A stretch of DNA of 64,000 nucleotides from Curvularia clavata (taxonomy: Eukaryota), in NCBI GenBank assembly GCA_023920165.1, contig CP089274.1, forward strand, positions 4,836,001 to 4,900,000, given 5' to 3'. Positions 1-64,000 of this stretch are shown in pieces. The notes below the pieces were generated by a model, which was given only the letters and a program-made list of their open reading frames with translations, did no database searches and was not told where the DNA came from. Each line of letters begins with the position of its first letter. Positions within the stretch are counted from its first letter, which is position 1. A program made the translations under genes and the position numbers.

Positions 1-1558
1 AAGCGTTCGAGAAAAGCAAATCAATGACCACAGGGTCACTGGAGCAAGCTCTGCAACCCAACGGCGCAGTAAATCTTCAACCACTTGGTGGAATCGTCTT
101 GACGGCAGCGATGTTCGGCCGGAACCTACTCCATCTCCACCGGCCTGGTCCCGATGATAGAGACGACGATATCAATGGCGGGTACTGGAGCCGACATCGC
201 GAAATTGAGAAAGTTTTGCTCCAGACATCTTTGGGCCTACCCGATCATATGCGGCTGCCGGCAGGTGTCGCAGATCCCAATGTCGTGTTCACAAACATGT
301 GCATCCATACCTCGTCAATATGTCTCCACCAAGCAGCAATCTTCAAAGTGGACAAGCACCGATTGCCAGCGTACATCAGCAATGAGAGCAAGATCAGATG
401 TGTGACAGCAGCAGCAGAAATTGCCAGCCTCATGCGGATGATTAGTCACATGGATCTTTCTGCAGTAAGCCCTGGCTTTATAAGAACAGCAATCGAACCA
501 AGCTGACTTTGACCAGATGAACCCATTCATATCCTTTTGTGTCTACGTGGCGGCAAGAGTGTTTGTCCAGTACCTCAAGACCCGACCAACTGATCAGCAG
601 ATGACCGCTTCACTGGAGTTTCTCCTGCAAGCCATGCAGGCCATTCGTCGGAAGAATCGACTCACAGAGTCCTTCTTGGTCCAAATAGACCTTGATCTGC
701 AAGGTGCTGGCCTTGAGGGTATCCAACAGAGGGCGTATGCACGATATACTAGTAAAGTAAGTCTCAGCATATAACTACCAGTGACTGGAGAGGGCTGACA
801 GTTCTTGCTTGTAGCCTACCGACACTCCCGAAACTCCTGACAGCTGGAGATGTGCTCCCATAGTGAATATTAGCGAACAGCAAAACCAAGCCGAACCTAG
901 TGATGCAATTAGAAACGGCAACCAGATGGCTGAATCTTCGACACACAACACACAGTATGCAATCAAGGGACCAGGTCCACCATTTCATATGAGCGATATC
1001 AACAGCCTCGACCTGCACATACAGGCTACAAGTTACATGGCGTCTCAGGTGCCACCGCAAGGAAGCCAGCCAACTATAGGACCTCGTGACTTGATGCCCG
1101 GTGGAGTTTCAGTCCAAGACGGGAATGAAATGGACCTCTCTGGGGGCGAGAGAAGCGTTGATTACGGCAGTCCTGCAACCATAAGCTCACAATCACGCGG
1201 TGGGTCAACATCGCAATCTTCATACTCGCCTGGCCGACGAAATGAGATCCACATTCCGTATCGAGCATCGCCTAAAACACCATTTGCTACCTTGTCGTCT
1301 GGCGGAGCCACTGTCTTGCCAAAATCGGTGTCCTTTGACGCCATCAACTTTGATAGTACAAGCAGTATGGGGAATGCCGGTTTTAACGAGAATCTAGTCA
1401 TGAGCAACGAGTGGGACTACGCAGCGCTCAACACCGAGACAGGTTTGCCGGCGATGACTGACGCTTCCTGGGACGCCATGCTAGAAAGTGTAACAATGGG
1501 ATGGGACTCGGGCAACCAGATGCAAGGCGGCCAAGCAGATATGTTTGGTGCAGGATGA
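1..1558 (+). CDS. Fungal-specific transcription factor (middle-homology region plus low-complexity C-terminus), 5' end outside the window
   Basis: ORFs 24-506, 517-774 and 863-1558 join through GTAAGC..CAG (466-516) and GTAAGT..TAG (~758-814) introns. Motifs 'NMCIHTSSICLHQAA' and 'NPFISFCVYVAARVFVQYLK' are typical of Zn2Cys6-family regulators. Confidence 0.7.
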
Positions 1559-2282
1559 AGATCTTTGCGAACTGGAGATGGAATATGACGACTCGATGCT
1601 ATTGCTACAAAACACGATACCCGCTCTCGCTTTAATGTATGTTTTGAAGGTTGGCTGGCAGGACCCCTGCGGACTAGATTTTTAATATGTATGTACACCG
1701 GCTCCAGAGGCCGATTTTGAGTTTGTGTTGGGACGATCTTCACTCAATATTACCTCATGATCTGTAGGTAGGAACACGAAACGTTTCTTAGATGCATGGC
1801 TTGAACGGTACATCGTAGCGAGTTGTGAGCATTAAATCAAGGCTAGTGCTTCGACACCACCAAGTCCGGGTTCAATAGCGCGAACACATGGCTAACATAA
1901 GTCACGACCCACCGGACTAACATATATCGCTTTGTATTATAGTCGCTGTGTGGACAGCATTTGGAGAATAGAGACCCTGGAGATCTGGGGATCATGCGGC
2001 TGAGACAGGGATGCAGTGTGCAGTGTGCAGGGGGCGAAGGCGGTCAGGACGTCACAGGCTCAGTTGCCATGGGAAACGAACGAATAGCAACAAGCTACGG
2101 GCAGTACCTCGACCGCGCCCCCACCGCCTGTCTGTAGCTTTGGCTCGTATATCTACTATCTTTCGACTCTTTGAGACTTGTTCATTTCACTGTTAGCCTA
2201 TTTATCAACATACTGTCACGCTTGCGTACTTGTGCTGTTACGTTTCACACGACACAAACAGAACAGTAAACATCAGCGCCTG

Positions 2283-5200
2283 ATGTTTGCGTCCAAGGAA
2301 AGAGAGGGTGCTGCGTCGCCAGGGCCTGGAGCCTATTATTCGCAGTCCCAAATGAGTAGGTAGCACGTAGTAGGTTGCGTGGTTGTTGATATACTGATGA
2401 TAAACGGTAGAAAACTACCTACAAGATCTTCGCACAAACCGCCCCGCCCGTCCGACTGGAGCCCGTCCTGCGCCTGCACATTTCAATACATGGTCGAACA
2501 GGTCATCCAACCGGAACTCTGACTCTTCTATCGCTGCTTTGCAACGAACCTTCACAGACCCTGCTGTGGATGCCGAGGCCCAAGCCTCTGCCTCCCAGGA
2601 CCCAAAGTCGCACACCCGGACAACACCCCGGACGAGTCTGGAAATGGCTGGAGGACCTGGACGGCCACTTGTACAAGCGCCGCGTGGAAGGGATGCGAGC
2701 CGATCTTCTTCACATACGCGCACACCAAGCATGATTTACCGAGAGCGTCAGGAGCGACAGGCAGAGCAGGATGAAGCCCGAGCTATACGTGCGGCTATGG
2801 AGGATCTAGAGCTTGCAAAGGAGGGTAAGATATACGAGGCAGCACGAGATGAAGCTGCCGAGCTGGTCTGGAAGCACCGCAATCCGAACGCAGCGGAGAA
2901 CAATCCGCATAAACCGTACTCATACCCGGGTCTGGCCAGGAAGGGCAGCACGCAGAGGAGTCGGAGTGTCGAGCCTAAAGACCAGGACCTGCAGCGAGCC
3001 AATTCTAAGCTTCGGAAGCGACATTCCATGGGTAGTGCTACCTCAGGAGGAAGCAGGAGTAGCAGCTTACAGAGCAATCCACCTGGCGAAAACAAGGTTA
3101 CACCTGCCGCTGGAAATGAGGCGTCGAGCACTTCGCCTACCAAAGATTGCTTTGACCTCAAGAACAAGAAATACGAATCGCCAGCGTTAGCCAAAGCGAT
3201 CTCGGATCTGCCAGACTTCAAGCAACGGCGAAGAAGCAGTGGCTCGCGCCGTACAGCCAGTGGAAGCCTCTTCCAGAACCCCAACGATCAAATTTATGAA
3301 GAGCCTGAAGAGGAACAACCTGCTGCTCCCGTGTCTGCACCTGCTGCAGAACAAGCGAAAACCGAGAAGCTGCCATTGGGTGTAAGACGCAACCCTTTTA
3401 TGCGATTCCAGTCCATCAAGAGCAATCCGTTGGTGCGCTCAAGCACCGATCCTACCGTGACCTCGAAGCGATTCGATCGCTACGAGATACAGAAAAATCC
3501 CCCAAGTCAGTCGCGGAACGCCGGCTATACGTTGAACGCTAGCATATCAAAGCCATCTGAGAAGGACAAGGCAAATGCGGAAAACGAGCCCGAGTTGAAG
3601 ATGAAGGACGGTAAAGAGATCCGAAGTGAGGAGCTGCGTGCTGCTACTGGGTTTCGCCTCAAGGATCGTAGTCCAAAGCTTCCCACGCCTACTGCCGTCT
3701 CTGATGCTCCAGGACGGCCAATCGTGTCTTTCAAAAAGGATTGGAATGTCGTCAAGCTGGAAGAAGTGATTTCGCCCGCTGCTGATCCAGCACCACGTCC
3801 CTTGGAGCAAGCAAAATCTGGCCCACCTCCTCTCGTGCACGCTGCAACGACCCCTGACGTTCCCACCATAAGTCTAGCACCGGAAGTGCCTCAAAGAAGC
3901 ACCACACCAAGGCCCCCTTCAGTCCCTGAGATTAAGGCTCCTGAGCCTACTAGCGCCCTGGCACCTGAGATCCCAAAGCGAAGCACTACTCCAATACCAC
4001 CAGAAGTTCCAGAGATTAGTGTTTCTGCTAACCACTTACCTCCATCGCTGCGGGCTGGTAACGCTGGAAAGCCTGCTATCAATGTCCGAGAAGATCTTCC
4101 AGCGCCAGCGAGACCTCTTCCATTGACAAGCTCGTTGAGAAAAGCTCAAATCCCAACACGTCCTTCTGTAGCACCTATACCTACGATCAATGTCCGCGAT
4201 TCCTCTCCTGCGCACTCAAGGACTACATCAGTGCCAACCATTTCGGTCTCAGAAACACCATCAGGCTCCATGAATGGCTCATCTGGTCGAAGCTACCACA
4301 GACCCACGGCTAGCGCTGCATCGCCTATCCCCAGTATATCGGTCAGCCCTTCACCGGCTTTTGGAAGGGGTTCGACACAGTCCTCGAGAAACGTAACACC
4401 TGAAATTCCGTCAATATCAGTCAGTGAATCTCCAGCTCCCAGGCGAGGTAATGCGCCGCCTATCCCAAGCATATCAGTCAGTGAGTCTCCCGCTCCTAGG
4501 CGAGGTACTGCACCATCGATTCCAAGCATATCAGTGAGCGAAACCCCTGCACCAAGAAGAGGGTCTACTGTGCCCTCTGTCGATGTTACTCCAGATATTC
4601 CAGTGATATCTGTCAATGAGTCTCCAGCACCCGCTCGAGGACGGCACAGCAACGTTCCTTCAATCTCTGTTAATTCATCGGTGCCTTCGATCAGCGTGAA
4701 CGCGCCAAAGGGCTTCGGACCCGCAGCTTCGACAAGACCTCTGCCAGTACCGGGTGCTCAGAACAAATCACACGGCTACAATGGCACCAGTTCACCTCGC
4801 ACTCACTGGACGCCAACCACCGTGCGCACAGGTGCCCTTTGCACTCAATGTGCCCTACCAATTGCGGGCCGCATAGTCTCGGCAGCAGGCTCTCGCTTCC
4901 ACCCTGAATGCTTCTCATGTTACCAGTGTGGTGAGCACCTCGAATGTGTCGCCTTCTATCCCGAACCCGCGAACAAGCACGCCGAGCGCGTTGAGCGCAT
5001 TCGCGCCCGTCTCTCGGGTCAAGATATCCCTTTCCTTCCCTCGCACCCCACAGCCGAAGACATGGCTCGTCTAGAGCAAGAAGATGGCACTGATGAGTCC
5101 GCTCGCTTCTACTGCCACCTTGACTTCCACGAGCTCTTCTCTCCACGATGCAAGAGCTGCAAGACGCCCATCGAAGGCGAAGTCATCGTTGCATGCGGTG

Positions 5201-5561
5201 CTGAGTGGCACGCCGGCCACTTCTTCTGCGCCCAATGCGGTGATCCGTTCGATAGCACGACGCCCTTTGTGGAGAAAGATGGATACGCGTGGTGTGTCAA
5301 CTGTCACACGCATCGGTACAGTACAAAGTGCAAGGGTTGCAGGAAGCCAGTGACGGATACTGTCGTCAAGGCTCTGGGATCAGAGTGGCACGTTGGGTGC
5401 TTCGTCTGTGTGGTAAGTTTCCTCTCCTGTACACGATGAAGGCAACACTAACACAAACACAGGTTTGCTCCGGTCCGTTTGAAGACGGAAGGTACTTTCT
5501 CCGCGGCGACACCCAAGATCCGGTCTGCGTGAGGTGTGAAGAGAGGAGACTCAAGGCTTAG
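2283..5561 (+). CDS. Paxillin-like LIM-domain protein (three C-terminal LIM domains, long Pro/Ser-rich N-terminus)
   Basis: LIM signatures CTQCALPI..FHPECFSCYQC, CKSCKTPI..WHAGHFFCAQC and CKGCRKPV..WHVGCFVCV|VC..CVRC. Introns 2356-2410 and 5413-5463. Confidence 0.85.
4405..4563 (+). repeat. Coding tandem repeat, 57-bp (19-aa) unit x3, IPSISVSE[ST]PAPRRG
   Basis: Copies start at about 4405, 4462 and 4519, with synonymous differences between them. Confidence 0.85.
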
Positions 5562-6921
5562 TTTGCTGCAAAAAGCAACGGTGAACGACATGTTGGAATG
5601 AAATATACAAACGCAAAGAAAAATTGTAACTCGAGCATACTTGTGTCTGTGGTGTTTTTGTGTCATTTGGCTGAGCGATTTGGGGACTATGAAGGCGCTG
5701 GAGTGGGCGTTTTAAGGCGTAGTTTGATATCGTTCTAGCCTTAATCTTCTTCGCTTTTTGACATAGGGCTTTTAATACAATGGATCAAGTACGTTTGAAA
5801 TGAGCTGTTCTGCTGCTGCTGTGACGCGTTTGTTTAAAAACATCATGAACCTGTTTCCTTAAGAATACTTTTGGGGTTTTCCTGAACCAGCAGCGGTCTT
5901 ATCTCGTCTGTCTTGATACTCTTTAATCGCAGTGGTGTAGCTAACTACAAGTAGGAGAATAGCACGTGAAAAAGATTGGTGTGGAGCCAGCCCACTGGGA
6001 GTCCTCTTCTATCTCTCTCACTCGCACACATATACCTCCGGGCCAACGTAACTCGCAAGACAGATATAAATATAGGTACATATAAGCGGGCAGATAAAAT
6101 CTTCATACAGCCTCCCTAAACCCATTCGACCACCTCCGTACTTTCTTCGGTTAATCTTCTACTTATTCTATATGCGGCGGAGGAACCATACATACATGCC
6201 TGAAATCAAGACTCAATACGTGGCAAAGAAATCAAGAAGACCGCCATAACTAGCCAAGCAAGAAAGAAAGAAACGAAAGTTCCTGAGGCAGAGAGGTCAT
6301 TTGAAAAGTAGCCAAGGCCAGTAACTATAACAGCGATAGTAAAGGAAATCTAGGTATCCTAACGAGAGTGAGATCGGATAGAATAGGAGAGATCGACGTG
6401 TTAGAGTGCGGCGGGAGCAAGAGAAACGTAGGAGAAAAAGAGAAGTAGAAAGGAAATCCTACAACTACAATGATACCCAGTTTCTAAAGGACGAGGGGAA
6501 AACATATATCTAGCCAGACTTCCCTTTTCACCAAACAAAAAAGAAGGAGTAGATAGACGAAGAAAGAAAAGTGTTTCTATCTCTCTGCATACCAGTCTCC
6601 GCATGCCCTCAGGAGGCGAATGACTTGGCTATGACACACCGCCAACGCTATTCTTGTAATACAAATTGTTGAAGAAAACAAAACAAAACAGGGAAGATGG
6701 TTTACCTGCCAGAAAAGCTTGAAGACAATCAAAAAGCCAAAATGAAGAAAGACGGCTAGAAAAGAAGAAACCCCACACCTTCCACCCCCCACTCGTTTTC
6801 CTTGCAAGAGAAAGAAAGAAGAAGCTTACTAGTACGTGGTCAAAAAAGATACCATATCACACACAAATCCCTTCTTTCTCCTCCCTCTTCTCCATCGCAA
6901 AAAACAAACAAACAAACTTTT

Positions 6922-9548
6922 TTACTCCCCTCCGTTCATCACCTCCCTAAAACGCTCCGGCGCCGGACTCGACTTCTTGACTGGCGGATCCAGTATCGTT
7001 GGACTCGACAGGGGCTCCAGACTTTTAATCGGTGGGAAAACCGGCGTATCGGACAAATGATGGCTATTTGACAGCGGTCGTACGCCATCATGTTTCGAGG
7101 GCGCTGGAATAGGGTCCGGAAGCATTTGCGCTGGCATTTGGGACGAGGGCGATGGAGCGATTCGCATGGGTGCTGGAGCCGGAGACGACATTGTTGCAGG
7201 GAGGGGGGCGGGAGACGAGTGTTTTGTTGGGGAGAAGGAAGGGCGGTGGGCGGATGAGGGAGGGAAAGAGGAGTGTGGGCTGTTGAAGTGAAAGTTTGCG
7301 GGGAGACCGTTGTTGGAGGGGCGTGGCGAGGCGGCTGGCGAGTGTTTTACGGGTGAGCCGCCGGCGGCTGAGGTGGGTCGGCTGAAGCTGCGGGCGTAGG
7401 ACGGTGCGGGTTGGGATGAGGCGAAGGGATTGGAACTGAAGGGGTTGGAGACGCTGAAGGAACTGTTGCCGTTTTGTGGTGGGTGCGACATGTGTGTGCT
7501 CTTTGTGGGACTGCTGGGTATCCGCTGTAGATTGTAAGGCGGAGGCGACGATCTGGGAGACGATGCACGAGGCCGTATTGGCGAGGACATGCTGCCATTT
7601 GCACCCTTGGTTGGCGATCCGTACGCCGCTTCAGATCTTTGAATACCAGGGGGTCCAAGGGCTTGACCTCGTGGAGATAAACTTGGACCATCAGCCCAAG
7701 GCTGAGCGGGGTGCATGGACGGCTGGTGGGCTTGTAGCGAAGGTATTTGGATCGAGCCAAGACCAGAAGATTTGACGCCGTTTGCCCGCACCTGGTCGTT
7801 GGAGGCGGGCGACTGCGATGTCAGGCGCAGTTTCAAAGACGGAGGTTTGGGTTGCTCTGCTTCTGCCTCCTTGCGCTTGCATGAAGTACAGATGAACACA
7901 AATTTGGGATCCTCAGCCTGCTCCTCTGTGATTCCATGGCATTTCATATGTTGCCAGACGTTGCACTTTTCGCAAGATATCTGGGGCGTATCGTCGTTCT
8001 GGTAGAATTAGCACCAATTGGGAGGAGTCGAGCCGGAGCACTTACCAGGTTAGACCCGTACTTGCCGCACTTCTCGCAGTCAAAGAACCAGTCTTCTTCT
8101 TCATTGAGCTTCTTGAGATCACTTTCATGTTTCTTCATCATAGCCTTTAGGTGCCGCTCTGATAACCTCGCGTTGTTCGAAGCCAGCTTCTGTTCGTTTT
8201 CTTGAAGTTTGCGGAGCTCCTCTTCTTTCAGAATCTTAGCAGCCTCTCGCTCCTTGAGACGCTGCTCTCGAGTCATCCTACGAGACTCCTGTGCTTCCTC
8301 GAGCTTCCTCTGCTTCTCTTGCTCTGCCTTGGCCATGGCCAGCTCCTCCTGCCTCTTTCTCTCGGCAGCCTCAGCCTCCTCCATCTCCTTTTGTTTCTCC
8401 AGACGCGACGAAATTCGGGACGAGCGTTTCGCCATAGCCAGCTTCTGCATGTTTTCCAATTCCTTCATCTTGCGAGCCTGTTTCCTCGCTTGCTCCGCAG
8501 CGAGGTTCTCCATTACGGGTATGACATCCTCTTGAAGGCGTTTGAACAAGACCTTCTCATTCGGATCACGACTCTTTCGGATACTGTTCATGTAGTCCTG
8601 GTAATCTTCCAAAGTGACGCAGACGCATTCCCATTTTCTACCTCCAAGGCCATCGTCGACTTGGTCGGGTTGTTCGCTTGCTGCTTCTCTATCTTCAGCA
8701 GTCTCGTCAGGTTCTGGTGTGGCTAACTTTTGTCGCTTGCTGGCTCGAGAGCCTTTCGATTTCCTTGGCTTTGGCTTGGACTTTGACTTGGTCGGTTCAG
8801 GGGGTGGTGGCGGTTCCGTCATTCGATACATGCGGTTATCGTCGAGGACGAAAATGGTTCTCTCTTGTGCGTCCCAGCCTGTAGGTTCCATGCGCTAGAG
8901 ACGAAGGTTAGCGGCAGCGCCGACAATTGATGTAGTGATGCTTACCCAGAGAGTCTGCTCGGCATCTGTTGCAGCCATCCTCTCCCTTATTGAGTTTGGG
9001 TTGTTAAGTGTCCATACGGATAATTGCTGCAGTACGCGTATCTTTGTAAAGACATCGAAGTCGTTGAATTTGAGGGGTTCCTCGTCTTCGCCGAAGGGAT
9101 TGCGGGTAGGCGCTTTTGCGACGTACTGGCGGCGTGCGTATTCGTCAAAAATTTCGAGTCTGACGCAGGGTTAGAGGCGACGGATATGCGCAATGGCAGA
9201 GACATACGTAAGGCCCTTGTGTGAAGACACATGCTTCAGTAGCGCTAGGCCAATCTGAGCAAGTTTCTCTGAGGGGGTGGGCTTGAGGCATTCGGACTCG
9301 AGTTCCTGGGAATGTGTCAGCAGGAGCTTGATTGGGCATGCGCCAGCGCAGTCTCAGTGAGGCCGGGCGCAAGTTGCTTGTACCTCGATGTCAAAGTCCT
9401 TGTCGATCTTGATGGCGTCGCCAAACAGACTAATGTACTGGGCCAGGTTGGCGAATTGCCACATGTCGCGCAGCTTCTGGAGTGTGCTCGGCTCCTTGAC
9501 AGGTGCCTCGACGTCCATTTCGTCGGCGGCGCGTTTTCGAGACGGCAT
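6922..9548 (-). CDS. WHIM1-type / PHD-finger chromatin-associated protein
   Basis: Multi-exon: MPSRKRAADEM..WQFANLAQYI.., a WHIM1-like segment (KFNDFDVFTKIRVLQQLSVWT), EPTGWDAQERTIFVLDDNRMYR, a coiled coil, and a PHD finger CEKC..CEKCNVWQHMKC..FICTSC split by an intron. Confidence 0.75.
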
Positions 9549-10981
9549 GGCTGCGGTGCCTCGCGTGCGGCGACGCGTGCGACTGAGGGTAGGGAGAGGG
9601 CGAGGGGGCGAGAGTCGTGGGTGAATATGGAATGTTTTCAGATAGGGATGGAGGGATATGGCTGTCGTTGGTTGTGGGTGGTTGCGCGGTCCAGGCTGTG
9701 ATGTGAATGCGGCTCTACTTTGGTGTAGAGAGTATGAAGTCGCGCGACGGGGAATCGGAGAGTACGCCTTACCGCTTTGGGCTCTCCCGCGGATCTCAGC
9801 GCCTTTAGGAGAAGCTTATCGAGCGGCAATGGGATGCGATCGACGACGACCTTTGCACTACTTGGCTGGAGAGACGAGATAGATGGGCTTCTCGAGAGTA
9901 GGTAGTTGTTAATGTTTTCACTAGATGACTGTACAAGGCTGGCATGGTACTCCTTCACCGTGGATTGGGCAGTTCCCACTAGGCCATTCAAAGTGCCGGA
10001 GGACGAGACCCCTATCGTAAACACGTCACAATACTGCGAGGGTTTTGGGCTTTGTTTGTCTCGCCCAGCCTGTATGAGATGATTGGATTTGGTGAAGGGG
10101 CAGAGTGGCTTGAGGGGTGGGCGAGGCGTGCCAGGAGCGGACCATCAAACATGGACGTCGGCACACGGAAGCGCCCACGACGAGCGTGTTGAGAGCGGGA
10201 CCATGGCCTGGGCAGATGATGACGGCAACGCGTTGAGTTGACCAAGCTGACGCAGTGGGCGCTGCTATTTGGAGCGCGCAGGGTGTGGACGGGGCCGCCA
10301 CGCAAGCGCTGGGCCACAGCAGTGTGGCTGGTGAGTGGGGCGGAGGCAGCTAAAGTAGGGGTTGAGCACACCCACTGGGCGGCGTAGTCAGCCGTAAGCC
10401 GTTTCGGAGTGGCCAAGGCCTGGTACGAGATTGCCGGACATCAGACGCTGGGCAGAGGGCGTGGCTTGGGGGCAGCAGACACAAGTACTTTACTTTGTAG
10501 ATATACACATGTCGTCGGGAAAGCAAATGCCCCGGGCACAGGGACCTGGCACGACGTTGGACTAAAAATACTACCTCTTCACCCCATCGGGTCCGTCCCA
10601 TCTCTGCTAAGACCGTTCCTGCCGAGTGCAGCCCTGGCCTAACCGTCTTCGCTGCGCTGCGCTGCCCATGCCTCGCATCCCTGCGCCCTGTGGCTCGCGG
10701 CTCACGGCTCACGGCTCAGGGCTGCGGGCGCCATCCCGCTCGCCGTCAACGACACGACTTGGACACTTTCCCACAACACCTACTCCTCGCGCCCTCGCAC
10801 CCTGCGCTGACTCTCGCATCCTGTCCACGCCCATCTTCGCCCTCGTCGCCCACCCCACGTTCGCTTATCGGCCCTCTGCATCCTACATGATTGCGCCAGA
10901 GCACCCGCTCCCACCACAGACAGACTGCTGAAGGCGGCGCTGATGCTGAGCTCCACGCCGTAACCCACACAGCACGCTCCA

Positions 10982-13900
10982 ATGTCCTACCCAGATCCCA
11001 ACCACGCCCAAAGACACGCCAACCAGCCTATACCTCTGCAAGACCTCAATCGCCCGCCCGATCAACACAACGACGATGCGCCGCCGCACCACCAGCACCG
11101 CCGCACCCTCAGCGACCGCGGGCGGAACCTCCTTAGAAACACGGGCGCCATAGCATCAGGTCACTTCCGAGACCCCCACTACTCTCCCATCGCCGACGCC
11201 TCCCCCAGCCCGACACGGCATGCGACCCGCCCGCAAATCGACACGGGCGTGGCATCCGCTCACCGTGGTATACGCAGAGTCGACGACGACGACGACCCTG
11301 GCTCGCCTCTGGATACTGGCGCATTCCAGGCTGCCATTGGCTTTGGTGTGAGCATGCAGTTCCAGGGCGAGACATCTCCACCTGTCCCTACATCGGGCCC
11401 GCAAATGTCATACGTGCCCTACGAGTCCGACTCATATCTCCAACGCGCAGCCTCAGAAGACCAGCCGGGCTACTTCTCGCCCACTTATGACGACACCGCC
11501 CGCCTCACCGATCCGCGCAACCTTCAGCCCATGAGCGGAGGCCCCGTCACTCCCTCCACTCCAACCGGGCAGGACCGATCGAGTTTCCAAAGCGTGCACT
11601 TTCTCAGTCCTGGAGACGCCGCGTTAGGCACCCGCCATGGCGACGACATCGGGCAGGCGGAGGCCGGCGTGGGCAATGTGAGAGAATCAAGAGGAAGGAG
11701 CCGGTCCCTTTCGCCGGGTCAATTTGGCTCACCGCTGCATCGGGCTGGCACCATTATGCGGAACATGTCCCAGCGTGTTGTCAACGTCACCAATGATTCA
11801 GAGGTTGCCGAGCGCACAATACGCAGGAAGTCGACAGTGCGCCATGCCCGTCTTCTCGAGCCTCCTCAATTCCCGGCCATGCCAGAATATGCCACGGATG
11901 GCCCTACCTCGCCTGTTCCCTCTACTCCAGTGGAGAAACCCCCTTCGCCCATTGCCTACCAGCGACAACCGAGCTGGCAACGGCCTCCCAATCCATTGCG
12001 CGGCAAGAGTCTCGGCATCTTCCCCCCTGACAGCAAGCTGAGGATGAAGCTGTGCGACCTCTTGGTACATCCCGTCATCGAGCCGCTTCTTCTCGTACTT
12101 ATCATCGTCCAAACGGTACTCCTAGCCGTTGATGCCCGCACAAAGGCCCATTACAACCCCGAGGCAAGAGATAGGTTCGCTACCTTCGGTCCTATTGACT
12201 TCGCTCTGCTGGGCCTTTTCATAGTATACACAATTGAAACAATTGTCCGCATCATCGTATCTGGCTTCATCATCAACCCCGTCGAGTACAGCACAATCAA
12301 CCGGCAAATAGGATTGAAAGAGGCTGTCTTGGCCAAAGCGGATCAGTTATTCAGTGGCTTCCAGCGACAGCCCTCCCAGAGAAAGAGCGGCATCAACGCT
12401 GTGCCTCCGCAGGAGCCTCAGCAGCCATCAGTACTTCGCTCCTTTACTACGGCACAAATGTACCCAGACCAAGGCCCCAGTGATCCGCGCCAGAAACAGC
12501 GTATTCGCTTAGCACACCGCGCCTACCTGCGACATTCCTTCAATCGCGCTGATTTCGTTGCCGTGACTTCGTATTGGATTGCCTTTGTTTTGGGTCTTTG
12601 GGAAATCAACAACAGTAGAGTGATTTTGGTATTCGAAATGTTGAGCTGCCTGCGAATCATTCGGCTTTTGAATCTTACTAGCGGTACTTCAGTAAGTTTG
12701 GAGTCGTCTTCTGCTGCTGATAATCATGCTCACAAGGCCAAAGGTCATTCTCCGCAGTTTGAAGAAAGCTGCGCCTCTGCTAGTCAACGTAGCCTTCTTG
12801 ATAGGCTTCTTCTGGCTCCTTTTCTCAATAGTAGGTGTCCAGAGCTTCAAGTCAAGTATGAGAAGAACTTGTGTGTGGCAAGATCCACAGGGCATACAAA
12901 ACTTTACCAATTCTGACCAGTTCTGCGGCGGACACTTGCTCGACATTCCTGGTATCCATCCAGCAGGCTACATACCCGCTCCAGGCAGGCCTAGTGGGCC
13001 GGCAAGCGGGAAAGGCTTTTTATGTCCAAAGGGCTCGCTCTGCATCGAGGGCACGAATCCAAGCGACGACACGCAAAGCTTCGACAATATCCTCCAGTCG
13101 CTCGAACTCGTCTTCGTCATCATGTCTTCCAATACCTGGTCCGGCTTGCTTTACACTGTGGCAGACACCGACTATCTGATTAGCGCCATTTTCTTCATTG
13201 TCGGAATCATCATCCTGAGTTTGTGGCTCATCTCATTGCTCATTGCAGTCATTACCTCCTCTTTCCAAATCATCCGCGAAGAAAGTAAGACCAGTGCCTT
13301 CACCGGAGAGGAGATCAAAGAAGAGCCCACCGATGATACCAATGAGAAACAACGCGTCCCCACCCTCAAACGTTTTTACGACAAAACCACATGGTTCTGG
13401 GTGGGCGTGATCGCGTTCGGCTTGGTTGCTCAAATGATGAGAAGTGCCTATATGAGTGACTTTCGCAGGTCTTTCATCGATACAGTAGAGCTGATTGTCA
13501 CTCTTATCCTCTTTGTGGAAATCCTCATCCGGCTTGTCGTCGATTGGAGGAATTTCTTCAGGAGCAAGCGGAACTTTACAGATCTTGTGATTGCCCTCGT
13601 CACAGTAATCATTCAGTTGCCGGCTATCAAAGCTGCTCATGACGGACAAGCCTACGCTTGGTTAACCGTCTTCCAAATCATCCGTGTTTATCGCGTCGTC
13701 CTGGCTGTACCCATGACGCGAGACCTCATTGTGAGTCCTGCCCCTAGCCCTCTCCAGAAGCCTAATTAACATGTCATCAGATGATTGTATTTGGAAACGC
13801 TGGTGGTCTGCTTAACCTTATTCTCTTCGTATTTCTTCTCACTTTTCTGGCATCCATCTTTGCTTCTCAGCTCTTCCGGGGTGAAATTCCAGAAGAGGAC

Positions 13901-16900
13901 GACAGTGGAGAGCCGATCAGAGTGGCCTTCTTTGACATATACAATTCTTTCTTGGGCATGTATCAGATCTTCTCCAGTGAAAATTGGACCACAATCTTGT
14001 ACAACGTCACCAACTACCAAAAGCCGTTTGGCATTGCTTGGATTGGTGCATCGTTCTGTATCCTGTGGTTCATTTTTGCCAATTGTAAGTGCAAAGGCTC
14101 CAGTAAATGCAGAGACCATACGCTGACCTCTTACAGTCATCGTGCTGAACATGTTTATTGCTGTCATTCAGGAAAACTTTGACGTTTCTGAAGATGAAAA
14201 GCGCTTGCAGCAAGTCAAGGCATTCCTTCAACAAAAAGAGGATGGCCTGACTTCATCCACTGGGTATGTTGAAAAAGAATAACCAGAATTGAGTCATCTG
14301 TTAACCATTTGTAGCAATCTATCCCTTTCGTCCATTTTCAAGCTTGGCCAGGCGCGTCGTCGAGATCCTCTAGATTATGGCCATGCCGCTACCGAAATGC
14401 TTCTCAAAGACGCAGTCGTTCGCGACTTTCTCGATGAAGGCAATGACCATGAAAGCCCCCACGAAGAAGACCCTCGGCCAGGCATTCGTCCCACCAAGAC
14501 CATAGTGGGCTCCGGGACCATGTCCACCATTTGGCAACGATTGCTGCGCCGCATTGTCCATCGCGAACCAAATCCTTTCTACGCACCCCTAGATTTTGGT
14601 CGCGCATATGAGGACCTCGACCCAAGAAGCATGGCGAAAGAGGTGGTTTCGGCAACGGAGAGGCGCAAAAAGGCTCAGCGCGAGTATTTGCGCAACCACC
14701 CCAACTACAACGTATCCCTGTTTATTTTCCGTGTCAACAACCCAATACGTAAATTTTGCCAGCGCGTTGTCGGCCCCGGTCGAGGTGGCGACCGCATTGA
14801 AGGTGTCGCGCCGTCAGTCCCCATCTGGTATGCATTTTCGGCTTTCATCTACGCAGCCATTATTGCAATGGTACTGTTGGCTTGCATTACCACTCCGCTG
14901 TATCAACGAGAGTACTTTATGCGTCACGAGTTCAGCGTCAAGAACTGGTTCGTGTGGGTAGACATGGGCTTTGCTATCCTGTTCACTGCCGAGGCTCTTA
15001 TCAAGGTTATTGCCGACGGTTTCTTCTGGACTCCAAATGCCTACTTTCGCGGTTCTTGGGGCTTTATTGATGGCGTTGTGCTGATCACTCTGTGGATCAA
15101 TGTTGGTACATCATTTTTAAACGAGGGCCAAGTCACTCGAACTGTGGGCGCCTTCAAGGCGCTGAGAGCTCTTCGTCTGCTCAATATCAGTGACAGTGCG
15201 CGCAATCACTTCCACTCACTTATCATTCGCAGTTGGTGGAAGCTCTTTTCGGTAAGTAAAATTTAACGTACACATGAGCATAAAACTGATGATCGATCCA
15301 GGCTGCTTTTGTCTCGTTGAGTTTGCTGATTCCCTTTGCCATTTATGGTTTGAACCTTTTCGTGGGCAAGATGCAGTCTTGCAACGACGGCGACTTCCCT
15401 GCCGGCGCCAGCCTAAGGGATTGCGTCGGAGAATACGACAGCTCGCCTTTTGAATGGAACGTCTTAGCACCGCGGCAAGCCTCCAATCCCTTTTACGACT
15501 TTGACAATTTTGGAGACTCCCTCTTCATCCTGTTTCAGATTGTGTCCCAAGAAGGGTGGACGGACTGCATGTGGACTGCAATGAGTATCACTGGATTTTT
15601 CAAGCAACCAGAACCCAGAGCGTCCACAGGAAATTCGGTCTACTTCATCATTTTCAACTTGCTCGGAGCGGTTTTCGTCTTGACTCTCTTTGTGTCCGTC
15701 TTCATGCGCAACTACACGGAACAAACTGGAGTCGCCTTCTTGACAACAGACCAGCGATCCTGGCTCGAGTTACGGAAACTCCTCCGCCAGGTCTCTCCTT
15801 CCAAACGGCCGTCGTCAACGAAGCAACGAGAAAGCTGGGAAGAATGGTGCTACCGCCGAGCTGTCACCAAGACTGGGTACTGGCAAAGGTTTATCACCGG
15901 CGTCTTGATACTCCATCTCTTGTTGCTATGCTTGGAATGGTACCCAGGCTATGGTCCTTGGGAGACTGCCCGAGACTACATCTTCCTTGTCCTTACAGTC
16001 ACTTTCATTGCGAACGTAGTCATCCGGATCATTGGTCTCTCCTGGCACCGCTTCCGCAAGAGCGCTTGGGACATGTTCTCCATTTTCTCTGTATCGGGGT
16101 CTTTTGTGACTTCAATTCTTGTGTTGGCGAGAAACGACATTAGGATTTTCGTCCAGCTTCACAAACTCTGTCTCGTCTCGATTGCCCTATTGCTCATTCC
16201 TCGGAACAATTCGCTTGATCAGCTGTTCAAGACCGCGGCGGCAAGTCTGGCATCCATCGGCAACCTTCTCGCCACATGGTTTGTACTATTCTTGGTGTAT
16301 GCCATTGCTCTCACGCAAACTTTTGGTCTCACTCGTTTTGGAGAGAACGAAACTGGGAACATCAATTTCCGTACCGTACCCAAAGCGCTCATCTTTCTCT
16401 TCGTCACGAGCGGAGGCGAAGGTTGGAATCAATTCATGGAAGACTTTGCAACCGTTGACAAGCCCTACTGCACAGTAGGAGACAAGTACTTCAACAGCGA
16501 CTGCGGCAGTCCAGAGTGGGCACGAGCTCTTTTCATCAGCTGGAACATTCTGAGCATGTACATTTTCGTCAACTTGTTCGTCTCGTTGATCTACGAGAGT
16601 TTCTCCTACGTCTACCAGCGGAGTAGCGGGCTCTCTGTCATCAGCAGAGAAGAGATTCGTCGCTTCAAGCAAGCATGGGCGGAATTTGATCCTAACGGGA
16701 CTGGCTACATCTCCAAGGATGTGTTCCCAAGGCTTCTTGGAGTAAGTATATCGTCCCGGAGCGAAGCGACATGACTGACTTTGATAGGAACTTTCTGGAA
16801 TTTTTGAGATGCGTATCTACGACGGCGATTTCACTATTGGTGCACTCATCGACGAGTGCAGTGTGACGAACCGACGGGAGTCAAATTTGCCGGTGCCAGG

Positions 16901-17782
16901 CCACGAACCGACAAAAGAGATTGACATTGACAAGCTAAACCGTCGGCTGGCACAGCTGCCAGTCGCCGAGATACAGCGCCGACGAAAGCGCATGAACACC
17001 TTCTACGAGGAGGTGAATGTGTCGAGCGACCCAGATCGAGGCATCCAGTTCTCTTCATTGTTGATGATCTTGGCCCATTACAAGGTCATCAATGATAACA
17101 AGAGCTTGAGGTACGTGTTAATATCAACGGTTTTACATGCAGTATAAGAATATGGCTGACAAATTGCAGGCTAGAGGAGTTCTTAAGGCGCAGGGCCCGA
17201 CTCCAACGAGTCGAGGAAGCAGTTCGCCGCAACGTAGTAGTGGGCTTTTTCGACACACTGTACTGGGCGCGACGGTTCCGCCGTGCCATGGAACTGAAGA
17301 AACAGGGACGCATGGCGACTGTTCCGCAATTCACAGTCCCCGAAATCTTTATTGACGATGAAGACATCACAAATGCTCAACGGGGCACCGCTACACCTAT
17401 GGAGAGTCCTCTCTTCTCTCCTCAAGACCTCCACGCGCCATCGCCAAGGAACTCGGCTGGTGGTCCACCAATCCTCCCGCATCTGCAATTCGATCAAATT
17501 CGAAGTAGGGCCAACTCAATCCAGCAGTCGCCGACTGGATCACCTACAAGGGCAAGCACGCAGCCAGCATCGCCCATGTCGCCCTCAGGCGGCGAGCCAG
17601 ATTGGCAGTTTGCGTCTGCGCTTAGTCGGCCACCAAGTCCACTTGACCCAGAGTCTGGGCAAGCGGATAGTCGCAGCCGTGCGAACAGTTCAGTCAGTGC
17701 AGCCGATGTCTTGGAGGTGCTCGACAACTCGGCATGGGGAGAAAGTATCAGGAGAAGTTTCACACAAAAGAGACGCAGCTAA
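10982..17782 (+). CDS. CCH1: Fungal high-affinity calcium channel alpha subunit Cch1
   Basis: Four 6-TM repeats with S4 segments (LSCLRIIRLL, FQIIRVYRVV, FKALRALRLL). Pore loops SSNTWS/SSENWT/SQEGWT/GGEGWN. EF-hand-like 'WAEFDPNGTGYIS'. Several short introns. Confidence 0.95.
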
Positions 17783-20595
17783 TCACACACAAACAAGACA
17801 TGGTGTTCACAGGGACAAAGGGGAGTTTAAGGGGAAAGGGGGTCTTGCAGCTGTACTATGTACAGCAGATGTCGACCCGTCACGATTTACAAGGGGGGAC
17901 ATACACACAAACTCGGCGTTGGCATTTTTAGGAGAAGGGAGGCAAACGGATTTGACAACTTGGCGAACTTGGGGCGGGGAGTGGGGGAGGGGGGAGGCGT
18001 TGCTGTTGCAAGACACCCTTTGGGGGCACACTAGTGAGTGCGAAACGCGTTGCATAAAGGTCGAGAACCGAACTAGGCACGTACCCTACGCGAACTTGCG
18101 GATTATCGAAGCCGAGACACACACACACATCACATGGGTTTATCAATAGCACCAAACCTGATCTACACGGGGAGAAGGGGGGTTAAGGCAGGCGTATGGC
18201 ACTAGAACGGATGGAGAAGGCATGGAGATTGGTCACACACTCACAAAGTTGGATCCTGGTATGAGGTGGTAATGGGTAGTTGTGGGCTGAGGTGTGGTCC
18301 GTCGTCGTCGTCTTGCGTGGTGTGGAACTTTTGGCATTGCATAGCGTTGGCGTTGTTGTTGTTGAAGGCGGGGCTTCCGACTAGAACACCTACCTAGACT
18401 CACTCTGTTTAGCTAATAAGAGAAAAGAACAGGATTCTTTATTTTGATATGTCATTGTCATGCTCTTGTCTACCATGCATGTATGTACTTCAAGGGTGGT
18501 GACCACGGTCGAACTCTAAGTGCTGTCATTGTTATGCTGTATATAGAAATGGAGCAAGTAGGGTCATGTACGAGAGATAAGCTGCTTTGATACCTCGTCT
18601 ATCTCCCTCTCTTTTTTTCCTTCCAAGGTTTGAGCCGTGATTTCATGACGATGCCCTCCTCAGCCCCTTGCAGCTGACTGCGTTGTCTAGACGGGCAAAT
18701 TAGCCACGGTGTTAGTATCACACGCGAGAGAACAGGTGTTACTTGGCTGCGAGCGATGGCGAAGGCAGTTCTCCGTAGTGTCCTGGACATGTCACGGTTA
18801 AGTTTATTGGTCCAGCAAACCAGCACTTGCATGTCTAGTCGGGGCCGTACTAGAAAGGCCAGTCAGAGGATCCACAGGTTATTTCCCACCCAGCTGACGA
18901 ATCTTTTTTTGTTCGCCACCGTTTTCTGTGAGGTTGAGAGGACATAGACTAGCATGGACGATGGCGGAGACTCGAGACTTGTTGGTACGCTAGATGGAGG
19001 CGAGCTGGTTGGGCAAACATGGGCTGTAGGCGTATGTGCGTGTAAAGCAGAATAGACGCACATGGTAGCTGAAACGCCCCGCTCTCGCGCATGACCCGCA
19101 AGCGCATTTGCCCGCGTGTGCAGTGTGCGTGTGCGTGTGTGTGCGCGCTCTGGCAGGCGATAGACGAGCCTGGGGAGCGTGTTGAGCGCATTACAACGGC
19201 GTCTGGATTCGTAGTTTGACCGGCGCATCTGAAACATTGGGCAGGCCGTCAGACAGCTCGGCAGCCCCCAGTCTATGCCACATGCGGCCACGGTTCAAGT
19301 GTCGCAGATTCTTTGCGTCACAGCAGGCCGTGTGGGCGAACACGGGGTGGAGACGGTGCAGGCTTCATGTTGCTCAATGTGTGGTGTGGTGTGGGCTGTT
19401 CGCCTTTGCCCCTTTTTCCAACAGGCTTGGTTGGATGCAACAGGCAGAAACAAGACGATGGGGTGCGTTGTGTCTGAAGCCAACCTAGATTGGTGCATGT
19501 GCTCCGGTTCAGACAAAGCCACCAGTGGCTTGCGCCGACTGGCGGGATACGAGAAACTTAGTAGCAGTAGTAATGCGCGGTGCCTGTGACTTTGTGAGTG
19601 GGTGGTGGTGGTGGTGATGGTGAGTGTTCATGTGGGGCGGAGTCGGGCATGCAAAGGGCCAAAAAGGAGTACGCGTGTTGCAGCAGGCAGGAAAAAGGAC
19701 CCAGAACGAGAAAGGGCGAGTCTTAATGCGCCGTTGGAAGTACCAAAGTCGTGGGTTGAGTAGAGAGGAAAAGGGAACCCTGACTGGCGGCTTTGGCAGC
19801 AATCTCCCCTATCGATTGCAGGGCGTCGCTGGAAATGAGCACAGCAATCTGTCCGCGGCAGCCAACAAGGCCCTCCGCTTGGCTTCCCGCTCGCTAGTTT
19901 GCGCTGCCGGCGATCAAACATGGGCCAGAACACCCCGGCCACTTGAAGCATCCGTTCCATGGTTTGACCTTCCTGGCACGCAACACGCACTGGCTCAACC
20001 CAACATGCGACACGACATCCTCGACCGGACCCGCTCCTCCGCTGCCTCTCAAAAAGCTGCTGTCATCTCGCCCTTGGGCCACTGAATCATTCTTCTCCCC
20101 TCCCATCTCTGCCACATTCGTTTTCATTGGAACATTGCTCCTTCTTCTTGTTTGCTCTTCACGTATATTACACGCCCACACGCCCTTGTTACGAGCAACC
20201 CCCAAAGTTTTTCCGTCTCGGTCACATCTACTCGAAACCACCGAGTACAGCAAACTTTGTTCAGCGCTTTGGCCGCTCCATCCTGTCATCCAACGTCATT
20301 TGCCCATCTTGACTCGCAAGCCGGACCTTGTCTTGATTACACAGGACCCAAATCCGTGGTTGCCCTTGCCAACTCTATTGTTATTACTGCATTATATCCT
20401 CGTGCTTGTGCCCTTGCACTGCTCATCATCCTTATCGTCATCACCTATCCTTTCGTAAAGGACAGCCGGACCTCGTCTATACGGACAGTCATTCACTTGG
20501 ACAACAAAAACGACAGCTATACGCAAAGCATCCTCGCGAGAGAACAGTAATTACCACTACTACTCCAAAACCACACCAAAATAAACACCGCAATC

Positions 20596-21003
20596 ATGCC
20601 TTCCTCTCCCAGCCGCACCAACCGCTTCCAATCCTTCACCCCTCTGCGCAGCACCTCGGGCTCCCTTCGCCGTCTCAAGACCGCCTTCAGCCCCACCCGC
20701 AACTCTCTGCGCTCGGCTTCCCCTTCTTCTGTCATGACCTCCTCCTCCATGACCTCCCCTCTAACCCGCAACTCGTCGCCACACAGCCAGCGCTCCTCAT
20801 CAGGCTCATCATCGGGCTCCTCGCTGTTCGAGCTGCTCGCCGTCCGCCGCAAGCCCAGCGTCCTGGAATTCGAAATGGAAGAGGAGCGCCACTTGTTCGA
20901 GCAGGAACTAGATGTCCTCGAGCCTCGTCCTAGCTCGGGCCGTGGCTCCAGCGACGTCGTCTATGTTGTTGGCATCTTTGAGGTCTTGGATGGAAAGCGC
21001 TGA
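20596..21003 (+). CDS. Small Ser-rich hypothetical protein (135 aa)
   Basis: Good start context (CAATCATG) after a C/A-rich leader, coding-like codon bias, and a structured-looking C-terminus 'LFEQELDVLEPRP..VGIFEVLDGKR'. Confidence 0.65.
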   Translation: MPSSPSRTNRFQSFTPLRSTSGSLRRLKTAFSPTRNSLRSASPSSVMTSSSMTSPLTRNSSPHSQRSSSGSSSGSSLFELLAVRRKPSVLEFEMEEERHLFEQELDVLEPRPSSGRGSSDVVYVVGIFEVLDGKR

Positions 21004-22139
21004 GGCTGCCTTTGGCTATTTTTGCCTCGGCTTCTTCCTTTTTCTTTTGCTTCTTCATGGGTTCCAACGTTCTTCTTTCTATTTTGGGTCTTTAACGAGG
21101 GACGAAGAAAGTGCGGTGAAAGAAGAAAAGGAACGCAGATCATGCGTTTCTGGAACATCGGCGTTTTATTGTCTTTCCTTTTTTTTCTCTACTTCTACGC
21201 GGGAAAGTGTGCGGGGATTCTGCTTTGCCCGAGAGACAGCCTTGGTTTCTCGTCTGGCAACAGGATCAAAGGTCTCTTATTTTCTCTTCTCTTACCCTTC
21301 TTACTTGCTGCGGCGAGTCTTATCACTCGGTTTGGAATACTGTTCCATATGAGCTGGTTGTTTCTTTTTCTGCGTTTGTCGCGCGCTTCTTTGGGATTCA
21401 AGCTGGACTAATGGGCTTGTTTGCGGAATGGGACTCTGCGCTACCGCACCGCACTGGGGCGTCTCGGTATACCCTCCTCCCTCCTCCTTCCATGCCACCG
21501 AATTGAGGTTGGATTGGACATTCAGGGATTGATTTGGACGCATGAGATGTGGGAATCATCATTATGCTATCTGAGGGATTTCATGAAAACTATGAATAGA
21601 CACTTTTTTTTTTGGAAAACCGTCTTTGCCACTTGCCTTGACTTGACACTCCCACAACCAGTGAAACTACAAAATCAAACATAATTAAAAAACAGATGAC
21701 TGTGACAACTAGAGCTGTAAGTGCTAAGATCATAGTAACTAATAGACAACTGAGACAACATAATCACTTCCAAAGTAGATCGCCAATTTCTTGTTCCACC
21801 AGTTGTGGGAGAGCTTGTTACGTCGTCTTGTGAAGAGATGCTTCTCATACAGTATTAGAAGGGTGTTGTGTAGGGTTTGAATCACGTCCAGAGAAGGGAA
21901 ATTTAGAAAAAAGCATGTCCGTTTAGTGTACTCATCTTAACAGGATCACTCCAAAACACTGCGAAATCAAACAAATCATACTCAAATGAATTCAATCTTC
22001 ATACTTGGCAGTTTTATCCTAAGACCCAGATTATGCAGCAGCATTATAACGCCATTCCGATGCAGTTCATCCACCGCAATTGATATACAAATACTATAAG
22101 AAAAAGAAAGGAAAAAAGGGTGACGAAGTCAGAAACCAC

Positions 22140-24485
22140 CTAATGCACACCATTAACAGAGACCTGTAAGCTATCCAGCTCCTCTTTCCGCCTCCTGTAC
22201 AGATCCTGCGCTTCTCTCTCTCTTCTCGTCACAAACTGCACTTCGTCGCGCAGACGCTCTAGTCTGCACTCTATAGCGGTCTGCTCATTGTATTGAGCTG
22301 TGCGCGCCGTGCTGACATCATCCCTCGCCTTTTCAAGTGCTGCAAAAGCGCCTCCAATCTTCTCTCGTAGCAGAGCAGAGCGCTTGGCGTAGCCGGCGTG
22401 ATGGGTCGTAAGGCGTTTTTCAATCTTGTTTGCGCGCATAGCCGCCTCCTCAGCCGCCTCCTGGGCCTTGCCTAAGGCTTCGCGCATAGATTGGAGCTCA
22501 TCGATTTCACCCTCTTCGTAGCCTGCAATACCTGGAAGAATCGTGGACCCGTGCAGCGTCGTCCACGAGGTGGTGACGGCAGAGTTAAATGCCTTCTTAT
22601 CCTTCTCGGTCGTCATAGCAAGCTCGAGGGCGAGCTCCATCTTAGCATTCCGGAGAGCTTCATCAGACATCGGCTCGATTCGTTGTATCGCACCGGTGAC
22701 ACGACCATTGCCAAACTTCTTAACGTCATTCGCAATGAGGTTGGCCATCTCAATCTCGACTTCGCGCTCTACAGGATCAGACAGTTCCAGTGCGCGCTCC
22801 ATCATGGCGTTAATATCGACCTGTGATGGCCTTGGGAGGAACCTCTGCACAACTTGGGTTTGTCGACCAAATTCCGCAGCCTCTTGTGCCTCACGAGCTT
22901 CGCGAGCTCTCCGGTCGCGCTCCGCTGCGTCTTCCTCGCTGATCTCGACCTCCATCGGCTCAGCTTGCTCCTCAGGCAACTCAAACTCCCAACTTTCTTC
23001 CTTAGGCTTCGGCAGCGATGCGAGCTTGCTTTTCAAGTCTTGACGTTTTGCCTGTTCCCTCAGTTTGATGTCGCGGGGTGTCTGACCAACTAGTTGCATG
23101 CCACTCTCTTCTCCATTTAAGCGTAGTGTGTCTCGAGGCGTTCGCATCGGGGTAGCTCCTGGTCCTTGTCGCATTGGCGTGGCCCCTACTCCACCGTTGG
23201 CTTGCCTAAAGGGCGTTGCCATCGGGTTCGGTGTCACAATCTGATGCCGTGACGCTGACCCAGACAACGATGTAGGCGCCTGGTCTTCTATGAGATCCGG
23301 ATTGTCTCCACCGAGCAGAGCGGACTGTGTCTCCGTCCTCATCCGAGCGTTTCGTACTTCATTTGCAACATAATCTTCTTCCTTGGGCGCCATGGGCGTT
23401 CGGATTGGTGTATTGCCGACCACATTCGAGTAGTCTCCGATCAGGCCCTGGGTCGCGACATTGTCGCTATTTCCTGCAGCAATTGCGCGTTGGCCAGTCG
23501 CTCCCATCTTGACAATATCCTCGAGTTCGGCCTCGCCGACCTGTGGGGCCGGCAGTACCAGCGCGCGTCGCTTGCTGCTCTGCTCTGCCTCTCGTATCCT
23601 CTGCATCTGAGCAGCCTTTGCATATGATGCTGCGAGACCTCCCGCCTTGTCTTCCTTCTTTTTCTTTCTGTCAGCCCCCCCTTCCTCCTGCGCTTCCATC
23701 TTTCTCTTATTCGCAAGTTGTTGTTTTCGTGGGTCAAACGCTTCCCGCTGTCGCTCGTTGCGCTCGATCTCTTCGGTGGTATCGAAGAAGCCGGCAGGGA
23801 CTTCTTTCTCGAGCGGAACGTCCGCATTATAGTCGATGTGGTTACCCTTCTTTGGTGTAATTTTGATGTTGATGCCAGCTGCCTTCAGCTCCCGGCGCTT
23901 CTGAAGCAAAGCAAGTCGTCTCGATTCCTCAAGCTGTCTTTCGCGAGCCTTCCGCTTGGCCTTCTTGCCGCTGACGTTTGACAAACGTGCGCGCGCCTCT
24001 GATAGCATCTCTTTATCTTCGTCCTCTAGATCCACAGCGTCTGGTCTAGCAGGACGGCTTTCCGCGTAGGCGTCGACCTCCCCGGGACGCAGGCGTCGAA
24101 CATCTTCTGCTGACGGCGCAGCTGTATCTCCGCCGTCTGGGCCTGCAAGTCCCAGATCTCCAGACTCCCGTGCTTCTTGTTCATCCAGCAACTTTTGGTA
24201 TCGTTCGAGACACTGCGTCGCTGTTCGTCCGACGATGGGTGCAATCGTGCGCCATTGAGTTGGAAGGAGTTTTGCCATAGTCAAGAGCTTCTCGTCAGAC
24301 TCGCGATCCCACTCGGTCTTGCGAATCGATGGGTCCAGCCATTCCTGCCATCTTGACTTGCATTGCTTCGCGCTCTTCTTTGCTAACAGAGAGGCGCACC
24401 GTGACCACTGGTTCAACCCATATTTGCTGATAGCCGCCTTCAGCACCTCGTCCTCGACGTTCGACCAGGAAGATGTGACGACCAT
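22140..24485 (-). CDS. CEF1: Pre-mRNA splicing factor Cef1/Cdc5 (Myb repeats)
   Basis: 'WSNVEDEVLKAAISKYGLNQWSRCASLL..WQEWLDPSIRKTEW' Myb repeats and the 'EMLSEARARL' motif. Intronless, 781 aa. Confidence 0.95.
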   Translation of the reverse strand: MVVTSSWSNVEDEVLKAAISKYGLNQWSRCASLLAKKSAKQCKSRWQEWLDPSIRKTEWDRESDEKLLTMAKLLPTQWRTIAPIVGRTATQCLERYQKLLDEQEARESGDLGLAGPDGGDTAAPSAEDVRRLRPGEVDAYAESRPARPDAVDLEDEDKEMLSEARARLSNVSGKKAKRKARERQLEESRRLALLQKRRELKAAGINIKITPKKGNHIDYNADVPLEKEVPAGFFDTTEEIERNERQREAFDPRKQQLANKRKMEAQEEGGADRKKKKEDKAGGLAASYAKAAQMQRIREAEQSSKRRALVLPAPQVGEAELEDIVKMGATGQRAIAAGNSDNVATQGLIGDYSNVVGNTPIRTPMAPKEEDYVANEVRNARMRTETQSALLGGDNPDLIEDQAPTSLSGSASRHQIVTPNPMATPFRQANGGVGATPMRQGPGATPMRTPRDTLRLNGEESGMQLVGQTPRDIKLREQAKRQDLKSKLASLPKPKEESWEFELPEEQAEPMEVEISEEDAAERDRRAREAREAQEAAEFGRQTQVVQRFLPRPSQVDINAMMERALELSDPVEREVEIEMANLIANDVKKFGNGRVTGAIQRIEPMSDEALRNAKMELALELAMTTEKDKKAFNSAVTTSWTTLHGSTILPGIAGYEEGEIDELQSMREALGKAQEAAEEAAMRANKIEKRLTTHHAGYAKRSALLREKIGGAFAALEKARDDVSTARTAQYNEQTAIECRLERLRDEVQFVTRREREAQDLYRRRKEELDSLQVSVNGVH

Positions 24486-24850
24486 TTTGGATGGTTTGTC
24501 GAAATCGGAGAAATGGCGCGTTCAGTGGAATGCGACCGCGAGGAAGTTAAATAGTGTCTTGGCAAGATCATGTGCTAGCGTCTTGGCAAGACCAGGCGTT
24601 TGCGTGCGACAAGCAACATGGCACTTGGACATGTGAGTATGAAATGTACAATGTGTAAAAGGTTATACATACAAGCTTTTAATTTTGCTCGGGATGCTTT
24701 GGGTACAAAATTCATTGTCTCCACTTGTGTTCTTGCCGTGACCTTTGTGCAAGCATGACGGACACAGTCACAGTGACGTAAAACCACCATCGCGGTCTTT
24801 ACCTATCTCGCAGCAACTTCACTCGATTTGCAGCAATCATTCACCCAAAC

Positions 24851-25195
24851 ATGATACCTTCGCGCCAAATGTCTCGGCGTGTCTCTGTTCTTTCGTCTGC
24901 CACACGATATTCGCATATGTCTATGCGGCTGATACGGTCGCATAGAGATTACTCAGACTCAAGCTCCAAGGATGCGAACACAAATGCAGTCAGTGGCAAT
25001 TCTCAGAAGCCAGATGTCAAACCACCTAAAGATTTGAAACCTAAGAAGAAAACTCAGGCAGAGCTTGATGCTGAGTTAATGGAAAAGTTGCAAGGTCTCG
25101 ACAGTGAAGGAGGAGCAGCTGGCGTTGAATATGAAGATGGGAAACCCGCCTCAATGAAAAGAAGCGTACGAAACAACATGTTCAGATACATTTGA
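24851..25195 (+). CDS. Small uncharacterised protein, probably mitochondrial
   Basis: Arg/Ser-rich N-terminus without acidic residues (presequence-like). C-terminal 'EGGAAGVEYEDGKPASMKRSVRNNMFRYI'. Divergent from CEF1. Confidence 0.65.
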   Translation: MIPSRQMSRRVSVLSSATRYSHMSMRLIRSHRDYSDSSSKDANTNAVSGNSQKPDVKPPKDLKPKKKTQAELDAELMEKLQGLDSEGGAAGVEYEDGKPASMKRSVRNNMFRYI

Positions 25196-25923
25196 TGCAG
25201 TCAAGAACTCTGCTCTGGTCACATATTCTGGAGCGCCTGCCTTGCCCAAATCAGGAGGTATGTGCTTTTTGAAGCTAGAGTAGCCTTTCAATGCGCTGAC
25301 TTTGACAAGCGTATCCCGCCAACGCTGCGGTATCTATGGATTTTAAACTATCGGGAAGTAAATGAATGTCAGGATTTCCTAAGAAGATGCGTCAAAAGCG
25401 GCTGCCGCTCGTGTATAGGACCCAGTACATGCTTTTCATATTACCAAGCTGTACGCGATGGATCACCTGGTGTCTCGAAGATGGACCGGCAATTTTTTCT
25501 TAATAGGTTGACACCACAGCATTTCTTCGTCTAGCCCATCTCCATCTTTGCATGTTCTATCGTCATATAGTTTGAAATAATCCGTTTATATCAAAGCTAC
25601 CTGGCATTGATTTGGGGTTCCCATTGGATTCTTACAGACAGCGACGTACTAGGCAGATACCATGTTTGAACACAACAGTTTTGTGATGATATTCAAAATC
25701 GTATATTTCAATCAGAAGTTACTAGGCCCATTCACTTACGATATCGCATGCATGCAAATAGGCGTGACCCACGTGAACACGCGATGACTAGGCTAACCCA
25801 ATGTGTACTACCGTCCCATAGCTCTACGGTCCACTTAGTTCAAGTCTGACAACATTCTACTACCTCCGCCTTTCCTTGCTTTTATTTTTAGCAGTAAGTC
25901 GTATCACATCTGTACGGTCAAAG

Positions 25924-27579
25924 ATGGGTGGTGATAGCAGACCGAAGAAAAAGCGAAGAGGCGGACCCCGAAGCAGAACTGGTACGTGTTACTAATATCG
26001 ACACTGGCACTTAATCATTGACTAACTAAACCAAGGCTGGTTTGTTTGATACTTTCGACATTTCGGTGTAAGTTGTGTTGACTTTGTTGTTCCAGTGCTA
26101 CATGCAAGCGGCGCCACACTCGCTGCGACGAAAAAAGACCCATTTGCGGAAATTGTGAGCGTCTAAAACTCGAATGCGAGCAGTCAGAAGACAGTGGCGC
26201 TATGCTCCCCGTCAATCCATCTCTGGTTGAATTCGACCAAGATACGCCTTCACTGGTTGATGTGTTCAAGCTGCGTATGAACGATCTAGAGTTGCCCGAA
26301 GATCAATCACCGATTCAAAGCTACATACCAGTAGATCTATCACCAGCGGGATCGGCCAGGCAGAATAGCCCCAAACCAAAAATACAACTAACCTCAGAAA
26401 GCGCCTTCCTTTTACAGACATACGTACGCACCGTTGCTACTTGGATGGATATATTCGATCACGGTTCTACCTACCAGCACAAAGTCCCACAGCTTGTCCT
26501 AGCATCACCACTGTTGTTTCACTGTGTGTGTGCCTTTACAGCCAATCATTTAGCTCTCTCGAACTCCAGTCATAATCCATCGTGGAAACTATGCGCCGTG
26601 AGGCATTACGGTGAGGCTTTGCGTCTACTAATCGAAGCTCTGAGTATGCCAGCACATGAGCATGCGTTGACAGCAAGTATGCTATTGTTGAGCTATGAAA
26701 TTCATGGTGCGCTGCGGTCAGAGGATTATAGAAGACATTACCTTGGTCTTGTGAGCCTCGTCAAATCACGAAACGTCACTGCGCAATCGACTGGAACTGA
26801 TCTTGCCAACTTTTGGATATATGTGCGACATGAGATTGTCGTTGCCATGGCAGGTGAGCAGCCACTGATATTCAACCCTGCCGAATGGGGAGTCTCATGG
26901 GTGGAGGGGGAGACGAGAGAGGACGTCCTCGGAAACCATGTTCTTTGGATACTAGCAAGAGTGATCAATTTGGTTTTTGGACCAGATGGTAACACTGAAG
27001 TTGGTAAAACACAGCGACAAGACTTTTTGCAGGAGATAGAAATATGGCGACGAGGCCTTTCTGAAACCTTCGTTGGTATTCCATACGGGGAAAAGGATGA
27101 GGATGGTTTCTGTAAAGTTTATTTTCCGGTTGCTGCTGCCGCGGCTGCAGCTTTCTGTACGACTGCCCTTACCACCGCCAGTTACTCACGAGATGCTGAT
27201 GTACCAGGGTATCATATCGCGCACATTCTTCTTTATGCCGAACCAGTTTTGCAGGACGATACCTACATTCCCCTGATCCAGGAACAGGCTATCAAAGTCA
27301 CCGACATAGCCATTTCAGACTTTCCTCCATCCTTGATGGTCTTCTCCACACATGGCTTGTTCTATGGTACGTGTTTAAATACTGCCGCGGGCATAAGAAA
27401 TGAAGCTTTCCCTATTCAGCTGACGCTATGAGGGTGCAGCGGCCAAACATATCCAAGGAATCTCGCGGAAAGCGCGTATCTGGAATGTATTGAACGAAGT
27501 CGAAACTGAGACCGGTTACAACACGAGAGCGACGGTCAGGCTTCTCCAGTCACTGGTCGAGAAAGAGACGCATCTTTGA
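25924..27579 (+). CDS. Zn(II)2Cys6 transcription factor with fungal TF domain
   Basis: Spliced RSRTG-CATCKRRHTRCDEKRPICGNCERLKLEC via a 4-nt exon (26036-26039). Main ORF 26202-27431. Last exon ends in TGA at 27579. Confidence 0.85.
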
Positions 27580-28661
27580 GGCAAATTCATATCGTATATC
27601 ATTTTCCCTGCCGTGGCTTAATTTTGTTTATATTTGAAGCCAGCAACTGAGCGAAAACTGACATCACCAGCATTTCGTATGATGATAGAACCTAGCCCGT
27701 GACAAATTTCAGAGATATCAAACCTCACATTACAGATTCTGTTAACTAAAGTACACTTTGTCAAATGCATCGGCATTGAGGATTATCACATACGGTATCA
27801 CGTGACATATATATACTCGAGTCAAGAAACCCATGTTTCTAGGGCACCGTCGCCCCACAAGAAAGAAAAAAAACGGGGGTCCAGCTCAACGGAACCTTGG
27901 GAAAGTGCAGATAATTGCCGAATATATTTCAACAATAGAGCCTTGGTTTCTGCAGTCCGCCACAAACCAAGCGAAGATGCCGCATGGCCTCTCAAATAAA
28001 TCAGTCCAAATAAGTCTCCCCAAGCTATTCCTTTTCTTTCTTAACACAATTGTGTGGCGGTGATGCTGATGTAACGTTGATGGGTCAGACGTGGACACGC
28101 GTTTTCGGGCGGGCGAGAAAGCGGGTCTTGGCATTTGTTACCGATACTACTGCCTGCGCTAAACAACTCACACCGACCCTTGCCCACTATTCACCTCGAC
28201 CGCGTTATTGATATTTGTCCGTCTTTTGGCTTCTTTGATTCCGATAATACGCCGTGTATCCTTTGACGAATGTTGGCCCATTCTCCTACCTGAGTAAGGC
28301 ATGCCCTCCACCCGCAAACCCCTTTTTCATAGCAATCAATACAACCAGTCGCTGTGAAACAAGAACTCGGTGAGATGGCTGAAGTGAGATTCTCTACTTC
28401 CTTTCGCTGGCTTGATCGAGGACGAAGTGAAGAATACCCTTCATGGCCCATGAGAAACATTGTTTCTCAACGGGAGCAGCCGCAAAACGCATTGTCTCAA
28501 ACAATCAACTCCGCTTCATAGGAACAGTGAGATTCGACAAATCGACACCACCTACAACCGTTTGCCTCTGTTTCATACAAGTCGGTTGATCGCAGAATTC
28601 GCTTGCTTCACAAACCAACTTTTATCCGACAACAACCTTCTGGGATACTAACTACGCCCAG

Positions 28662-30501
28662 AATGGATCCTTTCAGGTATCGCAAGGCATATGAGGCGAT
28701 GCTGCATACGACGCAGCTCATTGAGGATCGATTACGGCAAGACTTGCAGCCTGAGGAAGAAATTTCTGCTGAGGATGAAGCGCCTAAGACTGCTGTTCTG
28801 GGGCAAGATCCTGATAGCATGGACTGGACACCCACAGAGTCAGTGACTCCACCACCAGAATGTGGACCGCCGCCACCTTTGTCTAAGAAGATGCGACACC
28901 TTCTGCCTGGAGGGGGTGATGGCGATGTACAAGCCGAAGACACAGGCGAGAACGCAGTGCTCCTCCACAAAATGAAGGAGGGCAAGATCATGGATGAATG
29001 TATCGACAAGCTAGTCCATGATCTACCGGATGTGTTGAGCTATCAAAAATCGTTATCTTTCACTCCCTCCACGATCGAAGTGCCCAAGGACTTCGGCCTA
29101 CAGCTGAGCATTTCGATCAATCATCATCTTGCTCAAATAGCCGACCGCAAAGCGTTAGAGAAGTACCGGAGACTGCTCGGTCATCGCAAAGAGCACTCGA
29201 AGAAGAAACCTGTGAAACTTGGATTTGATCCAGTTGACCTGATCAAGAAGCGAGCTGTTGCCTTTGGAGAGAATGAACCAACACCAGTGTGTACACTCGA
29301 TAACGACATACACCCAATATTTCGCTTAGAAAATTGGCATGGATGTCCCGATGGGATTTATGAGGTGATGAAACCAGCTCTGCAGCTTGCCACATTGCTC
29401 TTGACATCCCGAGCAACAGCTCACTTCTGGCATACTCTTGTTTTTGGGAAGCGAGAGCGTTGTCAAGAAACTTCATCAGCGTATGGCCAACCATGCTTTC
29501 GTATCAAAGAAGACGTAACATGGTCTGAGGAACGCAACACAATATTCAGAGATTTCTTGAGCAACCAAGTGGATACGCTGCACTTCTACTTTCATCACGA
29601 TCCTTTACCACCAGAGACAGCATACGCTTCAATGGGTTTGGTCAAGGATTATAAGAATGGCCTGATGCGGAAGATGAACCACAAATGTCATAATAGCCGC
29701 ATATGCTTACACTCGGACTTCTACACGACCGCCAAAAAGCTCAGCTTGCTACGATATCGAGAACCAGCTATGGTGTTGCGATACAACATGTTTTTAGCTA
29801 CATGTTTGGCGCATGAAGTAGCTCATTTCTGCGAAGTTTCTGGACCACACCACGATCACCCTTTGCTTTCTGAGCCAGAAGTTTTCTTTGGCGACAACAT
29901 GTGGACTGAAAGCGGCATCTCCTTCGAATTGAAGATCTTTGGTGGTCGCATACATCCGCTATCTAGCCGGATCGATTGTAAATTTGGATTGGCTTGCCTC
30001 GACTACCCACTCAAAGAGCTCTACGATAAGGACGATAATATCTTGTATGCTTTACCAATGGATTACATTCTCAAACTCCAACAGAAGGAGACGTGGGAAC
30101 AAGACTTCAGCGAGGCCGGTAATGATATCTTCTTCGTACCCCGCACTGGTGGTAGATCGATTGAGATCAATGGTACCAATCTCATGATCTGGGAGGACGA
30201 AAATGATGCGGATATATCAGATCATATTGACAACGAAGATACGGAATGGATGCGCATGGATGATGGCTCGATCGCGAGGAACCCAAAAGCCAGTAATCGC
30301 AAGCCGCAACGTCAGCCCGTGGTACCACGATGGAATCCGTACAACAACCATAAGAGAAAGAATGCTGTTGAGGCAACTGCGCCGTGTGTCTCTAAAGAAG
30401 TAGTTGAGATCAACGACGAGGAAGAACAAGTACCACAACATCTGGAGCTACCGGAAGACTCAGAGGCTGGCAAGGGTGGCTCAGACCAGGATATGATTTG
30501 A
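28662..30501 (+). CDS. Hypothetical protein with HExxH motif (zincin-like)
   Basis: Intronless ORF of ~610 aa from ATG 28662. 'ATCLAHEVAHFCE' is followed by 'EPEVFF..ESGISFELKIFGG'. Confidence 0.7.
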
Positions 30502-30945
30502 GTCTGCCTTTTTATTTGTTTTGGATCGACCGGAAAATACTAGGAAAAGGCAAATGGAAGGGAGGAACTGTCGCATTTACTATAGTCATCATTTCTGTTT
30601 GGATACCATTGCATCTGCGAAGTATGCGGTTATGTTAAGCTCAAATAATCACAGGACGAGTCAAAACTAGTTTGAAACGCTTTTATATGATAAGACGTAC
30701 TACACTGAGTGTCTTTTTTACACCTCTAGCCTGTGCTCTGTGAGAAATCAGCGACCTGTAGACCAGAAGATGGTGAAGAACGGGTGAACTTGACCAATTT
30801 AGAGCTAGCGCAGCGTGTTCGCTTAGGCCGCAGCGTGAATCTTGGCAGAGTCACTGAGTCCGAATTCTGCTTCTTGACAACGACGGACGCCCAACGATAG
30901 CATTCCCGCCGCGCCCTCTCCACGACGTATACCCCCGACTTTAAG

Positions 30946-32219
30946 ATGGCGGATACTCAGAAAGATGCGCTGTTCAAGGCAGTGCAGATTGACGCCCTGG
31001 TACGTAGGAAAAGCGCAGAAGCAGCACCCCACTGTGCGCCCCGCCATTGTGCCATCAACATCAACACCACTATGAACGTGGTTTTCGGTATGCCTGTCGC
31101 AAGTATGAGGAGCTGACTTTTGGCCTCAGGTTGCGATTAAGATTGCCACTGCGAGTGGCAAGACCTTCCCTTCAATCGCGACTGGCAGCATAGTCGGTAT
31201 GGAGAAGAATGGGGTTCTGGAAATCACAAACTCTTTCCCCTTCCCAGACGTATCTCCTGCACAGGCGGACGGACAGAACGAGACGGCCGCAAATCTCGCC
31301 GCAGCTGCTCCCCGCGCCAAGCAGAACATCGCCTACAGCAACGAGATGATCAAGTTCCTCCGTGAGGTCAACGTGGATGCAAACAACGTGGGCTGGTATA
31401 CCAGCACGAGTATGGGCAACTTTGTCAACCTGAACACCATCGAGAACCAATATTTCTACCAGAGCCAGCCGAACGAGAGGACTGTCGCTTTGGTCTACGA
31501 TGTGAGCAGGAGCTCACAGGGCACCTTGAACCTGCGCGCATACAGGCTATCGTCTTCTTTCATGACGGCATACAAGGAGGGCAAGTTCACGACTGAAAGG
31601 TATACAGGTACAAATCGCCCGTCTCAAGAGTTAAGCTAACGACTACAGCCTGCAAAAGAGCGGTCTCCGCTACCACGATATTCTGGTCGAGCTCCCTGTC
31701 ACCATTCACAACTCGCATCTCCTCACCTCCCTCCTGCACCAGCTGCCTTCGAGTGCACCAAAGGAGGAGCTCAAGTTCCCATCCAACCTGGCTGCCCTGC
31801 AGCAAGATCCCAACGTCCCCCAGCCGCCCCTCTTCCCGAACTACGACTCGCTTGATCTCTCCATAGATCCTTTCCTCGAGAAGACTTGCGACCTACTCCT
31901 TGAGAGCATAGAGAATCACCACACGGAGATCAACAATTACCAGTACTACCAGCGATCCCTCGCTCGTGAGCAGGCCAAGATTACCGCCTGGCAACAGAAG
32001 CGCAAGGCTGAGAATGCCGCGCGAACTGCCTCTAAGCAAGCTCTGCTTCCAGAAGACGAGTGGCAAAGACTATTCAAGCTGCCCCAGGAGCCTAGCAGGC
32101 TGGAGACGCTCCTTAACTCGAGACAGGTCGAGCAATACTCCAGACAAGTGGACGGCTTCACTGCAGGTGTCACCTCCAAGATGTTTGCTGTCAAGAGCAA
32201 CTTGCTGCCTGGCGAGTAA
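30946..32219 (+). CDS. eIF3h: Eukaryotic translation initiation factor 3 subunit H (MPN domain)
   Basis: '[56 protein letters not shown]', C-terminal '[14 protein letters not shown]'. Two introns. Confidence 0.92.
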
Positions 32220-32687
32220 ATGATGGTGGTTCTGATTGTGTTTCATGATAATGCTTCTCTTCGTCACGGCATGGGCATGGCGTTGCGGGTTAGCGGTCCC
32301 TTTGAAGGGACTGGGTTTGATCTTTTAGATGGAAGGAAAACAGTGGATATGGAGGAGACATTTGTAGCGTTTGCTTGAGTGTCGAGATGACAAAAGTTCG
32401 CAGTGCTGCAAAAGTGTTGAAGCTCAAATACCGCTGGGCCGAGTGGCGGCTGGGTACTGTTTTGGGCGCGTGGGACGACAACTGCCACATACAGTACGGA
32501 ATCAGACAAACAAGTAATCAACACACTTTCGCGATATGGAACAAGTGCTCTGCATTGTGAAGTGCGTATCTGTAGTGGCTATACTCAGCCGTAGTAGCCG
32601 GTAAGTCGGATATCGGAAACTATCGGTGGAGCTGCCTCTCTCACGAAAACGGCTTGGGCTAAAGCAGCGTCCAACACCGGCGCCATC

Positions 32688-35416
32688 ATGCAACAAGCCT
32701 CCTCGCCTGTTCTCCAGCAGCAGCTTCGACTGCACCCTGAGTCCCTTCAGGCGCTTCACCAGCCTCCAGACGGAACGCTGTACCCCCACCACCAGGGGCT
32801 GCCCGAGCTCCAGAACCTCGACAACAGCGATGTATACCAACAACAATACGCCCTGAGCGGACCACCCCAACCACCACAACCTTCGTCGCATGGATTGCCG
32901 GTACACTTTGAGCAGCGCGGACTGCCACCCGCCGGGCCATATCCACCGTTCCCAGCCGCGAGCTACCAGCAACATGTCACGAGTCCACGATTCATAAATG
33001 CGCCACCTCCCCCGCTACAAGAACACGTTCAACATTACCATGCCTCTCCGCCTCAGCCTGTGCAAAGACCCATTCAACAGGTTCCCTTCCCACCATCCGC
33101 ACCACCTGCGCTCCCGCCGACGCATCCCCTACCACAGCATGTCGAGCCGGGACCTCCTCAGCCGCAGCAGCAACAGGAAGGGCGCGACGGGTATGTTCAC
33201 ATTGGTCTCAACGCTTCTAGCCGTGTTGGAGAGGTTTGTATGCATACAGGCAGTAAATGCGCTGCAGGGAATCTGTACAAACTCTTTCAGCACGCTCGGA
33301 GGCGTATTTTGCTATTTTGTGGAATGTATGCTAATTGAAGACAGGGACGAGGCGCCGTTTTCGAACCATGGTCAATTTCAAGGACTTAAGCTTATTCCGA
33401 ACCCACCAAACCTGCAAGAGTGGAGAGAGAAGTTATTTCACGTCGATGAAATGATCACATTGACTGAGGAGCAGTAAGATTTCTAATGCCAATTGCCATA
33501 GTTGCTTTCTAAGCCAAGTCTAGATTCCAAACCTACTTCCCACACATCGATAACATCTACTCGCATCGCTCGACGCAGAAGCACAAACGCAAGCGCTTTG
33601 TATCACACTATTGGGATTGTCGGCTAAAGGGGCGTCCACCAGGGACCAAGAAATCTACGGATCCGGACAAGAAAAAGCGCAAGAGAATTGCCCGAGAACG
33701 AGATTTGTGCGATGTGAAGATCAAAATCACAGAGTTTTTTGATCGGCAAGAGTATGAGGAACAGCTAGGACATCGACCACCAGGCACCGAGAACGACCCA
33801 CCAAGTTCAATAGCCACACACGCACCCGTGAACCCAAGTCCAGTAGATGGTCAGAATCAGAACCCAAATCCACAGTTCTTTGGACAAGGGCCTCTCCTGC
33901 CACAACAGCCAGCTGGAGGCTGGGATATGCCTCCAAACATGGGTGATCAGTCCGGGATGAATATGCAGCAGTTTATACCCCAGCCTAATCCTCCACCCCA
34001 AAAGTTTTACACATTCCAGAGGGTGAATGGGAATGGTGGAAACGGTAAGGGCGACGGCGTTGCTGGGCCGCATAAACATACTCTTGAAGAGAGTGACCGA
34101 GTGAAGAAGAATAGTGTCATTAGGTGGCAGATGAAATTAGACAAAGACGACAAAAAGAAATCACAGGTAAGAGTCTTTCTATCCTTCTGCGCTGCGCCTT
34201 ACTTTCCCACCCTGTTGACTTCTCTGACCATGGTGGTGCGCAAAGACGATCTACCATGCCAGCGAATCAAGTGCATACGTCATCTTGATGCTTGCTAAGG
34301 ATGCCATCCACCTCGTCACTCTATATGTATGGTTTTGCGCTGTTTTTGCACACACCTGCATTCTTGCCCGGCCTTGTCCATAAAACACTCCCATGGTACT
34401 ATACCACACCACTGATGCCATTTGTGTTCAACCCCTTTTATACTATTGCTCGTCATATTCGACCCCTTTGCACTAGTCGTCTTATACTCCCTCAATTTTT
34501 TTCTTATCGAATCGCGACTACATCTGTACGGCACAAAATGACCGATACCAATCAGGGCGGAGATTCTTCCAAGAAGACATATCACAAAAAGGCAACTGGT
34601 AATGCTTTGACGACTGTAAAAAATCACTCCAAAGAGGATGATCTGAAGCTATATGGCAGTGCATTTTGGTAAGTCTTAAATTGACAGTTGGAGACCCAGC
34701 GGCACAGTTAGATGACGTCATACTCGCGATGCTAACATGACCGAAGCCCTTTTGTGCAGCGTGTGTGGATATCACTAGAGCACAAGCAAATACCATATCA
34801 GTATATCGAAGTCGATCCCTACAAAAAGCCACAAAGTCTTCTTGATGTCAATCCACGTGGTCTGGTACCTGCAATCAGACATGGTCCAACATGGTCAACT
34901 CACGAGTCCACTGTGATCATGGAGTATCTTGAAGACCTCCAGGTTGGACCGCCACTTCTACCTCCCGATGCTCAGACCCGCGCTACTTCGCGTCTCTGGA
35001 CTGATCATATCAACCGCCACATCATCCCATGGTTCTACAAACTGCTCCAAGCTCAGGATCAAAGTGATCAAGTCTCCCACGCCACCGAGCTTCGCAATCA
35101 GATCGGAAAGCTCGTTGATGCCGCAGATCCCACTGGGCCTTTCTTCCTTGGTCCTCAAATCTCTTTCGTAGACGTACAAATCGCACCCTGGATCATCCGA
35201 TTACGAAGAGTACTAGGTCCATATAGGGGATGGCCAGAGGCCGAGGTAGGAAGTAGGTGGAGACAATGGATTGATGCTATTGAAGCGGACAGGAGCGTAG
35301 AAATGACCACGAGTACAGACGATCTTTACCTGGATAGTTATGAGAGGTATGCGGAGAATAGGCCGGGCACGAGTCAACTTGCGGATGCTGTCAACAGTGG
35401 ACGAGGGTTGCCTTAA
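32688..35416 (+). CDS. Zinc-finger-like (C..C..HxH) N-terminal domain plus C-terminal glutathione S-transferase; one fused gene or two adjacent genes
   Basis: Exons 32688-33190, 33345-33473, 33524-34166, 34556-34668, 34747-35416. GST part has 'YGSAFCPFVQRVWISLEHK', 'NPRGLVP', 'ESTVIMEYLED' and 'ISFVDVQIAPW'. Confidence 0.75.
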
Positions 35417-36036
35417 GCTTGAGTTTCGCGTGGGGTCTAGTAATGTATATTTGGAAATTGGAATGAAAGCTTATGGTCTTCTATAATCATGCTTCCTATA
35501 GCTGCTAATAAAAAATTGGTCGAGGCTAGCTCATATAGAACAGTAATTGTGCTGGATCTGGATTTTGTGTAAATCAAATCGTCTTACATTCAAACGTCAT
35601 TTTGCATACCTATCCGCGTCTTTTGCTCAACAATTTATACAGAAGTTTAATTCTAAGCAAACTTGCAGTAATCTAGAAGCATCTCATATGTAGGTACTGT
35701 TGTATGCCATTAGTTAGGATATGGTCGTGTCGACCTATTCTGAACAATGGGGTAAAAGAACCATTTTGAAATTCTCTCTGAGAAAAAACTCTCGAGACGA
35801 AACACAAGAGTAAGTGGACCTTTTCTCATGCTTCTATTACACCTGAGTTTACTAATATTTAATCAGGTGCAATGATCGGAACCATAGATTAGGCACGCGA
35901 GCCCTGGACAGCATTCCGCTAGCGCGTTATAATGAGGGGCACCTGGGCGACCGCGGGGCAGCCCTTCATACGATGAGCAGTCTCAACACCAAATCACTTC
36001 CTGAACCCCCGCAACTTGCAACTTCCGACCACCAAG

Positions 36037-36790
36037 ATGTTTAAGAAAGAGTCAGCTTCACACGCAGCCACTACCTCACAGAATACAAGAAGCTAATCAA
36101 AGCACAGTATAACCCCCGGCGCGAAATCCAAAGTAAAATCCAGCGCGCAACGCGGCATCCGCTCCAAAATCCTCGAGGAATATCCAAAGCTAGAACCATA
36201 CATTGAGGATATTCTACCCAAGAAGGAGCAATTGGATCTGGTCAAGCTGTACGTCCAGCTGTTTTCTTGCTCATTGGCATTTTGTATATCGGCGAGCGGA
36301 CTTTCAATACGCAAAAGGAAAACAGAGAGTAAAGATATCCAGAGAGCTAACGGCAGAGTGCATTAGACCGGACCGTGTATCCCTCTACACCTTAAATTCA
36401 ACGCCGCTATTCTTCCAACACATGGACGATGCGCTCCTCCCTCACCTCACACTCGTGCACAAATACCCGTTTGCGTTCAATCGTCTGCGCATCGACCGTG
36501 GCGCAATCCGCTTCGTGCTATCGGGCGCCACGCTCATGGCCCCAGGTCTCACATCGCCTGGTGGTCGTTTACCAGGCACAGACCTGAGCGACGAGGACAA
36601 AGAGAAGTACGGATCGGAGGACTTGAAGGAGGGTACCGTAGTGGTTATTGAGGCGGAAGGCAAGGAAACGGCGTGTATGGTGGGTGTGCTCAAGATGAGC
36701 ACAGATGAAATGAAGAAGGTCAAGAAGGGTCAGGCATGTGAGGCAGGTCACTATTTGGGAGATGGGCTGTGGGGATTGAAGTTGGATTGA
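36037..36790 (+). CDS. TMA20: Translation machinery-associated protein 20 (MCT-1 homologue, PUA domain)
   Basis: 'MFKKD..SKVKSSAQRGIR', 'LLPHLTLVHKYP', 'DRGAIRFVLSGATLMAPGLTSPGG', 'HYLGDGLW'. Two introns. Confidence 0.92.
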
Positions 36791-37101
36791 GGGATTCGGG
36801 AAGGAAGTGCTCATGCGATAAAAGCACAATGTTTTGAGGTCCGAGATTGAAGCAGCAAAAGGCTGTAGAGATGGCTGGGCTTAAGAGGCTGGATAGACCC
36901 AACAGCTGGTCACAGAAGCACGTCGAGGCTCTACCTGGGAACGAGTTCTGGAGATGCGCCCAGGGGATATAAGTGACAATAGTAATAGCCTTCTGGCAGG
37001 GAGTAAGGAAGAACAAGCGCCAGTAAATATGGTATCATTGTTTTCCTTGTGAATTATGCTTCAAGGCAATTCTGCTATCTCTCATGTTCTAGGTGAGGAC
37101 C

Positions 37102-38296
37102 TTATTGGGGAGCGCCTCCCGCTCCACGGCCAGCTCCAGCGCCTCCAGCTCCGCCCATGAAGTTGCGAGCCCTGTTTTTTTCTCGTTAGCTATTGTAAAT
37201 TCTGTTCTTGAACACTCCACTTACATCTCGGCTATGCTTGGATCGTTCATGAGATCCGAAATATTGGGCATGCCACCGCCGCCGCCACCGCCGCCTCTGC
37301 CTCCACCACCAAATTGCTGAGCCATCTCTGCTATCCTTGGGTTGTTCATGAGGTTGTTCATCATATCAGGGTTGCTCATCAGGTTCTGGGCCATTTGCCT
37401 CATCATCGGGTTCTGCATGAGACCCGCAAGATCGGGCATGCCACCACCGCCTCCGCCACCTCCACCGAGCATGCTAGCCAGCGAGGACAGGTCAGGCATA
37501 CCACCACCACCGCCGCCTCGGGGTGCGTCGGCAGCACCGACATCGCCGCCCTCCTCTTCCACCTTCTTCTTGGCAGTCTCATATCCCCTGCGCATGACCT
37601 CAGAACCGCCACCCTCTGCATCCATGCCGGACTTGTATGCCTCCATAGCACCCTTTGCATCGCCAAGCACAAACTTTGCGAGACCGAGACGTGACCAGGC
37701 CTTGGAGTAGTTGGGGTCGGCAGCAACTGCCATCTCGGCGTCCTCCTTGGCTAGCTCGTGCTTGCCCTGGCCTGAGTACGCGGCGGCGCGGTTGGATAGG
37801 TAGATGGGGTTTAGTGGTATGATTTCCAGAGCAGCAGTGTAGTGCTTGATGGCGGATTCGTAGTCTTTCTTCTTCATGGCCTCATTGCCCAGACCCTTTA
37901 GCCTCTCGGCTTCATCCTTGTTGGGGCCTCCTGGTCCCGATGCGCTCGCAGCAGGCGTTTGTGGTGTTGCTGGACGAGCCTCCTTGGCGGATGAGCTGCC
38001 CTCAGTGCTAGCAGTCGTCTTGCCCTTGAGCTTCTCGTAAACGTTGTAGATTGCGAGCAGGTTCTGGTCGCCAATTGCGTCCTTCTTAGCAGCCTGGTCG
38101 TCAAGGTCGACCTTGAACGCCTCGCTAATGCAGTTGGCGGCAACCTCGAGCTGTTCCGCATCGTCGGGGGCTACTGAGCCATCCTTTTGCGAAGTCTGAA
38201 GGAAATCGATAATCGCGAGCGCAAGGCGCTTCTTCGACTGGAAAGCCTACGACTGTCAGTTATGCCCTACCTGTTTGTAGTGGGGCAGGTTACCAT
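37102..38296 (-). CDS. SGT2: Small glutamine-rich TPR co-chaperone Sgt2
   Basis: N-terminal dimerisation domain 'KKRLALAIIDFL', three TPRs 'YLSNRAAAY..YSKAWSRLG', and a Met/Gly-rich STI1-like C-terminus. The first coding exon is only the ATG (38294-38296). Confidence 0.92.
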
Positions 38297-38686
38297 AATG
38301 GCTGTGTGTGCTGTCTGAAAATGTGTCGCAAAACTGGTTGTGGAGTAAAGTCTAATATTTCACTCTTGCGCTTGACTTTGTAATACGTGTTTCAAGCGGC
38401 ACAGACGTTGTTAGTTGCGAATGTGGCACGCAAGCATTTGGACTCGAAGCTTCGGTCGGTCCATTGGCGGGGCAGCTGGCTAGTGCCAAGCGCTACCTGG
38501 CTTGGAGACATAGTAGACAAGTACATGTCTGACTGTTTAGAAGAACAGGAACAGTTTTCTTGTATATCGGAATTCATATGGTATCATTCACGCTGCTAGA
38601 TGCTATCATGTTACATGTCTACTTTTACAGATGTCCAATGTTATACAACACAGAATAGAAGGTGAGATGGTGGTATCTACGAGTAC

Positions 38687-40052
38687 TCAGTCGTCGCTCA
38701 ATCCTTCCCAAGCACCCTTGGGCTTCTCTTTTGGCCAAAGAGAGCTCAGCCAAGATTTTTGTGATGGAATGGACATGGTGTTTGCACGGTCTTGGACCTC
38801 AGCATTCAACGCGAAGCGCTTCATGCGCTTTGCGATCCGCGGGTCCAGGACCATTTCGTCCAACAGGACTCTCTCCTTTGTCTCGCCTTCTTCACGCTTT
38901 CGTGCGCTCTTGTGCCAGTCTGGCTCTTCGTGGGCAAGTAATTGTTGCTGCTCTGACTGCTCGTCCATGCCCTCGCCAGCGGACTCGAATTGCCGATACG
39001 CACCGAGAACTGCGGCTGCAGTCTCCCTGCCTGCAACCTCTGCTACCTTTCGCTGATTCAAGAAACGGTACATACGAATGGGGAAATTGAAGAAGCCAAG
39101 AAGGTGGGGAAAAGGAACGACGGCGCAGGGGCCGAGGGCTTGCGGGCAGTTTGGAGAGAGTGTCGCGTTCTGGTATTCGGCTGTTGTAATAAAAGGCGCT
39201 GGCTGTTTGTTCTTTTTCGGTTTCTTCTCCTCCTCTTTTGGCTTCTCGGCATCTTCCGGTTTTGAGGAGTCGGCAGTTGATGTAGGCGATGCGTCGTCGG
39301 CTGCAGCAGGTGTGGTAGTGGTCTCGCTCGCATTTGCCTCTGCAAGCGGCTCTGGCGCTGGCGGAGCATCCAATGGGCCTAGCCAGCCCTCGTGAAGCCC
39401 TCGTACATATTCTTTCCATGTGTGCCGCCCAATGATAATGTCACCTCCTGGACCGGACCACTCGCTGACACCCGCTCTTTGCCTTAGGCCTTCCAGCTCT
39501 TCTGCAAGGCCCGGTTCTAATGGTTCAGCAGTCGCCTCGCCCCTGCTCTTTCTCAGCTTCCGTATCCGCTCAGCTAAGCCAGCTCTGACGTCTCCTTCTC
39601 TTCGACCCTCGACGGCATCCCAGTCCATAGCTGCTGCGACAAGGATAGGCTTGATGTATTCGTGGAAATGGTCGCGTGCAGATACTATGCCATCCATCGG
39701 TGGCGCAGACAAATATATAGTGAGCTTTCGAGGCAGCTGGTGTACGTCGAGCGGCTCCTGTGCGATGTGTTCCACAACCGTTGCCCATTTCCTTTGTATG
39801 CGCCTTTTCTGTCGACGATCGTACATGACAGCGGCAGTCCATGATCCAGTGATTGAGAGAAATATCATCCAATTGCGCGACGGTAGTTTGAAGCGGAAGT
39901 TTGGCAGGCCTGTGCGGGTCAGTCATGAAATCGCACTAGGCAGAAAGAAACGTACCCATCATCCTCCAGACGGGGTTTGGAGGCTTTGGACGTTTACCAG
40001 GTCCAGAAGAGGCCCCACTGGCGGGCGTAGGCTGGGCGTCCGCATCGGCCAT
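38687..40052 (-). CDS. TIM54: Mitochondrial inner membrane translocase subunit Tim54
   Basis: 'PNPVWRMMG|LPNFRFKLPSRNWMIF', 'YIKPILVAAAMDWDAVEGRREGDVR', 'IGRHTWKEYVRGLHEGWLGPL', 'LLGFFNFPIRMYRFLN'. Confidence 0.92.
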
Positions 40053-40270
40053 GGTGATGTTGGCTGTGGTGGCTGTTGGAGTGTTGCTGGCGCATCTAGA
40101 AAATTTCCCGACCGTCGGCAAAAACGGAATCAAATCGGAACAAGCTGCCTAGTACTGCTCCCAACCAAAGTTGACACAGCTCAGCACCGCCTGCCATGCA
40201 CAGCGCAAAAGGTAGATTAAGATAACTACTACGTAATGATTTTGGTTTTTAGCATTTACTGTAATTGAGT

Positions 40271-40306
40271 GTACTTTATTGTACTTTATTGTACTTTATT
40301 GTACTT
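40271..40306 (+). repeat. Short tandem repeat (GTACTTTATT)x3+
   Basis: Read directly upstream of TIM54. Confidence 0.8.
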
Positions 40307-42525
40307 CATCGCATTTTACGGGGGTTTGTTCAGAACGAGCCGGAAAAGACACGGCATCTATCTATACCATAAGAGCAGGTCCGAACAGCCTCTTCAAAGG
40401 CCTCGCAGAAACCATGTGATTTACTGCTTAGCGCATTCCTTGCTTGCAAATATGATCAATGAGGATTCTCTCGTCAAGTCCCCGTCGGAAACGATCAAAG
40501 AGCTGGCTAATTGTGCATGGATCGACCATCTCATTGCAGACTTTGAGTGACGGCCTAAAACAAGCACAGAGAAAGGATTCACGGTGCTCCAGTAACTTTG
40601 CAGCCCCAGTCCTGTCTGTACAGGTTCCAGGTGCACGATCCGACCTTGATTTTCCGCTCCGTCACTAGTCCGAATTGGGCATAGCGCAGAACACCAGCCC
40701 CGAGGCCACAACAGTATCACCAACTCATCATATACCAACAAGTTCCTCGTCCCTTCATCAAACAGCATCAAAACACCCTTCGGTGGTATGGTCTAGTGGT
40801 ATGACGTCGCGTTGTGGCTGGCGGACAATTTGAATTGTCCCGATCCAGATCCGCGCCAGCCTGGGTTCGAGTACGTTCCTTTCCACACATTGGCGGTCCT
40901 GAGACATAACTAACATGTCTACAGTTCCCAGTACCGCCAAATTGCGACAATCTTTTTTTGCTCTGGTTTGGTCTTGATCATTATGAGGCAATGGGTGTTG
41001 GCCTTTTTTTGGTCGAATCACAAGAGAAGGTGGAAGGCGGCCTTCACGTGAGCCTGGGACCTTACAGAGGCATCGTGATACGACTGTGCTGACTGGCGAC
41101 GTGCATTCAACACAAAATGGTTGCTATTTACTGTTGTTTGGTAGAGGAGCGTTATTTTTAGAGGCCCCTGTATGCAATTAGTGCACGTACACAGCACCAG
41201 ATCAGGCCGTTCTGATCTGATGGTCAAGAATTAGGTATGGTAAAATCTAAGATACTATTCTGTGTATCAAAATGTCTTTACGTGCATGGCGGGTTTCACA
41301 TTTGCGGAAGTCTGAGGTTCTAAAAGCCAAATCTAGACACAGATGATGTTATACCAAGGTCATAGATGTACGGTTGTTAACGCATTCATAGGAGACTGTG
41401 TGCAGAGATACTCATTCTGCATCGGTCGGATAGTGGACGAGTTGTCGCGAAACTCGGATCTGCGCATAGATTTTGGGGTGATGTCCTGATTGATTACAAC
41501 AGCTCTAAAGATATGGATAAGAGCGGTGTACCAGCTTCATACACTGGGTGTCTGAAACAGGTGAACTACATTTTCAACACCAATCACGGCACCACAGCTT
41601 CTTTACGATTTTTGCTACAATTGAATTGTTTTGTACGAGAGACATGGCCAGTGTCTTGAGCCCACCCATAGTTATCAGACAAGACTGGAAAGTGAGTATC
41701 TCAGCATGCTGGACCTTACTTTACGTGCTTACAATAGGCTCAGCTGAAGAGCTTCACAGTGAAACGTGATACTACGGTGCCATAATCAAGCCGAACGCCC
41801 TATTGCACGACGACGCTTGGAATTAGACAGATGCAGATGAGAACCTGAATCCAACCTCAATAATTCTTGCAGATGGCCTGGTGGCGATCGAGAAATACTC
41901 TCTCGAAGACATGTCTGAGTACAGTCCAGAGACTCCTCGTCCTGAGACACTAGTCTTGGTTCTTTACGTAATGAATGGGGGTGGAGTGTGTCAAGCCACT
42001 ATGTCCACTGGGCACACTCATTCTTATCAAATCACCCTAGCAAGACTGTCAGAGAGGCAGGAAAACGTCAGAAAGACCAAATTTGGCTGATATTGTATTG
42101 GACTGGGCAGTGAGAGGAGAGTATCGTACAAGAGCTGCCTTCCATGAGGCTGATCCAAAGGCCATACATGCATTTAGGCTGAGGTAGGTAAGCTAGTATC
42201 AGGCTCAGTGCTACGAGTAATCGTGTGCACCAGTACACCACTAGCTTCATGATTTGATGGACATAGACGACTTGATTTTGGCGCCTCGATAGAAAGTGCC
42301 TGGGTGCATTGATGCGTACTAGAGAGTTCTAATATGCATTATCTGGACGCGGGATCGACATGCCTGTGATCGGCATTGGGCGTGTGCCAACGAGGTCCAG
42401 TCCTCCACAGACCCCCGCCCCATGTAGGATCACGGGTAAAAAAGGCGGCTCGACAATGTCTTTTTTTTTTGAACCGAATATGAGGACATGGGAGCCTGGA
42501 GATTGTTGTTTTTACCGTCGGCTTG

Positions 42526-43199
42526 TCATACCTTTCCCCTTGTTGGTACGTCGGTCATCCTTGGCTCCAGCTCCTCCCTGCCCTCCCCAGCGCTAGCTGC
42601 GCTCTCCACCTCAGTCTCGTTCTCGTTCTTGTCTTCGTCTTCAATACCGCTGCCGCTTCCTCTTCTGCTCTTTGTCGGGCTTCCTTCAACACTGCTCTTG
42701 TTGCCTCCCATCTCTGAGGCGATTTTCATGAGCAGGTTGCCGTGCGTGACAGTCTCGACAATGTCACGTGGTTCTTCACCGGCCCTGATTCTGCTCAGTG
42801 TTTCCGTCGCATCCTCTTGTGGCAGCGATTTGAGTAATTCGAACAGTACTTCTAGGTCCTGGTGCTTACGCTTCGTTTGGGCGACCTCAGTCTCTTTGTA
42901 CTGGCACTGGCTGTCACGAGACGAACATTCACTACATCGAGGACGCTCGCCATTGCACTAGAAGCGTCAACACATCAGATGTCGTCTTCACTCGACTTGT
43001 TTCATTCTTCTAGCCACTCAGTAGAATATACCTTAGTTTTGCGAGTTCTGCAAGCTGCACAAGCCAAGGTTATGCGAGCTCGCTTTGACTGCGTGGGGGG
43101 AGGTTCGCTTCTCGGTGAGGTTGCGGGGAGCAGAGCACGGAGAGGTCGGGTCGCCGCGGTCTCCCCTGTAGTGACAGCATTGGACTGTTGGGATTGCAT
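42526..43199 (-). CDS. Short Zn(II)2Cys6 protein (~200 aa) without a regulatory domain
   Basis: 'RITLACAACRTRKTK|CNGERPRCSECSSRDSQCQY' across one intron, then a helical segment 'DLEVLFELLKSLPQEDATETLSRIRAG' and an acidic tail. Confidence 0.8.
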
Positions 43200-45132
43200 G
43201 TCACAAAGCTTAACCAGCAGGAGAACGGACCGGGCGAGCAAGACTTTGGCTGCTCGAGAGTAGTAAGCCGAATCTACGGCACGAAAGGCAGGAAACCAAA
43301 AAGCTGAATCAGAATACAAAGCGGATAAAAGATAGTGACAAAAGTAAGCGGCTGCGAACCACAGGTTCTCTCTACGAAGAGATGACGAAAGCCGTGCACA
43401 AATCGCAGGGTAGGGAATTGCCGAAGATTGGCGCGTATGATTGAAGAAATTTGGGAGTGCCTGTTTTAGTCTTTTGGCCTCTCAGGTCTCTCTCTCTGTA
43501 ACCCAACCAGCCCGCTCGGGCATAAAGGAAGCTCGATATTCTTGCCCGTATCGAATTTCTGAATGTAGCCCGAGCTCTGGGCCTTGTAGCGTCTGACGAG
43601 CCCGGTTACCCGCCCACCAACCAAATCGCGCCCTGCAGCTAACCTCGCCACTAAGCCAGCAGCCTGTCGGATCCTGTATATAGGCACGTACAGGCACAGC
43701 CACTAATCAAGCAAAGTCCCGACGAGTGACGCATGAAGCTTTGCAAGCGAAAAATGCGATTGTTGGATCATGGCTGGATTGGCAAATATCCATGAAGGCC
43801 CTGCATACGTGCGTGACTAACTCACCAGGCCCGCTCTGTGCTGCCCAGGCGGAGCCGCTGCCGTAGTAAAGTCCTACTTTTTACTTTCATCTTAACGGCA
43901 AATGACAAGGCCTCCGGCATGCCGAAAGTGCCACCGGCATACAATGCCTCGCCGACTTGCTACGTTTCATTTTGTTCCTTTTCCCTCCCTCGATGTGGTG
44001 TCACTGTACTTTCGTTGACCTGAAGACCACCCCTTCACGCCGATCAATGTACTGGGACCTTCCAATGTGCTTTTGCTGCGTACAAAAGGATCTAGCGCAT
44101 CTGTTTTTCCCACAAAATCAGCTGATAAACACTTACCTTGGCACTGATTTGGTGGCGATTTGTGTGCGATTGCAGAATTATCATACGGCATAGTCGCCAC
44201 TCCAGAGCTGTAACAGACTTCTATTGCCTCGGATCCCTGTTTAGCCCCCAGTTTCAACGGTAAGCTTGCTGTAGGACTAGGGCTTATCGAGCACGCAGTT
44301 TGTCGTCTGCTGGAAAGCTGGCTTGAACAGACCTGTATCTAGACTCCTCTTATGCAGGAGTTATGACGAGGGGTAAAGGACAGCAACGGTAGCGATTCTT
44401 CCGTCTTCCCCTCTTACATCCCGCTAATGCTTGGAGGCTTTTCGGTATGATAAAAGAAAAGAAAAACAACCGGGTACTGTTTCCTTGCTTTGAAGTGGGG
44501 GGCAAGCTGAGCCACTTTGACGTTCTAGAGCACCGTGTCTCGCATGCACAATATGCAAGGCATTATATAGGCGCTCTCCACTTCTCTTCTCACGTTACAG
44601 ATCAATTCTGTTTCCGAAGTTTGTCGGTTAAGACAGGTCGACGCCAGGCGGAAGGATTGCGTCAAAGGGAGAATCATCGAGCAGATCAACCTGCGCGGCA
44701 TTTCCGCGGAGTCGAGATCGAGATCTAAAATCAACGTCCCATTCCGCGTTGCGCTCTGAGATAACATCGGCTCCCCTTCGACTAGGTGGCGAAAGACAGC
44801 AGACACGTTTCGCAGACCCACCCAATGTCTTGTTTCCGTAGAGATATTCTTATTTCCGTAGAAACAGTGGTCTGATTGAAGTTTGTGTTGAGCAGACAAC
44901 GGCTTGTGCAGGAGTAACTACTCCGTAATGTCGTAGTCTTGGCAAGTCTCATCAAACCAAGTAACAGAACTCTCCAACAACCAGGAAAACCGAAAAGTCG
45001 AAACGAGTTCAAATACAAATACAAGCTGCTAGCATAGAAGCTATGAACAAATCCCACAAAATACAAATATCAAGATAACAATGATTTGTCATAACTTTCA
45101 TTAGTCTGCTACGCGGAAAGTTTTACGCTTGC

Positions 45133-48099
45133 TCAATACTCAAAATCGTCGTCAACACTAGGCCCCTTATTCTTAGTCACACTCTCCTGCCGTTGATACA
45201 TCTCTGCTATCATGCGGCTCGAACTTGCCTGATCCGGCTTCTTGTCCTCCCTCTCCTTGATGAACCGTGGAAAGCGTAAGCTAACACCCTTGCCGCCCCC
45301 ACCAACCTCGTCTGCAGCTGCCTTGTACCGCGGCGACAGGGTAAGGTCCGCGGTCTTCACTTCCCAAACATAACGCGGCTCAAACCACACATCAGGTTGG
45401 TCTTTATTGCCGGTCGAGTGTGTATAGAACGGCTTTGGGCGGTCAATGACAATCTCAGAAAGAGTCTTGTGCAGGTTCTCAAGGACGGCTTCAGAGAAAC
45501 CAGTACCAATGTTGCAGACTGTTTCGTATTTTTCCGTCGAAGGGTTGTAGCAGGCAAGTAGGAAGGCACCATACCAGCTTGTACGTTTGCCTTTACCGTA
45601 GTACGCGCCTAGTACGACGAGATCAAGGGAGTCACCCACACCGGCAAGGTAGTCTTTCTTGACCTTGAGCCAGTTTTGCGAGCGCTTGGACGGCTCATAG
45701 TAAGACTCTGGTCCATCCAACATCTTGACCATGAGACCCTCGCAACCCTCCTTTACCGAATCTTCAAGGAGTGTTTGGATTTCCTCTAGTTCGTTGGTGT
45801 TGCCGTACTTGGCAAATGCAAACTCTCCCTCGACCGGAACAAAGGCTTCGTTGAGATGCTCACGACGCTCACGGAATGATTTGGTCACGAGTGCCTAAGG
45901 ATGTTGTTAGTCACCCATTACAGAATAAGAATGGAGATGCCTACCTCGCCATTGAGATAGAGAATATCAAAGGCAAAGACACAAACTTTGACCTTGACAT
46001 CTTCGACCTTGACATCCTTCCTCTTTCGCGTCATCAGCTGTTGGAAAGGCAACACCTTCTTCTCTACCATGTCCCAGGCAACCGTCTCGCAGTCAAGCAC
46101 GAAACTCTTTGTGCCTTGTTTGACCCAGGTCGGTAGTTTGGCGAGGATGTCAGGGTACTTCTTCGATAGATCCTCAGAGTTACGCGAGAAGATATTAGAC
46201 ACTCCACGGTCGCTCTTGCCAGCGTTGGGTGCTTCCGTAGCAAGCTCCACCTCGGCATCGTGGGCGACAAAGTGTATCTGGGCCCGCTCTCCATCGTACT
46301 TGTATTCACAAGTGAAGTCCTTGCCTTCAAAGCGATCCAAGACCTCTGTTATTGACTTTGTCGGCTTGGCAAGCATAGGCTTGAGAGGTACACCAGGCTG
46401 TAGGCGACAGTTCTCGCGCAGGTTCATGATGCCATGCTCAATCATTGCTGGAATGATGACCTCGTAACTTGGAAGCTCACTGTAGACTGTCTTCAGCATA
46501 GCTTCTGCTTTGGCCAGATCCTCTGTTGATGGTGTTTTGCCCTTCAGTGACATCTCGTGGAAGATCATTGCCTGTGCGACAGCCACGACTACGGTCCTCT
46601 CAGCAAGACCCAATCTCAGCTTTCCTTCTAGTGTTCGTACAATGAACTTGGCTTCACTGGGTCCACCTTTGTCCTTTTCGATGTCGATGTGCTTGCCAGA
46701 GTTATGCGCGTCGGCTGCTGACAGAAGTTTCTTGATACCATCAACCTTACGGCCTTGAGCACCCTGACCTTCAACAGTAGCAATACCCATAAGACTCTTG
46801 CGTACACCCTCGACTGTCAAAGCCTTGGGCTTGAACATGGTAGGTTGTTTCGATCGACTCTTCGCTGCGACAAGTCCAAGATCACCAATCTCGTTCTGAT
46901 CGCTCTTGATATGCTGTAGGCTTCGTCCGGTACTCTCCGAGATCGCCTTCATGATCAAAGACTCACCAATACCAAGCTCTATGCCTGCATAATCGGCTGC
47001 GAGCTTGTTGACCATGAGCATGACAGTCGGTAGCATATCAGATGGAGTCAATCGCAAGACCTGTCTCAAAAACAAGGAACAATGCGCAAGAATCTCCAGG
47101 CGTTTCGTGGTCATCTCGATCTTGGAGAATGTTGTGCACAGCGCTGCATACGGCACTGGCTCGCCTGGTTTCCAGTCGGGATATGGGTCTTTGGTGTTGG
47201 ACGCAAGGGTTGTCTGCACTTGTTTTCTTGCCTTGACCTTGACTTCCTCAGGCTCTTCTCCTGAACTCAACACTGCATCTTCCTGTTCTTGGTTTGATTC
47301 GGATTCGTCTTCGGGTAGTGCAGGAGATTTTGCAGTCTCTTTCTTGCTCTTCGCCGCCTTGGTCCGCGCAGGAGGCTCCTCATCTTCATCTTCTGGCTCT
47401 GTCATTTTGGATTCGGCAGCTGATTTCTTTGACTTCGCTGTTGTCTTTTCACTCTTGGGTTTCGCGGCTGGCTTCTTCGACTTCTCCTTCTCTACAGAGG
47501 GCTTCCTCCGTTGACGTTTGCTTGGGGGTTCCTCATCAGACTCCTCTTCTACTTCCTCCTTAATTTGCCTCTTCTTTCCAGTCTCAGAAGTTGTGCTGTC
47601 AACCTCCATTGCGTCGCCATCTGACTCTACCTCTTCCTTAACAGGCGCCCTGACCTCTGCATCTGAATCGGCATCCTCCTCTTGTTCCTTCTTCACATCT
47701 TCAGGTGAGGGTTCTGACTCCTCTTTTGGAGTCGCATCTTTCTTCTCGGGCTTCGGCTTCGTAGAAAAGGCTAGTTTCGATTGCTGCTTGGCTGCCTCGC
47801 CGTTTGGCTTCCCAAAGAACTTTCTGTTGAATGGCAGTCAGCATTGCATCGCCTACTGAAAGACGATAGTTCAGGGTATCACCACACCCCAAAGTAGTCT
47901 GGGAAGACCTGACATACCCAAGGGTAGCCTGCTTAGGAGCCATGGCTGCAAAAGTACGAGTTTGATCTGCGCTACAGCGTTGCGGGGGACAATTACGACG
48001 CAAGATAGAGGAAGATTGGAGCGAACGAAGTGAAGGAAGGAAAGGCGCAGCTAGACGTGGTTTTAAGCAACAATAAGCCACATTGAAGCGGAGGGGCAT
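45133..48099 (-). CDS. CDC9: DNA ligase I
   Basis: Motif I 'CEYKYDGERAQIH', 'EGLMVK', 'WLKVKKDYL', 'SLRFPRF'. Introns 47824-47887 and 45895-45944. In-frame ATGs at 48099 and 47943 (a further one at 48228). Confidence 0.95.
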
Positions 48100-48154
48100 G
48101 CTATAATGGGGAAGAGGGAGCAGTTGCCTAAACAAAAAGGCAGCCACTCTCCAA

Positions 48155-48187
48155 ACGCGTCGCGCCTCGCTGGCCGCGAACGCGAAA
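48155..48187. promoter_or_regulatory. Cluster of MCB/SCB-like G1/S elements in the CDC9-MIX23 divergent promoter
   Basis: ACGCGT at 48155-48160, CGCGAA at 48175-48180 and CGCGAAA at 48181-48187. Confidence 0.6.
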
Positions 48188-48417
48188 GTCGAGCGGCCCC
48201 GGCGCCAGGCGACCCCTGCTGACATCATTAGCCCGGCATAGGATTAGGCGGCATCTTTGGAGCGTCATGACTTTGACATTGCATAACAGCAAACTTTCTC
48301 TAACTTTATCGTAAAGAAACCCGCATCCTCAAACTGGCGAAATATTTCTGGAAACGTTTGGACTCCTCTCAATCCGCGGCTGCTCCCTCAACCCCCGCTT
48401 CATCACCGCCGCTCAAC

Positions 48418-49071
48418 ATGTCCAAACCCTCAGCGCAGCCCACGCTCACGCCACAATTCTGCTTCAACCAAACCGCATTACGAGGTCCGCTTTGTTTAGC
48501 CTCTTGACAACTCCCTCCCAAACCACTAACTAATGCGCAAGCCGGCTGAAAAACAGACTTCCTCCGCATATCCCGCAGCAGCATTGACGACTCCATAACC
48601 CAGAACCTCAACGCACTCCTCACACCGGCGCAACGAGGCTTCGACCCCAGTTCTACAAGCACACGGCAACTATCACCGCCGGGACAGGCACGAGCGCTGG
48701 AGCCAGAGCAATGTGAAGGATTCAAAGAAAAAATTCTATTTCCCAGCTGGGCAGTGCGATCAGACGTTCTCGACTACTGCGCTGGTGTCGCAACATCACC
48801 AGATCCAGACGATCCGGATAGTCTGTTACGGCAGATAGAAGATGCAAAGGCGAGAGAGCGCACGGTAGACGAGCGGTTGGATCCGTACTCCGGACGCTAC
48901 TTTCCCGCCGAAGCGAGGACAGAGAGTCTGGCTATGCTCATGCGCAACGAGCGCGCCGTGGAGAAGATTATACGCATGCGCACATGGAGCGTTTTGGGCG
49001 AGCGATGCGGATTGATGAGCGAGTCGGCAGATGACGCATTTGATAAGTGGAGGGAAGCACGACGGCGCTGA
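48418..49071 (+). CDS. MIX23: Mitochondrial intermembrane-space protein Mix23 / caffeine-induced death Cid2 family
   Basis: 'PTLTPQFCFNQTALR|DFLRISRSSIDDSITQNLN..C..FKEKILFPSW..RSDVLDYC..VDERLDPYSGR..ERAVEKIIRMRTW..RC'. One intron. Confidence 0.85.
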
Positions 49072-49216
49072 TGGAGCATGGGAAAGAAGACCATGACAGA
49101 CTATTTGGTCTGACCGCATAGCGTATCATCTCCACTTTGTACAAATAACAGGCATACATGTCGGCGTCGTTGGATTTACCTTGGCAGCGGTTGTTCCCAA
49201 ACGCAACACAGCAGTA

Positions 49217-49770
49217 ACATTCGTCCCTGTGGGTCGAACATCCCCCCGCAACGAACCACGAACATTGTTCAACCATGTTATGCCTACGTTACACAGTTGT
49301 ATAGGGTCAAGCTGATAAGACTTTGTTTATCGCATCTATTTCTACCTATGGCATGTTCTATAGTTACAGTAAAATTACAGCATTATAGGCTGTATTCTCT
49401 AGCTTTCTGTCTTACGCAAAAAAGCTGCAATGACAAAACACCCCTGCTCTTTCGCACGCAGCACTATCTCTCCATCCTTCGGTGCGTCCTTGCAATACAT
49501 GATCAGCTAAAGGATATAATTCTGCTCGTAGAACATGCGCAGCCTCTGTTTGCATGTATTCCGACTTTCTCCGGCTCAATGCGACTCTCGTTCGCTCCAG
49601 GCACTAGGGCTTAGCGTGCTGACATAGCAGGTTTCGAACAGTTAGCGGCCTGCATTATACACTTGCGCTATACCAAAACGACTCGAGCTGTGGCGCAAAG
49701 CTTGAGAGGCTTCGTCTAGCCACTACTTACATGCGCAGTTGCTTGCTGCCTATTCTTAGAGATTAGCTGG
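49217..49770 (+). repeat. Left long terminal inverted repeat (~550 bp)
   Basis: Collinear anchors with the right arm: GTATAGGGTCAAG 49299-49311, GACAAAACACCCCTGCTCT 49432-49450, CTCGAGCTGTGGCGCA 49682-49697, CTATTCTTAGA 49750-49760. Confidence 0.9.
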
Positions 49771-49900
49771 GAACAGATAGTTACTGTAAGATAAATATCA
49801 CATGCATTATTAGGTAATAAGTCCTAAATACATCAACTTTTGAATTAGCACAGAGGCACAATATTGAGAGAAATCTTTCCATTTACTCTCGACTGCTCAT

Positions 49901-52900
49901 CTAGACTAACTGACAAAGCCAGACCCTTCCTGATCCTACTCCTATGCCTAGTTGGGTCTCACTTACAGCCGAGCTTGACGGTCGATACTCAGAGGGTATC
50001 CATAACATATTGCTACCAGCGTAGATAACCCAGTTGCCACCAGAATTTATACTCGCACCCTGGTACTGAAGTTTTGATGCTGCAACGTTGATGGGGTTCG
50101 TGACCTGGGAACTAGAGATACTGATAGTGCCTATTTCTGTATAGAGTAAAGTGCCAGTAAAATCGAAAGACAAGTGCAAGAGGGATATGCCAACGTCAAG
50201 GGTATGTAGGCACATCTCGCTGCTTGCGTCCCAGATCTTGACGGTGCTGTCGTCTGAAGCTGACGCTAGCCGGGTCGAGTCGTGCGAGAAGGCCACCGAG
50301 CGAACACTATCGCTATGGCCCTCGAGCGTGTGTACACACGTCCCACTGCTCACATTCCAGATCTTGACAGTGCTGTTATTTAATGCTGACGCTAGCCGAG
50401 TTGAGTCGTGCGAGAAGGCCACTGACGTAACAGCATTGCTATAGCCTTTAAGTGTGTGCACACACATTCCTCTCCTCATCTCCCAGATCTTTTCATAGTT
50501 GTCGTCTGATAATGGCGCTAGCTGGGTCGAGTCGAGTGAGAAGTCCACTAAGCTAATATTGCTACTATAGCCCTTAAGCGTATGTAGACATGTTCCGCTG
50601 CCTACGTCCCATATCTTAACAACATCGTCCCAAGATGATGAAGCTAGCCGGGTTGAGTCGTGCGAGAAGGCCACTGATATAACAGCATCGCTATGGCCCT
50701 GGAGCGTGTGCACACACGTCCTGCTACTCGCGTCCCAGATCTTAACAGTGGTGTCCATTGACGCTGACGCTAGCCGGGTTGAGTCGTGCGAGAAGGCCAC
50801 TGACGTAACAGCTTTGCTATGGTCCTCGAGCGTATGCACACGCGTCCTATTGCTCATGTCCCAGATCTTGACAGTGCTGTCGTCTGACGCTGATGCTAGC
50901 CGGGTCGAGTCATGCGAGAAAGTCACCGACTTAACATCCCAGGTATGGTCCTGGAGCGTGTGCAAACACGTCCCGCTACTCGCGTCCCAGATCTTGACGG
51001 TGCTGTAGCCTGACGCTGACGCTGACGCTAGCCGGGTTGAGTCGTGTGAGAAGGCCACCGAACTAACACCATAGCCATGGCCCTCGAGCGTGTGCACACA
51101 CGTCCCGCTGCCTACATCCCATATCTTAACAGTGTCGTCCCAAGATGATGAAGCTAGCCAGGTCGAGTTATGCGAGAAGGCCACCGAACTAACACCATAG
51201 CCATGGCCCTTGAGCGTGTGCACACACATCCCACTACTCGCCTCCCAGATCTTGACAGTGCTGTCGGCTGACGCTGACGCTAGCCAGGTCGAGTCGTGCG
51301 AGAAGGCCACTGAGGTAACCCAACCACTATGGCCCTCGAGTACGTGCACACACGTCCCACTGCTGGCGTCCCAGATCTTGACGGTGCTGTCGCCTGACGC
51401 TGACGCTAGCCGGGTCGAGTCGTGCGAGAAGGTCACCGACGTAACACCACTACTATGGCCTTCAAGTGTCTGCAGACACGTCCCACTGCTAACGTTCCAG
51501 ATCTTGACAGTTCTATCGTCTGACGCTGACGCTAGCCGAGTTGAGTCGTGCGAGAAGGTCACTGACATAACAGCATCGCTATGACCCTGGAGCGTGTGCA
51601 CACACGTCCCGCTACTCGCGTCCCAGATCTTAACAGTACTGTCCTCTGACGCTGACGCTAGCCGGGTTGAGTCGTGCGAGAAGGTCACTGACGTAACACC
51701 ACTGCTATGGCCTTCGAGTGTCTGCAGACACGCACTCCAGCCGTTGCTTATAGCGGGCTTGATCGTTACTCCTCTTGGCTCTTCGTGCTGGAACAGCCTT
51801 CTTACTATGCTATTAGCTGGACTGAACAGCAGAGCAGATGCGTATGCCTGTAAAGGATAGTTCTCGATCGCCTCCTTATGATACATAATGAACCGTCGTG
51901 CGTCGTACACGATCTTGTTCAATACGTCCGTGTCTCCAAGTCCCTAGCTACGTTAGTAACTACACTGTGAAGGCCGTGTATAGATGTAGTTGTATTAGGC
52001 GTACCTGGACTAGATTCCATAACCTTGTTATCGAGACTACCCCTTTGGCCATGCTTCTGCACAAGCTGAGCGCTTCTAGCCAGTAGAGATATTTTTGCTC
52101 AAGAAATGCGTCTATAGTCCTAGTGATTTCTTGATTAGTAGCACTAGATTTTGAGTCGCAGAAGTGGTCAATCCAGTACACACATGGGTAGCGCGACGCG
52201 GCTAGAGGATCGGGAAAAAGTGGCTTAGCGTCTTCAATAGCATATCCAGGCGCTTGAAGGTTGTATATATCTCTGCGCAGTGTCTTGTGCAGAACTACAA
52301 GTGATTTCGCGAAGATATCTTGATGCACACATTCTATACCGTCTAGAAAGACGTCATTTAACGCTTTCGTAGTAAGGAAGTCCTTAGCTGATTGATGTAC
52401 AAAGTACACCGTATCGTCTCGCAGCGTTAAAAATGATCTACAGAGACCGATAATCTCCCGCACGGACTCTAGATCATTAACAAGGTCTGCAAGTTGCTTA
52501 GTTAATATAACTAGCTCATTAACTGTGACCGGTCGATATAGGACAGCAGCCACTGCTAGCACCCGCAGACATCTTCGAGCGCTACTAGACTTATGTATCT
52601 GATCCAACATCTGCCTAAAAAGTGAGTCTAAACCAGGCGGGAGCCGGGCTAGCATCTCACGCACGTCCCATTTCGGCGTCGCTTTGAGGTCTTGGCACAC
52701 TAACGCAACCCAGAGGAAGGTGTCGTTCGCATTCGAGGTCAAGTGCTGGAGCACCGCGTCTTGCATCTCTGGCGTATAGCGCTTCTCTTGGGCTAGCCGA
52801 GATACCTTCTGCTGGATAAAGACCTTAACCGCTGCTGAGACTAACTCGGCGTTCAGCTCAAGGCTTAGCAGCGTTTTGCGCTCTACACGCTCTAGTTGTT

Positions 52901-54233
52901 CCTCGATAGTTGGCCAGTTTCGACTAGACACGATCCACTTGACGCGAGAGGACATAGATGACTGCTCTACGATAAAGCAAAGTAACTTTAGCTGATTAGT
53001 TATGCATTCATCGAGTGCGTCGATAATTATGTACGTTGTGCCTAGACTTGCATCTTGCAGCACGTTAGCGAAGATCTCTGTTAGAGCGACCCAGGCATTC
53101 GCGTCCTCGAACAAGCTTTTGCCTGCATGGTCGTGCTTCTTGCGGACGTGCGATACAAGAGACGGCTGCTGGTGTATAAGCATATACAATAAACCCCGCA
53201 GCACAGCGGTGGCACTATTAATGCGCGAGTCAGTCGCTTGGCAGAAGAAGTACGACAGAAGAGTATTCTGAGGTAAAGAACTTCGCAGTTCGTTGATGAC
53301 GCCACACAGCAGCATCGTTTTTCCCTTGCCAGGATCGCCTTTGACCCAGAGCAGTCGGCTGTGCTTGTCCTTATGCCACTGCTTAAACGCGGTGTTGTCG
53401 AGGATCCAACGGTAGGAGTCTACTAGCAGTCCGCCTTTTGTCTCCTCGATGCGCTTCTTGTCGTCGCGCGGGTCTGTTTGGCGTATGTCTTGAATGCATC
53501 GTTCCAGCTTGTGAACCTCGTCCATCAGACGCTTGAATGCGCTCGGTCCTCCTTCACCGTAAGCCGGCGCAATCTCAACATCTAAGACGCCTGCTAACGA
53601 ATACCACGCATCTTCATCGCGTTTGGTCTGCCTGTCGCCTTTCCACTGCAGACGCTGCTTGATACTAAAACAGGAAAGCGGAGTTCCGCTAAGAACTTCA
53701 AGCGGTATACCTGTTGTCTTGTGAATCGGGAGCTTAAGCGAAGTCTTGTTGCCAAGCATCTTTCCTTCTTGAGAATAAAACTCAACAACAGTAGGGGCGA
53801 GAAGCTCTTGAAGCGTCCAGCCACGTGTGAACCACCGACTCGACCTGAATGCAAGCTCCGAGCTGGGCCCTACAGACATGCAATCAGCGTTGATAGACAC
53901 ATCTGAGAGGAAGACGTAGCACTTGATGGCAGAGCGGTACCAGTGAAACATGGACTGTATCGCACACGAATGTTCAGCCTTATCTGTCGTGTCGATGCAG
54001 CACGTGTCAATCCAGAAGTACTGGAGATTGTCGTGCTGCGCTTGTTTTCCGCAGAAGAGGATCTTCTTGTAGCCTGGCTTTATCTTGCCACCGCCTGTCT
54101 GGAGGTCTGCAAAGGTCACCTCGTCCCCATCTGCCTCCCAGGTGTGTGAAAGTATCGCGTAGGGGGGTACAGCGCTATCGTCGAAGCTGTGGATGCTGAG
54201 CTCTCCGCTTTCGCTGTACTGTAAGAGCCGCAT
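49901..54233 (-). CDS. HET-NACHT-WD40 (HNWD / HET-E-like) fungal NLR, ~1423 aa, intact
   Basis: HET motifs YAILSHTW, YFWIDTCCID and SRWFTRGWTLQELLAP. NACHT Walker A GDPGKGKT and Walker B IIIDALDEC. 12 WD40 repeats. One 61-nt intron (51944-52004; GTACGC..ACTAAC..TAG) joins the two ORFs in frame. Confidence 0.95.
50210..51727 (-). repeat. Highly internally conserved WD40 array, 12 x 126 bp (one unit is 132 bp)
   Basis: Span of 1518 bp = 12x126+6. Consensus (V/L)HTLEGHxxxVxSV(A/T)FSHDSTRLASASxDxTVKIWDxSSGTC. Confidence 0.95.
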
Positions 54234-54934
54234 AGGTTCGTATGGGTGTGTACTAGGCGCACGCGATAGGAACGAGACTCGAAAGGCCGAACTCGGTAAC
54301 CTAGTTAGTCGCGCGGGCGCTTGTTGGCTGCTTTTCTGCTACCGATAGATGGTCAGCATACAGAGAAAACGACGAGCAGGTGCACCGGCTCAGGTACCAG
54401 CAAGATCCTTGTGATGCGTCAAGGTGTCGCGACTTGAGGCTGCCGGCTTTGTTGTAGGTACTCTTGTTTTGGTGGAATTATGTGTGAAGCCCCAGGCGGG
54501 GTAAAGCGTGCCATGTGTACTGCTCGCAAGGCTGAGCCGCGTCTGCATCCAAAGCTGCAAAGGAGCTGAAGCCCTTGGCGCTATTGCCAGGGTCTAAGCA
54601 CTGACGCGCTTAAAGCTTGCCATTACAACTCAGGACATATGAGAAAGCAGTTGCGTAAATGCAACACTTGGTTAGTTATAGACAGCATTTATGTTTAGAT
54701 TCGACTCAAATTTTCCTTCCTATCGGGCCTACTCAACGCTGCGAGATCCTGTCATACAGAGCTAGAGAGAGTGGTCTAGTACATCCTGGCTACAGGCGCT
54801 CTCCATGCAGATACCAGCGCATGTGTTAGCTTAGGCGCATTGATATTTTGCATTGATACTTCAAGCTTCAGCAACGATAGAATTGTCGGTCCTTCTAACG
54901 CGTCGCTCTTGAGAAGCCAACAGAATCTACAACC

Positions 54935-55480
54935 AGTCTGCTTCTAAGAATAGCTGACAACTGTGTGCTTGCGCAGCACACGGTAGAAGCTTCTAGAGCG
55001 CTGCGCCACAGCTCGAGCCGTCTTGGTACAGTGTAAGTGTATACATCACAGGCCCCTAAGCTTTCAATACTGGCTGTGTCAGTACGCTAAGTCTTCTCGT
55101 CCAAACTGATGAACTGGCACGTCGCACCGGAGCAACTCGGAGAGCACTTGGATCAGGGCTGCACACATTTCTAAGAGTAGACTATATTATACAGTTACTT
55201 AAGTATCTTATAAGGGCTCCGAAGAATCGGGCGATAGTGTTATATAAGAGAGAGCAGGGGTGTTTTGTCGTTGCACCTTCTATGCCAAAGACAAGAAACT
55301 TAAGAACACAAGCTACAACGTTGTAATTTTACTATGTAGAGTTTGCACTAGGTAGATATAAAGGCAAAGAATACAACCTTATCAACTTGACCCTATACGA
55401 TTGTGCAAGGTGGGTACAACATGGTTGAACAACATTCATGGTTCGTTGCGGGGGGATGTTCGACCCGCAGGGACGGACGT
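54935..55480 (-). repeat. Right long terminal inverted repeat (~550 bp)
   Basis: Reverse complements of the left-arm anchors lie at 55386-55398, 55251-55269, 55002-55017 and 54943-54953. Spurious ORFs on opposite strands of the two arms share peptides (MVEQ.SWFVAGGCST, YRVKLIRL). Confidence 0.9.
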
Positions 55481-56410
55481 TATATAGACCGTCGATCACA
55501 AGTGCAAAACTTGGATCAATGCTGGAATACATTGCTTATCGCTTGCAACAGCCAGACCAGGAACTTGCAAAGGACTGTCCAGAAACAAAGTCGTGCTTGA
55601 CGCACCTCTGACATAACAGTCGCAGCGCAGACCTCCCCTTACAAATTTTTTTGCAGGCAGAACACACAATCAGCGCAACTCTGGCAAGCCAACAGCACGC
55701 AACGCATCGCACAACATTCGCTTCAGCAAGCTGGCAGAATGCAGCAAAAACCACCTTAGTAAAAAGGCATGTCCCACACCATCCCACAACTCCAATCCAT
55801 CTTTTCACGGATAATTGCAGTTGGTAGGAAAGACGGGCGGATTATCTTCTACGGGGCCGGGAACGGAGAACTATCCACAGAGGAAAAAGAGGGATAACTC
55901 TCAGCAAGCCGCTTTCGCGGAGCCACGATTTTTAGGTATGTAGATTACCAACTGATGATGAAGAAGAAAGAAGAGGGACGGGGACCGGCGTGGCTTTATA
56001 CCTACGTACGCCGGCGCGCCGGGGAGGGGCTGGGACGGTCTGTGCGGTGAGCTAGCTTAGTCAGCAGTGGAGGCTGGAAAAAAAATCGTCAAATTTCCTA
56101 GGGACGGCTGGACGGCGGGGACTCGGAGTGGGGCATAAAATTCACTGATGCTCGGCATGAGAGATGGCTGGTAGCAATGGTTGTGCAGCAAAATTTCAAT
56201 GTCAGGGACGGCAAGTTTGCATAGCACGGGAATAGTCCAACTTCATCACGCTTCATAAAAAGACACTCAAATGGCGGGTTCAGGCATGCATTCAAGCTAG
56301 CTAGACCCATCCGTTCATATCCATCGAGATTCCATAAGATCGTAAATCATGGCCATTTGTCTTCCGACAAATCGCCACGACATAACCCAGCAGACATAGC
56401 GATAGACCCT

Positions 56411-57170
56411 CTAGTAGAGACGCTTGGGGGGGCTCATGGTGGCCTTGATGGTCAAGGAGCCCACGTTCTGCCATCCCTTCTTAAGCAGAGAGACGAGGTA
56501 GTTGATGGCCAACATGATGTTTCCAATGAGCTCGTCCTCGGTCATGCCAACGTTGCCAATAGCGACACCCATGCACAGAACCTTCTTCAGCTGGAACTTG
56601 ATGGTGGACTTGATGTCGTTCATCTTCTGGGCAAGGTCCTCGTTGTGGGAAACGGGGGTAGGGAACTTTCCGGCCTTGGAGAGACCGGGTCCGAGGAGAC
56701 GAGGAATCTGCTTGATGAGGGCGTCGGAAGCCATGAAGGCATCGTACTTCTTGGCGAGCTTCTTGATGAGCTTCTTGTTCTTGTTGAGCTTCTTCAAGTC
56801 CTGTCCAAATTGTCAGACATATTCGAATGCGAATTCTATCGTACTACTCACATCAGTGCTCATGGCATCGACACCGTGGTGCTTGGCACGGTCAATGTCG
56901 TGCTGGTCACCGAGAACGCAAATGCTCATGCCTAATCGCATCCATTAGCCCATGCCTACTAGCCTTTGTCTCCGGTATCAACTTACGAGGACGGGGAAGG
57001 GTGGGGAGCTTGATGGTTCCGGAGAAACGCTTGTCACGCTGGGGGTCGTAGTTCTTGAGGCCGATCTGGAGTTCGACGGTCTCGAGGAAGTTCCTCTTCT
57101 TGGTCTCGTTGGAGTACTCAAGGAGCTGTTGGACGTTCGTGCGAACGCCGGCGACAGAGATTTTCGACAT
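56411..57170 (-). CDS. RPL1: 60S ribosomal protein uL1 (L1/L10a)
   Basis: '[28 protein letters not shown]', '[13 protein letters not shown]', '[14 protein letters not shown]'. Two introns. Confidence 0.97.
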
Positions 57171-57948
57171 GTTGGCTGATGTGTCTCCCAGAGGATATCG
57201 GTTCCTTTGGTGGCTCTGTCAGTGGTGGTGTTGGAGAAAAGTGAAACTGGTGGCGGCGGATTTCAGAATGTGGGCGAGGGGACGCTAGCGAATACGACGC
57301 TAGACCGCTTTTGTGCACCTGGACACAACTGACTCCCGCAACTCTGGATAATCAGAGTATATGAAACTGCAGACACTAGAGATTGGTCACATGTAGTAAA
57401 GAAAATTAACTTGATAGCAAGTATCTATCTGAAAAGGTCCAAATCCGGCAGTTCTGAGCCGCAAAATACTCATGTCCAACCTCTCCATGCTCATCAGTAC
57501 GAGAAGCTTGCAAAACAGAAATCGGCTACACATGAAGACAGTAGCAGATTTGCACATTACTAGCATGAAACTATGAGAAGAACCATTCAAATATCGTACA
57601 TTCGCTTTTTGTCCCACATAGGTGTGCACTACGCCATGCAATGCCCGAAACTCCTCGCCATGACCATGAGTCCAAGAAGAAAATACAATGCAAGAAGAAA
57701 CAGCACATGCCACAAAAGACTGCTGCTACGGGTATCCCGAGAGAAACCCTAACGCCAGATCCACACCGTTCCCATAAGCCAAACCAGATCAAACCAAGGG
57801 GTATGTTGTGCACACGGGCCGTCGCGCCAGATGGAGCAAAAGCAAAAGCCAGAGATATACAGAGGGCGAGAGAGGGCTGTTCGGGACTGCTGAACATACC
57901 CGGGCCATTTGTCGAACTAATCAAAAAGCCACCGTATCATTCGTCATC

Positions 57949-59220
57949 TCAGTGCATGAGCTGCTGGTTGTTCGTGGCATCAACAACATTGTCGGACAGG
58001 TTGATCAAGAGTTGAGCGAGACAGCGCTTGGTAGCGGCATCATCCCGCAGAACAGAGGAGAAAGTAGCATCACGCAGCGGCTCGGGCAGGCACTGGCGGA
58101 GCGCCTCGCGAGCGCGAGCGTTGTCGCTCAAGCTGTCCAAAGTTAGACAAGAAAATGGAGGTGTATATGTCGAAGCAACTTACCGAAGAAAGCAGCGCAC
58201 AACGTGCTTCAGCAGGCGGACCGTCTGCTGTTCCACAAGCTGATTGACCATGTTGCTGAGAACAGTGCCGACAGCGTAAAAGCGCTCATAGGTCTGGCAG
58301 ATGTAGGCGAGCCCAATGTCGTCAAGCAGTATCTTCTGGACGATGAAAATGGCCACAGTCTTGCTGAGTTCAGAGCCTGTCTCCATAATACGCAGACAGA
58401 GCGGAATGATCTCGGTTGTGAGCAGGAAATTGATGACTTCAGAAGAGTCATTCTTGACAAGAGCGCCAATTACACCAAGAGACGTCAGGCGTAGGTATTC
58501 GAAGGGTCGTGACTTGGACGTTGTGTTAAGAAATGGATATAAGAAGAGCGGGATATGCGCTGTGATACTGTCAGTTACGTTGACCTAATGCGGAGTGTGC
58601 TCCATACCGCTCAAGAACAAGCCACGCGTTTCGGTGTGAGAAGCCACGCATTGGAGAAGCGCGAGAGCATTGCAGACACGGTTGGAAGCTGCAGCAGTCA
58701 ACTGCGAAGGGTTGAGCAGGGGGTAAACCGATATGATCTCCTGGAGAAGGGAGGCCATGACACCTAGCAGATAGTCGTCAGTACTGCGTTAGAATATCAC
58801 GCATCTAATGGCCATACCAAAGGAATGCCAGAGAATCAGAGCCAATTCTGGGACCTGCTCCCGCTTCTTGCTCAATTCCAAAAGCGCTGCCTCGCGAGTG
58901 GCAGGCTTCATGAGCTGGGCGACCCATTCCAAGACGCGCCTGTTCTCGTCCGTCATGCCAACATCGGCTGCCTGGACATCGTTTGCTGGCCCCCGAGGAA
59001 CGGCGTTGTTGCCAGGTAGGGCCGAGCCATTGTTGGCCGCAAGCTGCTGGTGATACTGTCGCTGCGCAGCCGCCTGGACAGCTTGCGCCTGTTGCTGGGC
59101 ATGCAACTGAGCGGCTTGCGCTTGATGCTGTCCGTGCTGGGCTACATGGTGTTGCGGCTGCTGGTGGTGGCCCTGACCCCACTCGCCGTACTGTTGCTGA
59201 TGCGCGAGGAAATGTTGCAT
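57949..59220 (-). CDS. CAF40: CCR4-NOT subunit Caf40/Rcd1/CNOT9
   Basis: '[27 protein letters not shown]', '[23 protein letters not shown]', '[16 protein letters not shown]'. Gln-rich N-terminus. Three introns. Confidence 0.95.
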
Positions 59221-59897
59221 TGGCTGCGTGTCGTAACGGGTTCGTGGATGGTGTGGTGTATCAGTGAGAAGGAGATGGATTGTACGCGTCTAGATAGAAG
59301 GCGACGTGCGACCGAAGAATAGGCGGGTGGGTTGGCGGGCGGGCGATGAGGGATTGGGCGTGGGTGAGTGTGCTCTGGCTACGCTCGAGAGGTGAGGCCT
59401 CAAAGCACCCCACTGGCGCGAGCGGCTTGGCGTTTGCGGGAGCTCGTGCTTTCGACGGAGATCGACGGCGCGTCCGCATCAGGTACAGCTTAGGCAACGG
59501 TATAACGTGGTAATAGCACAATAATAGTAAAACTATAGTGAAGGTGACGGGGCAGCAGTGAAGGGAGCAAGTGCCCCTGCAAGGGTCCAATGAGCCCACA
59601 ACCCTGTGGAGTGAGAGCTGGACTCAAGATTCATTATGTCACATCTAACGTCTTGTCCATCCCCATGTGCTCCCGACCGCTCGAACCATTACAGGGAAAC
59701 GACAAATGAAATTCGTTGGGCGGTTTTTGTCTCATGAAGAAAATTTGCTCCCAAGACCTTCGAACTACTTGAAAGAAGAAAAAAATTATAGTCAATAGGT
59801 GGGGTTCAAAGAATTGACGTCCGCATGCCAATTTTCGAAGAAATTAATGAAAAAAAAAAGAATCCAATACTCTCATACACCGTTTCCAACAAACTAA

Positions 59898-62800
59898 TCA
59901 TAGCCTCAGCTCCGAAAGAATGGTCTGGGCCATGTTCTTGTACTGCCAGGTCCCTCCGTCTACCTTCTTAAACTGGATACCATGTAATGTCAACAGCGGA
60001 ACTTTGACAATTAGAATCTCAAACACAAGATTCATGCTAGAACCCATATCACTCTGAACATGCGTTGACGTCTCGCCGGCAGGTACTGCTCGTCGTGGTC
60101 GTCGCTCGTCACGGTCTTCGCTGCCATCAGACTCATCTGTGTTTGTGTAGCTGCGGTCTGCGGGGGATGGGCGTGAGCGTGACTTTGGTGTGCTGGGATT
60201 GCGGTTCTGATCCCGGAATTCGTCACGCTCTTTATCGCCGCCCATAAAGCCTCCAAAGCTAATCCTCCTCTTGTGTCCACCAGGTGGTGATGCAGGCGCG
60301 TCCATTGCCCTGTTCATATCGATACTGGGCGAGTGTCGGCATCTGAATCCACCTTTGATTTCACTCCATTCCACGCCAAGTTGATCCAGCACCCTGATCA
60401 AGTCATCTTGGATAACGGCAAGTGGCTTTGTGCTGGTAGTGGAGACGCTGAAAAGACCCTTGAGAAAGACAGGCTTGACAGCGTCTGGGCTCCGACTGGC
60501 TTCTGCTTGTGCCTCTGCAAGCTCTGCGTCCGTCTCTTCGGGCACATTCGCTTCTTTTGCTTGTTCCCTCTTAGCTCTCCGAGCTTGTATGCTTTCTCTT
60601 CGCGCATGGCCTAACGACTTCGCCCGCGAGGTCTGACTTTGCCGTGAGCCCGAAGAAAGTTCGTCGGAAGCAGCATCGTTGGCCGCTCGAGCTTTGTGTG
60701 CACTCATATCTGATCTGTCGGATCCACTCGTGGGTGGTGGGTTTCCAGGATCTTCCGAGGACCGTCCACGTCGGCTGAGTCGTCTCCGCAGGTCTGCCGA
60801 GTTGACACTAGTCGAGCGACCGAGTGCCTTAAGTTTGCGGGCAGCAGTGTTGCCAGTACTAGGGGGCGAGAGTAACTCGGGCTGGTTGGTAGCGCTTGCA
60901 GGAAGATGTGACGCTGATCCTGCATCGCGGTCGCGTGCCCGTCGAATACTGAAGCTCTTTCTTGGCGCCGAGGTTGAGGGTGCAGAGACTGCCTCAGGAG
61001 GACCAGAGATGGCAACGGCTGGAGTAGCAGGTGGTGGTGGTAGCGTATCAACCTTTTCCCTGTCATGGCTCCGGTATTTCCTAGTACTGAAGCGACGTAA
61101 CAGACCAGCGGCAGCTCCTTCCTTCTTCTGCTGCTCGACTTGAGGTGGGAGAACTGGTGGTAGGTTGTTCAAGTCTACCCTTTTTAGGCTGTCAGTAATG
61201 TCGTCCTCGCCATGTGTCCTCGCTCTGGGCCGTGATCTTCCGCCTGTAGGCTTCTCGCCTGCCATTTCATAGGTTGCTGAGTTGGTATACGCAGCTGGAG
61301 GAGCGGGAAGGTCTGGCATCTTCAGCGGCTTCTCTTCTGGGGCCGCCTGGGGCATGGCGGCAGGGCCAGGGTCTGCTTCAAGCCGCTCCCGTTCCATTTT
61401 CTCCTTGACGAGGAAGTAAACCGACAGAAGGGGGCTGTAAGCATTCACGGGATCCATGCCTCTCTGGATGTCCTCAGAAGACGAAGCTGTCAATTGCTCC
61501 CTACTGCCGATTGAGTTCCGTCTCTTGTAAAAGTCAAACATGCCCCTCTTCTTCTCCAAATCGGGTGTCTGTGCAGTAGTCTTACGGGCTGCTAGTCGCA
61601 CAGCACGCTGGTAATCTTCCGACTGAATCAGGTTGGTCAGTTGGGCGGTGATGTACTCAGGGGTTCCGAAATCGAAGCCGTGCATCTTCTCAATAACCTC
61701 GCTGTCTAGCGGCAGTTGGATTGGTTCTCGGTGAGGCAGGTAGTTTTCTGGAGGGCTGTTGAACCCCTTGGTCAGCCAGGGATGGACCATGATTTCCGAA
61801 AGTGTCAGTCGCTGTGTTGGATCTGTTTGCAACATGCGGTGAATTAAATTGCGACATTCTGTGCGAGTTTTAGTATGGCATGCATTGTCAACTGTGTGCA
61901 ACAACATACCGGTAGACAACCAGGGTGGATAGTCGACATGTCCCTTTTTGATTTTTGCGTGCAGCTGGGGCATGCTCTGATCGTCGAATGGCACTTTACC
62001 GCATACGAGGACATAGAGGACGATACCAAAACTCCAGACGTCGACTTCCGGGCCAGTATATTGCTTGGCCTGGAGAAGCTCGGGGGCGGCAAAGTACAAG
62101 CTTCCACAAAACGTTTTCAGCTGGTTACGGGGGGAGAAGAGGTTGCTCAGTCCAAAGTCAATAATTTTGATGTCGCCCATTTTGCTGATGAGAATGTTCT
62201 CAATCTTGAGATCGCGGTGGACGATGCTGTTTCTGTGGCAGTAGTCGAGGGCGCTAGCTATCTGGCGGGCAAACTTGCGAGCCTGCTTCTCCTTGAGGCG
62301 ACCATGCGAAATGATGTAGTCGAGCATCTGACCACCATTGACGTACTCAAACATCATGTACCAGTGGTAGTTTGTTCGGACGACATCTTTCATGCCGCAG
62401 ATGTAGGGATGGCTGAGGAGGCTGACGATGGCGGCCTCCCTGGCGGTGCGGACTTCCTTGGAGTGGTCGGCTCGTTCGCGGTCAGCGGCGCTCTGGTGCT
62501 GGTCCTGGGACTGTCGAGGCACGATCTTGACAGCGGCCTAGAAAGGATTAGCATTGTCCCTTGCATGATTGACGCAGCCAGCGGAATGGTGCAGCCAAGC
62601 CAATGCCCCCCCATTGAACCATGTGGCAACGAAACAAAGGGTACACACCTGTTCTCCTGTATCTACGTTCTTGGCCAGCTTGACCTTGCCCATGCTGCCA
62701 GCGCCGATTGTCTTGCCTAGTGCCCATGTTCCTGTGGTCGGGGCGGTGATGGTTGTCCTGCGCTTGTTGACGGGCTGGGGCTGCATTGTGCGGGCATCGA

Positions 62801-63113
62801 CAGCTACGCCATTGATGGGCATTGCGGAAGCCGTCGACGCGTCAGACGCATACCGCGAATGGCTTCGTCGGCTAGAGTCCGGGCGAGACTGGTCGTCGGG
62901 GCGGCGGACGGGGGGCTGTTCGTGGGCGAGGTTGCTCTGCTCGTAGTCACGACGGGTGACGTTGTTCAGGGCAGGCTGGTGATGGCGGGAGTTTGCGTGG
63001 GCGCTGGGGCGGCTGGCGGTGCTGTGGGAGCGATTGGGCCTGTCTCCAGACCGGCGCGAGGTGGATGATGTGCGCACGACAGCAGGCGAAGTTGGGGCAG
63101 CAGCCGACGACAT
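59898..63113 (-). CDS. KIN1: Kin1/Par-1/MARK-family Ser/Thr kinase with C-terminal KA1 domain
   Basis: 'LGKTIGAGSMGKVKLA', 'HRDLKIEN', 'DFGLSN', 'FCGSLYFAAPE', 'VFLKGLFSVSTTS', KA1 'LHGIQFKKVDGGTWQYKNMA'. Two introns. Confidence 0.95.
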
Positions 63114-64000
63114 GGCGAGGATGGTGGTGTCGGCCGTACAGGCAATGCAGGGAGCAGCGGTGGGCCTGCGAGAGACTGGCGCACTGGGCGTTGGGCGAGC
63201 GCAGGACTCGACCACGTCGGGCCTATGGCAGAGAGAGTGACGAGATTACAGCGACAGTGCTCGTGGGCTCGTGTGGGTACGGTACAGAGGATATGGCGGC
63301 GGGTGGGTTGCAAGAGGCTAGGGGCCGATGCTACCACAGCCGTCGTCGTTGTCGTCGTCGTCGTCGCGGACGCGGGAACTTGGCACGCCTTCAGACGGCG
63401 TGTTGGGCGGTGCTGGGGGCAGATGTCGGTCCCGGGGCAGCAGCCGGCAGCAGGCACAGCAGACGCAGGGCCGAGGAGGGCGAGGGCGACGAGAGCATGT
63501 AGGGGCGTCTTCTTCCCGCCTAGCGCATGGGCGTCGTCGTCGTCGTCGTCGTCGTCTTGTTGTCGGCGTGGTGGTGATGGTTGTTATCTCATCGCCCGCC
63601 GGCCTGCCTACTACCTGCCTGCCTGCCTGCCTGGCGCAATGCCCAGCGACTAGCCCGGTACGTAGAGGCCCGCCCACTCCTTTGGGCTGCATACTAGTGG
63701 GGTACAAGAGGCTCTCCTCCTCGAGACACTTGCATCCACGACCTGCCTTAAACGCATCACATCCAATGCACATAGTATACAGCGCATTCGCCTGCCCCGA
63801 CCGTGCGCCTGTCCCTCGACCACCCAACAAAACACTGCCATGGCCGTGCCTACATGCGACATCAGGGTCCCTGGCCTTGGCTTGGCCACGATACCTGCCG
63901 TCCCTTGCGTGCCAGGCACGGCACTACATCATCGGGCCCACTTGTGCCCTCTAGCTCCCTCTTGTCAACGGCATTCAATCTGCCTGGTATCCATCCATGT

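What the first reader, a model, noticed from the sequence alone, without database searches (positions are those of the whole stretch)
49215..55482. An intact fungal NLR (HET-NACHT-WD40) is the sole cargo of a TA-flanked long-TIR element: a candidate mobile immune-receptor cassette
Seen: ~550-bp inverted repeats (49217-~49770 and ~54935-55480) enclose exactly one gene with its upstream and downstream regions. Similarity stops sharply at AC(A/G)T termini, and each end abuts a TA. The outer 63 bp match at 57 positions, all six differences are transitions, and the inner arms are much more diverged. There is no transposase. The unit interrupts a run of core genes (CDC9-MIX23 | RPL1-CAF40-KIN1). Known: TA duplication is the hallmark of IS630-Tc1-mariner elements, several fungal pogo/Fot1-type TIRs begin ACGT, and HNWD genes (Podospora het-e, het-d, het-r) are allorecognition NLRs at dispersed loci. 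Inference: this is a non-autonomous, cargo-carrying DNA transposon that moves an NLR using a transposase supplied in trans. That would explain dispersal and presence/absence variation of HNWD genes. I am not aware of this arrangement being described, but I cannot check the literature here.
Basis: partly seen in the sequence, partly recalled or inferred. Interest (0 to 1): 0.92.

Follow-up and report, generated by a model that had tools for sequence, protein, structure and literature searches.

The report
Fungal immune-receptor gene inside a transposon-like cassette
One intact fungal immune-receptor (NLR) gene sits in a 6.3-kb cassette with inverted-repeat ends that looks able to move as a unit, and a close relative appears to lack it at this site, which suggests a simple way such genes change position in fungal genomes.

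Summary
Two inverted arms of about 560 bp (49217-49775 and 54935-55480) enclose one intact HET-NACHT-WD40 gene and no transposase. A TA abuts each end.

The arms are old: only 370 of 560 aligned columns are identical, and the changes are not RIP-only. Their outer 44-63 nt are far better conserved (57 of 63). A third copy of the same tip lies on an unrelated metagenome contig. Its similarity starts at the same base, and it is also preceded by TA.

Public contigs show the cassette at this locus in two lineages. In a third lineage, about 0.8% diverged, one contig fits up to 49214. Its remaining 77 letters fall in the bin that holds the right boundary, and nothing covers the nine bins 49340-55045 inside the cassette. 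This empty site is inferred, because the joint was not printed.

Best reading (0.68): a non-autonomous, TA-targeting, Tc1/mariner-like cargo element moved by a transposase supplied in trans.

It is not unprecedented. ToxhAT/ToxTA of Bipolaris is a 14-kb TA-flanked, TIR-bounded cargo element that also carries an NLR-type gene. The new points are the single HNWD gene as sole cargo and the long, diverged arms. It is a new variant of a known kind.

The parts
49215..49216 (.). TA abutting the left end (candidate target-site duplication, left copy)
   Evidence: Sequence read. Boundary test: TA is the only direct repeat at offset 0, and none of 3 bp or more exists.
49217..49279 (+). Left terminal inverted repeat proper (63 nt, with the best-conserved core in the first 44 nt)
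   Evidence: 57/63 identical to the right tip, all 6 differences transitions. The first 44 nt are 40/44 identical to the right tip and 41/44 to the L001 copy.
49217..49775 (+). Left arm of the long inverted repeat, which probably holds the 3' untranslated and terminator region of the NLR gene
   Evidence: The arm holds no inner copy of the tip.
49901..51943 (-). NLR exon 2: linker, 12 WD40 units and C-terminal tail, with stop codon TAG at 49901-49903
   Evidence: Open frame. WD40 match E 4e-133 with 11 stretches. 12 units of 42 aa (one spacing of 44), mean pairwise identity 61%. 659/659 residues identical to P0001.
50128..51819 (-). Tandem array of 126-bp WD40-coding units
   Evidence: 11 in-register copies found; 9 of 10 spacings are 126 bp and one is 258 bp.
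51944..52004 (-). Intron (61 nt, GTACGC..TACTAAC..CTAG)
   Evidence: Read. The two open exons join in frame across it. P0001 joins the two exons at the same residues.
52005..54233 (-). NLR exon 1: HET domain, NACHT/NPHP3_N NTPase and linker (743 aa from the ATG at 54233)
   Evidence: HET E 5.6e-10, NPHP3_N E 1.5e-37, NACHT E 3.1e-12. Identical to P0001 except for a 58-aa stretch that the public gene model leaves out.
54234..54934 (-). Unique upstream region of the NLR gene (presumed promoter and 5' UTR), inside the cassette
   Evidence: It lies between the start codon and the inner end of the right arm. A paralogous contig in three runs matches 54413-54831 (tables 5 and 5c; weak).
54935..55480 (-). 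Right arm of the long inverted repeat
55418..55480 (-). Right terminal inverted repeat proper (63 nt). Its first 13 nt are identical to the L001 copy
55481..55482 (.). TA abutting the right end (candidate target-site duplication, right copy)

Best explanation
The 6,264-bp segment 49217-55480 is a non-autonomous class II (cut-and-paste) element of the TA-targeting Tc1/mariner-pogo kind. Its only gene is an intact HET-NACHT-WD40 NLR with its own upstream and downstream regions. A transposase encoded elsewhere would bind the conserved 44-63-nt tips, cut at both ends, and insert the whole unit at a TA, which is duplicated. Here the target lay between the 3' ends of MIX23 and the L1/L10a ribosomal protein gene, in a core, housekeeping-gene region of a Curvularia clavata-like genome. 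Shown: the inverted arms, the TA on both sides, the better conservation of the tips, a third copy of the tip with the same boundary and a TA, further copies of the left terminus in the source organism's read set, presence at this locus in two lineages, and the absence of any transposase. Inferred: the empty site in a third lineage, the duplication of the TA, and the identity and existence of the transposase. The remaining roughly 500 bp of each arm is an old inverted duplication. It was already diverged when the unit arrived, and it now supplies most of the gene's non-coding flanks.
For: (1) Inverted arms with sharp outer ends and TA on both sides.
(2) The tips are conserved far above the rest: 57/63 against 314/498, p = 3.9e-6. 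In all three pairwise comparisons of left arm, right arm and L001, the first 44 nt are 40-41/44 identical, against 66-75% beyond position 63. This is what constraint on a transposase binding site predicts.
(3) Metagenome contig L001 holds another copy. Its similarity starts at the same base, is preceded by TA and then by an unrelated flank, and runs 190 nt to the contig end.
(4) In run X2 (same organism label as the probable source), two contigs start matching at about 49214 and have at least 255 unrelated letters before that point. In run X4, five contigs cover 55438 and all carry the other base (tables 7 and 3). The terminus therefore belongs to a low-copy repeat family.
(5) Runs X2 and X3 have contigs that bridge both boundaries. 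In X3 the in-cassette divergence (4/1032, 11/2493, 14/2467) is like that of the flanks (45/6285, 9/4903) (table 8).
(6) Run X8 differs from the window at 84 of 10,739 laid flank letters (0.78%). Its record 24 is 2,414 letters long and fits 46878-49214 with letters 1-2337. No X8 record runs on for 20 or more unlike letters. The depth of bin 55046-55679 (44.8) equals record 25 (54 positions x 500.9) plus about 76 positions x 17.8. All nine bins from 49340 to 55045 have depth 0. So the 77 remaining letters lie by the right boundary, which makes an empty site.
(7) The arms differ at about 34% of positions, while the lineages differ by 1% or less. The arms were therefore diverged before this insertion or excision, and only the tips needed to work.
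(8) The arms hold no inner copy of the tip, so they are not two separate small elements.
(9) There is a precedent in the same fungal family: ToxhAT/ToxTA, with a TA duplication, 74-bp TIRs, cargo genes and no working transposase of its own (PMC12506042 and PMC6737239, passages read).
Against: The X8 joint was not among the 15 of 180 joints printed, and I did not see its letters. The 77 letters could lie anywhere in 55046-55679, so the right breakpoint may be up to about 66 bp beyond the TIR. The right flank reads TATATAG, so an empty site with one TA cannot be told from one with no extra TA. X8 looks RNA-like or mixed (depth 500 over the ribosomal protein gene against 8-18 elsewhere), so zero cover of the NLR is weak evidence on its own. 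No autonomous partner, no transposase and no second complete cassette were seen. The whole genome was not available. Only about five other termini are known, none with its far end. TA may be part of the repeat rather than a duplication, since TA is its own reverse complement. The 13-nt tip motif is no more frequent in the window than chance at up to 2 mismatches (4 found, 4.64 expected). The arms are far longer than the TIRs reported for ToxhAT (74 bp), and their origin is unexplained.
Confidence: 0.68

Rival explanations
1. The segment reached this site, or left it in organism F, by a route that needs no transposase, such as double-strand-break repair, ectopic recombination or capture of a fragment. 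The inverted arms would be an old local duplication around the NLR, and the TA at the ends would be microhomology or chance.
For: No transposase is found in the cassette or the window. The arms are about 34% diverged with ordinary substitution patterns. A 2-bp TA is short, and TA is its own reverse complement, so it merely extends the inverted repeat. The exact empty-site letters were not seen.
Against: The same terminus, starting at the same base and preceded by TA, occurs beside unrelated DNA in L001. It also occurs in at least two other contigs of run X2 (table 7). The tips are conserved well above the arm interior in three copies. The left breakpoint in X8 falls at the base before the TA.
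Confidence: 0.14
2. The cassette is old and resident at this locus, and organism F carries a secondary deletion that happens to start at the left terminus. The unit is no longer mobile, or never was as a whole.
For: The right breakpoint in X8 is known only to lie within 55046-55679. The arms look ancient. The closest named relatives of the NLR are in another genus of the family (Bipolaris maydis, 84%), which could reflect long vertical descent.
Against: A left breakpoint at exactly 49214 out of thousands of possible positions is an unlikely coincidence. The 77-letter tail and the depth figure fit 55481-55557. Other named Bipolaris species in the hit list reach only 62-68% identity (P0014, P0015, P0023), so the distribution is patchy rather than uniformly vertical.
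Confidence: 0.1
3. The two arms are independent insertions of a roughly 560-bp repeat (a small non-autonomous element or a solo LTR), in opposite orientation, on either side of an NLR gene that was already there.
For: The arm terminus is a dispersed repeat. Repeats often gather around fungal NLR genes (PMC13449251, passages read).
Against: The arms hold no inner copy of the tip in either orientation (scores 11-14 against a shuffled mean of 15-16). No separate target duplications were found. The arms do not begin TG or end CA and are inverted, not direct. The lineage that lacks the arms also shows no cover of the NLR, and its contig joins across the whole unit (inferred).
Confidence: 0.06

Closest known systems
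ToxhAT / ToxTA of Bipolaris sorokiniana, Pyrenophora tritici-repentis and Parastagonospora nodorum (PMC6737239 and PMC12506042; passages read)
   Same: Same fungal order, and for Bipolaris the same family as the closest named relatives of this window. It is bounded by terminal inverted repeats, flanked by TA, with a single TA in empty sites. It carries host-type genes as cargo and has no transposase of its own, so its authors call it a likely non-autonomous Tc1/mariner element. Its eight genes include one that the authors assign to the NLR family (patatin type).
   Different: ToxhAT is 14.3 kb with eight genes and nested transposons, and its TIRs are 74 bp and about 92% identical. The cassette here is 6.3 kb with a single HET-NACHT-WD40 gene and 560-bp arms of which only the tips are conserved. 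I could not test whether the two TIR sequences are related, because the ToxhAT TIR letters are only in figures and were not in the supplements held as text (four picture-only PDFs of PMC6737239 were not readable).
Starship giant transposons (PMC9156397 search listing; PMC12506042 passages)
   Same: They are cargo-mobilising elements of Pezizomycotina that often carry NLR genes as accessory genes.
   Different: Starships are defined by a DUF3435 tyrosine recombinase 'Captain' at one end and are tens to hundreds of kb long. No such gene is present here, and the unit is 6.3 kb with one gene.
HNWD / NWD genes of Podospora (het-e, het-d, het-r; PMC1805685 search listing, PMC13449251 passages)
   Same: The domain order is the same: HET, NACHT, then a tandem array of highly similar 42-aa WD40 units. 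Podospora HNWD proteins are in the hit list at 52-54% identity. PMC13449251 reports that NLRs with highly similar repeats are more TE-associated and occasionally translocated, with the mechanism left open.
   Different: No allorecognition role has been tested for this gene. The passages I read describe no TIR-bounded cassette for Podospora HNWD genes.
Gene-carrying non-autonomous DNA transposons of plants (Pack-MULEs) and long-TIR Tc1 relatives such as Tc3 (recalled, not from a call)
   Same: These are non-autonomous elements with long terminal inverted repeats that enclose host sequence. Tc1-family members with TIRs of several hundred bp are known.
   Different: Pack-MULEs make 9-11-bp duplications and mostly carry gene fragments. 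Here only TA is duplicated and the cargo is a complete gene. Long-TIR Tc1 elements carry repeated binding sites inside each TIR, and none was found here.

Membership tests
Tc1/mariner-pogo (IS630-Tc1-mariner) DNA transposons, non-autonomous derivative | Terminal inverted repeats at both ends | tested here: met
   The arms are 560 bp long and the tips match at 57/63.
Tc1/mariner-pogo (IS630-Tc1-mariner) DNA transposons, non-autonomous derivative | Insertion at TA with duplication of the TA (one TA in the empty site, two around the element) | tested here: inconclusive
   TA abuts both ends here and the L001 copy. The empty site is inferred by coordinates only, and the right flank begins TATAG, so I could not count one TA against none.
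Tc1/mariner-pogo (IS630-Tc1-mariner) DNA transposons, non-autonomous derivative | A DD(E/D) transposase, in the element or in an autonomous relative with matching TIRs | not testable with these tools
   None in the cassette or in the 64-kb window. No whole genome is held. The one related contig found is 1,063 nt long.
Tc1/mariner-pogo (IS630-Tc1-mariner) DNA transposons, non-autonomous derivative | Several copies sharing the same termini at unrelated sites; insertion polymorphism | tested here: met
   L001; two other contigs in run X2 and five in run X4 over the tips; present in X2 and X3, and joined across in X8 by inference. No second copy was seen with both ends.
ToxhAT/ToxTA-like cargo elements | TIR-bounded, TA-flanked unit that carries non-transposon genes and lacks its own working transposase | tested here: met
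   The family description comes from PMC12506042 passages.
ToxhAT/ToxTA-like cargo elements | Sequence relationship of the TIRs (same transposase specificity) | not tested
   The ToxhAT TIR letters were not available in text or readable supplements.
Starship | DUF3435 tyrosine recombinase (Captain) near one end; size of tens of kb or more | tested here: not met
   The NLR is the only gene. None of the 14 other ORFs of 80 aa or more in or overlapping the cassette reaches a Pfam threshold, and none is a recombinase. The unit is 6.3 kb.
HNWD-type fungal NLR | N-terminal HET domain, central NACHT NTPase, C-terminal WD40 array | tested here: met
   PF06985, PF05729/PF24883 and PF00400 in that order. 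12 WD40 units.
HNWD-type fungal NLR | Role in allorecognition or cell death | not testable with these tools
   No functional or population data.
Mutator-like / Pack-MULE, hAT, PIF-Harbinger, piggyBac | Target duplications of 9-11 bp, 8 bp, TWA or TTAA respectively | tested here: not met
   No direct repeat of 3 bp or more at boundary offsets of +-4. The bases at the ends read TAA on the left and TTA on the right, which is not a direct repeat.
LTR retrotransposon or pair of solo LTRs | Direct (not inverted) long repeats beginning TG and ending CA, with a 4-6-bp duplication | tested here: not met
   The repeats are inverted and begin AC(A/G)T, with no duplication of 3 bp or more.

The most novel reading that the evidence does not exclude
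This is one member of a family of small 'NLR cassettes': TA-targeting, TIR-tipped, non-autonomous elements whose standing cargo is a complete HNWD-type immune receptor with its own promoter. A host-encoded Tc1/pogo transposase moves them. Such cassettes would be the mechanism behind the translocation and the presence/absence pattern of high-repeat-identity NLR genes in Pezizomycotina, and possibly behind their transfer between species. The conserved tips on ancient arms would mean that the NLR and the ends have travelled together for a long time, so selection acts on the unit. Weak hints: a paralogous contig in three runs shares the cassette's upstream non-coding region and inner right arm, and the closest named relatives are patchily spread among Curvularia and Bipolaris.
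Probability: 0.25. Interest if true: 0.85.

Novelty: new variant of a known kind. Interest (0 to 1): 0.62.

Why it matters
Fungal NLR repertoires turn over very fast. A 2026 study of the Podospora species complex reports that NLRs with highly similar repeats are more often beside transposable elements and are occasionally translocated. [quoted passage not shown] The vehicles known so far are giant Starships and the 14-kb ToxhAT/ToxTA element, where NLRs ride along with many other genes. A 6.3-kb unit that holds nothing but one complete NLR between working transposon tips would be the smallest and clearest case of a mobile immune-receptor gene in a eukaryote. It would also turn an open question into a simple test: search genomes with a 44-nt tip and look for filled and empty TA sites. 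If allorecognition genes can transpose, that would also affect how vegetative-incompatibility loci arise and spread.

Tried and rejected
- The whole genome of the window is not held, so I could not search the source assembly genome-wide for the tip.
- Earlier findings of this scan returned nothing by place, by sequence or by words.
- The plasmid collection has no match to the arm, as expected for fungal DNA. The prokaryote genome collection has no exact match to the 23-nt tip pattern.
- The metagenome scan gave one contig of 1,063 nt, and the cap stops a second scan.
- Run X4 has pieces 99.7-100% identical in the flanks (records 16, 18, 20). At the listed variable positions of the NLR and at 55438, all its contigs carry the other base (table 3). 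Contigs show presence, not absence, so I do not count this as absence of the cassette.
- No cover of the NLR in X8 is likewise not counted on its own. Only the contig that joins across is used.
- RIP as the sole cause of arm divergence is rejected. There are 61 transversions to 119 transitions, and the transitions polarised with L001 run in both directions (left arm: T>C 6, G>A 5, C>T 5, A>G 3).
- Two separate small elements, or a long TIR with repeated inner binding sites, are rejected because the arms hold no inner copy of the 60-nt tip.
- A TSD longer than 2 bp is rejected.
- The ORFs of L001 between its two tip-like motifs looked to my eye like decayed TPR repeats, but Pfam gave 0 families even at E = 1, so I dropped the idea.
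- There is no Rfam family or tRNA in 48500-56200.
- A full-text search for the tip letters found 12 papers. The 10 listed are unrelated by title and abstract, so the hits look like chance matches.
- Searches for a described single-NLR TIR cassette found none in the library held: 127 papers, 20 listed; 13; 409, 15 listed; 29, 12 listed. Subscription journals and Repbase were not searchable.

Full report
WHAT IS THERE

The inverted repeat is real. The repeat finder reports three collinear inverted blocks that together span 49215-49713 and 54986-55482. A MAFFT alignment extends the similarity to about 49775 and 54935. blastn of either arm against the window finds only the other arm (72.1% over 505 nt, E 1e-64).

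Across 49217-49775 there are 370 identical columns, 119 transitions, 61 transversions and 10 gap columns. That is far above the interior: 57/63 against 314/498, Fisher p = 3.9e-6.

TA stands directly outside each end, at 49215-16 and 55481-82. No direct repeat of 3 bp or more exists at any boundary offset of +-4, and the TA frequency in the window is 4.0%.

THE CARGO

On the minus strand lies one gene with three parts:
- exon 1, 54233-52005 (743 aa; HET, NPHP3_N/NACHT);
- a 61-nt intron with GT, TACTAAC and AG;
- exon 2, 51943-49904 (680 aa; 12 WD40 units of 42 aa with mean pairwise identity 61%), followed by the stop codon TAG.

Both exons are open. Exon 2 is 659/659 identical to protein P0001, which its source names a HET-D2Y-like protein of Curvularia clavata. 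Exon 1 is identical to P0001 except for a 58-aa in-frame stretch that the public gene model leaves out. The window therefore comes from that species or a near-identical genome.

The next named relatives are Bipolaris maydis (84%) and then paralogues and other Pleosporales at 75% or less.

None of the 14 other ORFs of 80 aa or more in or overlapping the cassette reaches a Pfam threshold, and none is a transposase or recombinase. There is no RNA family and no tRNA.

The rest of the window is a run of housekeeping genes with no transposon: a calcium channel, Cef1, eIF3h, Tim54, DNA ligase I, MIX23, L1/L10a, Rcd1/CAF40 and a KIN1-type kinase. The cassette sits between the 3' ends of MIX23 (+) and the L1/L10a gene (-).

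IS THE TERMINUS A TRANSPOSON END?

Three results say yes.

First, one exact-match scan of JGI metagenome contigs with 23 nt of the tip found contig L001. Read on its minus strand, its similarity to both arms begins at the same base. That base is preceded by TA and then by unrelated DNA, and the similarity continues for 190 nt to the contig end. In all three pairwise comparisons the first 44 nt are 40-41/44 identical, while positions beyond 63 are 66-75% identical.

Second, I laid Logan contigs of four public runs on 43000-62000 at a threshold of 80% likeness. In run X2 (same organism label as the probable source), two contigs start to match at about 49214 and have at least 255 unrelated letters before that point. 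In run X4, five contigs cover 55438 and all carry the other base there. So the tip is a low-copy dispersed repeat.

Third, the arms hold no inner copy of the 60-nt tip in either orientation. Each arm is therefore not a small element of its own.

DID THE UNIT MOVE AS A WHOLE?

In X2 and X3, contigs bridge both boundaries. In X3 the divergence from the window inside the cassette (4/1032, 11/2493, 14/2467) is like that of the flanks (45/6285, 9/4903). So the cassette has been inherited at this site in those lineages (table 8).

Run X8 differs from the window at 84 of 10,739 laid flank letters (0.78%). Four observations bear on it:
- Its record 24 is 2,414 letters long and fits 46878-49214 with letters 1-2337, ending on the base before the left TA.
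- No X8 record runs on for 20 or more letters unlike the stretch (that share is 0), so the other 77 letters must lie on the stretch.
- The depth of bin 48706-49339 (14.3) is exactly 509 positions x 17.8, so the 77 letters are not in the left arm.
- The depth of bin 55046-55679 (44.8) equals record 25 (54 positions x 500.9) plus about 76 positions x 17.8.

All nine bins from 49340 to 55045 have depth 0. The simplest reading is a contig that joins 49214 to about 55481, which is an empty site.

This reading has limits. The joint row was not among the 15 of 180 printed, and I did not see the letters. The right breakpoint is fixed only to within that bin. The right flank begins TATAG, so 'one TA' cannot be told from 'no extra TA'. 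X8 looks RNA-like or mixed, with depth 500 on the ribosomal protein gene. The ends of the skipped part are not GT..AG on either strand, so it is not an intron. I put the precise empty site at roughly 0.75-0.8.

AGE

The arms differ at about a third of their positions, with a Ts:Tv ratio near 2. Transitions polarised with L001 run in both directions. This is not RIP alone, and it cannot have built up in place while the lineages diverged by 1% or less. The unit therefore arrived, or left organism F, with arms that were already diverged, and only the tips need to have been functional. The functional TIR is probably 44-63 nt. That is the same range as the 74-bp TIR reported for ToxhAT, and the '550-bp TIR' overstates it.

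MECHANISM

The best reading is a non-autonomous, TA-targeting cut-and-paste element of the Tc1/mariner-pogo kind, moved by a transposase supplied in trans, with the NLR and its regulatory regions as sole cargo. My confidence is 0.68. The transposase is wholly inferred.

The rivals are:
- transposase-independent capture or deletion (0.14);
- an old resident locus with a chance-aligned deletion in organism F (0.10);
- two independent repeat insertions around a resident gene (0.06).

COMPARISON WITH WHAT IS KNOWN

ToxhAT is a 14.3-kb unit with 74-bp TIRs and eight genes, among them ToxA and a patatin-type gene that the authors assign to the NLR family (PMC6737239, passages). In Bipolaris sorokiniana it was later shown to be flanked by TA, with a single TA in empty sites. 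It was renamed ToxTA as a likely non-autonomous Tc1/mariner element (PMC12506042, abstract and passages).

Starships also carry NLRs, but they are defined by a DUF3435 recombinase, which is absent here.

PMC13449251 (passages) reports that NLRs with highly similar repeats are more TE-associated and occasionally translocated, and it leaves the mechanism open.

Four full-text searches found no description of a TIR-bounded cassette with an NLR as its only gene. Repbase and subscription journals could not be searched. I could not test whether the tips here are related to the ToxhAT TIRs.

VERDICT

This is a new variant of a known kind (ToxTA-like cargo elements): smaller, with a single HNWD gene and unusually long, old arms. 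It matters because it offers a concrete and easily tested vehicle for NLR translocation. Interest 0.62.

Noticed in passing
L001:1019-1031 (minus strand), 841 nt from the arm copy at L001:178-190: The metagenome contig holds a second exact copy of the 13-nt tip motif in the same orientation, extended by 2 more matching bases. It is followed by unrelated sequence and is not preceded by TA. This may be the end of a different element that uses the same tip, or a nested arrangement. Between the two motifs lie four 25-bp tandem units (L001:228-351).
   Followed up: partly
window 52400-52600 region (exon 1) and 49904-49966 (3' end of exon 2): The public gene model (P0001) removes 58 in-frame residues from exon 1 and ends about 20 residues before the stop of the open frame. 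The window's frame is open through both places, so the public model may hold one or two spurious introns. RNA data would settle it.
   Followed up: partly
window 54413-54831 and 54967 to about 55147: In runs X2, X3 and X4 one contig each (depths 92.9, 122.2 and 7.08) matches the cassette's upstream non-coding region, and in X2 it goes on into the inner right arm, with gaps at 54246-54413 and 54831-54967. This suggests that a second, diverged copy of the cassette's non-coding backbone exists elsewhere in these genomes.
   Followed up: no
window 51923-52001: Paralogous HNWD contigs in X2, X3 and X4 align on both sides of the intron but carry 73 different letters in place of 77. The intron position is therefore shared among paralogues while its sequence is not.
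   Followed up: no
window 55624-57397: In run X8 the L1/L10a ribosomal protein gene has contig depth 231-501 against 8-18 for the neighbouring genes. This run, listed as 'DNA?', therefore behaves like RNA or a mixture.
   Followed up: no
window 10964-16771: A long multi-exon gene with four Ion_trans blocks, a Cch1-type calcium channel, lies upstream. The whole window apart from the cassette is housekeeping genes with no other repeat or transposon.
   Followed up: partly
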